55,971 bases of DNA from Hydrurus foetidus (lineage: Eukaryota), in the NCBI GenBank assembly GCA_900617105.1, contig UYFQ01000143.1, positions 62,001 through 117,971 of the forward strand. Direction: 5' to 3'. The notes beneath the pieces were generated by a model. The model had not been told where the DNA came from. It was given only the letters and a program-made list of their open reading frames with translations, and did not search any database. Positions 1 through 55,971 of the stretch are shown here, piece after piece. The position numbers and the translations under genes are program-made. Position 1 is the first letter of the stretch. Each line of letters starts with the position of its first letter.

Positions 1-2
1 AT

Positions 3-1478
<1,476 letters not shown>

Positions 1479-1600
1479 TTGCTGCTCTACTCCGGGAGCG
1501 TGAAGAACTCCCGGAGGTTCAACCCTTCGGACCCGAAGAGATTGACTACAAGTCGAAGGATACCTTCGCTCCTTTCCAAGACAATCCAACAGAGGATAAA

Positions 1601-2566
1601 TTGTACCTCATCGATTTAATACACATCGATGGTACCCCTGACCAAATAGCAAAAATAAGAGCAATCTGTGTCAAACACATTAAGCTTTTCAACAACAAAC
1701 TCGGGCCGGAACCTGCACGTATTCCACCGTTTGGACTACCCGTACGGGATCCAGAATGGAAAGTATTCAGGAATCGTGTAGCACCCCGACCAACGTCAAT
1801 ACGGAAACAAATTGAAATCCGTAAACAAGTTGATACTATGCTAGAACAGGGTATAATAGTCAAATCAGAGGCATCATACTACTCACAAGTTACACTTGCG
1901 TCTAAGCCAGACGGTTCATACCGATTCTGTATTGACTACCGTCACCTCAACGATGCAACAGAGTCAGCAAGCTGGCCAATCCCTAATATTAGACAAATGT
2001 TAGCGAGATTAGGTTCACAAAAGGCAGACACATTCGGTGTAATCGACCTCACTGCAGGTTATCACCAAGCCCCACTGACTCTGAGTACACGCGTGTACAC
2101 CGCGTTCATCACCTTTATGGGTATTTACCACTTTACCCGACTACCTTTCGGACCAAAAAGAGCTCCCTCATATTTCCAAGAAATGATGGCCACAATAGTC
2201 CTTCTGGGACTAATATATCACATTTGTGAAGTATACCTCGACGATATCATCGTTTATGGTAATGGATTTGAGGAATTCTGCGAACGTTTAGAAATTCTGT
2301 TTCAACGTCTCGAAGAAAAAAACATATCACTAAAAGCTGCAAAGCTTAAACTAAATGTAAAATTAGTTGAATATGTTGGTAAACAAATATCTAAAGAAGG
2401 TATAACTATGAGCTCTAAAAAAATAAGAGGTGTGACTGACTTTCCTATGCCAAGAAAGACGACCGAACTAAGATCGTTTCTTGGTCTCACCAACTATTTT
2501 CGGGATCATGTACCAAATCACTCTAACGTGGTTGCACCACTGCATAAAATGATAGTCCGGAATTAG
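1601..2566 (+). pseudogene. First (truncated) copy of the Gypsy reverse transcriptase
   Basis: RFCIDYR, DLTAGYHQ, LPFG and YLDD motifs. Truncated at the duplication junction 2554-2555. Confidence 0.85.
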
Positions 2567-2736
2567 CTACTCCTACTCCCTCATCCAAGGCACCAGCCCA
2601 AACACGTGGTTTAGTTGCTGCTCTACTCCGGGAGCGTGAAGAACTCCCAGAGGTTCAACCCTTCGGACCCGAAGAGATTGACTACAAGTCGAAGGATACC
2701 TTCGCTCCTTTCCAAGACAATCCAACAGAGGACAAA

Positions 2737-5529
2737 ATGTACCTCATCGATTTAATACAAATCGATGGTACCCCTGAACAAAAAGCAAGAATTAAAGCAA
2801 TTTGTGTTAAACACATAAAGCTATTCAACAACAAACTCGGACCAGAGCCCGCGCGAATTCCTCCCTTTGGGCTACCCGTACGGGATCCAGAGTGGAAAGT
2901 TTTCAAAAACCGCGTGGCACCCAGACCAACGTCTATACGAAAACAGGTCGAAATCCGCAAACAAGTTGACAGTATGCTTGAACAGGGTATAATAGTCAAA
3001 TCAGAGGCATCATACTACTCGCAAGTAACACTTGCGGCAAAGCCAGACGGTTCATACCGATTCTGTATTGACTATCGTCACCTCAACGACGCAACGGAAT
3101 CAGCAAGCTGGCCAATCCCTAATATTAAACAAATGTTAGCAAGATTAGGTTCACAAAAAGCAGACACATTCGGTGTAATAGACCTCACAGCAGGATATCA
3201 CCAAGCACCGTTAACTCTAAGTACACGTGTGTATACCGCTTTCATAACATTTATGGGCATTTACCACTTTACCCGACTACCTTTCGGACCAAAAAGAGCC
3301 CCCTCATATTTCCAAGAAATGATGGCCTCAATAGTCCTTTTGGGACTAATATACCAAATCTGTGAAGTATACCTCGACGATATCATCGTTTATGGTAATG
3401 GATTTGAACAATTCTGCGAACGATTAGAAATTCTATTTCAACGTCTCGAAGAGAAGAACATTTCACTAAAAGCCGCAAAGCTTAAGCTAAATGTGCAAAT
3501 AGTTGAATATGTTGGTAAACAAATATCTAAAGAAGGTATAACTATGAGTTCCAAAAAGATAAGAGGTGTGACCGACTTTCCTATGCCAAGAAAGACGACC
3601 GAACTAAGATCGTTTCTCGGACTCACCAATTATTTTCGGGATCATGTACCAAATCACTCCAACGTGGTGGCACCACTGCATAAAATGATAGATCACGCCG
3701 CGAAAAAGCAGTCAATGCTAATCTGGACAGATGACGCCGCAAATTCTTTTCAAAAGATAAAAGATCTAATTGCAAAGAGTCCTTTATTATATTTTATACA
3801 CGATACAGCGCCCATAACCCTTATGACCGATGCGTCGGATTACGGTATAGGCGGCTATTTGTATCAAGAAGTCGACGGAGAAAAACAACTCGTCGCTCTT
3901 GTCAGCAAGTCTCTTACCAAGACTCAACTGAAATGGTCAGTAATACAAAAAGAAGCCTTCGCGCTATATTATTGCTGTACTTATCTCGACGCACTGCTGC
4001 GAGATCGTAAATTCACAATCCTAACAGACCACAAAAATCTTACGTTCCTAGAAAAGGATAAAAACGAGATGGTCGGCAGATGGCGTATGGCCCTGCAGGA
4101 ACTAGAATATACGATAGGGTACATCCCGGGAAAACAAAATGAAATTGCTGACGCAATGTCTCGCCTATGTAAAAACAGAATGCCTCCTAAAACAGGAATA
4201 ATAGCAGCTATTCTGACACACAAACCAATGACGACCGAGCAATATAACCTAATTGCAACGTGCCATAACACGATAGTCGGACATGGTGGTGTACAACGCA
4301 CACTGCGTAATTTAAAGAAAACAAATAACATATGGCTGGGAATGCGTGACGCAGTAAAAACATTCATTAAGAATTGTCCTTGTTGCCAAAAGATGTCGGC
4401 GATGAAATATCCAATCAACGCCTACAGATACACAACGTCGACTTATAAACCAATGGAATGTCTCAACATCGACTTCATTGGCCCATTCCCCGATAAAGGA
4501 TATATCCTTGTTATGATCGACACCTTCTCAAGGTTTGTCGAACTCTACGCAACACCTGATGCAACAGCTAAATCAGCGTGCACAGCACTCGTAGAACACG
4601 TGGGGCGATACGGCTCACCGTGTATACTTCGATCAGATAATGGACCCCACTTCGCAAGCCACATCATAGATGAGTTTGTGAAAATTGTTGGAACAACACA
4701 CAACAAAATATTACCATACTGTTCAGAAGAAAACGCTATTGTCGAACGTATCAACAAAGAAATCAATCGCCACATAACCGCGTACGCATACGAACGGGCG
4801 ACTACGGAAAACTACGCGGAAATATTACCGTTTGTACAAAGAATACTAAATTCAACCGTAAATGACCGGATGAAAGTGTCTCCAGCACAACTCATCTACG
4901 GCAACGCGATCGACCTCGACGCGAACATCCTCCTTCCGAGAGATGAAATTGATTTAGATTTCGAATCACTCACACGGTCAACTGATAAAATGTTAACGTT
5001 GCAAGATGAACTCATCGAAATCACCGCACGTCTACTAAAACAATCCGACGACTTGCACAATGCACAACAATCTCCCAACATCACACAGTTCGGAGTCGAC
5101 ACATTTGTGCTCGTGCAACAAAGAACAACACCAGAAACACGCATGCACACACTGTGGCGTGGCCCAATGCGAGTTATAAGTCATAACTTCGCAGAGTATA
5201 CATTACTCGATCTGGTAACACACAAAGAAAAGTTGTACCACATGACTCAACTAAAACCGTTTCACTTTGATCCTACACATGTCGACCCAACTGACATTGC
5301 TCGTAGAGATTATCTGAAATTCTTCATAGAAGATATCCTAGACATGAAAGGAAACATAAGAGCATACAAATCGCTCACATTTCATGTGAAATGGCTCAAC
5401 TATACTCATGAACACAACACATGGGAACCATGGACACACATGCGTAAATCGCAAAAAGTACATGAGTTCTTAATTAAAAAGAACCTCAAACACTTGATAC
5501 CACGCGAATTCATCGCGAACTACCGTTAA
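2737..5529 (+). CDS. Gypsy Pol: RT, RNase H, integrase and chromodomain
   Basis: YLDD; RNase H TDAS/KEA/TDH/ADAMSR; HHCC zinc motif (H..GH...CPCC); integrase D(NIDF)-D(SDNG)-E(VER); GPY/F-like WRGPM; chromodomain FFIEDIL...VKWLNY...NTWEP. Confidence 0.95.
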   Translation: MYLIDLIQIDGTPEQKARIKAICVKHIKLFNNKLGPEPARIPPFGLPVRDPEWKVFKNRVAPRPTSIRKQVEIRKQVDSMLEQGIIVKSEASYYSQVTLAAKPDGSYRFCIDYRHLNDATESASWPIPNIKQMLARLGSQKADTFGVIDLTAGYHQAPLTLSTRVYTAFITFMGIYHFTRLPFGPKRAPSYFQEMMASIVLLGLIYQICEVYLDDIIVYGNGFEQFCERLEILFQRLEEKNISLKAAKLKLNVQIVEYVGKQISKEGITMSSKKIRGVTDFPMPRKTTELRSFLGLTNYFRDHVPNHSNVVAPLHKMIDHAAKKQSMLIWTDDAANSFQKIKDLIAKSPLLYFIHDTAPITLMTDASDYGIGGYLYQEVDGEKQLVALVSKSLTKTQLKWSVIQKEAFALYYCCTYLDALLRDRKFTILTDHKNLTFLEKDKNEMVGRWRMALQELEYTIGYIPGKQNEIADAMSRLCKNRMPPKTGIIAAILTHKPMTTEQYNLIATCHNTIVGHGGVQRTLRNLKKTNNIWLGMRDAVKTFIKNCPCCQKMSAMKYPINAYRYTTSTYKPMECLNIDFIGPFPDKGYILVMIDTFSRFVELYATPDATAKSACTALVEHVGRYGSPCILRSDNGPHFASHIIDEFVKIVGTTHNKILPYCSEENAIVERINKEINRHITAYAYERATTENYAEILPFVQRILNSTVNDRMKVSPAQLIYGNAIDLDANILLPRDEIDLDFESLTRSTDKMLTLQDELIEITARLLKQSDDLHNAQQSPNITQFGVDTFVLVQQRTTPETRMHTLWRGPMRVISHNFAEYTLLDLVTHKEKLYHMTQLKPFHFDPTHVDPTDIARRDYLKFFIEDILDMKGNIRAYKSLTFHVKWLNYTHEHNTWEPWTHMRKSQKVHEFLIKKNLKHLIPREFIANYR

Positions 5530-5731
5530 CCGGTAAAATCAAATCGATTAACTAAATCATAAAGATTCCTCCTAAATTTGATCCTCAAGGATTTTCGGGA
5601 GGTTTATTCAGTAAGGAACTTTCAGTTCTTAGTCTAAAATAGTTATTCAATTAGTTAGTTAGTTATTCATAGTTAGTATTTTGATGATGAATTTTGTTAA
5701 TTAGTACACCCCTTGAAAGAGAGAGGGGCAC

Positions 5732-5880
5732 TGTGACCCGAACACCCGTACGGGCTGTACGGGTACAGGCGTACGTCCGGTTCGGATCGAGGACGATCCG
5801 ATCCACACGATTCATTGCCATGATATCTGCTGTGTTTACCTGTAAGCTAACCACTTTGCTATCATAGCTTTAGCCCCACA
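5732..5880 (+). repeat. Putative Gypsy 3' LTR (right boundary uncertain)
   Basis: Starts TGTG right after the PPT; candidate end CACA at 5880. The 5' LTR is not in the window for comparison. Confidence 0.4.
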
Positions 5881-6603
5881 GCATCTTCCCTTTGTCCACG
5901 CGCCCTCAGACCTCCGCTCCCGTTGCCCTGAGACCTAGCAAGGCCACAATGACAAGGAAAAGAAATCAGTGCCAGAAGCCAAGAAATCAGGAAATGAGTA
6001 AAAAATTAGAGACTAGCATACAATCGCGTAGCCATCTATGCAGGCAGAACCATGAATTTACAAAGATTGAAATTGCAACGAGTATCTGGAAAGTAGAGGA
6101 GAAAAAAGAGGGGCGTAAAAACTCAAGGATCCTTTTTTTTAGTTCATCAATTAAAGTCGATCAAGAATTATACACTATATTACTTGTGATTCATTTTCCT
6201 TCGTGCAACTTCGTAGGATTCGACCAATTCGACTAGAAGATTCTAATCGAAGTGGATGACTTACCGCCACAAGAAAGCCTAAGATACATGGGGCAGTCCG
6301 TTATACACATCATAATATTATGCAGTACCGACTGTACGTTCGAATTTTGTCGAGAGTGTAGATATTACCAGAGCAGAATAAAGTGTCCACTTTTCGGTGG
6401 GAAAAAACTCAAATGAAGTGATGATAATAAGCACCCCACACGGCCCCACACCATACTAAAAAATAAAAAAATAAAAATGGCGAACGTTCCCCGGTTTTTG
6501 TATTTTTTAGTATGGTGTGGGGCCGTGTGGGGTGATCGATTTATCATCACTCCATCTGAGTTTTTCAAAGAAAAGGGGACATTTTATTTTTTATTCTGCT
6601 CTG

Positions 6604-6944
6604 TGTTGGAGATATCGTAGTTTATGACACGGACACAATCAGTGTACTTATGCATTCGTACGGTCGTACGGATTAATTTGTGTGTGTGTGTGTGTGTGTG
6701 TGTGCGTACATGCGTGACGACGATGTGTGGACCCGTGCATCGTCTCTGTACTTCAAGCGTAGTGTAGAATGTCTTTTGTTGTTGCGTTGAAAGGGACTCG
6801 GGGACTTCAGCAGGGATGAAGCACAGTCAATTAACAAGTGTTTACTGCCATCCAAGAGCTTATTTCACGAGTCCTGACCGAGTGACCTTCAACCACAGTA
6901 CAGCGAGAGGCGTACGTGTGGGCCGAACCGAAGATCCGTCAACA
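6604..6944 (+). repeat. Copia A 5' LTR (341 bp)
   Basis: TGTTGG...TCAACA. Matches 11886-12223 except for 3 nt in the T/(GT)n tract. Confidence 0.97.
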
Positions 6945-6954
6945 TAATTGACTG
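6945..6954 (+). promoter_or_regulatory. Non-tRNA primer-binding site of Copia A, complementary to LTR 6824-6833
   Basis: TAATTGACTG directly follows the LTR; its reverse complement CAGTCAATTA lies in the LTR. No TGG start. Confidence 0.7.
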
Positions 6955-6968
6955 CCACAGGCATTCCG

Positions 6969-9900
6969 ATGCCTCCCAAACGCGCCGCAGAAGCTTTCAA
7001 AAGTACAGAGGAGTGTATGCTTCAATACGGCAAGCACAACAACATTATCAAATGGAGAGAACACATGCAAACGGTTGTAACCGAACTATACGGAATAGTT
7101 GGCATGTTCTTCACCACAAATGTGAGATACGAGCTCCCGAGAGTTTCTTACAGGGATTACCCTGCAGACTCGTCATCGGAAAGCTCCAGTTCCGAAGAAG
7201 ATGACGAGATAGTTGAAGGTCAACAGGAACAACCGCCTCACCCAGAGACCGTGGCGTACGCCGCCGCGAGGCCTGCTCGCATCGCCGCCAGACAGGCGAG
7301 GAACGAGAGGAGGCGTAAAGCGTCAGAACGCTCTAGAGCGAAATTTAAAGAAGATGATTACATACAGAGAAAGAGGGACATCAAAACGCAGAAAGAGAAC
7401 GAACGTACGATGTACCCGATGATGTGGAAGCGCATGTCGCTGCTATCACAAAGTAGGGTGAGGGAGGAGGAAGATTTCAAGACCGCATATGACACCCTGG
7501 ACTGTGTCATGTTGTGGACGCTCATAAGGAGGACTCACCTCACACACATGTACGGGGGCGATGAGACACTGCAGGAGTACAACCAACACGAACAGGAGAG
7601 TAAGTACGGCTCTATGAGGCAAGGTGAGAGAGAGCACATTGTCACCTTCAAGAACAGATTCGATGAACAGGTGACCGCGAACGCTGCTGTCGGAATCGCC
7701 GCGGTGACAGAGTCGAAGCGAGCATTGGATTTCCTAGGGAAGCTCGACACTCGAAGGTACAAGGTCATGCTAGACGACATGAAGCATGACGCCTTACGAC
7801 GCAAACCAGGGGCGTTCCCAACCACACTCGCCCTAGCTTTCCACATCGCCTCAGAGTGGAATGACAGAGTCCCTGTATCCACACCCACACCAACACCTGC
7901 GGGTGCGAACGCAGCGTACGTGACCGAGGGAGTCCACGTCACAGCGGCCAAGGACCCGGAAAAGAAAGCGGGGAAAGCCGGAGGTGGCAGCAAGAAATCC
8001 TTAGCAGACGTCGAGTGCTACAAATGCGAAACAATGGGACACTACGCGCGGAACTGCCCACAGAAGAAATCGTCGTCATCGGAAAAAGTCCACGTCACGG
8101 TGGAAGAGTCAGACGAAGAATACGAAGGAGAGTCGAGCGAGTGGGGTGTAGCTCTTGTCACTGGCGACGAAATATGCTGCTTCTCCAGATTCGACGTGCT
8201 GTTAGACAACGAGGCCTCGCTCAACATATTCAATAACGCTGAGCTACTAACTGACCTGAGGAAGTCGCAGTCGACAATTCGAGTGAGCGGTATCCAGCAA
8301 GGAGGAGGAGTGAGCGTGGATCGGGAAGGGGAGTTCGGAGAGTTTGGCACGGTGTACTACAGTAGTTCGGCATCGGCGAACATCCTGTCTTTCGCGTCGC
8401 AGGTCGACTCCGGTGCGTCAATCAGATATGACCACCTGAGCGACTGCTTCACTCTGAGGCCGAAGAGCAGCACGAGGATCTATCGGTTCGGGAGAAAGCG
8501 AGTCGTAGGAAGCGAGGGGAGGTTCTACTCGTGCGATTGGAGGGATGTCGAGCACGACAAAGCGTTAGTAACTACGGTAGTTGAGAATCTGAAAGCATTT
8601 ACGAAACGAGAAATCGAGCAGGCGAGACGAGCTCGTGAGCTGCTCGCTAGGATGGGCTTCCCTACAGTGGAACAGGCGATGTCGATCGTGAACAGCGGAA
8701 GTAATTTCGACATTACTGCGAGAGATTTCCAGATCGCTGATGCGATATGGGGCAAAGATATAGCCTCTATAAAAGGGAAAACAGTGAAGAGAGCTACTGC
8801 TATCGCTGATATTACAGTCAGCACGAAATTAATGCAAAGGGATCAGGTGCTGTCTATCGACATTATGTTTATAGACAAACTAGCGATACTAGTTGGGGTA
8901 TCTACACCACTGGGACTAACTATTGCATATAGCCTAAACACAGCAGATCTAACAAAGCCAGCGAGGACAGCAGCGCAAGTAAAGATCGGGATAAACCATT
9001 TTATCGCAGTCCTCGCTGCGCAAAACTTCAGGACCTCCATAATCATGAGCGACGGAGAGGGGGCTGTCAAGAGTCTCATTGACGAGCTGGGAAGGCTCGG
9101 TGTGGAGGTTGACGTGAGTGGAGCCGGCGGCCACGTCGCTAGGATTGAGAGAAAAATTCGCATTGTTAGAGAACGGGTACGATGTCACGTAGCGTACCAC
9201 CTTCCGTTCACACTATCGACGGTGGGTATCGCCATGCTCGTACTGTACTGTATATCCAGGCTGAACTACGAACCGGCCGGATTACGGGAATGGGGCCCGA
9301 GTCCGCGTGAAGCATACATTGGTAGGAAGCCTGATGGTAAGAGAGACTTTAGATGCTCGTTCGGAGATTATGTGCAATGTACCGTTCCTAACACTGATTC
9401 AGGATTCAAGAGCCGAACCGAGGACTGTGTGGTTATGCTCCCCCTTGGAAACCGCACGGGCTCAGTGAGAATGCTTTCGCTCAGCACAGGAAGACTCGTG
9501 AACAGGGACCAATTCAGAGTGCTACCGATGCCCGAGTCAGTTATAAAGAGACTAAATGAACTCGCACATGCAGATGGTAGAGTAAAAGGGAAGGGTGATC
9601 TGTACGCACGGCCCACGTTGTACGAGCAGTACGGGAACGCTGCTAAGGGACTGCCTGACACGATGGAACCCAACGTCAACAACGGTGTGGATCCGTCGAT
9701 AGAACCTCTAGATGATGACCGTGAGACTAGAAACGAAGAGGCAGACAACGGTGACCAGCATCACGACAGTGGAGGAGAATTGGGTGAACAACAGTACGAC
9801 AACGGCGAAGCACCGAGCGAAGTAGATCCGAGGGACGACAGTGAACCATACGAGGAAGCGGTACAGGGCGAACAACCAGATGAGCGCGACAATGATATGG

Positions 9901-11819
9901 ATGATCTGGTCGATAGTATGAGCCGGATGCGAGCCGGACCAAGGAACCAAGTTGAAGATCCCACGGGGGGATTAGATGAGAGGGGTATACCGGAGGACTA
10001 CACATCGACAGACGGGACACGAGACGAGTACAGCGATGCGAGAGGAGCAGTGAGCCGAGCGACGGAGCTGCTCGCTGCACCTGCACCGCACTACGGGATA
10101 AGTAGACATGAGGTGATGGACTTCTTTAGGAACGGTGGTGGAACCGCGCTTCTAACGCGCAACTACGACGGTGACGGTGCAGACTGGGGAGACTATGTAC
10201 TTAACATATCGGTAAACGAAGCGCTGAGGACCAGGGGTGATGCGGCGCTGAGTGTGATTGAAAAAGAGCTAAAGCAGATGGTCGATAAGAAGGTGTGGGC
10301 ACCTGTCTCTGTGAGCGACCTATCAACGGAGGAGAAGCACCGAATCATCAGGTCAAGCATGTTCCTGAAGGAGAAATTCCTCGCGAGCGGGGAGTTCGAG
10401 AAGCTTAAGGCGCGGCTGGTCGCCGGAGGGAACCAGCAGGATCGAGATCTATACGATGATCTGTCGGCACCAACAGTTGCGACGAGCTCAGTGTTCACAC
10501 TACTGAGCATAGCAGCGCACGAGAATAGGATGATCACAGTGATTGACATCAGCGGCGCATTCCTCAATGCGGACATGGATACGGGACTAGCGGTGCACAT
10601 GAGGTTAGATAGGAACATGTCGAACATTATGACTAAATTGGCTCCCCATTACTCGCGCTTCACAGATCATAAGGGGTGCATAGTGGTGAAGCTGGACAAG
10701 GCACTGTATGGGTGTGTGGAGTCGGCTGCACTATGGTACGAGAACTTGAGAGCGAGCCTGTCCGATTTGGGATACTCACCCAATGCACACGACATGTGTG
10801 TCTTCAACAAACACGATGAGTACGGGGTGCAATGCACTATTGCGGTGCACGTAGATGATCTGATGATCACTAGTGCGAACGGCGAAATGATCGAGTCAGT
10901 GTCGGCCGGTCTGATAAAAAGGTATGGAGACATTACGAGGAAAAATGGACCTATTGTGAATTACCTAGGCATGGTATTCGACCTTACCACTGCAGGCAGA
11001 GCGCGAGTGTCGATGACGGGATACGTGGAGGACATGCTGAGGGAAAGCGGCACAACAGGGGGTGCAAGGACCCCAGCAACGGAGGGACTGTTCGATGTGA
11101 GAGACGACAGCGACATGGCGAGTGAGGAGCAGCGCGTGCGGTTCCACAGATTGGTAGCGAAAATGCTCTACCTGGCGAAGCGTGCGAGGCCCGACTGTCT
11201 GACTGCGGTGGCGTACCTTGCAACACGGGTAACACGGTGCAGCGTGGATGACCTTGGGAAGCTTGAGCGTCTGTTGAAGTATGTGAACAACACGAAGGAT
11301 AGAGGTATAGCGTTCGAGGCAGGTGCGAAAGGAATCGTCGTGAGTGTTCTCATCGATGCGGCGTACGGAGTGCATCCGGACGGGAGGTCGCATACGGGGA
11401 GCTGCGTGGTGATCGGAACGAGGGGTGCGGTGCACAGCAAATCGGCGAAGCAACAGATCGTCACCAAGTCGAGTACGGAGGCGGAGCTCGTTGCATTATC
11501 TGACTCAACTAACCAAGCGCTTCACATGAGACACTTCATTATAGGACAAGGACACGCGTGTGGACCAGTGACAGTGTACCAAGACAACATGTCATGCATG
11601 TCACTAATCGAGAGAGGGCGGTCAGCGGCGGAGCGGACGCGCCATATCGCCATCAGATACTTCTGGCTCAAGGAGAGGGTGGATCAAGGAGAAGCGAGAG
11701 TGCGACACCTGGGGACCAAGGAGATGTACGCGAACCTTCTGACGAAGCCGCTACAAGGTGCACAGTTCAAGTGCGAGAGACAGGGGCTTACGGGATGGGA
11801 TGCAACCACAGTAGTTTAG
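6969..11819 (+). CDS. Copia A Gag-Pol polyprotein (gag, CCHC, protease, integrase, RT, RNase H)
   Basis: CYKCETMGHYARNC; protease LLDNEAS; integrase SIDIMF/MSDGE/IERK; RT KARLVAGG, KALYG, HVDD; RNase H DAAY, SSTEAE, QDN. Integrase lies before RT, the Copia order. First ATG at 6969. Confidence 0.97.
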   Translation: MPPKRAAEAFKSTEECMLQYGKHNNIIKWREHMQTVVTELYGIVGMFFTTNVRYELPRVSYRDYPADSSSESSSSEEDDEIVEGQQEQPPHPETVAYAAARPARIAARQARNERRRKASERSRAKFKEDDYIQRKRDIKTQKENERTMYPMMWKRMSLLSQSRVREEEDFKTAYDTLDCVMLWTLIRRTHLTHMYGGDETLQEYNQHEQESKYGSMRQGEREHIVTFKNRFDEQVTANAAVGIAAVTESKRALDFLGKLDTRRYKVMLDDMKHDALRRKPGAFPTTLALAFHIASEWNDRVPVSTPTPTPAGANAAYVTEGVHVTAAKDPEKKAGKAGGGSKKSLADVECYKCETMGHYARNCPQKKSSSSEKVHVTVEESDEEYEGESSEWGVALVTGDEICCFSRFDVLLDNEASLNIFNNAELLTDLRKSQSTIRVSGIQQGGGVSVDREGEFGEFGTVYYSSSASANILSFASQVDSGASIRYDHLSDCFTLRPKSSTRIYRFGRKRVVGSEGRFYSCDWRDVEHDKALVTTVVENLKAFTKREIEQARRARELLARMGFPTVEQAMSIVNSGSNFDITARDFQIADAIWGKDIASIKGKTVKRATAIADITVSTKLMQRDQVLSIDIMFIDKLAILVGVSTPLGLTIAYSLNTADLTKPARTAAQVKIGINHFIAVLAAQNFRTSIIMSDGEGAVKSLIDELGRLGVEVDVSGAGGHVARIERKIRIVRERVRCHVAYHLPFTLSTVGIAMLVLYCISRLNYEPAGLREWGPSPREAYIGRKPDGKRDFRCSFGDYVQCTVPNTDSGFKSRTEDCVVMLPLGNRTGSVRMLSLSTGRLVNRDQFRVLPMPESVIKRLNELAHADGRVKGKGDLYARPTLYEQYGNAAKGLPDTMEPNVNNGVDPSIEPLDDDRETRNEEADNGDQHHDSGGELGEQQYDNGEAPSEVDPRDDSEPYEEAVQGEQPDERDNDMDDLVDSMSRMRAGPRNQVEDPTGGLDERGIPEDYTSTDGTRDEYSDARGAVSRATELLAAPAPHYGISRHEVMDFFRNGGGTALLTRNYDGDGADWGDYVLNISVNEALRTRGDAALSVIEKELKQMVDKKVWAPVSVSDLSTEEKHRIIRSSMFLKEKFLASGEFEKLKARLVAGGNQQDRDLYDDLSAPTVATSSVFTLLSIAAHENRMITVIDISGAFLNADMDTGLAVHMRLDRNMSNIMTKLAPHYSRFTDHKGCIVVKLDKALYGCVESAALWYENLRASLSDLGYSPNAHDMCVFNKHDEYGVQCTIAVHVDDLMITSANGEMIESVSAGLIKRYGDITRKNGPIVNYLGMVFDLTTAGRARVSMTGYVEDMLRESGTTGGARTPATEGLFDVRDDSDMASEEQRVRFHRLVAKMLYLAKRARPDCLTAVAYLATRVTRCSVDDLGKLERLLKYVNNTKDRGIAFEAGAKGIVVSVLIDAAYGVHPDGRSHTGSCVVIGTRGAVHSKSAKQQIVTKSSTEAELVALSDSTNQALHMRHFIIGQGHACGPVTVYQDNMSCMSLIERGRSAAERTRHIAIRYFWLKERVDQGEARVRHLGTKEMYANLLTKPLQGAQFKCERQGLTGWDATTVV

Positions 11820-11885
11820 TTAAATTATTACGGCAACATATGCGTGATGTGTGAATAGAAATGATTGTGATGTGGCATAGGGGTG

Positions 11886-12223
11886 TGTTGGAGATATCGT
11901 AGTTTATGACACGGACACAATCAGTGTACTTATGCATTCGTACGGTCGTACGGATTAATTGTGTGTGTGTGTGTGTGTGTGTGCGTACATGCGTGACGAC
12001 GATGTGTGGACCCGTGCATCGTCTCTGTACTTCAAGCGTAGTGTAGAATGTCTTTTGTTGTTGCGTTGAAAGGGACTCGGGGACTTCAGCAGGGATGAAG
12101 CACAGTCAATTAACAAGTGTTTACTGCCATCCAAGAGCTTATTTCACGAGTCCTGACCGAGTGACCTTCAACCACAGTACAGCGAGAGGCGTACGTGTGG
12201 GCCGAACCGAAGATCCGTCAACA
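11886..12223 (+). repeat. Copia A 3' LTR (338 bp)
   Basis: Direct repeat of 6604-6944. Confidence 0.97.
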
Positions 12224-12411
12224 CTCTGGTAATACTGTAGTAGATACCATCGAAGTGAGCTCTGAGCTGTACCTTAGCAGTTCTCAGTTCTCACTGATGT
12301 CTGCTGAGTTTGCTATGCGTTAGATCATCCCCATCTGCGATCTGCGCAAGAAAGGTTCAGCGACTGCAAAGTTTTTTACGATAAACTTTGGGCAACCTTT
12401 GCAGTGGACAA

Positions 12412-15400
12412 ATGGGACCTAATAGTGGTGGAGGTCGAAAAAATGCTGGACCTGCGAATACTGCAGCTCGGGCACGTTTTAGTACGTGGAAGCCTCCTGT
12501 TAAAGGGAAAGGCTCTGCCGGTGACAATGATGGTGACAGCAGGAGCTCTAAGAAAGGTGTCGATGTCACTAGGCTTGTTGGTGCAAAGGGAAAAGTGGCA
12601 TCATCAGCAAGCGCAGTCTCTACAAGGGTGCGATCATCATCAGGTGGACTTCCCCCTTGGATTGACGTAAATGCTTTAGAGTCCATTTCTTTGTCACGCG
12701 AACTTCTAGTCAAGCTTTTTAGATACATGAACTTCAATGCTGCGAATACCGCGGGAGATGGAAAAGAAAATCCGAATAGTGGTTTATCAGTCATATCAAA
12801 TCCAGCGAATAAAGTACTGGCAGCCAGCGTTAGAGACTCTCTTGATGCTTTTAAAAAAAGTGAGGAAGGCTTAGAAAGCGACTCCGATGCAAATATCAGG
12901 GAGTTAGAGCAGAAAATCATGAGGTTAAAGTTGTCTAAAGAAGCCAAATCAAAGAACAGCAGTCAATCAGATGCAGACAGCAGGAATCAAAAAGATGAAA
13001 AAGCAGCTACACTCAGCCATTTCCAAAACTTAGGTTTCAGTTCAGACGAAATTAATCACGTTTGCAATGTGTTGCATTCAGACTGCGAGATGAAATCGGC
13101 TGATAACGAAAGTGTTTTCCTCGTCTTATTAGCCAACATTTCTCACCAGGAACTCCCAATGTCTGGAAACACTACAACAAATACAATCAACCTGCAGCAG
13201 CAAAGACGTATTGCAGAGAACAATACAGACCTAACCGATGAGTGCGATGTTCTGAAGAGTATTTATAGTGCAGCAGCTTCTACACAAATGATATCAATCT
13301 TGGGAGGAATATGCAGTATTATCGATTTATCTCTTGCTGAGAGCGATTTGAATATTCCTGGAAGCATTCGTTCTGCTGAAAAATCTGCAGAGGCTGCTTT
13401 GAATATACGGTTTGCCATTTACAGAGCAGGTGCTACATCAAGCTGATGCCCCTTCCCTTAGTCATATTTGAAATTTGTGTGCACAGATCGAGACTGTCTC
13501 AGACATGCAGCAGCTCGCAACATAGAATCAATTCTTTGATATAATCATGGTTCATATCAATGCTATTGCTGCTCTCTACGGCTGACAATGATCTGTTCTA
13601 CATTCTGTTTTCTGCAGTCTGTATTCGTCTACCTCTGACACTGACTGTTTTGTCATGCATTCTGCACTTAACATTTTGTATTCTGTATTCTGTGTTTCAA
13701 ACAATGACTGTTCTGTATTCTGTATGCTGTATTCAGACCTGTACCCCAGAGCGGGATCCATTGCCCTTGGGTGGGTCTCCAGTCCTTCCGAATTCATGGA
13801 TCCAAAGACCTGTCGAAAGTGCTCCGTAGATGCGGTGAGAATGTAGAGGATGATGGATATACTGTATTCTGTTTTTGTTTTTGTTTTATTCGTTGGGCTA
13901 TCGGTAGGGCTGATGTTGTTGTTGCTTCTGCTGTTGTTGCTTCTGTCATTGATGAAACTAGATGGTACCCCATTCTAAAGCACTCTCATTTTCCTCTGCC
14001 ATGTACAGATGAACACCATCCACTCATTACATCAAGGTCAAGCCTGCGCCTTCGACTTCATTCAATGCGTCCTGTCCTCGACAACTGCTTCTGCTGAGAA
14101 AAAAAGAAAAAACCTTGTTCTCGAAAAAGAAGAGCAGCAGGTCGCCGAGTATTACGAGAGGGCTGCCAAGAAAGCTCTCGCAGAGTCAAACGCAAGGAAA
14201 GAAGCGATACTGAAACAGACAAATCAGCTCGCTGACATCGCTACCAAGGCTGAGAATGACAGGAGGAAATTCAAATCAAAGGCAGACACACAGACTAATG
14301 CACAGAGACAGGAACAGAAACACGGCCCTCTGGCACTTGGACTAGGACCGGACGACCCGCCCCCCATCCCCGTCAGGAAAGTGCTAACAATGCCAGAGAA
14401 GAAATGGACGGAGCTGCCGGAGTACAGAAGTGCGTACTTGCAGGCACTCAATGAGGGGCTAGGAGGAGCAGCAGCCAGGGCTCGAACCAGAGATCTGCTG
14501 ACTAATGTTCTCGCAGAGGTACGATAGAGTGTAGTGGCGTGCAGAGCAGTATGGTCGAGTGCAGGGGTGCAGTACCGTACAGCTTAAGAAGATGTAGTGC
14601 AGGAAAGTGCAGGGTCGTTGAGTTTAGTATGGTGCAGTGCAGGGCAGTTGAGAAGAGTAAAGTATAGTACAGTGGGGGTTGATGCAGTGCGGTGGAATAC
14701 AGTATGATGTGGCGCAGTGCAGTGTATGCTGCATTGTACTGCGGAATCGAGCAACAGAGTGTGATGCAGTATGATGCATAGCAGTGCAGTATGGTGCATA
14801 GCAGTGCAGTATGGTGCATAGCAGTGCAGTATGGTGCATAGCAGTGCAGTATGGTGCATAGCAGTGCAGCATAGCAGTGCATGGTGCATAGCAGTGCAGT
14901 ATGGTGCATAGCAGTGCAGTATGGTGCATAGCAGTGCAGTATGGTGCATAGCAGTGCAATATGGTGCATAGCAGTGCAGTATGGTGCATAGCAGTGCAGT
15001 ATGGTGCATAGCAGTGCAGTATGGTGCATAGCAGTGCAGTATGGTGCATAGCAGTGCAATATGGTGCATAGCAGTGCAGTATGGTGCATAGCAGTGCAGT
15101 ATGGTGCATAGCAGTGCAGTATGGTGCATAGCAGTGCAGTATGGTGCATAGCAGTATGATGTAATGCATTGCAGGAGAACGCGAAGAAAATAAACACGCG
15201 CTTCTGGAGATATAGTGCACTTCGTCTCATATTGGTATCTTGTGTCCTTTGACGTATGATTTGCAAAGATAAGGATACTGTCTTTGATTTTTGATTGAGT
15301 CCAGTATCCTAGTCGTTTGAAAAAATCAGTAGTTACGTTAACTTTGCCACTGTAATCTCTTTCGCAAACTACACTCAACAACATTTACTTCAACACACCA

Positions 15401-18400
15401 CCCCCTACGCTGCTACACTCTCACCCTTCTCTCTCTCTCTCGATCACCTCACTACGATATCAACAGAGCACAATGCGAGCCATTGTGAAGGAAGAAAACA
15501 AAATCGAAGAATACAAGAACCAGTCTTACGATATTGAGAAATTGGGTGTGAGCGGTGAGATTGCGTGCACGAAGACATTGATGGGGAGCAGTGGGTTGTC
15601 CAAGTCCAAAGCAAAGGCACTGCTGCAGTCAACGCTAATGGTGAGGAATATGCTATATCTACATTGCCATTGCTTGTGACCGTGGTGCATTAGTGCAACG
15701 TATTCCATCAATACGCTAAATATCGAACATGTTGTATTCCATTGCAAATACAAATGTGATATCATGCCGTATAGCGAGATAATATGTTACGCTCTACTGC
15801 AAAGTATTGTGTTACATTGCAAATACAAATGTGATATCATGTTGTATAGCGAGATAATAAGTTACGCTCTACTGCAAAGTATTGTGTTACATTGCAAATA
15901 CAAATGTGATATCATGTTGTATAGCGAGATAATAAGTTACGCTCTACTGCAAAGCATTGTGTTACATTGCAAATACAAATGTGATATCATGTTGTATAGC
16001 GAGATAATAAGTTACGCTCTACTGCAAAGCATTGTGTTACATTGCAAATACAAATGTGATATCATGTTGTATAGCGAGATAATAAGTTACGCTCTACTGC
16101 AAAGTATTGTGTTACAATGCAAATACAAATGTGATATCATGTTGTATAGCGAGATAATAAGTTACGCTCTACTGCAAAGTATTGTGTTACAATGCAAATA
16201 CAAATGTGATATCATGTTGTATAGCGAGATAATAAGTTACGCTCTACTGCAAAGTATTGTGTTACATTGCAAATACAAATGTGATATCATGTTGTATAGC
16301 GAGATAATAAGTTACGCTCTACTGCAAAGTATTGTGTTACAATGCAAATACAAATGTGATATCATGTTGTATAGCGAGATAATAAGTTACGCTCTACTGC
16401 AAAGTATTGTGTTACATTGCGAAGTTTAATCTGATATTGTATCATATTTTAAGACGCCTCTCTGTGCCATGTCATTCAGTGAAGTGGTCCTGAACATAAT
16501 TACTGCACATCGCCTGTCTTCTTAACTGCACCAATCACCCTCCCTAGATGCTGATCGAAAGGGGACAGGGCTATGCGAGAGATGAGGAATCCATGAAATC
16601 TAAATGGGTAGCGGAGTCTCTCAAGGCTCTCAAAGAAAGTCAAGGAGGGGCACTGAGCAAACAGTCAGTGTCAAGCCCCAGTCATTCTCTCATAGAGGAG
16701 AATGGAAGGAGGGGTGGTGTGTCTGATGCAGTAGAGAATGGCAATGATGTTGAGGTGGGTAATAGTGGAGGTGGGAGTAGGGGTGGGGATGGAAGGGAGT
16801 CAGTCAAGGTGGAGGCAGTGGAGAAGAAGTTCAGTGGTGGGTTTAGTCTGGAGCAGTGTGTGGCGGCAGTGAGGGAGAAGGCCAGGGAAAGAGAAGAGGC
16901 TGCTCAAAACCGTATGCCCGATATTTCGACTGGTGCCAACGGAGGTATGTACTTGCGTAACGTACTGTGTTGAGAGAAGATACGATAGGACGGTCCTCTT
17001 CTACGTGTCTCGGTATGGTGGTTTGAGATGTCATCTTCTACAGTCCTCGTTATATCTATTTTCTTTGAGTCTCTCATTCGATACTCTCTTCTCTTCCATT
17101 AGCGATGCCCATGTCCTTGCGTCCCCTTGCTTCCCCTTATCTATCAGTCTGCCTGACTCACTTCCTCAAGTTTCTCTTGAGTGCACCGCACCGCATCACA
17201 CTTCACTACTTGACTCTACTGTACATCGACTACTCTAGACTACTCTACACTATACTGCATCGCACTACACTACACTGCACAGCACCACACTGCACTACTC
17301 TGCACCTCATCACGCTATACCTCACCGCACCAAACTTCACTGCACTAAACAACACTACACTACATTTAACCATACCTAATTACCCTGTATCACACCACAC
17401 TCCACCTCATCGCATAGACAAGGCGGAGGAGTTGCGCAGACAGCAGAGGAGCGAGCTGGAGAGCAGGAGACTGACCACCGACCTCGAGAACAAAAGAGCG
17501 AATAAAAAATATCAAGACCTGCTCTCTGTGAGAACCAGTCTACCTGCCTTTCAGATGAGGTACCGTATAGTATATAATGTGTCATGAGTTATATGATTAC
17601 TGGATGAGTGATATGGGGTGGTGAGATAAGAGTTAGGTTTGATCGGATTAGATCAAATTAATTTGTTAAGATGCTGATTGAGAATGTGAGAAGTGGAGGG
17701 GAGAATTGAATGCGAGATGAGACTGGTGCGTGACATGACGCGACGTGACATGGAGGAGTACAGTCCACGATATTTTTGCAGCTGATTCCTTTTAACTCAT
17801 CCGAATATGCACAGGGAGAACATAGTGAACACCATTTTGTCCAACAGAGTTGTGGTCGTTTCAGGGGACACTGGATGCGGTAAGACAAGAGAGGAAGACT
17901 GGACTTTGTTTTACATGCGATGTTTCTGCAAGCTTGCCTCCCACTCCCACTCTCTCACATGCCATTACTCACCTTTCTGCATGTACACATCCGTGCTATA
18001 CACAATATCAGGTAAGACAACGCAGATCCCCCAATTGGTGCTAGACGCAGCCATCGACATGGGGAGAGGGGCGGAGATCAATCTCGTGGTCACACAGCCG
18101 AGACGTATCAGCGCCATCTCCGTGGCAGAGAGAATCGCTCAGGAGAGAGTGGAGACTGTGGGCCAGACTGCAGGTATGAAGAGCAGTTGGCGGTATCAGT
18201 GTTGCCCTTGCTTGACGCATTTTTCCGTTCTGTTTCTCCTTTTTCTTTCTTTCTTTCTTTCTATCTTTCTTTCTTCTCTCTGTCCTTCTTTCTTGCTTAC
18301 TTTCTTCCTTTCCTTCTTCTTTCTTTTCGATGTCTCTCTTCTTTACTTTTCCTTTCTTTTTTTGAAATATTAGCTCTAATGACCACAAATCTTCTGCACT

Positions 18401-21295
18401 TCCCTACACCCTAATTATTCAATTTCCCTTTTTATCGTGTCGTGTCTTGGATGCATTTGAACGTTACAGGCTACCACATCAAGCTTGAGTCTAAGAAGAG
18501 CGCGAAGACAAGGATCCTCCTCATGACCACTGGAGTGCTCCTGAGGAGACTGCAGGCAAGCACACAGCTGTTTGTGTCGGTGTGCACACACACTCTACTA
18601 CGCTGTATTGCACATACTGTACCGTATCGCTCTCTGTTGTGTTATGTTGTGATGAATTGCTGCTGGTTATTCGATATGCAAAAAGTAAGTTCTAGTTACC
18701 CACTGTCGTTTCTCAGTGACAGCATGATGTTAATACACCTTCGGCAAGGATGTGTAGCTGTGATATACTTATGGAAGATGACGAACGCCTCACAACACGC
18801 TGCAACACTTCCTCCGACCTTTTCTGCACTTGCTCTGTGTACCACTCACCGCATAGCACGAATATGAGTATCATCTCCTATAGTATATGATACTCCACCA
18901 GCTCCCCACTAACACCATATCATATCATATCGTATCATGTAATGTTACGTAATGTGACATCGCGTGGTCCACGCAGATGGAGGGAGATCTGCGCGGTATC
19001 AGCCACGTGTTCGTGGACGAGGTGCACGAGAGGGACATCAACACAGACTTCCTCCTCATCGTACTCAAGAACCTCATGAAGAAGGTGAACCCGCACATAT
19101 TGTAGCACTACGTTGGTTGCTGTATTGCCGCTTCTTACTGCTCTGCGGTCTTAGTCCAAGCGTGGCCATCATCATCTCCGTCTACACGTACCAAAGTGCC
19201 AACCACTTTTTCTTAACTCAACTTTTCCTGTCCCCTCTCCGTGATTCATCCTCCTTATTTGTCTTTCATTTCTCACTCACCCACCACTCTTTTTCTCTGC
19301 CAAATCACCTACTCCCCCACTTCTGTCCACTGCACTGCACTGCACTGCATAACACTTCGCTTCGCTTCACTTCAGAGGAAAGATTTGAAGGTGGTCCTCA
19401 TGAGCGCAACCCTCAACGCGGAACTGTTCAGCAACTACTTCAAAGAGGAAGGTGCCAAATGAACTATTGTCTTCGCTACACGTCAAACAGTCTTTCTGTC
19501 CAGTCCTGCATTATTGCCTTCTTCATTCTTATGTTTATTTGCCGTCCACACCTCACGACGTCATGAAATAGTTCATCAGGCTATGACGGACAGTCATCTC
19601 TGCCAAAAGCCGTCTACCTTTTTAATGCGTACATCTATCATCACCATATTCCCCACTGCCCCACTCTCCTTGTCGTTCCAACAGGTTATCAATCTCTGTA
19701 AGATTATCATCCCCATACCCTCTCTCACCCACTCTCTCTGCTTAACACCTCTGTAGGTTGTGCCCTGATAAGTATTCCGGGCCGAGCATTCCCAGTCACC
19801 ACTTTCTTTTTAGAAGATGCACTAGACCACACAGCATTTAAGGTGAGCAGAAAGTAGAGGAGATGAAGAAGAGAGAAGATGACAAATAAGGAGATGAAAA
19901 AGAGAGAAGATGACAAATAGAGGAGATGAAAAAGAGAGAAGATGACAAATAGAGGAGATAGTGAAGAGAGAAGATGACAAATAGAGGAGATAGTGAAGAG
20001 GGAAGATTAGAAGTAGAGATAGCATTTTCATTGTATTATCAATTACTATTTATTTGATGTGTACTACTTTCAGTGAGTCATCCTCGCGCACCCACCTTAT
20101 TTAAATAGCCTCACTTAACTTTCTCCCTTCCTCTCCTACTCATCTTTTTGATTTTTCTTTCACTAACATCACTTACCTCTGCTTCCTTCCCCCCTTTCTC
20201 TCGCCTCATCTCATTTCTTCTCTAGTTGGATCCCAAATCCGATTCAGTGTACAAAGGAGGAGGCAGGGGAGACGACCGGTAAGAAAATGCATGACGTATT
20301 TATTGCAGCCACTCTATTCTGTGAGTCTGCCAGTCAGTCTGTCACTTGGCAGAGAAAGCTACCAACGCTGTGCCTTGCTGTCTCAACCTCAATTGATCTT
20401 TATTTTTCAAAAAGAACATCAACTTCAATCTATCGTCATGTCATCATACGGACTCTTCACCATCTCCTCCATCTCTCCCCCCTCTTCTCCCTCCATCCCT
20501 CCCTCCTCACCATCTCCTCCCTTCATCCCTCCCTCTTTCTCTCCCTCCCTTCCTCCCTCCTCACCGTCTTCTTCTTCCGTCTTCACCTCCTTCATCCAAG
20601 AGACCCTCACGCGAAGAAGCAAGCGGAAAGCAATAGAGTGATTGCGCTACAGACTCTTCGCAGAAATCTAGCAGGGAAGTACTCCCAGCAAACCTTCCTA
20701 ACTCTGGAGAACTTGGACGAGTCGGTGGTCAACAAGGTGCTGCTTCCACTTGTCTTCTTTCTTCGAATAGTCTTGAATATTCTAAATGATAAGTCAATGG
20801 CCTGACTCGAATGCTCATGACCTCGAACGCAGTGAAGATGTCCTTTCGACCACACAGCACATGTCATGCACATATCTATCAAACGGCATAGAATATCTGA
20901 CGTGACTACCTTTCTCACTTCCCTCTTCTTTTCCTCTCTTTTCATCTCTTCTCCTCATTTTCTTTACTTTCTTTTCTCACCTTTCCCGCTTCTATTCCTT
21001 GTACTTTTCTCTTATTTGCCTGTCTAATGCTTTCCCGTACTGTACTGTACTGATGTTGCAGGAGCTGATAATGTCTTTAGTTGCCAAGATTCTCAGAGAT
21101 GGCAAACCAGGCAAGCAATATCACACAATCGCATGATGCACTGCACCGTTGAATGAACTCTAGTTGGGCAATGTAGAATCACGTGAGGTATACTTTAGTG
21201 GGGAAAGCAGGATAAAGGAGTCATGTAACTACGTAAATGCAGTCTAGATGTATCTGAATATCAAACGTTCCTCACTTTCCCTCCTCCACACTCAA

Positions 21296-21334
<39 letters not shown>

Positions 21335-22349
21335 AGCAATACTGATATTCGTGCCTGGTCTGGCGAACATCCGAGACATCACTGAGTTGCTCAAGAAATC
21401 AAAGGAGATAGCAGCAACGGGAATAGCTCTGGACAGTCTGAGAGTGTTGCCTCTGCACTCCACCCTCTCTTCAGCAGAACAAAGCAGAGTGTTCACGGTG
21501 AGACACAGTACTTCACTGTATTCGTCATGTGCATTTCGTATCATTCACGTTCACTAATCCTCAATTCCATTCATCCTCTCTCTCTCCTTCTCTCCCTCCC
21601 TCCCTCCCTCCCTCCCTTTCTCCCTCCCTCTTTCTAACTCTCTTTCTATCTCATTTTCTTACCTCGTAGATCTACCCTCCTGGGGTGCGCAAGATTGTGG
21701 TGTCGACCAATATTGCAGAGACATCGGTCACCATACCGGATGTGGTGTTTGTTCTCGACACCGTCAAGGTCAAAGAAAACAGGTGAGATAGATTTAGTTA
21801 CCTATTTTGTATCGTGATAAACATCGACAATGTCAAGGTGAACGAGAACGGGTTTGACAGATTTATTCAGTTATGTTATGACAGAATAGATCAGATCGGG
21901 CTATCACATTACCTGCATCTCCAGAAGTAGCACGCAGGTCAAGTTTATCTCTGTCTTTAGGCTCGTTATCGAAATAGTTTGAAATCGCTGGAGGAAACTT
22001 TATCAAATAGACAGATCTGCAATTGCAACTCTGCGTTCATGCAGTTGCTTTTTACCGAGCATTCCATACCCTCCTCACTCCGACATTACACCGCTCAATC
22101 CCACCTACCCTCTCTCCCTTCTTCCTTCCCTCTGCCCTCCCACTTTCTCTCCCTCCCTCCCACTCACCTTCGACTGTCAATGTCTATACACAGATATGAC
22201 GAAGTGTCTCAACTTAGCGTACTAGACGAGTGCTGGGTGAGTCAGGCCAATGCAAGGCAAAGAAGCGGAAGGGCGGGTAGAGTACAGCCTGGTATCTGCT
22301 ACCGCTTGATATCGTCTGTAGGATTTAATCAGGTAACAGCAAGTGTGAA

Positions 22350-22385
<36 letters not shown>

Positions 22386-25300
22386 ATTATATGCGTGTTC
22401 GAGTGAGTGTCAATGTGGATGGCTTACTTTTAATTCCGGCACCTCACCTTGTTGAAGAGAACTGCACTTGAAATACGTATTTGAATCCCAGTGAAACAGC
22501 AGTAGTGCCACTTCTCTCATGACCACGGAACAACAATTAGTAGCAAAGTTCATCAGCACAAAAATGTGCAGACGAATACAAAGTCGTCACAACTCGAATC
22601 CACATCCCAATACCCCCTCATTCCCTCCCTTCTCCTACTATTCCATTCAATTCCATTCTACTCCATAAAGTTGGCCGCGCACACTGTACCAGAGATGTTA
22701 CGGCTAAGTCTAGAAGAGCTCATTCTGCAGATCCTGGCCTTAGACTTGGGGGATCCGTACGAGTTTCTCGAAAGCGCCATCTCCCCGCCTGAAAGTCTAT
22801 CAATTAGAAATGCGCTAAAATTCTTAGGTGAGTCAGAGAAGAGATAAGATGAGACAAGTTGAGATAAGATGAGATGAGAATTGCGATCAATCAGACAGTT
22901 CGTCAGTCGGTCAGTTAGTCAGTCAGTCAGTCAGTAAAAAAGGTGTCAGTAAGTCAGTCAGTCAGCGAGTGAGTCAGTCAGTCAGTCAGTCAGTAAAAAA
23001 GGTGTCAGTCAGTGAGTCAGTCAGTGAGTCAGTCGGTCAGTCAGCGAGTGAGTGAGTCAGTCGGTCAGTCAGTAAGTCAGTCAGTCAGTAAAAAAGGTGT
23101 CAGTCAGTCAGTCAGGTAGTGAGTGACGTAACATTAGATTCAGGGTGGAGTGAATCGACGTGTTTATGGCTGATTGAATGAGATGCGTGATGAAGTGTCA
23201 CGAATCAAAAATGGATTCAATTGCAGTGTCTCCAATTTCATAACAACCCAACTTCTTGAAGTTACGGCCAATCTACTGTTCTCTCATTGTCTTTTCTTTT
23301 CTTCTCTTCTATTTTTTAACTTTTCTCATCTAATCTTTTCTTTTGTATCGTTTTGTCTTCACTATTTTTCCTATATTGCATTAGATAACCTGAGTGCAGT
23401 TGTGCTTGACAATGATAACGACAATGAAGACGACCTTCCTGACACCCCTCCCAACAAGTCCTCAAAAGCTAACAGAGCGGAGGACTCAGAGCGACTCGTC
23501 TCGCAGATAACTCCGCTAGGATTCCATCTGGCGGCACTACCAATAAATCCGAGGATTGGTAAACTCATTTTATTCGGTACGATAAAAGAAATAGTATTTT
23601 ACAGAAGAAGTGCTTCAATATGATCAGCGCGTTCATGTGACTTGGATTGTTACAAGAAGAGAAAAGAAAACCACAACAGACACTTATCTGCACAGTACAG
23701 CGTACATGACGGCTACCGATCCATTTCTTGCCATCAACAACTGATTCTCCACCTGTGTGATGACTCATAATTCTAAATCCCATCCCTCTGCTCTGTCAGG
23801 CGTGTTGTTGGGGTGCGTGGATCCAATGCTCACCATCGCTGCGACAGGTACAGTACGCACGTGAACAGTCAGACATGCGATGCGACTCACACTTTTAGAC
23901 GCATACAGACACGCTGCACACACAAACATCAAATACACGCACGTGATAAAAACAGTGCACATCAGTCCACTCTCCCCTTTTAATGCTCTCCCTTTCTCCT
24001 CCTTCTCTCCTCCTCTTCACTTCTCTCCTCTCTCCTCCCCTGATTCAACTTTACAGCCTGTACTGACTGTCTATTCTAATCAGCAAACGTCTTATTTTTG
24101 TCGCATCCTACTCACTGCCTCCCTCTTCTCTCAGTGTCCGCCAAGAGTCCTTTCCTCGCTCCTTTCGATGACAGAGAAAGAGCAGACCAGGCAAAACTAA
24201 AGGTGACTCCCCTTGGGATGGGATGGCCACTAGCTGTCAACACTCGCCACTACCGCACCTCCACTTTGCGTATAATGCCTACTCGACTATGCCTCTTTCT
24301 TCATCTCCACGACTGCATCTATACTTCAGACGAAACTAAATGTCCATTTCTCTCTGTGCAGTTTTCTGACGGAGACAGCGACTTACTGGCAATGCTGAAT
24401 GCGTACGAAGCGTGGAAGAAAGTCTCGCCCAACAAGTACGCACTGTTAAAAAGCAGTGAATGATAGCATAATCTACTGCACCATACCGCACTGCTCTACT
24501 CCACGCTACACTCCACTACCCTGCATTACACTGCACTGACACTAATCTGCTCTGCCTGTATGGCACTGCACTGCTCTGCTCTGCGCTGTACTACAGCTCA
24601 CGACACCGCTGTCTACTCCTCATGGCACAGCAATGCACCCCTGTAAGACATCTCTAACCCTACCATCTCTCTAACTACAACTGTGCAGTAGCAATACAGG
24701 TAGAGGAGGAGGAGGAGGAGGAGGAGGGGGCGGGTATCAGAAGAGAAATCCGGAAGAGGAGATATTCTGTCGAGTGAACTACTTATCCCTCAATGCCCTG
24801 CAGATGATCGAACAGGTCACTTCAACTCGCTTCGCTTCACTTCAGTTACTCGTAGTATAAGACATTATGTGCTGACTTCTTTGATTGTTCACTGCGAGTT
24901 CTGCCGTAGATATCTGCACCAAATCTGATGTTTTGAGTCTACCTTTTCTATCTCCTCTCGTCCCTTCCTCCCCCATTCGCTCTCTCCCGTCTTCTGTCCT
25001 TTCCTCCTTCTCTCCATACCTCTGTCACCTATTTCCTCGCTTCTTATCTTCCCCTGCCTCTCCAACATGTACATGTTATTTCTCTTACCACGCTATCACT
25101 TATATCCAACAGATGAGAGCTCAGTTTCTGGAACTACTAAAGGACATCGGCTTCCTCCCTTGGGACGTTAGCATCAACAATGTCGCTTCCCGCTATGAGA
25201 ACAGAAACGGCTCTGACAGGGGCATGCTAGGCGCAGTGCTGTGTGCTGGACTAGCACCTAATATCTTGCATATACCCTATGTAGCGCGGTCTCCTGCGTC

Positions 25301-27786
25301 AGGAATGATGGTGAAGAAAATAGCTGAATTGGGATTGAACAGTAAAAAGGGTGGGTATTTGTGAATGATTAGAACTCTCCACTCATCTACTCCTCTGTCC
25401 AGCCTCCTGTGCATGCCTGTGCATCATCATGTGTATTTAAGAGACCTTCTTCTGTCATTCTACTTTCCGATGTCCATCTATCATCCCGATCTCGTAATCC
25501 CACATCTCTCATCTTCTCCATCCTCCTGTTCCTATCCCTGTTCCTCTCCGCGTCTTTCCATTCCCTACCTCCCTCTCGGTCCCTATCTTCCCCTTCTCTT
25601 CCTCTCGTTCCCTTCTCTTCCCCCCTCCCTATCTTCCATCCCTTCTCCTTCTCTTGTCAGGTCCGGTGTATGTGCATCCAAGCAGCATCATGAGCGAGAG
25701 GAAGAGCACGAACAGTTCGTACATGGTCTATCTCGAAGCCATGAAGACCACCAAGGTTGAAACAGTCCGAGTAGATTTTGTTGAGGTCAAAACAAAACGG
25801 CGAATCTGTCAAATTTTCTTCACAGAAATTTTCTCGCCTCAAAAGGACCTTTTGGCTGTACACAAAAAAAATCCCCACACAGCCAAAAAGGTCCCTATAG
25901 GGCGTGAAAAATCTCCAGGAAAAGAAAAAATCTTCTGGAGAGAGAAAATTTCTGTCAAGTGAGAAAATCGTTCTGGAGAAAATCACGGATTGATTCGCCG
26001 TTTTGTTTTGACCTCAACAATAAACGCTCTATGTGCTATTGTCACATCTTCAAACGCACTCCGTGTAACCCACTTCTTCTTGCGGCTCTTGGTGACTGCG
26101 CTCTTCTACACATACTAGCGAGCTGTGTACACGTGTCATCAAATCAACGTGAATAGAGGATTGGCATTACATGCTCTGTCAAACATTTCACTGTATTCAT
26201 TATATTTTACTCTTCTGCACTCTTCACATTTCACTCTATTCTATCCATCGCATTCTTTCTAAGGTGTATGCACGTGACGTGACCTCTGTGTCTCCGGTTG
26301 CTCTCGCCCTCTTCGGAGGCAGACTCAAGATATACGAGAAACACGGAGTAGCCACTCTAGAAGGTGAGGGGGAGACAGAGAGGGAGAGAGAGAGAGAGAG
26401 AGGGGGAGATAGAGGGGAGATAGAGGGGGAGACGAGAGAGAGAGAGGGGAGAGGAGAGAGGGAGAGAGGGGGAGGGACAGTGACAGATAGGCAGAGACAG
26501 AAACAGAGAATGTGTGAGAAAGAGATGAACGTGGAGAGTCAAATAACAAAACTGAGGAGGAGGATGTAGAGGGAGAGGAGGGAAGATGGGCAGCGAAGGA
26601 CAGTGTAACGTAGGGCGAGGTGTGATAGAGTGGAGTAGGCTGAAGTAGAGTTATTTGAAGTGCAGTAGGATGTAGAACAGAGTGGAGTGTGTGGGCTTCA
26701 TATGACCATTCATTCTCGCTCCGCATTTTGAAATCTAGTGTGACTCTACTCTCTCTTCCACTCCTTCCCTTCTTCAGGATGGTTGGCCTTCAGGGTGAGT
26801 GTGGATCTGTCCAAGCTGCTGATGTCCATGAGGGCGTCTGTCGAAGAGGCATTCATAGAAAAGGTACGGGACTAATCTATCATAATCTGATACAGTACAG
26901 TACAGTGCAGTGCAGTACAGTGCAGTACAGTGCAACACAAGGAAATGCAACATAATGCAATGCAACAAAGTACTACACAGTGCAATACGTAGTACATCGT
27001 ACTAACTGCATGTAATGCCACATCACCCACGCCCTTCACCATGAAATGCACTTCCTTTACTTATCAACACTGCACTGTATTTCTCTACACTTGTAGGTGC
27101 TGTCTCCCCAGGGGGACAGCAGCGCTGAGTGGCGCAGAGCGGTGGACATGTTGGAAGCACTCGTTTTAGAAGGCCCTCCTAGCGACATGCAGTACGTGCC
27201 GCCCTCTACGGTCCAGGGTCCGCACACACTGGGCATCCGATCCCACCCCTCTCAGGAATCTCTGACCCAGGGTCCGGTACCTACCCCTTCAGGGACCCGT
27301 TCTGTGCATGTCCCTTCTAGCTCTAGTGCGGACAAAGATAGGGCAGCTGTGAGAGATCCCAATGATCTAAGTCCCAATCTGAATGTTCCTCCAATCCCTC
27401 CTCATCTCAACAGCAATAACAGTAAAGGGAACAATAATATTAATGGTAGCAATAAATCAAGCGGCAGTGCAGGTCTGGAGTCTGAGTCCAAGGTCCACCC
27501 TTTTCATTCCCAAAGGTCTGGTGAGGGTGTTTCCAATAACCGCAATAACAATAGTGATAACAATGACAATCGGGATCGAGATCAAGAGGGCAGGAGGAAC
27601 AGTCAGAAGCCAAAGAACTCCACTGATGATCTGAACATACTGTCCGACCAACAGGCGGATCGAAGCAACGGTAATGGCAATGGTCGAAATAGAAACCACC
27701 AAGAACGGTCCCATGGTAACGGAGATAGAGGAGGTGATGGTGGAGAAAGAGTAGGAGGGAGAGGACGAGGCCGAAGAAGTAACTAA
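12412..27786 (+). CDS. DHX57: DEAH-box RNA helicase, DHX57-like (UBA-like, RWD, helicase core, HA2, OB fold, N/RG-rich tail), ~29 exons
   Basis: Exons joined at GT/GC-AG junctions give [75 protein letters not shown] and VHPSS. RWD-like [10 protein letters not shown]...LYP. Exon 1 is 12412-13429; the last exon is 27097-27786. The subfamily call is less certain than the family call. Confidence 0.85.
14765..15156. repeat. Intronic 20-bp tandem repeat (GCAGTGCAGTATGGTGCATA), ~19 copies
   Basis: Visible periodicity; it produces the repetitive minus-strand ORFs. Confidence 0.9.
15739..16420. repeat. Intronic 75-bp minisatellite, ~9 near-identical copies
   Basis: Unit CATTGCAAATACAAATGTGATATCATGTTGTATAGCGAGATAATAAGTTACGCTCTACTGCAAAGTATTGTGTTA, within intron 15641-16547. 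Confidence 0.92.
22903..23114. repeat. Intronic (CAGT)n/(GAGT)n tract with a recurring AAAAAAGGTGT unit
   Basis: Visible directly in intron 22828-23384. Confidence 0.8.
25778..26020. mobile_element. MITE-like foldback element in a helicase intron
   Basis: 29-bp terminal inverted repeat TTGTTGAGGTCAAAACAAAACGGCGAATC / GATTCGCCGTTTTGTTTTGACCTCAACAA, plus internal inverted segments. No clear TSD. Confidence 0.75.
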
Positions 27787-28610
27787 ATTAAATCATATAA
27801 ATGATTCTTGGAGGATGATCTTCAATTTTTTATTTACAGATGAGGGTCAGATGTGGTGAGGTCCAGTGAATTAAGCTATATCCAACAGACCATCGGGAGA
27901 GGTGATGCAGAACATGACACAGAACATGAGACACGTCCTGTAGACCTCAGTCAATCTGACACACGATTGGCATGTAGGGGGCGGAATTAATCATGACAGA
28001 TGAAGCAGATGCGTGCATGCTGCTCGAGACAAGTGTATCGTCTGTCTGTCCCTCACTGCCGATGATGTAGGAAAGACATAGGAGAGAAAACGAGTGCGAG
28101 TAAGAGAGTTTGAGGGAGTGTGTATGCATGAAATAGAGCTGTACCAACTGATCTATCGCATCCCTCAGTTCTCATAGCTGAGTGGCTGATCGATAGAGAG
28201 CAGAGGAGCACGGTCTCATTAGGAGTCGTCGCTACCGTCTGCGTACTCAGCTGTGCTCACTCAAGACTGAATGTCACTCGTGACACGATGCTGCGAAGAT
28301 CACTTGGCAGGCTGCATGACGTAAAGTCCGTACGTTCATGAAGTGATCCGATTTGAGGGAGTGACGGTGAAACATCTACATGCTGATGCCTCGTAGTCAT
28401 ACGCACGACGAGGTCACTAGCGGTAAGACTAGTCCACCCCACACAAACTGCGATTCGTTGTGACGTCTGTCTACCACAAATGATAGTCCATGGAGAGAAG
28501 AGCACTTCGCCACGCGACAGGACAGAACTTACTACCCGTGAGGAAAACACGAGAATGTTCTCATGTACTTTGCAGCACGTAGCGACCAAAACTGATGGAT
28601 ATCTTCCTGT

Positions 28611-29477
28611 CTATGGGTCCGGTAATACGACACCGCGCCACGGCATGTGCATAGGGAGCAGACCCAGAGGCTCATCAGTAGCAGTCACTTTTAACTTATT
28701 GCCCTTCACACCCGCTCCAGTGAGACGATCAGCACGATAGAACTGGAGTGATGGAACGTCTTCAATCATGTCAGCTGCATCTAAGTCCTTAATGAGCACC
28801 TCTATTAGCACTGCGGAGATAGCGCTACTATTGATAAGTTCCCTCGGACCAGCAGACTCAGGTATAAATTCAAAATGACCTGCGGATAATTCAGAAAGAC
28901 CTCGTTCAGACACGAATAAGGACGAACCGGAATCTCGCAGCTGTTTGTTGACCCAAAATATGCAACTGTCTCTACGAGGACATCTGCCGCCTCTACAGAC
29001 GCAGTCTTCATCGCCAGCAAAGGCATCTTCGTGCTGGAAAGAATTTATCTGCATTACATCCTCATCTTCGACAAATTGCAGGATATCAAGTTGTCGCAAT
29101 GTCAGTGACCCAAACAAAACTTTCGATAGAACAACTCCAGGTCTTGAGTGTAGAGGGAAAGAAAATGATGGAGGTAGACTGATAATCGAGACCGAAAAGT
29201 TGTCGGAGTCCACAATTGATGACGTCCTAGAGACAGACGATCTACAGAGTTGAGACATGTATGCATCCGAACCAAGATCGCTTAATTGCAGCAATTGCAT
29301 GCAGTCAACGCTCGCAGCCAAATCTCGGTTCTTTAATGAAGCTGAAAGCTTTGATAGAGTGTTCACTGTCGTGGATGTAAGTGCCTGAGCAGTTGCAAAG
29401 CCATGCAAGGAAAGTATGATCGGAACGAAGTACAGCATGTGCATATAGAGAATAATAAACCAGTTGGATTGGCTCAT
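28611..29477 (-). CDS. PCO/ADO (thiol dioxygenase)-like cupin with an N-terminal signal peptide and degenerate metal ligands; intronless
   Basis: FSVSIISLPPSFSFPLHSRPG-VVLSKVLFGSL parallels the PCO/ADO motif FSxGIFxLPxxxxIPLHxHPGMxVxSKxLxG. Start is ATG 29477 or 29444. Confidence 0.7.
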   Translation of the reverse strand: MSQSNWFIILYMHMLYFVPIILSLHGFATAQALTSTTVNTLSKLSASLKNRDLAASVDCMQLLQLSDLGSDAYMSQLCRSSVSRTSSIVDSDNFSVSIISLPPSFSFPLHSRPGVVLSKVLFGSLTLRQLDILQFVEDEDVMQINSFQHEDAFAGDEDCVCRGGRCPRRDSCIFWVNKQLRDSGSSLFVSERGLSELSAGHFEFIPESAGPRELINSSAISAVLIEVLIKDLDAADMIEDVPSLQFYRADRLTGAGVKGNKLKVTATDEPLGLLPMHMPWRGVVLPDP

Positions 29478-29825
29478 AGTCTTGAAAATTGGATGGCGAC
29501 TTCGATGTTGACTGTGATTCAGAGGAAATTTGTTTGAAGTTGCCAATAGTCACGATACCCTACTCAATGCTCTGTCTGACTCTACGACTCTCCGACCTCC
29601 GACTCCGCTGCTTCGTTATGCTCTCTCGGCATGCCGCTGTAATCCGGATACTCACCAAATTCCGCGTAAGAAATTCGACACACAACAGTACCTCGAGGAT
29701 GATCAAGAATCAAGATACCTCCAAAATGTCCTTCATCTAGCGTTCAATCTGAATCAGCAGCGCTACCCGTTGAAGGCAGCGCCGTCCCTCGGCGACGAAC
29801 TGTGGCTGTTGATTTACTTTGATCA

Positions 29826-30663
29826 ATGTTCGCAAATCGTTTCATCATTCACGGTCTAAAGTTGAGGACATTTGTTCCTATTCGTACCTTCAGTGCGAAG
29901 GCAGCGCCAGGGACACCGTTCCATCTCGCGATTCCTGTCCACTCAATGAAAGAAGGTCAGGGATCAATATGACGAAAGTGTCAACTTTCGATCTTTATGT
30001 TCGAGACCAACTATCATCTAAAGAAACCCATCTTTGTCAAAATAATCTTAGCCCGACAGGTGATCTCATTGCTTTTCGTTTGAGAGAAAGACAACATCTG
30101 CAATATTTCTATTTTAGAGGGAACTAATTTTTTTAGTCCGAACTCCGATCACAGTTCTACGGAAACATTTTGGGTTTGCCAGAAGGTTCGTAAGGAATCC
30201 TCTAACTTTTTGTATTGCTTCCATAATTTATTTCGTTGAGTTCTTTCACTTATCATCAATTACATTTTGAATTCAAAGTCATTTTAAGACGCATTCCACT
30301 ATTAACGGAGTAGGTAGAAGATCAGAAGACAAATGGCAGGACTACTCTCTTAACGGGCATCAGATAGTGTGCCATTATGTCGGGGAGGATTACAGATGCA
30401 TTGATTACTTCAATCCTGTCGATGGGGATGAAGTGCCAGTCCCCCACTTCGGACTTGCGCTCACTGTGCCACAGTTCATGGAGCTGGCAGTGAAATTAAG
30501 ACAGAGTAATATAAATTTCATTGTGGAGCCGCACAAGCGATTTCAAGGTCAGCCAGGAGAGCAGTGGACGATGTTCTTCAAAGACTACTCCGGAAACAAT
30601 TTAGAATTTAAAGCGATGACAAATCCTGATAATTTATTCACTAAGTACAATGTAGTGGAGTAG
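29826..30663 (+). CDS. VOC/glyoxalase-bleomycin-resistance family protein with a probable mitochondrial presequence, 4 exons
   Basis: Exons 29826-29955, 30052-30059, 30155-30185 and 30314-30663 give PFHLAIPV...EARQFYGNILGLPEGRRS..WQDY..GHQIVCH..VPVPHFG..GEQWTMFFKDYSGNNLEFK. Confidence 0.85.
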
Positions 30664-31237
30664 CAATTTTATGCCTTGATTCATTTGTGTTAATTACGTC
30701 ACTTTTCGTCATGATAGACTTCAAGAAACTTCGTGACATTCCTTCTCGATCTCTGACAGAGTTATTGACAAAACCAATATCAAACAGTGACTTCGTACGC
30801 CATGCCAGCTCACTTAGACGATTTTGACAGAGTCATTTCTAGATGTAAAGAGCAGTTATATTGTCATAATCTAAATGATTTCCAAAAAATTAAAAACTTC
30901 AGGAATTTGATGAGAACAGAGGGTTTGTTTCTGATGCCTTCAGTTTGAATTTGAAAAAGTTCCGAAGTCCCTCCGGCACCTCATCATTGTAAGTCGATAA
31001 CTTTCAACAGCGCAAAATACATCCTCAACCTTTCCGAAGTGTGAGATTTTTGCAAAGAGCTGCGGATTACATAGAGTGGCCCATCGACGGCTTCCAGATG
31101 TGCTTGCTCTTGCTCTAGCAACTTTGGGCCAAGCTGGCAACTCAAACGGACTGTTCCCTTTACTGTGTTCTGCAAATTGCAAGAACTTCAGAGCGAAGAC
31201 TCAACTTTACCCACCTCAATCCGTAAATAATTGCTTG

Positions 31238-33620
31238 ATGAAATTGCTGAAGTCCCTACTTGTTTCGAATGTTCCGAAAGCAACAAATGGAAGAGGGATC
31301 AGTCATACAGTTGTTCTGGTACGCCATGGCGAATCTGTCTGGAACGTCGCACAGCGCTTCACTGGTTGGTGCGATGTACCCCTAACAGAACACGGCGAAG
31401 CCGACGCGCTCGATGCTGGAACTTTGATGCGTGAGAGAGGCATAAAGTTTGATGTTGCATTTACAAGCACTTTGGAGCGCGCATGGAAAACATGTGACAT
31501 CGCATTGGAGGCAGCAGGCCAAGCCGATTCTGTCGAGACGATACGATCGTGGAAGCTCAACGAGCGACATTATGGCGCACTGCAGGGCCACTCAAAGGAC
31601 TCACAGAAACTTCTTGATACTTTTGGCGAAGAGAAGATTCTCGAATGGCGGAGGTCTTACGACACTGCACCTCCATCCCTGTACGACAGAAAGTTCGCAA
31701 GGGATATGGGTATGGAGTCATTCGCAAGAAGGTCCACGACGCTCATGAATCCAAGATTTCTAGACACCCGTATGATGCACAGATCTGTAGCGAGTCTCAG
31801 CGATAGTGACCCCTACTCGGACATGATGGGAAGCGACTTCCCGTACCCATCTTCAGAGAGCCTGAAGGAATGTGAGGACCGAGCATACGGATTCTGGTTG
31901 GATGTGATTGCCCCACGTGTGAGGGTATGATGCGGGAGAAAATACTGTAATCTTCATGCACCTCACTGCTGAGTGTATTGACGGTTCCATCTTCTCCTCT
32001 TACATTCTGACTGTTGGATTGCTAATGCATCATGTGTCTCCATTATTATCAGGCTGGAGACCGAGTGCTGATTGTTTCTCATGCTAACACAATAAGAGCA
32101 CTGGTGAAAGCTGTCGATCAAGTGAGTGTCCCTGTCTCTATTGGATCCACTCCTCACTCTGTGATATTTTGTTTTGATTACACTCTCTCTCCTTTTTCCT
32201 CCTTTCTTTTCGTCAATTAAATTGCGTCCCATCACCTATCTTATTCCATCTCCTCACACTACACTACAATCTTCACTACCCTTTAGCGATCTCCCTAACC
32301 AAACGCCCCCCCCCCCCACCCACACACAACTCCCTCGCACTCCATCACACTCCCTCAGATCGATGACAGCATGATCGCTCACTTGAAGATTCCCAACGGC
32401 ATTCCTCTCGTCTACACCATGGACGAGAACTTGAACCCGATTCTAGACTACACGGATGACTTGGGATTTCAGGCGAATTATTTGGTGTCTGCGAGAAATC
32501 ATGGGAAGGTGGGTCGAGGTCTACCTGCTGAGTATGTGTTAGAACTAGAACTAGAACTAGAACACGAACTCGAATTAGTTAGCTGTCATCTTCGGTCACT
32601 GGTGATATCTTCTACTAACTGTAAATGAACCATGACGCGTCTCTCCCGATTTGACAAAGAAAAAAATTCGAACATCAAACCAGTCTACTGACGCATGATT
32701 TACACACGTACAAATAGATGATGGCATACGAACGATGCGTGCGCAAGAAGTTACGCAGTCTATTCGAATACCTCGACACGGATAAGGACGGCCGCATCAC
32801 CCCTTCATGTCTGCAGAGCGGTCTTATACGGTTGCAGAACTATTCCATGGGGGTGGGGTGCAGTGCAACGTCAGAGGTGCCGCAGATATGCGAGTATGAG
32901 ATAGAGGAACTGCTCAGGGCTGTCCCAAGGTGAGATCAGAGATACGTCATTATCTGTGTTCTGTGTTCTGTCTGATCACTTTGAGGATTGTGTCTGTTGA
33001 AGTGTCTGTTGAAGTGTCTGTTCATCCCAACGTACTGTAAAGAGACATCCTCTATTCTGTATGACTTGAAGTTCAAGTCATCTGATGAAATGCCTGTCCC
33101 ACTGATGCAGCTTGCATGTCTTCAAGTGCTCGTACTATTGCTGTTGCTGTGTAGTAGTGTGGCGCTGCTCATGCCATCTGATAATACAATATCCCCAGTA
33201 GGCAGCATTCGCTACTGAGTTCTGTTTTATTCCCTCCTCTACTCATCTCCTCTATTCTTGTTCGATAGCTGATTTGCCTAACTTTCACAACACTAAATCT
33301 TTCTTTCTCACCCCCTAATTCTTTTTACCACTTCCTTCCTACACTGGTCTTCTCCTCCTCCCATCTCCTCTTCTTTCTGCTCCTATTCTCTTCTGAAATC
33401 TAAAATCTAAAATCCTCTACTCATCTCTCCTTCTCTCATCACCTCATCTCCTTCCCTCCTCTAGTCTGATCTCCTCTTTTATTCGCTTTAATTTCTTCGT
33501 CTTATTTTCTCTTCTTTCCTCTGTAGCGCTGATGAGCACGGTGGAGTTACTCTGAAGGCGTTTTTGGACTCCGAGAGAACTCTGCTGCCCAAACTGTCGA
33601 AACTGCGGCTGCTGCAGTAG
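31238..33620 (+). CDS. PGAM: 2,3-BPG-dependent phosphoglycerate mutase with C-terminal EF-hand-like pair, 5 exons
   Basis: RHGES, FTGW, LNERHYGALQG, WRRSY, ESLK, SHANTIR and IPNGIPLVY. Exons 31238-31924, 32053-32121, 32359-32508, 32718-32929, 33527-33620. LFEYLDTDKDGRIT is an EF loop. Confidence 0.9.
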
Positions 33621-34826
33621 AGAGAGTAGGGCAGTATAATGTAGTGCTGCCATTTATGGGGATTAAATGTTGAATGTGTACGGACTACTGTGTGGTGTGG
33701 TCTCGTGTGATGCGGTCTGATGTGGTGTGGTATGGTATGGTATGGTGTGGTGTAGTATGGTGTGATAGAATAGTGTATTTTAATGTATGTGGTGAGCTGC
33801 AGTGTAGTGCACAACAGTGAATACGTCTGTGCATATATGTGTGCGTGTATTTATAGCAGAATATCTGCAAGCTGGGTGGACTCTGGATCCTGACATTCTA
33901 GATTCCATAACCTCTCTGGCTAGTGTCATTTTTGCATTTTTGTAATCTAACCAGTAGCTGTTGCGTATGCGCACTTGAGATTTTAGACTGGTATTGCGAC
34001 CAGATCAATAGGCATATTTGACATAATGGGACAAATGGTGTATCTGTGGATCACATCGTAGAATAGAGCGGACATAGAGACATACACACGCAGACTGGAA
34101 GACAGGCTGACAGTCATTCATGGCAGCGATCAGTAAATAGAACAGCTATCAGTAAAACAAAATGGTCGTGCACTCCCTCCTCATCTGGCAGCCCTCTCAG
34201 CATCTATCTGTGTATTCCAACAATCAACCCAAGTCACCCAAACACTTCATACATGGCTACGAACCGATGAAATTATGCACCAATTTGGATGGCAACGGTG
34301 AGCATATTCCGACACGCAAGAAACAGCTGTTTTCGATTCTTAGGAATGCGCATGCTTGAGACAAAGAGGGAGTACGAAAGAGTGCCTTCATGGTGCAACT
34401 GAGAGATGTGCACATGTGCAGTGTGTCGTTACTTACAAGATAGTAAGGAAAAGAGAGATCTGAACAAACATATCAAAATAAAATCAAGTAAGTACAGTGT
34501 AAGAAATGACAGACATAAGAGATGAAAAAAAAAAGAAGATGATAATAGTAAATGCGTGTGTAGTGGTGCATCAGATGATGATGCTACTCACCACAACGCA
34601 CTGTTCACTGAGCGCTGCAATGTGTCTATCTGTTCGTCTGATACGATGCGTTAACGCATAGCGCGGTGTTGTGCTGTGTAGACGGAAGGTCGTATAAGGA
34701 AAACACCTCCTTATCGCATCACGTCACATTGTTGCATCCGTCACATTGCTTGTCAGTCTGTTCGCCAGCCAGTCAGCTGGCGAGTCAGTACAGTGTGCAT
34801 CAGTCTAAGTCTCAATCATAGAATGT

Positions 34827-37800
34827 CTATCTGTTGAGTGATTCATTTGGTAGCCTGAAGAAGGCATCTATCAAGCCGTCAAAGTTGAAGTCTTCACTCT
34901 TAGTGGGTGTCAGCACAGTCCTCTGCAACTCCCCTATCCTCCTCCTCGCATCCACCCCCTGCAGGCGGTGCCAGTCAACGAACAGGTCTGTTATAATTCC
35001 GGATAGGTACTCCAGAGACCTGGCACGATTCTTGAATTCTTGTCTGTTCCGTCAGAGCAGTGGTTGATGAGAAGAGGAAGAAGAAGAAGAAGGGAGGGGG
35101 AGAAAGAGGGAGAGGAAGACGGAAGTGAGATGATATGAGGAGATTGTGTGCGAGCAAAGAAGGAGTTCTGAATCTGACTTCACAGATGAGGTGCAGTATA
35201 CACCGATTGATAGATCAGCGACACGAGTTTCAGACGCGGTGGTAACAGAGCTGTGATACAGATGCATGCATCGCATGGTCAGTCAGGATGTTCTGTTACG
35301 TTTAGACAGAGCAAGAACTCTTCATCTCTTGTGAATTACTTGTTCGAGTGTTAGGTCGCGTTGTATTGTATTGTATTGTATTGTATTGTATTGTATTGCA
35401 CTGTGCTGTATTGTATTGAACTGTACTGTGTTGTATTGTATTATGTTGTACCGTATTGTATTGTGTTGTAATGTATTGTGTTGTGCTGTATTGTACTGTA
35501 TTGCACTGTACTGTATTGTACTGTATTGTATTGCACTGTACTGCACTGTACTGTATCGTATTGTACTCTACTTTAATGTGTTGTATTGTATTGTATAATA
35601 TTGTGTTGTGTTGTGCTGTATCGTGAGGGACGGAGACAGTGCAGTAACGTCAAGATTGTCAATCTATCTATTTATCTGTCTGTCTGTCTGTCTATCAATC
35701 CCCTCACCTGGTGGTATCTTGGTTCTTCAGTATATCAGCGTATTCAGGGGAGAGCCAGGAGCTGTCTGGCTCTTGCATGGATATCTCCAAGATGCTGTCT
35801 ACCAGCTCCATCTTGCGAGCTAGAGACAGCTGGTGCTCCAGCTTTGTACGGATCTGGGGGGATATCGGTGATTGCGAAAGGTGGATATAAGTCGATGTTA
35901 TTAGCTCGTAGCAGTGACCGATTAAGTCACTCAATGACCCATTGACTACCTCACTCACTCACCCACTCATTGACTGACCCACCCACCCACCCATTTCCTC
36001 TCTCCCGCCCTCAACCACCCACTCCCACCAACTTCCTCTTTCACTCAACCATCCCCACCCTTCCTCACTCACTTGTAATTCACTGACGCACTAACTCCCT
36101 CACTCCCTCATACGCTGACATGCTCACTCACCAGTCCGATGAAGGAGGGGACGGACTCGCGGACAGCAGTTAGTTTCTCTTCCAGTTGGATCCTCCTGTA
36201 GTTAGCCAGTCTCGTGATGTTCTCTTTCGCGATGGCGATGGTTGAGGCGCACTCACTCTCGAAGATAATCTATTTGAAGAGAAGAGGTGAGGAGGGGAGG
36301 AGTGAGGGAGAAGAGATGATGAGGTGGTGAGATGGGATAAAATGGGATGGGGAGGAGTTGGGGGAGGGTGAGGAGGGGAAAGAGTGATGAGGAAGGAGAG
36401 GAAAGGTGAGGTTAGGGGACATGTCATGGTGGGGGTACAAACATCAAGGGGGATTCATGCAAGGACAAGTACGGTTCTGGTGTATGGTAGCAGTAGTACA
36501 GCACCCCCAAGCCGTGTGTTGCTGTGAAGAAGGATCACCCATATTTGAAACATAACAGAGGTAACATTGTCTAGTAAGTGGCACGTGTCTAGTAAGAGAC
36601 ACGACTTACTCGCATTATACACGTACCTCATTCTTCCTGTACTCCACTACAGTTGTTGCTCCGGTGAAAGCATTTCTGTAGAAACAGAGCTCTGAGACGA
36701 CTTCATCTGCTATGCGGGGAGCTACGTCAGGTAACATGGACTGCACCCACTCATGCAGAGTGGATAGACCAACAGTTCCTGTTGACAGGTGAAAAAGAAC
36801 AGGGAAGGGAAGGTAGGGGTATGAGGGAGATGAGTGAGTGGAGTAGATATGCAGGATGTACGAGGACAATATAAGAGAAGATGTGTCTGGTGGGATCACA
36901 TAGTGAGTGGGATTGAGAACAGTGCGTTAGTCAATTTAATCAATCAACATGTTCACGGTCACAGATGGTACTGTACTATCCTGTACCTGAGAACTTGATT
37001 TTGTTCCTGGGTCTTCTGAGCTCTTCGTCCGTCAACACGTGTACTTTGAAATGCAGAGACAGAGGACGCAGCGGGAACTTAACCAACTGACATTATATGA
37101 AATGTACATATGTGTAAGTACAGCAGGGTTTCAACAAGGGAGAGTGATAACATTGGGAGGAGTGATGCTGAAAGGTAGGAAGTTGCAGTGTCGTGAAGAC
37201 ATTGAGTGCAAAATAAGACGAGATAGAATAAATAAGATCAAAGATACGATACAAAAAATCCAGAGTCCCACTCCCACCGACATCATAGAACAGAGTAGGA
37301 GTAAACGTGTTCAAAACATCGCTGACGTAACAGTACAGAATAGGAGTAAACGTGTTCAAAACATCGCTGACACCTTCGCTACTTTGTCCGTGACGAGGTT
37401 AGCCACTACGGTTACAATGAGGTCTCCCAGCTCTCCCTCTGTGGACCGGAGGGTTATGCTGATGCGCCTCTCTTGATTCTGACACCTGTGAGGGTGTGTG
37501 TGTGTGTGTGTGTGTGTGCATGTGTATGCAGGACAGTGTGCCTCAGTGTGTTGTGGTGTGATAGTTTAGCTGTGCAAAGTAGTGCAGTGAGTCGTGTCAA
37601 CTTTGTTGCATACGATGCGTCACCATGGAAGCACGTACAAGTGTACGTATGTGAGTGCATTCGGGTGAAGTCACTTACAAATGAGTAGTAACAGGGGATT
37701 GAGTTCAGATGTGCAATTCAGTGACACATCTGACTGACGCACATCTATCTGTCCGTGGGATAGGATCGTACATAGTTGAGATGAATGCACACGATTGTTC

Positions 37801-40800
37801 ATTACAGTAAAATAGTGGAGCAAATCATAAAGAAGAGAAGAATTTGTACGGAGCACATCAAATGAACAAAACACAGGCCTACTTGCACAAAACCAAGCTG
37901 CACATCACACGACATCCCCTCACCTGAACGCTGATACGAATTTGTTCTGCTGCTCTTCACCGGGTGTGGAGGAGAGCATGTGGGGGGGAGTCACAGACAC
38001 CACAGCTGTTCCGATCTCTATGTGAGGTAACATGGGGTGGGGAAGATGAGTGAGGGGCGAAGGAGTGTTAGGATGGAAAGGGAAGAGAGGAGAAGATAGA
38101 ACTGTTCCTCGCACACAGAGTTCTGTAGAGGCAAAGTTCTGGGGAAAAAGCAGAATCAAATCTCAGACTCAGTCCGTAAGGAACGGTCTGACATGGGTAC
38201 GAGCGGAGTGTGCGCATTGAAGAGCACAGCTCTCACTTGGCAGTGTACAGTTGTCGAAAAAGCAGGTAATAATGGATCATAACGTTAGGAGAAAGGAGGG
38301 AGGGAGAGAGAGAGAGATATATATGTGTGTGTGCACGTATCTCACCGCTGTCCACTAGATCGAGCACCACTGGACTTCTGAGAATCACCAGGTCCAAGGA
38401 ACTTTGAATCTCAATCGTGAGTACGTATGCAGCCAAGTCCTGTTAGTGAAAGAAAAAAGAGAAGGTGAGAAAAAAGAGGAGGGGAGGAAGAAGATGAAGT
38501 CGGGTATAGGAGAGCTCATTGGGTGTAGTGTGTTGAAGGAGAAAATTAGGAAATTGACTACAAAGGAGAAGTTAGACTCTTCCTCTTTCACATCAAATTA
38601 CATCATAGTACATCACATTATATTATACCATATAAAATCACTTCGCATCCCACCACATCGCATCACATCTTATCGGAAACATGATATGCATGGTATCACC
38701 TTATCGAATATAAATTTCGTGATCATGGGGAAGTCAGCTAGTGGCTGTGAGATTCTGCTGGTGGTGGCGTAACTGCACTTCTTGACTTTCTCTTTTTCCT
38801 TATCCACCTGACAAGGCAGTGCAGTGCGTGTTGTGAGGGATTTTAGGCGACAGTAGGGGAAGAGTGAAAAGGGAGAAAGGAGAAGTGAGACAACATAGGC
38901 CCAACATAAGATGAGATAATATAAGATAATATAAGATAAGAGGGTAGTGAGGCAGGGAAAGTGCAGATCGCCCGAATTCAATTAGCATGTAAAGATTGAC
39001 AAGTAGGAGGAGGAGTGAAACGAACAACACTTGTCATTCTCAACACTGTTAAACGGCAGCGTCTAGCATTGCTTCATACTCCCGGATAGAGACGGACATA
39101 GAAAGTGTCGTAGCTGGGAGATACTCGTCTAAACCACTGGGGAGAGGAGAGAAGAACCGACTACACAACACAGCATAGTGTACGTTCACACAAATGTACG
39201 TACCAATTTCCGTAAGTCCTCTAGCTCTTTCTTCAAATGTTTTATACGGTTTTCGTTGTTTACGGTTTGGACGCTTCTTCCGTAATTGTCGTCCTGATAG
39301 TACAAGATTTCGAAAGACCAAAATTAAAATGTTGATGAAAAACGTGAAGTAGCGGTGATGAGATCCGATGAGGGCTTGATTGGTGTAGGATGTTATTGCC
39401 GCTGCACTTTGATGGACAGAGCATTGAAATGATAAGATAAGAACGAAGTCGAATACAAAATCAATGATGCAATGCACAGGGGAGATAGATAGAGACAAAG
39501 AGAGATGGAGATGGTGATCAGTTTGGTAGGTAGTGAGGTAGGTGTGTGGTGTACCTGTGCGCGTTGTAGAACGGGCTCGGCTGTGAAGGACAGGATCTTA
39601 CCGGAATAGGACGCAACTATCACCTGCAATAACATGTGAGATGCAGTGCAGTTTAATTTGATTCAGTGCAGTGCAATGCAGTGCAGTGCAGTGCAATTCA
39701 GTGCAGTGCAGCGCAATACAGTGCAATTCAGTGCAGTGCAGCGCAATACAGTGCAATACAGTGCAGTTACAGTGCAATTCAGTGCAGTGCAGTTCAGTGC
39801 ACAGTGCAGTGCAGCGCAATGTGCAATTCAGTGCAGTGCATACAGTGCAGTGCAGTGCAATACAGTGCAGGTATACAGTGCAATTCAGTGCGGTGTAGTG
39901 TGTATGCACTTTTCCCAAGAGTGATATGCAGTTCGACTGATCGGGAGTGCAAGTATCGCATGTTGATCTCTTCAATCAAAAATATTACAATCCACCCCAC
40001 ACCGATTTTATTGTGATCAGTTGAGATCAGATGGAGGTCATCCTCTATTAGCAACAAATATTTTGATGCCATCTACAAGCATTAGATGCTGTCGCATATT
40101 AAACCATCAGATGGAGCAAGTCAGGTGCATTCGTGACTTTGCTCAAGACGACATAAGAGATAATCAAGACGACATAAGAGATAATCAAGACGACATAAGA
40201 GATAATCTTAGCCCTACGACAGAGCAAATCAAGGAAGTTGGTAGCACTGAAAATGCAATACGATGTCATCAAGATTAATCACACGTGCGAACGGACACAG
40301 TGCATGTACGTACCTCGCAGAAATCGGAAGAGTTAACGAAGCCTACTTCAGTCGATCTTATGCTCTCACCTACCGTCACGAGGAAGGGAAAGAATGGGAG
40401 GTAGAGGAAGGTGCAGATAGGATTAGATATGGCATGATGTAACATAACACGATAAGATATGGCATGATATGACAAGAAGATATATGACACAATATGACTT
40501 ACTAAGATAAGATATGGCATGATATGACAAGATGATGTATGATACAATATGACTTACGAAGATAAGATATGAAACATGGCCAGCATGACAACAACCACTA
40601 CAACAAAGTCTCACCGATCGATTTACTGAATGACAAGTGCACTTTTCTATCCAAGTCCGCGTCTTGCGTGTAGACGTCCAGCCGTCCGTCATCCCTGCCA
40701 ACAATTATCTCGTCCATGCCGTCTCTGGTCAGGTCGAATAGTTTCATGCCTTGTAGGGGAGTGGAGGGAAGGTAGTGTTTAGTAAAGGGAGTTGTGGCGG

Positions 40801-43019
40801 CGCATCACTCAGGACTGAATTACAATGCACAAGATAGCACTGACTCTGCTACAGAATACCACAGTGCACGAAGAGCACATCACAACACCTCTCAGCACAA
40901 CACTTTCCACACTATACAACACAACACAACACAACACTACACCTCTCAGCGCTGCACATCACCTCTCAGCACCACACAACACTACACCTCTCAGCACAAC
41001 ACAACACATCACCTGTCAGCACAACACAACACAACACAACACAACACAACACAACACCTTTCAGCACAACACAACACAACACAACACAACACCTCTCAGC
41101 ACTACACAACACATCACCTGTCAGCACAACACAACACATCACTTGTCAGCACAGCACAGCACAACACAACACAACACCTTTCAGCACAACACATCACCTG
41201 TCAGCACAACACAACACATCACCTCTCAGCACAACACTTTCCACAATACACGACACAACACAACACTACACTGCACTCCACTGTGTGCAGTACTACATGC
41301 CTTCACTCTGTGCAGTACATACGTACGTACATGTGATAGGACTTCTCTTGGCCGTCTCCTCCACCGCCCATAACTGTTTGTGCGACCCGTCCGGTTGCAC
41401 CGTGATAGATGTGATGGATCCGCATTCAGTACCGTATAGAATGTTGCATGCTCCTTTTCTCTGACGTAGATCGCTTCCTAGGAATGCATGGGGAATAGAA
41501 TAGCATAGGATAGGATTGGATAGAGTGGGATACATTATTAGTATTGAATGAAAGAGAGCTCGTCACGTGAAATGTGATGAAGTGTCATGTTAAATGATGC
41601 GATGTGATGTAGCGCATAGCTACGGCAATACAATAGTTATGTCGAAAATAGGAAACATTAGGGGTAGAGAAGAAAAAAGGGTGCACAGAGAGATTGTGTG
41701 TGATGACTCAGCAATTTATCCGTTCTGAATGATTCTGTCAAATATCAGAAAGTGATTGTCATATTCAGCGTAGAACAATTAGTAGTATTTGCGCAGTGCT
41801 GAGGCTTCTTGACAGATTGATGGTTTTGGCGAACGTTCCATTTGAGAGGTAGCCGCTCAGCAAGCTGCAGATATACAAGGCTATTCATCTCGCCACAGAC
41901 TGGTGTCTAAACATGCAGTGTGATTGGATGAAAGGAGTCTACTCTCTAGTTATTATTTTTTGCCTAGTAAGTATGTCAGTCAGTCAGTCAGTGAGTGAGT
42001 CAGTGAGTCGCATCTAGATGATCCACTTAAATTAATTACGTGTGCACATTCATATTCATCCAGCGATAAATATCTCATAGAGTCTGTTCAACACGGAATG
42101 AGGAAGGAATCGACAGCATAGAATGGAATGAGATAGGATTGGAAGAAGCGGTGTAATACCTTTCGAAGCAACAGCAGTGGCCGGACCGGTAGTCGGAATT
42201 TCAGCGACCAAAGATGACCCCTGTACAATACGCAGGCACTTATCCTGGCATGCTAGAACGACATCATAGTCTGTGTCTCTTGAGATGTGATCAACGGTCA
42301 GCGCATTGATTTGATCTCGACACATATAGAACGCTGCGTCCTGTCCGTTATCGTACAAATTATAGATATACTCGCAGCCCGTCCATATTTTTGTATCCTC
42401 CACAGCTATAGTTCGAATGCTCTCTGTTAATGATGACGTCAGCTTGAAAAACTCTTTGCCTTTCTTAGTTAGACCTATTATTCTCTGAGAATGAGCTGCG
42501 AAAATCTGTGCAGGTAGGGTCCGCGAAAAGTATCAAATGTAATAATTAATGCGAGTGATACTTTGAATGGAGCAGGTCAATTAAGAGCTGAGTACTAAAA
42601 TTGCAAACATAGAATCCTCACCTTGTCTTTCTTCTGGACATTACCTCCGATAGCGAGGCATGAGATCGGACCGTCGAATACTTTCGAAAGGAATACAGTT
42701 TGGGGAGCACCCTTTTTAAATTCATAACATCCGACATGCCCAGAGTCGTCGCCAGTGACTAACTTTTGCTATTGAAACAACACCATAGACAGCGAAGATA
42801 TAAAAATGAGTTCGTGATGAAGCGGTTATAGGAGCCATCTCCTCTTTTGATCTGATTGCACTGCTCTGCTAATTCTAATAGATGGATTACAACTACTCTG
42901 CGCAAGAGCAGGCTGATGACCTTGTTTTTCTTCCCAAGTGGGAGCAGCCGTATCGTCCCTGGATTAGATATTGGCACAAGCTGAAGAAGATCTCCGCGTT
43001 CAAGAGTTATCTGCTGCAT
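34827..43019 (-). CDS. BBS7: Bardet-Biedl syndrome 7 protein (BBSome subunit), multi-exon
   Basis: N-terminal exons LVTGDDSGHVGCYEFKKG, GLTKKGKEFFKL, EYIYNLY and VLACQDKCLRIVQGS, and C-terminal GIITDLFVDW, match BBS7 as I recall it. ATG at 43019, TAG at 34827. Confidence 0.92.
35360..35620. repeat. Intronic pentanucleotide microsatellite (TTGTA/CTGTA)n
   Basis: Visible directly. Confidence 0.85.
39641..39900. repeat. Intronic (CAGTG)n degenerate microsatellite
   Basis: Visible directly. Confidence 0.85.
40875..41275. repeat. Intronic (CACAA)n-based compound repeat
   Basis: Visible directly. Confidence 0.85.
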
Positions 43020-43377
43020 TTCGTTGAAATATAGCAAAAACCAAAGTCGATGTCGCCTCAAATAAAACAAAGTACAAAGGAATCTTTCCCTTCACAAGTG
43101 TAAAGCGTCAGGTGACAGCAATTAACAATTTAACCAAGCACACTACTTTGCACTTCACTCTTGACTCATCACTCTTCAATCTTCGATCTTCAGTCTTCAG
43201 TCTTCACTCTTCACTCTTCACTCTTCACTCTTCACTTCCTATTGTGGCTGCTGCTGCTGGCTGTTGTACCTATCATACTGGGTATTCCGTAAGAGAGCCG
43301 CGTGTGTCACATAGCGACAAAATTAATGGTGTACTGAATTAACAGTTTGATGTACTGAATTCAATACTAAAGGTTAC

Positions 43378-43557
43378 GATTAGGATTAGGATTAGGATTA
43401 GGATTAGGATTAGGATTAGGATTAGGATTAGGATTAGGATTAGGATTAGGATTAGGATTAGGATTAGGATTAGGATTAGGATTAGGATTAGGATTAGGAT
43501 TAGGATTAGGATTAGGATTAGGATTAGGATTAGGATTAGGATTAGGATTAGGATTAG
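43378..43557 (+). repeat. Telomere-like (TTAGGA)n tract, ~30 perfect units
   Basis: 180 bp of uninterrupted GATTAG. Confidence 0.95.
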
Positions 43558-44028
43558 TCTATCTTCGGATTAGGATTTTGATCTCCAGATATCGAACATG
43601 CATTTTCAAGTCCATGCAGAAGAGAATCCGCTCATCAAAAAATAACAGTGAGATGCCACAATTGCGTTTTCTCGCATTGGCAACAACATGACTTATTCAC
43701 CGCGATTTTTGTGCAACTGTGTATCGAGTTATGGCTACTGTAAAAAAGAGCTATTTTTGACGATTTTGGAAAACTGTTCTACCAATAATAGGGGACTTGA
43801 CGGTCGTACCGTATAGTTTTCGGACCACAGACCTGACAAACGGGAACACTCTGTTCCTTTTCGTCCCCGCACGGGGAGCGGACAACCAGGCCAACGTTCC
43901 AGGCCAAAAGGCCAGGCCAAAATTGTAGTTCTTGATTAACATATGTAGCAGCGCGTGTGGCAGTGCCAGTAATTGCATGAAATCTACACTTAATCTCAGT
44001 CCGATAATTTCTCTCAATATTTTTTGCG

Positions 44029-47000
44029 ATGGAAGTCACTGCAGAGCTAATCTCTGCTGAAGCTGAAATTGGAATTTCTGTCTTTGAAGAGGCGAAGAAG
44101 AGAATAAATACTGCATTGAAGGAGTTTAAAGAAAACCATATTCCACATACTCGATCACCGTGTCTTCTCTTCGATGGTCTGGAAATGAACACAATGAACG
44201 ATTCAGAAATGAAGACGTTGCATCTTTTGTTCTTGCACTTATGCAGCACGCAGGACCAGAGAAGATGGTCGAGTAAAAGTGGCTACACATCCAAAGGCAT
44301 TCGCGCCTATAGAGGAAAGTGCTCGCGATCAGGGAGTCAGATGAATCTTCTCATCCATCGCAATGGGAGAACGTCATCAAAGTGCAAATGCAAGGCGTCA
44401 TTTACATTATTCAGTGATGGAAAAGTCTTGTTCAAAAGTGATCACTCGGAATTATGTCTTCCTGACCCAGATATGGGCAATGACGGTTATGTTTTCAACA
44501 CTGGACTGTCTCCATCCAAAAGGACATCCATCGTGTCAAATGTAGTCGACTTGCTTAGTGACTACGGCACTACACCTGCAGCAGCAAGAAAACAGATTGA
44601 ACGATCTCTTGTAAAGAGTGGTGTTACCGGATTTGCCGTAGGTTGGTTTCCTAGTGCAAAGCTCTTCCATTTGAATACATGATGATACGAGTAACAATAT
44701 TCACTTTAATCAACACCCCAGGTCAAGTATGTTCCCCCCCCCGCATCTTTCTCGAAAAGTATCATCATGAGTGCAAAGAAATCCTCGGGATTTTCTGCTA
44801 GTAACAACATCGACTCTCTACAAGACTTTCTAAAAAGCATTAAAGATCAGGACCTTCCTCACCGGATACTTTACGACAACGAAAATGACACAATTAAAGC
44901 AATAAGCTTCCACGACCCACAGTGGTTGCCAAGCAATGCTTCCAAGAATCAGCTACAGTTCAATGTAGCTGTCTCGGATGTGACATTTGGCATCACATCT
45001 CCACAGAGTGGGATTAGCAAATGGACCTTTATTACATTACTTACTCCTGGTCATGAAGCCTTCGTCGTTGTTGCATCTGCAATTACACATGAAGATACCG
45101 TTACTTTCATGAACGAAATGGATGTTCTGTTGGATATGTACCCCTCATTAAAACACGATAATTGGGTGCTTATAGTGGATGGAGATCCCGCTAAGTTTAA
45201 GGCGGCCAGGATAAAGTTTGAGCGGGTGAGAATCATTCTTTGCCTCTATCACGCAACTGAAAACATTAAGAAGCATTTTGGATACATGTGTCTGACGACA
45301 GCCACTGAGACTGCAGGTGAGATAAGATTCGCAATAAACATTACTGTTACTGCACTGCGCTCGTCACTTTATCGGCATGCTACTATTCTATTTTGGCAGG
45401 TCGTGTATCATCTTCTACATCAACAGATTCCTCAGCTCTGAAAGATTATTGGATACAATGTGACAGCTGCTGCAAGTGGAGAAAACTGAGCTCCAGCAGC
45501 GACTTTCCGGAGTCTTTCACGTGCGCCTCTGCCGGTCAGTTGGAGCCGTATAATACCTGTGATGCAGATGAGGAGGACAGAATCCGTTTTTCGGATGGTG
45601 CGCTGCATGATGCAAGTAGCAGTGAGGTACTGCAGTTTGATCGTTAATGATGACACTATAACTCACGTCCTACAAATCTTACTCCTCATCAAAATATCTT
45701 ATGTGCTGTAAAGGATTCTGGATTGATCACCGGACTGGATGCAGCACTCACAACTATATCGTGGCATGCTGTATGGAAGTATTTACGGACAGCACCATCG
45801 TTACCATCAGTACGGTCAAGGTTGGATGAAGTACTGGTCAAGTTTCCGAACTCCAAAGTTTATGTAGACTTTTTATGGCGTAATGTCGCAACTTGGGCAA
45901 CATGTGCTTTCACGTGGGAACTGGATTATGGTTTTCAGGCTAGCTCGATGCAAGAAGGTAAGATTACAATTATCATGACCTCAACTTTATTCTTAAACTC
46001 ATTTTTCTTACTATGTCATTTATTTAATTAAAACAGGTATTCACTCCACACTGAAGCACAATCTACGGAGAATGCTACTACCGCTTGATAGAATTTTAAA
46101 TTTCTTTAGGGAGTCGTTAATACGAAGAAAGCTGAATGTCGACAGGAAACATTCAGCAACATCTGTCAAGTCACTACTAGAAGCAACGAGGCGTCTAGGA
46201 TTCTCTAACTTTACGAAACATCTCACGGCATCACTTACTGATGAAGGAATCAAGCTAGCACTCGATCAATTTCAGAGGGGATTTGGGTACAAGGTAGAAA
46301 AATTGCAAAATTCAGTGGACATTGAAAGGGCCTTGTGCACATCTCAGGAGAAGAGGGGACCGTCGGCAGCGAGATTCCGGTGTCTTGTGAAAACTGTGAG
46401 CGAAAGTACTGATGTCGATTGTGTCTTTGCCATCGGTGAGTACTACCAGGTTACTTCCAGAACGATAAATGGCTCAGTGGATCTTGTGTTCATCAGTCCT
46501 AGCGGAGGTATAGCCTGCACATCTCCCTCTTACGCGAGATGGGGGATCCCCAGTAAACACATCTTTGCTCTATTCTATGATGGCAGTATTTCCATCAATA
46601 TGAAACAGTACTTTCATCCTGTATATCACTTGCAATTCATGAACAACATCGCTGTCGATTCAGTATCTCACTACACAGTCGCAAGTGACATACCCAACGG
46701 GAAAAGACAATCGATAGGCCCGTTGGTAAGCTGGAACTGGGCTCAAGGCGCATCTGATGCTGCATGGGAGTTGATCGGCTTGGGAGGAGAAGAATACCGA
46801 GGTGCGGCTCATCCAACTGCCAAATCAATTAGCGAAGCACCAGAAAGTAAAGCAGAAAAGACAAAGAAAGCCCTAAATTATGTCGGGCCTTTTATCAACA
46901 ATAGTATCGAGGAGAGCGAGATATTTTACAGATACTACGAGGGACTAATCAGTCGGTGAGTCGCTTCCTTTGCGATGCTTACAATTCCTCACTGATAAAT

Positions 47001-47209
47001 GAATCCATCATTCTAATAGGAATGCTGCGAAAGCGACTATGGAGTCAAACGCACATCGCCGAAGTTTGGGATCTGTAACTCTGGAGCCGACAGGAGCTTC
47101 AATCAATCCACCTGTGCCCTCTACGTTGCCATCACTTGTAGTCGATAACAGAAGAAAACGTCACATTCCAGCCGTTGAATCGCGAAAAAGAGTACTAAAG
47201 AAAAAGTAG
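44029..47209 (+). CDS. MULE transposase, ~927 aa: FAR1/WRKY-like zinc domain, DDE core with embedded zf-CW, degenerate SWIM, basic NLS-like tail
   Basis: Exons 44029-44637, 44722-45316, 45400-45626, 45714-45957, 46037-46955 and 47020-47209 splice in frame (2784 nt). D(SDVTF), D(VDGD), CLYH, E(SMQEGIHSTLK). Confidence 0.85.
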
Positions 47210-47370
47210 TTGTAGATTGCCTATTCTCTTGCTGTATTTAAATTAAGTTAAGTTCTGTCTCTGCTTTCAATTGATCAACGGAAATAATTTCGATCTAATT
47301 TAAAAAGAACATTGCCTCAACCACTAACGTCCTTTGGCCTTAATGAAAGCTAAAAAATTGATTCAAATCA

Positions 47371-50300
47371 ACTCATTTTCAACATACTAAATGACTACAC
47401 AACACACAATACGACTCACTTTCAACATACTAAATGACTACACAACACACATTACGACTCACTTTCAACATACTAAATGACTACACAACACACATTACGA
47501 CTCACTTTCAACATACTAAATGACTACACAACACACATTACGACTCACTTTCAACATACTAAATGACTACACAACACACATTACGACTCACTTTCAACAT
47601 ACTAAATGACTACACAACACACATTACGACTCACTTTCAACATACTAAATGACTACACAACACACATTACGACTCACTTTCAACATACTAAATGACTACA
47701 CACTTCAACTCACTTTCAACATAACACACTAACACACACACATACGACTCACTTTCAACATACTAAATGACTACACAACACACATACGACTCACTTTCAA
47801 CATACTAAATGACTACACAACACACATTACGACTCACTTTCAACATACTAAATGACTACACAACACACAATACGACTCACTTTCAACATACTAAATGACT
47901 ACACAACACACAATACGACTCACTTTCAACATACTAAATGACTACACAACACACAATACGACTCACTTTCAACATACTAAATGACTACACAACACACATT
48001 ACGACTCACTTTCAACATACTAAATGACTACACAACACACAATACGACTCACTTTCAACATACTAAATGACTACACAACACACATGACTCACTTTCAACA
48101 TACTAAATGACTACACAACACACATTACTGACTCACTCAACATACAAATGACTACACAACACACTTACGATTCCACTTTCAACATACTAAATGACTCTAA
48201 CAACACAATACGACTCACTTTCAACATACTAAATGACTACACAACATTACTTTTCAACATACTAAATGACTACACAACACACATTACGATACGACTCACT
48301 TTCAACATACTAAATGACTACACAACACACATTACGACTCACTTTCAACATACTAAATGACTACACAACACACATTACGACTCACTTTCAACATACTAAA
48401 TGACTACACAACACACATTACGATACGACTCACTTTCAACATACTAAATGACTACACAACACACATTACGACTCACTTTCAACATACTAAATGACTACAC
48501 AACACACAATACGACTCACTTTCAACATACTAAATGACTACACAACACACAATACGACTCACTTTCAACATACTAAATGACTACACAACACACAATACGA
48601 CTCACTTTCAACATACTAAATGACTACACAACACACATTACGACTCACTTTCAACATACTAAATGACTACACAACACACAATACGACTCACTTTCAACAT
48701 ACTAAATGACTACACAACACACAATACGACTCACTTTCAACATACTAAATGACTACACAACACACAATACGACTCACTTTCAACATACTAAATGACTACA
48801 CAACACACATTACGACTCACTTTCAACATACTAAATGACTACACAACACACATTACAATACGACTCACTTTCAACATACTAAATGACTACACAACACACA
48901 TTACGACTCACTTTCAACATACTAAATGACTACACAACACACATTACGACTCACTTTCAACATACTAAATGACTACACAACACACATTACGATACTCTCA
49001 CTTTCAACATACTAAATGACTACACAACACACATACGACTCACTTCAACATACTAAATGACTACACAACACACATTACTTCAACTCACATACATAAATGA
49101 CTACACAACACACATTACGACTCACTTTCAACATACTAAATGACTACACAACACACATTACGACTCACTTTCAACATACTAAATGACTACACAACACACA
49201 TTACGACTCACTTTCAACATACTAAATGACTACACAACACACATTGACTCACTTTCAACATACTAAATGACTACACAACACACAATACGACTCACTTTCA
49301 ACATACTAAATGACTACACAACACACAATACGACTCACTTTCAACATACTAAATGACTACACAACACACATTACGACTCACTTTCAACATACTAAATGAC
49401 TACACAACACACATTACGACTCACTTTCAACATACTAAATGACCACATTCACATACTTCCTTCTTTCAACATACTAACTGACCACAACACTAATACTCAC
49501 TTTCAACATACTAAATGACTACACAACACACATTACGACTCACTTTCAACATACTAAATGACTACACAACACACATACGACTCACTTTCAACATACTAAA
49601 TGACTACACAACACACATTACGACTCACTTTCAACATACTAAATGACTACACAACACACATTACGACTCACTTTCAACATACTAAATGACTACACAACAC
49701 ACAATACGACTCACTTTCAACATACTAAATGACTACACAACACACATTACGACTCACTTTCAACATACTAAATGACTACACAACACACATTACGACTCAC
49801 TTTCAACATACTAAATGACTACACAACACACATACGACTCACTTTCAACATACTAAATGACTACACAACACACATTTGACTCACTTTCAACATACTAAAT
49901 GACTACACAACACACAATACGACTCACTTTCAACATACTAAATGACTACACAACACACATTATGACTCACTTTCAACATACTAAATGACTACACAACACA
50001 CATTACGACTCACTTTCAACATACTAAATGACTACACAACACACACATGACTCACTTTCAACATACTAAATGACTACACAACACACATTACGACTCACTT
50101 TCAACATACTAAATGACTACACAACACACATTACGACTCACTTTCAACATACTAAATGACTACACAACACACATTACGACTCACTTTCAACATACTAAAT
50201 GACTACACAACACACATTACGATACGACTCACTTTCAACATACTAAATGACTACACAACACACAATACGATACGACTCACTTTCAACATACTAAATGACT

Positions 50301-51705
50301 ACACAACACACATTACGATACGACTCACTTTCAACATACTAAATGACTACACAACACACAATACGATACGACTCACTTTCAACATACTAAATGACTACAC
50401 AACACACATTACGACTCACTTTCAACATACTAAATGACTACACAACACACATTACGACTCACTCACTCAACATACTAAATGACTACACAACACATTATGA
50501 CTCACTTTCAACATACTAAATGACTACACAACACACAATACGACTCACTTTCAACATACTAAATGACTACACAACACACATTACGACTCACTTTCAACAT
50601 ACTAAATGACTACACAACACACATTATGACTCACTTTCAACATACTAAATGACTACACAACACACATTACGACTCACTTTCAACATACTAAATGACTACA
50701 CAACACACATTACGACTCACTTTCAACATACTAAATGACTACACAACACACATTACGACTCACTTTCAACATACTAAATGACTACACAACACACATTACG
50801 ACTCACTTTCAACATACTAAATGACTACACAACACACAATATACGACTCACTTTCAACATACTAAATGACTACACAACACACAATACGACTCACTTTCAA
50901 CATACTAAATGACTACACAACACACATTACGACTCACTTTCAACATACTAAATGACTACACAACACACAATACGACTCACTTTCAACATACTAAATGACT
51001 ACACAACACACATTACGACTCACTTTCAACATACTAAATGACTACACAACACACATTACGACTCACTTTCAACATACTAAATGACTACACAACACACATT
51101 ACGACGACTCACTTTCAACATACTAAATGACTACACAACACACAATACGACTACGACTCACTTTACACACACACATTACGACTCACTTTCAACATACTAA
51201 ATGACTACACAACACACATAACGACTCACTTTCAACATACTAAATGACTACACAACACACATTACGACTCTCTTTCAACATACTAAATGACTACACAACA
51301 CACATTACGACTCACTTTCAACATACTAAATGACTACACAACACACATTACGACTCACTTTCAACATACTAAATGACTACACAACACACATTACGACTCA
51401 CTTTCAACATACTAAATGACTACACAACACACAATACGACTCACTTTCAACATACTAAATGACTACACAACACACAATACGACTCACTTTCAACATACTA
51501 AATGACTACACAACACACATTACGACTCACTTTCAACATACTAAATGACTACACAACACATTACGACTCACTTTCAACATACTAAACGACTACACAACAC
51601 ACATTACGACTCACTTTCAACATACTAAATGACTACACAACACACATTACGACTCACTTTCAACATACTAAACGACTACACAACACACATTACGACTCAC
51701 TTTCA
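47371..51705. repeat. 43-bp tandem array, ~100 copies, inside the MULE
   Basis: Unit ACGACTCACTTTCAACATACTAAATGACTACACAACACACA(T/A)T. Some units are 48 bp with an extra ACGAT. No spacers. Confidence 0.97.
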
Positions 51706-51858
51706 TCTTACTGCTGCTTTTGTTGCTGATGATTAGGTTGCTGCTACAAATGGGGCTGTCATAATTGATGCGATTGCTGCTGCTGCAATAGTTGCTGCTG
51801 ATGTGAAAGTTGCAATTTAAATTGCTGTTGCGTCTGATGCATCTGTCAATTATTTAAT

Positions 51859-52390
51859 TTAAGAAACAGATAAGCCAATGATTATGAGAATATCATCCAT
51901 CAAGTTCTTGGAAAGAGAATGCACTCGAACCAGCTTGGATATTTCATTGCTTCTCTGCAGTCCAAACAGCACCTCCATAGCTCTCTGAAAAGACTTCTTT
52001 GCCACTATTTTTTCCTCTTGGATTGTCCCATTGGTTCCGCGAAATTTCTACGCAAATGCAATTAATGTCAGTTGCAGGGTTGTGGTTTGTCACGTGCACG
52101 ATGACCTGCAAGTTCCATCAGCAACCGTAATCTCTTACCTACCGTCACATCCTCGTAAATTTTCTTGACCTGCTCAGCCTCCTGCTATCGAATTTTACCT
52201 GTATTGGCGACACAGGACAAACGTTCATCAACAAGAAAAGAAATCTACGGTGTGATCGGCGGTTACCTTGCCCCTTCAGGTAATCTATCGTTGCAAGTGT
52301 CGATGACATCGGCTGCAATTCGCCGTACGCCACAAAATTCTTTATTTTTACTATGCTTCGGTTGCATGCGAAGCTCAGGTATCATATCTG
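51859..52390 (-). CDS. Possible small spliced second MULE gene or relic, convergent with the transposase
   Basis: Exon ..QEAEQVKKIYEDVT|gtaggt joins in phase to exon 52047-51859 (KFRGTNG...GLSVS*). The 5' exons could not be joined cleanly. Confidence 0.3.
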
Positions 52391-52587
52391 TTTCCTATCT
52401 ATTATAGCATTTCTGAGTTGCCTGCGCATAACTTCGTAAAGACGGTGACACACCGACAAGATGAGATCAGAGATCGAGATGATCAAGAGTAGGGGAGTGG
52501 AGAGATGAGAGTTGAGAGTATAATAATGCATTAATCAAGAACTACAATTTTGGCCTGGCCTTTTGGCCTGGAACGTTGGCCTGGTTG

Positions 52588-52952
52588 TGTCGGAATAACT
52601 AATGAGCTAAGTAACCGTATAAGTTATTACGTATGTACATTTGATGACGTTTCGTACGTCGTGTGCCGTGTGGTGGTCGCTACTCCACCGGTCCAGGTTC
52701 CTTTAACCCAGGAACATCAAAAAGATGAAAGTGCACCATGTTTGACTGTGCGGGACAGCGCGATCTTTTCGCCTGTCTCCATGAACGATGTAAGCGATGT
52801 TGCATCGTTAATTACCTTAATACTCACACCAGCAGAGCTTTCGCCTTGAGCCCGGGAAAGTTGCTAGCGCACGTGTTGAACCTGCAGAAGGAGCGCGTAC
52901 CCAGGAAGGATATAGTCTTCCATTCAGTGGAAACTGATCCTTAGTTACGACA
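52588..52952 (+). repeat. Copia B 5' LTR (365 bp)
   Basis: Starts TGTCGGAATAACTAA exactly where the MULE TIR breaks, and ends TTAGTTACGACA (imperfect inverted ends). Confidence 0.8.
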
Positions 52953-52962
52953 TAATTAACGA
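52953..52962 (+). promoter_or_regulatory. Non-tRNA primer-binding site of Copia B, complementary to LTR 52805-52814
   Basis: TAATTAACGA follows the LTR; TCGTTAATTA lies within the LTR. Confidence 0.7.
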
Positions 52963-52989
52963 GTTGCTTTCGTTGCAACCAGTTGCAAC

Positions 52990-54108
52990 ATGAAAGGCAG
53001 AGGCCGAGGCCGAGAACACAATACCGCAGGCGGTCGAGCAAACCCTGCCAACGGTGGCAGAGGGAATGCTGGCCGCGGTGCGAAGCCTCCACCAAGGACA
53101 GGAACGGTAGCCGCGATCGGCGCATTCCTGGATCTCGGAAGAGAGATGAACCATGGCAGCGTCAGCGCATGGATGAGGAAGTTCCGCGAGTATACTCGCG
53201 CGAACTATAAGTCCGATATCTCTGAGATATTCGGCAACGAGGGCATACCGGGTGATTACCCGCAATATGTCGCTCCAGCGGATATAGCAGCCGATGCAAA
53301 CTTCATGGTAGCGACCAAATGGAAGCGTGCACTGGAGCTGTATGATAAAAACGTCCTGACCTTGAGAGAAGACCGAAAGCAAGTCTTCGGACTCATGCTA
53401 GGTCAGATTAGCGAAGCGTCGAAAGCGACGATTCGAGAAGCTGAAACGGGCCTTGCAGCTATGACTGCAGAGGACCCGCTTCTATTGCTGAGAGCTATAA
53501 TCCTGACTCACCTGAGCGACCCAAGACTAGGGGCCGACCAGAACCTACTGAGAGTGAGAATGGCGTACGAAACGGTTAAGATGGAACCGAACGACGTCCT
53601 AAAATATTATTATCAACGATTCAAAGCCCTTAAGGCAGGATACGAAGATACAATGCGGGCGTTAGGGGTCATGCCCGACTATAACGAGGCCATGACCGCA
53701 CACAACGAGATACTCACGGGAATGAAGTTCATGAATGGACTGAACGCCGGGTACCGCCATTACGTAGAGTACTATGAGCACAGGCTCAAGGACTGGCCGG
53801 ACACGTTAGAGGACGCGTACCTCGAGATGGCGAAGGTCACGCCAAAGAAACCGGCTGGCACTTCCCCACCCAACCAGACCAACGTATTTGCGACAAAAAC
53901 TGCTGGGGGTGAGAAAACGGCTGGCACTGACACTGGTAAAGGGAAGAGCTCTGGGAACGGCGACAGAGGGAAGGGTGGGCGTACGTCGTACGGCACCCGT
54001 CCCGGAAACTGCAATAAGTGCGGTGAAGCCGGACACTACTCCTATGAGTGTACGGCCAAGGATAGCCAAGCGGGTGCATCAGCACCCAGTGGAAAGTCGG
54101 TAAACTAA
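52990..54108 (+). CDS. Copia B Gag
   Basis: 372 aa with zinc knuckle CNKCGEAGHYSYEC. WPDTLEDAY parallels Copia A FPTTLALAF. Confidence 0.88.
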   Translation: MKGRGRGREHNTAGGRANPANGGRGNAGRGAKPPPRTGTVAAIGAFLDLGREMNHGSVSAWMRKFREYTRANYKSDISEIFGNEGIPGDYPQYVAPADIAADANFMVATKWKRALELYDKNVLTLREDRKQVFGLMLGQISEASKATIREAETGLAAMTAEDPLLLLRAIILTHLSDPRLGADQNLLRVRMAYETVKMEPNDVLKYYYQRFKALKAGYEDTMRALGVMPDYNEAMTAHNEILTGMKFMNGLNAGYRHYVEYYEHRLKDWPDTLEDAYLEMAKVTPKKPAGTSPPNQTNVFATKTAGGEKTAGTDTGKGKSSGNGDRGKGGRTSYGTRPGNCNKCGEAGHYSYECTAKDSQAGASAPSGKSVN

Positions 54109-54193
54109 GTAAGATACATTATTCCTCACCTGTACACTCACCTGCACACATCCACACACACACCCTATACATACACTCATCGATCCTCCATGT

Positions 54194-54524
54194 TTGGCTG
54201 ATTCCACTAGCGGAATTGAAACATGTGATCATATTGTTTTTAGTGCCAATACATGCAATATATATAACATGATTAGAAGTAGACACATCCTGCTTGACAC
54301 ATGTGCTGGTGAGTCGGTTTTCAACGACTCATCCCTGCTGTATAATGTTGAACACGCACCCACACCTATGATTGTTAGCGGGGTGAATCCGAAAGGAAAA
54401 CCGCTGATAATCAAGAAACGTGGGGTGTCGGCGTTCGGCAACGTGTACTATAGCCCTGACTGTGCTGGTAACATATTGTCTTTTGGCAATGCTGTACGTG
54501 ACTGTACTGATGTTAAGTACTTAC
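54194..54524 (+). pseudogene. Copia B Pol N-terminus (protease), interrupted by a nested insertion
   Basis: ILLDTCAGESVF...VSGV...NILSF. Similarity to Copia A is lost after DVKY. Confidence 0.8.
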
Positions 54525-55971
54525 TGTCAGTCCAGCATATTCATGCATGATCTGTTAGCATAGTTTCATCTGTAGATTAGCATTCACATGTCACAAGTAG
54601 TGTAGCGCTTCCTCACCCAAAACACCGCCATACACTGTTGTGTACATACGCTCATCGTTCTTCTAGCGATATCCCCCTTCGGGGCCATCACCAAGCATCC
54701 GGTTTTTCACCACCAAGCATCCGGATTCCCACCAGGTATCCGGTTTCCACCAAGCATCCGATTTCATGAGCAGCGAGGGTTCCGCCCATTGCTCAATCGC
54801 CAACTTGAATATTCGCTGAATATGTTTCCACTTCGGCGATCACCATTTCATGCACAATGGATGCTTTGCTCTGCTTCTTTGATGGTTGTCTTCTCTGATA
54901 TCATCGCCAGTTGTTTTACTACTTGATCGTTGTAAGTAAACACGTCTTCCGAGACCACTTCCATCAGCCAGTCTTTCCTTTGCGCTTCCGCAGCCAACAG
55001 GTAGCTCGCTTCACTCCACAGTCTGACTCACATGGTAGCGATTGCATAGAAAGTTCAGCAATCATCGATATAGTATCAATATATCAACGGTATCTCAACA
55101 CAACAGATATCTCAAGTCGGCCATGATGCTACGATCGTCCGACAACACAGACCAAAACAACGAGGAATATCATGACCCAACTGGGCTAGAGACTCCCAGC
55201 CGCGCCCAGCTGCCGCGCATGCTCTCCATGACCCTCGCAGAGTTCGATCAACGTGTCGCCGAGGCCATAAGAGCCCAAACACAAAATTTGGTCACCAGCT
55301 CGACGGCAAATCGTCAAAATCCTTCGACACCAAACCGACCTCGACGAGGCTCCCATGCAGAGGAAGCCACGCCACCGCGCCAAACTTCGGCAGAAGTTTC
55401 AGCACATGGGCTATCATATAATGCCGCTCTGGAATCCGTTTTGGAGCTAAAACGGCTAAAACTCGATCTCGTTCTGACGACCTCTTCAGAAATGGATAGC
55501 ATCAAGCAAAACCAGATCACCACAACGACTGTGGGATCTAACAAGCGCTTCAAAGCTCTTGACAACATGCTCCATGTCGTTGGACTCTACCCAATGGCGA
55601 TGGGCACGCGTCGCGAGCCAATCCCAACGAGACTTAACCCATCAGGATACTCGGAGCCTACAACATCAGAGAATTTGGACGGCACCTTCAATTATGTACC
55701 CGCCGACGATGTTACACGATGGGCCCACGACAAGAAACGTTTATATAACGTCATGTTAAACGCTTTCAGCGAGTCTACCCACTATCTATGTGCCGATTCC
55801 TTTACCTCTCGCGATGGGATCGCTATTTATAAACGTATGCACAAGCACTACTACGGACATACTGAAGCAGACATAAACCGACTTAGGCGACTTCTACAAA
55901 ACTTCAAGGGCTCCACGGCTACTTGTTTTCAAGAGGATTTAGTGAGGTTTACAACGTTAATGACAGAAATT
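54525..55971 (+). mobile_element. LTR element C (probably Copia), 5' portion, nested in Copia B
   Basis: Putative LTR TGTCAG(54525)...CACA(55032) containing four CACCA(A/G)G(C/T)ATCCG-like repeats, followed by a tRNA-type PBS TGGTAGCG at 55033. Confidence 0.7.
55123..55971 (+). CDS. Gag-like ORF of element C, runs off the window (absent from the ORF track)
   Basis: Open from ATG 55123 to the window end. WAHDKKRLYNVM...RDGIAIYKRMHKHYYG resembles Copia-type gag. Confidence 0.7.
   Translation, partial: MMLRSSDNTDQNNEEYHDPTGLETPSRAQLPRMLSMTLAEFDQRVAEAIRAQTQNLVTSSTANRQNPSTPNRPRRGSHAEEATPPRQTSAEVSAHGLSYNAALESVLELKRLKLDLVLTTSSEMDSIKQNQITTTTVGSNKRFKALDNMLHVVGLYPMAMGTRREPIPTRLNPSGYSEPTTSENLDGTFNYVPADDVTRWAHDKKRLYNVMLNAFSESTHYLCADSFTSRDGIAIYKRMHKHYYGHTEADINRLRRLLQNFKGSTATCFQEDLVRFTTLMTEI

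Follow-up and report, generated by a model that had tools for sequence, protein, structure and literature searches.

The window analysed here, a stretch of 55,971 nucleotides of Hydrurus foetidus DNA (contig UYFQ01000143.1), contains several repeats and mobile elements. A Gypsy element with a chromodomain occupies positions 1-5900, with its 5' end lying beyond the window. Its RT region is tandemly duplicated, the copies being about 1135 nt apart and 91% identical over 300 nt, and the duplication yields two RT-bearing frames (1397-2566 and 2548-5529). Tandem arrays with a 20-bp unit (14711-15240) and a 75-bp unit (15657-16556) are located further along. A host gene for phosphoglycerate mutase is present at 31001-31930; the named eukaryotes among the 120 matches listed for this gene were Ochromonadaceae sp. 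CCMP2298 (56%) and Ectocarpus fasciculatus (53%), names that point to chrysophytes or other ochrophytes and make a chrysophyte host likely. A telomere-like interstitial TTAGGA array (43374-43559) is situated just before the remnant of a MULE-type transposase (44008-46959), and a long array with a 43-bp unit extends from 47230 onward. At 55090-55971, a stretch ending in CAACA precedes an ATG, from which an open frame continues past the edge of the window; judged by eye it is possibly the gag of another LTR element, and a scan identified no match of at least 10 nt in it.

Between the Gypsy element and the first array lies element A (6604-12223), an intact and young Copia retrotransposon with a single ORF for 1616 aa (Table 1). 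The two LTRs are separated by 0 substitutions and 3 gap columns (341 versus 338 nt). Hallmarks of Ty1/copia include LTRs with TG...CA ends, a target-site duplication of 5 bp, within the norm of 4-6 bp, and a PPT. Pfam searches of the protein (P0001) identified RVT_2 (E 8.8e-27, aa 1134-1364) and zf-CCHC, with no match to rve, RVT_1 or Chromo. Motifs that we take to represent the protease and the integrase were recognized by eye ahead of the RT in an alignment of 18 proteins, and RNase H motifs follow RVT_2, which gives the Copia-type order PR-IN-RT-RH. The acidic residues of the RT and the RNase H are conserved, with the exception of the fourth RNase H position, which is Asn. With its Copia-type RT, domain order, LTRs, target-site duplication and PPT, element A belongs to Ty1/copia. 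Its DNA is present in metagenome runs from freshwater, sediment and air; no RNA run is among the 23 runs listed.

Table 1. Features of element A, with positions given in the window.
Feature	Position	Strand	Remarks
Left target-site duplication, CTCTG	6599..6603	+	Same 5-mer recurs at 12224-12228
5' LTR, 341 nt, TGTTGG...TCAACA	6604..6944	+	
Predicted transcription start, initiator-like CA context	6823..6825	+	Suggested by CA enrichment at arm starts across junctions
Candidate self-primer (predicted RNA 5' end)	6824..6833	+	Exact reverse complement of the primer-binding site (PBS)
PBS, directly after the terminal CA of the LTR	6945..6954	+	Without TGG; opens with the N-A-A-T of the clade
C after the PBS, possibly a copy of the m7G cap	6955	+	Enriched across families; G variant in many sister contigs
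Single gag-pol ORF, 1616 aa	6969..11819	+	CCHC knuckle in Gag; regions resembling protease, integrase, RT and RNase H follow in the Copia order
Purine-rich tract, likely PPT	11869..11885	+	Precedes the 3' LTR
3' LTR, 338 nt	11886..12223	+	Second arm copy at 12103-12112
Right target-site duplication, CTCTG	12224..12228	+	

The 5' LTR of element A is abutted by TAATTGACTG (6945-6954). The exact reverse complement of this sequence, CAGTCAATTA, is found on the forward strand in both LTRs (6824-6833 and 12103-12112) and on the reverse strand at the PBS (6945-6954), and these are the only 3 exact copies in the window. The arm within the 5' LTR, as we refer to the first of these copies, starts 121 nt ahead of the end of the LTR; the start codon of gag (6969) is located 14 nt past the PBS. 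An earlier sequence-only reading had concluded from this arrangement that the element primes on its own LTR rather than on a tRNA. Its coordinates were all correct; as it had stated, no TGG follows the 5' LTR, the PBS coming directly after the terminal CA, and the distances that it had put at about 120 and 14 nt were measured to 121 and 14 nt.

When the bases of the LTR were shuffled, the 10-mer of element A turned up in 30 of 100,000 trials (3e-4), and dinucleotide shuffling gave it in none of 300. Folding of the segment 6824-6990, a check proposed in the sequence-only reading, brought the two arms together, but the overall stability was ordinary (z -0.92), and the signal thus lies in the anchored complementarity and not in the total energy. 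The duplex is short, 10 bp, and A/U-rich. Assuming that the RNA starts at the arm, pairing at the ten positions is predicted with an average probability of 0.98. The loop between the arms is not structured (z +0.5).

To collect relatives of element A, we scored 7992 candidates in a search with the RT-RNase H region, which yielded 849 proteins, and aligned 18 of these (alignment A2). The profile of this alignment fetched 79 metagenome loci, taken from the best 80 of at least 575 confirmed. A degenerate gag pattern retrieved 1 genome contig, L080, which is of the same family as element A, and gave no match in metagenome contigs; no relatives were found among viral contigs. An apparent gag start was present in 50 of the 80 loci, which together with element A gave 51 junctions, while 30 loci with no 5' end were excluded by eye. 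Contigs assembled as circles were closed at their overlap before the junctions were analysed. For a blind test, the LTR end was defined as the best match to CAACA no more than 70 nt upstream of the gag ATG, ignoring complementarity. This left 42 junctions, 9 having been dropped since the rule failed or the sequence was too short. A junction was counted as matching if a reverse complement of 9 nt or more, free of mismatches, lay 30-300 nt upstream, with offsets of 0-2 allowed.

A perfect match of 9-25 nt to the LTR of the same element was present at 31 of the 42 blind junctions, in all cases at offset 0, whereas only 18 of 1720 cross-pairs between the PBS of one family and the LTR of another satisfied the same definition. 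Re-assignment by hand, at junctions where the ATG had been called wrongly or the LTR ended in a variant form, added 13 matches of 9-15 nt, which brings the total, post hoc, to 44 of 51. The letters differ by family, and the complementarity is conserved in sister families, as the sequence-only reading had demanded of its own proposal. Among the remaining junctions, the exact match covers 8 bases in L026 and 7 in L058, or more if one mismatch is allowed (by eye), L022 has a match of only 7 nt, and L003 has none, most of its LTR being apparently missing; L002, L044 and L064 are included in the 51 but cannot be judged. The positive loci come from all parts of the RT-RNase H tree, and the most distant of them share 40% identity with element A.

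The same signature is found in a second, decayed Copia family in the window, element B, at 52588-54520, where 52805-52814, preceded by GCA, is the exact reverse complement of 52953-52962. The LTR of element B covers approximately 52588-52952, its gag ORF runs from 52990 to 54108 and a protease remnant is located at 54287-54520.

For the analyses below we used a non-redundant set of 28 blind positives, from which L080, L078 and L079 had been removed as near duplicates. The 28 junctions contain 27 distinct PBS 9-mers, with match lengths of 9-25 nt. Three different pairs of PBS and arm, of 21, 19 and 25 nt, are carried by L012, L013 and L014, although these loci share 85-90% identity in RT-RNase H. 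The complementarity, its anchoring at the LTR end and its covariation are established, and a match that covaries family by family supports the proposal of self-priming independent of tRNA. A PBS that starts with TGG near the LTR, as in Copia elements primed by a whole tRNA, was seen at 0 of 42 positive junctions (28 blind, 13 hand-assigned and element B) when the first 0-3 nt after the LTR end were inspected. Each PBS fits its own LTR and not those of other families (31/42 versus 18/1720), and for element A alone the chance of a match is 3e-4, both of which make it very improbable that a host tRNA half or another small host RNA serves as the primer and that the LTR match is secondary or fortuitous. 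Priming by half-tRNAs does occur in Copia (Osser, Bryco, Gymco-II and Bianca; PMC6317226), and the PBS opens with a conserved N-A-A-T, but this start is all that is conserved (positions 2-4 in 27, 22 and 22 of the 28). One conserved tRNA cannot match 27 different 9-mers, and the lineage-wide conservation of the PBS that is expected of Copia elements primed by half-tRNAs, such as Osser, Bryco and Bianca, whose PBS pairs with the 3' end of a tRNA 5' half, is not observed. No tRNA genes were found within the window.

The start of the arm lies in an initiator-like sequence context. At 22 of the 28 junctions the first base of the arm is at CA or one base beyond it (3.2 expected from each LTR's own sequence; P 1e-16, a value that, like the other P values given here, overstates independence because the families share descent), and at 26 the arm begins after YA, which is the core of polymerase II initiators (8.0 expected). 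In the hand-assigned set (n=14) the corresponding numbers were 10/14 for CA and 12/14 for YA. The arm starts one base after the A at nine junctions, including that of element A, and the context GCA-CAGT of element A makes 6823, 6824 or 6825 possible starts, so that the start predicted at 6824-6825 in the sequence-only reading is better given as 6823-6825. Position counts for the sequence ahead of the arm reveal no prominent TATA-like motif.

The base that follows the PBS also shows a bias. It is C at 16 of the 28 junctions (7.9 expected, allowing for the base forbidden by the match; P 0.0012) and, among the 14 hand-assigned ones, at 8 (P 0.02); C is absent at 18 of all 42. Reverse transcriptases can add C opposite the m7G cap, and the C after the PBS therefore fits the copying of a capped primer into the plus-strand PBS. 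Sister contigs of this family often have G at the position of 6955 in element A, a C to G variant being present in contigs of all four DNA runs compared; this speaks against the reading as a cap copy, as does the lack of C at 18 junctions. No substitutions in either arm were among the 40 rows listed for these runs in the region 6560-7400, for which 189 more rows exist, and we do not count this as evidence.

Pairing of the arms was predicted with a probability >0.5 at 37 of the 42 junctions, with loops of about 45 to 225 nt and duplexes of 9-25 nt across the clade. The loops are only modestly structured, with a mean z of -1.08 and values below -1 in 19 of 42. At most junctions the gag ATG is located a few to about 45 nt past the helix, a position that would suit a long-range helix that seals off the 5' leader and acts in packaging, in dimerisation or in translational control at the gag AUG, some other molecule being the primer. 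Fungal GalEa Copia elements have a local hairpin of unknown role instead of a PBS (PMC5445492). Yet the 3' arm begins exactly at the LTR end in 31 of 31 blind cases, which is where a minus-strand primer must end, and no alternative PBS-like sequence is present. The pairing is moreover perfect, with no G-U, over up to 25 nt, which fits templated copying better, and the C after the PBS would be left unexplained. We thus consider such a different task for the helix to be improbable.

We find it likely, judging from these patterns, that the 9-11 bases at the very start of its own RNA serve element A as the primer for minus-strand DNA. Transcription by RNA polymerase II would initiate at the CA-rich initiator (6823-6825), and the capped 5' end of the RNA is predicted to fold back over the approximately 110 nt of R-U5 onto the PBS, to which it is complementary. 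The RNase H of the element would then, by analogy with Tf1, cut at the end of the duplex. As the PBS starts with N-A-A-T, the predicted primers end with A-U-U-N, which is a candidate cleavage signal, and a cut after this conserved motif would free a 3' OH that faces the terminal A of the LTR. From there the reverse transcriptase would extend the primer through U5-R. Finally, plus-strand strong-stop DNA would copy the primer while it is still attached and thereby rewrite the PBS in each cycle, sometimes with the gain of a C opposite the cap; in Tf1, the primer is reportedly retained. Such rewriting of the PBS from the RNA 5' end would explain how a perfect match of 9-25 nt persists despite the fast drift between families.

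Within self-priming, a route that differs from that of Tf1 must be considered, in which the primer is still the element's own 5' sequence but acts in trans or is released by some nuclease that is not RNase H. The source in trans might be another copy of the genome within the particle, or an abortive transcript that is short and capped. Tf1 requires, in addition to the primer, two flanking helices (PMC10085805), the so-called pretzel. In our clade, pairing in a Tf1-like helix after the PBS was seen in 8 of 28 own combinations versus 198 of 756 cross combinations, and in a helix at the U5 end in 11 of 28 versus 217 of 756, neither of which is an excess in this crude test of contiguous runs only. 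The lack of excess leaves room for a primer in trans or another nuclease, and so do the variable lengths of loop (about 45 to 225 nt) and duplex (9-25 nt) and the Asn at the fourth acidic position of the RNase H in the subclade of element A. On the other hand, the pairing predicted in cis at 37 of 42 junctions speaks for the Tf1-like route, as do the three main acidic residues of the RNase H, which all 44 junction-bearing elements retain, and the fourth, which is Asp in 34 of the 44 positives and Asn in 10. On sequence grounds, priming in cis and priming in trans look alike. This departure from the Tf1 route seems unlikely to us, and it would be a variant of the self-priming proposed above, not an alternative to it.

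In element A the Asn lies near residue 1591 of P0001 (YANLLTKP), and Asn is also found in all 18 proteins of alignment A2. The change from Asp to Asn was considered as a cause or marker of self-priming and rejected, since with Asp in 34 of 44 positives the fourth residue does not track the priming mode.

A precedent for the mechanism is provided by Tf1, where RNase H cuts off the first 11 bases, which serve as primer (PMC7175516). Like Tf1 and Tf2 of Schizosaccharomyces pombe in the Tf1/sushi group, element A has a PBS right after the 5' LTR, with complementarity to a stretch of the LTR; it is of similar length, 10 nt compared to 11 nt in Tf1 (PMC7175516, PMC10085805), and neither has an apparent tRNA match. 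The Tf1/sushi elements are, however, Ty3/gypsy chromoviruses with the order RT-RH-IN and a chromodomain, whereas element A is a Copia element with RVT_2, the integrase before the RT and no match to a chromodomain. Further differences are that the clade of element A gives no support for the two pretzel helices of Tf1, that its duplexes are 9-25 nt instead of 11 nt, and that the mechanism of Tf1 was shown by experiment while that of element A is predicted from sequence.

Within Copia, a parallel is found in the TAR lineage of plants. Neumann et al. 2019 (PMC6317226) predicted self-priming for 12% of plant elements, which belong to Tcn1, a Gypsy clade, and to TAR in Copia; the prediction relied on complementarity between LTR and PBS of at least 10 bp that begins 0-5 bp past the LTR. 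Element A shares the Copia superfamily with the TAR elements (Houba, Osr-1, Fourf) and has complementarity of the length and position used in that study (PMC6317226), but TAR is an angiosperm lineage and the relatives of element A are proteins from aquatic metagenomes and diatoms. Because self-priming has been predicted for Houba and Osr-1, the contrast drawn in the sequence-only reading between Gypsy elements that self-prime and Copia elements that use tRNA was too sharp (PMC6317226). Element A also resembles the fungal GalEa elements in the lack of a tRNA PBS and in an A/T-rich motif right after the LTR. The GalEa motif is conserved and pairs locally downstream, with no complementary LTR stretch in the account given in PMC5445492, while the motif in the clade of element A varies and pairs with the LTR.

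To place this lineage, we compared the RT-RNase H region with protein clusters. The nearest Atlas clusters were eukaryotic, and Bacillariophyta was the commonest named phylum (3-4 members with records in each). Two proteins from Fragilaria crotonensis group with the junction-positive loci L075 and L079 (support 0.995, 67-73% identity) and are 38-39% identical to element A. With Bacillariophyta the commonest named phylum in the clusters nearest to its RT-RNase H, element A recalls the CoDi elements, the diatom Copia described by Maumus et al. 2009 (PMC2806351). The diatom proteins fall in the broad set of element A, but the tree is unrooted and was built from sequences other than named CoDi, TAR or outgroup elements, so that element A is CoDi-like only in a loose sense and is placed in none of the groups CoDiI, CoDiII and CoDi6. 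The lineage had been called stramenopile-type from sequence inspection; the support for this label is homology, in the form of matches to diatoms and ochrophytes. The main text of Maumus et al. 2009 (PMC2806351) contains no mention of tRNA, priming or Tf1. In a literature search to which subscription papers and repeat databases were mostly external, we found no description of self-priming in Copia elements of diatoms, chrysophytes or other stramenopiles. Self-priming is a known mechanism, and this lineage is one for which we found no published description. The search accordingly agrees with the earlier statement that no case has been characterised in this lineage, although with TAR already predicted it is not the first for Copia.

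A broader idea, to which we give slightly less than an even chance, is that a large, deep Copia branch of diatoms and chrysophytes shares this mode. According to this idea, self-priming operates throughout the branch with a capped primer of 9-25 nt and no pretzel, the PBS is rewritten in each cycle from the RNA 5' end with its cap, and the mode either originated separately from Tf1/sushi and TAR or is an ancestral relic. If so, every genomic copy would record its own transcription start, and primer and PBS would drift together independently of host RNA. Experimental proof of self-primed reverse transcription is known only for the Gypsy element Tf1, with a prediction in one plant lineage for Copia. 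A protist Copia branch with family-by-family covariation would suggest that priming independent of tRNA is common rather than rare, and it bears on the ancestral self-priming LTR element that was raised as a possibility in PMC3601003. Self-priming predicts the transcription start to within 1-2 bases, the sequence of the primer and a cut after A-U-U-N. Being both intact and young, element A is a usable experimental subject. Annotation of LTR elements that requires a tRNA PBS would miss or mislabel such elements.

Two minor observations concern the contigs themselves. The contig of the element A family, L080:1-1613, sits in a bacterial MAG, most probably through mis-binning of eukaryotic DNA; it has exactly the arm and PBS of element A but a different U3. 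Three loci (L005, L060 and L073) contain head-to-tail copies with one LTR in common, which may represent tandem insertions, circles or assembly collapse.

Follow-up and report, generated by a model that had tools for sequence, protein, structure and literature searches.

In Tf1 of Schizosaccharomyces pombe, the initial 11 nucleotides of the element's RNA pair with the primer site and an RNase H cut follows (PMC7175516), in a system that needs a three-duplex structure including two flanking helices (PMC10085805); for Tf2, a start site and a self-primer have been described (PMC5341516). Predictions of self-priming extend to Tcn1 and to the TAR lineage of Copia elements (Houba, Osr-1), and in plants self-priming has been called by a criterion of 10-bp complementarity to the LTR (PMC6317226). 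In addition, hairpin priming has been discussed as ancestral (PMC3601003).

The window analysed here, a whole stretch of 55,971 nucleotides from Hydrurus foetidus to which all coordinates refer, holds two Copia-type elements, A and B, with a related arrangement. As in Tf1, Tf2 and the Tf1/sushi group that includes Tcn1, the site adjoining the LTR is complementary to an LTR-internal stretch at the (here predicted) RNA start, over 11 bases in Tf1 and 9 to 10 in the elements described here (PMC7175516). However, the Tf1/sushi elements are Ty3/gypsy chromoviruses, whereas A has a Copia-type reverse transcriptase (RVT_2) and no chromodomain match; the three-helix “pretzel” of Tf1 was detected in none of six elements here; and self-priming is experimental in Tf1 but only predicted for the lineage of A and B. 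The TAR lineage of plant Ty1/copia (Houba, Osr-1) is likewise Copia with predicted self-priming, called by LTR complementarity of at least 10 bp (PMC6317226). TAR is a plant lineage, whereas the reverse transcriptase family of A groups apart from other Copia-type reverse transcriptases, in a tree that held no TAR reference; the self-priming of A and B would have an origin separate from that of TAR. The fungal GalEa elements, with their Conserved Hairpin Site, are also Copia elements that lack a tRNA site and keep conserved pairing in its place, but the partner there lies in the internal region, with no complement found in U5, and here it lies inside the LTR (PMC5445492). Finally, the CoDi elements of diatoms also belong to Copia, and at most one stop or frameshift separates their gag from pol, as here; the words “primer binding” and “tRNA” are absent from the main text of that article, and its supplements might describe CoDi primer sites (PMC2806351).

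Element A is complete, with both LTRs, a CTCTG target-site duplication and one open reading frame with a zinc knuckle and RVT_2. Its features are as follows:

6604 to 6944, plus strand: 5' LTR of A (TGTTG...CAACA), target-site duplication CTCTG
6824 to 6833, plus strand: predicted self-primer of A, CAGTCAATTA
6945 to 6954, plus strand: primer-binding site of A, TAATTGACTG
6969 to 11819, plus strand: single gag-pol reading frame of A, with the Copia-type reverse transcriptase (RVT_2) in its C-terminal part
11886 to 12223, plus strand: 3' LTR of A, with AGGGG and TG in front of it

RVT_2 covers residues 1141-1371 (E 9e-27) and is, with the zinc knuckle, the only Pfam match of A; neither an integrase nor a chromodomain was matched. 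In A we find the marks of Ty1/copia elements (TG...CA LTRs, target-site duplication, polypurine tract and RVT_2); in B, the corresponding end features are visible in the 5' LTR only, and public contigs supply the polypurine tract. In its protein motifs, A presumably resembles diatom Copia elements (CoDi-like). A purine run, then TG, then TGTYR stands before the 3' LTR of A (11879-11890) and recurs in the relatives L001, L002, L005, L010 and L037-L040, which makes it lineage-wide. TG also precedes both 5' LTRs in the window, and this two-base spacer appears to resemble integrase-trimmed ends.

The window holds further repeats. A Gypsy-type element at positions 1-5900 has RVT_1, RNase H, an integrase and a chromodomain; its 5' LTR lies outside the window, and about 1.1 kb of its pol is present twice. 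An interstitial, telomere-like (TTAGGA)n array lies at 43374-43559, with a MULE transposase fragment nearby at 44710-45441, and a long array of a 43-bp tandem repeat (47230-51700) lies upstream of B.

Of element B, a Copia-type LTR retrotransposon, a truncated 5' end is present, which comprises an LTR, gag and the start of the protease and is interrupted by a nested element, C:

52588 to 52952, plus strand: 5' LTR of B (TGTCG...CGACA, 365 bp); start from polypurine-tract loose ends, probable end from the sole CGACA and the inverted termini
52793 to 52804, plus strand: 12-mer directly upstream of the B motif, a possible core-promoter element, identical at 9 of 12 positions to its counterpart in LTR A
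52805 to 52814, plus strand: predicted self-primer of B and predicted RNA 5' end, TCGTTAATTA, from pairing and folding
52953 to 52962, plus strand: primer-binding site of B, TAATTAACGA, abutting the end of the LTR, from pairing; motif and site are spanned by contigs of the public runs X3 and X8
52990 to 54108, plus strand: gag of B, with a zinc knuckle and its own stop codon
54113 to 54524, plus strand: protease reading frame of B (LLDTCAGES), interrupted by C; 34% identity to the protease of A and 48% to the protein P0064
54525 to 55032, plus strand: LTR of the nested element, C, with the continuation of B and the polypurine tract of C visible in loose ends at 54524 and 54525
55033 to 55040, plus strand: tRNA-type primer-binding site of C, TGGTAGCG, with no pairing to its own LTR

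Because the argument depends on where LTR B begins and ends, four public runs were mapped onto 51900-55971. Contigs from three of them (X1, X3, X8) depart from the window just before 52586 and carry a polypurine tract ending in AGGGG that resembles the tract before the 3' LTR of A. Given that AGGGG and TG precede the 3' LTR of A, the same tract at B places the start of LTR B at the TGTCG of 52588. Its inverted repeat, CGACA, is found once in 52588-53100 and ends at 52952, where we place the probable 3' end of the LTR; the resulting length of 365 bp compares with 341 for A and 299-351 for the relatives. Thus, of the boundaries assumed in an earlier sequence-only reading of this DNA, the start is now fixed by the loose ends, and the end is supported by sequence features rather than by the 3' LTR of B, which lies outside the window. 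Motif and primer site are spanned together by contigs of X3 (52624-53156) and X8 (52773-53053), which differ from the window at 4 and 2 positions, respectively; among the differences listed between public contigs and window, 40 of 416, none falls in either motif. The start of C, first guessed at 54511, was moved to 54525 on the evidence of loose ends in the public contigs.

B has no reverse transcriptase, and its assignment to Copia goes through the homology of its gag and protease to A and P0064. In the segment 54090-54524, a stop follows directly after the zinc knuckle of B and the protease lies in a different frame, whereas A is one reading frame. Most full-length gags of the B family end at the same place, and longer fused forms of the B gag numbered 0 among 7,573 candidates, which is weak evidence. 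Since the gag-protease spacer shows small indels in public contigs, stop readthrough, frameshifting and splicing are all possible.

In both elements, the 10 bases that follow the LTR have an exact complement of the same length within the LTR, oriented such that its 3' end could be extended into U5, and the primer site is flush with the LTR end. This length reaches the 10 bp by which self-priming is called in plant elements (PMC6317226). In B, TCGTTAATTA (52805, starting 148 nt before 52952) and TAATTAACGA (52953) each occur once in the window; in A, CAGTCAATTA lies at 6824 and 12103 and TAATTGACTG at 6945. The sequence-only reading had reported these two 10-mers of B and their perfect pairing, and both are confirmed. 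Dinucleotide shuffles held such a complement in 14 of 20,000 cases for LTR B and in 4 of 20,000 for LTR A. Within the window, 92 of 55,561 positions have a complement in the preceding 365 nt, and among the 4,855 positions that follow a CA only six do, two of which are A and B. From A to B, three of the ten positions change on both strands and the pairing remains perfect, as had been noted before.

That reading had further called B independent of A, with no evident similarity between the two LTRs, and on these two points we disagree. The gags share about 22% identity (E 6e-4, in a small database), the B gag matches relatives of A with E values down to 7e-10, and the protease frame is 34% identical to A and 48% to P0064. 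Taken whole, the two LTRs show no significant similarity (an equally high score is reached by 415 of 1,000 shuffles), yet their best local alignment sets both motifs in register. The distance from LTR start to motif is 217 nt in B and 220 nt in A, and the 12 bases upstream of the motif match at 9 of 12 positions, as do 35 of 116,137 random 12-mer pairs, for a 12-base stretch picked after looking. Based on the gag and protease homology, the shared polypurine-tract and LTR-start signature, the motif distance and the upstream 12-mer, B is a distant relative of A, and the pairing is one inherited trait rather than a trait of two origins. Given that the motif positions are homologous, the three paired changes are true covariation.

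Element C had been put forward as an internal control. It does carry a tRNA-type site (TGGTAGCG at 55033), which matches its own LTR over 4 bp only, a length reached by 1,897 of 2,000 shuffles; it is not a matched Copia control, in that its reading frame has no significant Pfam match and no similarity to A or B. An Atlas search with this frame reached 0.89-0.90 for unnamed clusters and at most 0.78 for gag-like families, which is a lead only. Together, C and L044, an outgroup Copia element that is also of the tRNA type, pair with their own LTRs over 4 and 3 bp. The primer site of L044 (3260-3280, pol on the plus strand, LTR boundary approximate) is GGTTATAGACCC, which resembles the half-tRNA-Met type.

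Protein searches yielded 65 relatives of A and 42 of the B gag. DNA of relatives came from one metagenome locus (a scan returned 1 locus from 77 stretches), five genome-bin contigs and further contigs of one such bin. Viral contigs scanned with alignments of the B gag and of the A polyprotein gave no relative among 115 and 130 candidate stretches, respectively; a pattern search for the polypurine-tract signature gave 27 matches against 24 in a reversed control and no new junction, and three further searches in the bins G001-G003 likewise gave no new junction. G001, filed as an actinobacterium (L002-L004, L010, L037-L055), contains eukaryotic LTR retrotransposon contigs by the dozen (73 matches), and one each is present in G002 and G003; they appear to be contaminants of prokaryotic bins. 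Five relatives have an LTR together with a primer site, namely L001, L038, L039 and L040, as pol-LTR-gag junctions that reflect tandem copies or a collapse in assembly, and L003, in which the LTR is partial. Seven others (L002, L004, L005, L006, L010, L037 and L041), in which LTR and primer site are not both of usable length, were left out of the count. The LTR ends of the relatives were set by eye from TGTTG/CAACA termini, with three candidate ends in L040 and two in L038.

Perfect pairing from the first base after the LTR extends over 9 bp in L001 (2 of 2,000 shuffles), 10 bp in L003 (2 of 2,000), 9 bp in L038 (15 of 2,000) and 9 bp in L040 (6 of 2,000); by the same test, A and B pair over 10 bp each (0 and 1 of 2,000). 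In total, six of the seven testable family members (four of five relatives plus A and B) pair over 9 to 10 bp with their own LTR, through six different sequences, and pairing begins at the first base after the LTR in all six. The view that the pairing is not due to chance, covaries and speaks against one fixed tRNA primer is thereby upheld and extended. An AATTA/TAATT core, which had been described as kept, is indeed kept between A and B but is not a property of the lineage, as the relatives pair via AAATACGGT, TAAGAATTAA, TAAGATTAA and CAATTTAGT. When the site of one member was set against the LTR of another, 40 of 42 combinations reached 7 bp or less; the exceptions, at 9 to 10 bp, are the site of A with the LTR of L038 and the site of L038 with the LTR of L040, more than shuffle rates suggest, and the specificity of the pairing is tempered accordingly. 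TGG after the LTR is absent in all seven testable members, Rfam has no match in 52400-55200, and no tRNA genes were found in the window. In four of six related proteins with N-terminal extensions, a CA/TAAT junction can be read roughly as far from the start of gag as expected, a weak reading because the codons are ambiguous.

The seventh member, L039, pairs over 3 bp only (reached by 1,735 of 2,000 shuffles), and a near-match would need 3 mismatches in 9 at each of the first four offsets. In this relative (1538-1865, pol on the plus strand), the LTR is followed by GTCTATAAGT, which is neither self-pairing nor a TGG site, and its branch is long. Two quick trees of RT-RNase H, with 46 and 22 rows and SH-aLRT as the sole support measure, set the family of A apart from other Copia-type reverse transcriptases as a group with support of 98 and 100. 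L001 falls beside P0064, the proxy protein through which B is placed, and L003, L038 and L040 fall beside A, such that the six pairing members span both main branches. L039 finds no firm placement; a one-clade test with L039 outside the pairing group gave a p-AU of 0.044, for a grouping picked after seeing the tree.

In folding predictions, whether the duplex forms depends, in some members, on where the RNA begins. For B, RNA starts 0-5 nt ahead of the motif give a mean helix probability of 0.97-0.98, against 0.01 for a start 60 nt earlier; A, B and L040 as a set reach 0.93-0.98 with starts no more than 5 nt from the motif and fall to about 0.01 with starts 60 nt earlier. Folding of L001, L003 and L038 shows a weak start-site dependence or none. 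The helix is short and A/T-rich. Two flanking helices of the Tf1 type are not above chance in any of the six elements (lowest p 0.045 of 24 values), by a simple test that could miss short helices.

Together, we consider these observations likely to reflect Tf1-like self-priming in the Copia lineage of B, with the element's own RNA in place of a tRNA. Against this reading stand the 3-bp pairing of L039, the two long cross-pairings, the lack of Tf1-type flanking helices above chance, the shortness and A/T-richness of the helix, the weak or missing start-site dependence of L001, L003 and L038, the LTR ends set by eye and the seven loci left out of the count. Based on the findings that the helix is predicted to form when the RNA starts near the motif and that the 3' end of the primer would then lie beside the LTR end, transcription is predicted to start at or just before 52805. 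The first 10 bases of the RNA would fold onto the primer site, and, by analogy with Tf1, RNase H would cut after base 10 and free a 3' end that reverse transcriptase would extend into minus-strand strong-stop DNA. We speculate that plus-strand synthesis then recopies the primer site from the primer itself; if so, the paired changes between members would arise in one step and not by two separate mutations.

The pairing might instead be conserved for another job: it could close a 5' leader structure that serves packaging, dimerisation or the control of translation, or mask the site before another primer, such as a tRNA half, a small RNA or a protein, is loaded. Such a role would fit the lack of Tf1-type flanking helices, the existence of a member without pairing (L039) and the fungal GalEa Copia elements, which keep a hairpin at the primer site with a role reported as unknown (PMC5445492). 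We nonetheless find it unlikely, in that the pairing starts in all six positive cases at the first post-LTR base, where the 3' end of a primer must sit, and the six sites are too different for one host RNA. A second possibility is that a separate host tRNA or tRNA half primes each family, as half-tRNA priming is known in several Copia lineages (PMC6317226), and that the LTR motif is a by-product, for example, of a short A/T-rich promoter word present in both orientations. The two long cross-pairings do show that words recur among these LTRs; however, a shared word accounts for the TAATT core of A and B but leaves the three covarying positions unexplained (by a simple count, about 3 in 10,000), and L001 pairs through an entirely different sequence, so we regard this explanation as very improbable. 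Chance, or LTR ends picked to yield pairing, is the least credible, in spite of the absence of the 3' LTR of B from the window and of relatives from collapsed assemblies with ends set by eye, since A is bounded on the evidence of two LTRs and a target-site duplication, LTR B has a single candidate end and takes its start from public contigs, and shuffle rates multiply across six elements.

Self-priming thus remains our preferred reading. Its mechanism is already known, and the lineage of A and B is likely a further predicted Copia case, beyond plant TAR; we found no report of self-priming in diatom-like or stramenopile Copia elements in the literature searched, which left most subscription papers outside. 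A broader proposal seems to us about as apt to be right as wrong: that a deep Copia lineage of aquatic microbial eukaryotes primes itself without tRNA, separately from Tf1/sushi and TAR, through a minimal duplex of 9 to 10 bp without flanking helices, with primer and site changing together by recopying.

For annotators, self-priming would explain the absence of a tRNA primer site in such elements, and for experimenters, the natural covariation supplies ready-made swap material, such as the primer of A with the site of B. The lineage of A and B also bears on which came first in LTR elements, tRNA priming or self-priming. If the proposed mechanism is true, these elements would escape control by tRNA supply and by tRNA fragments.
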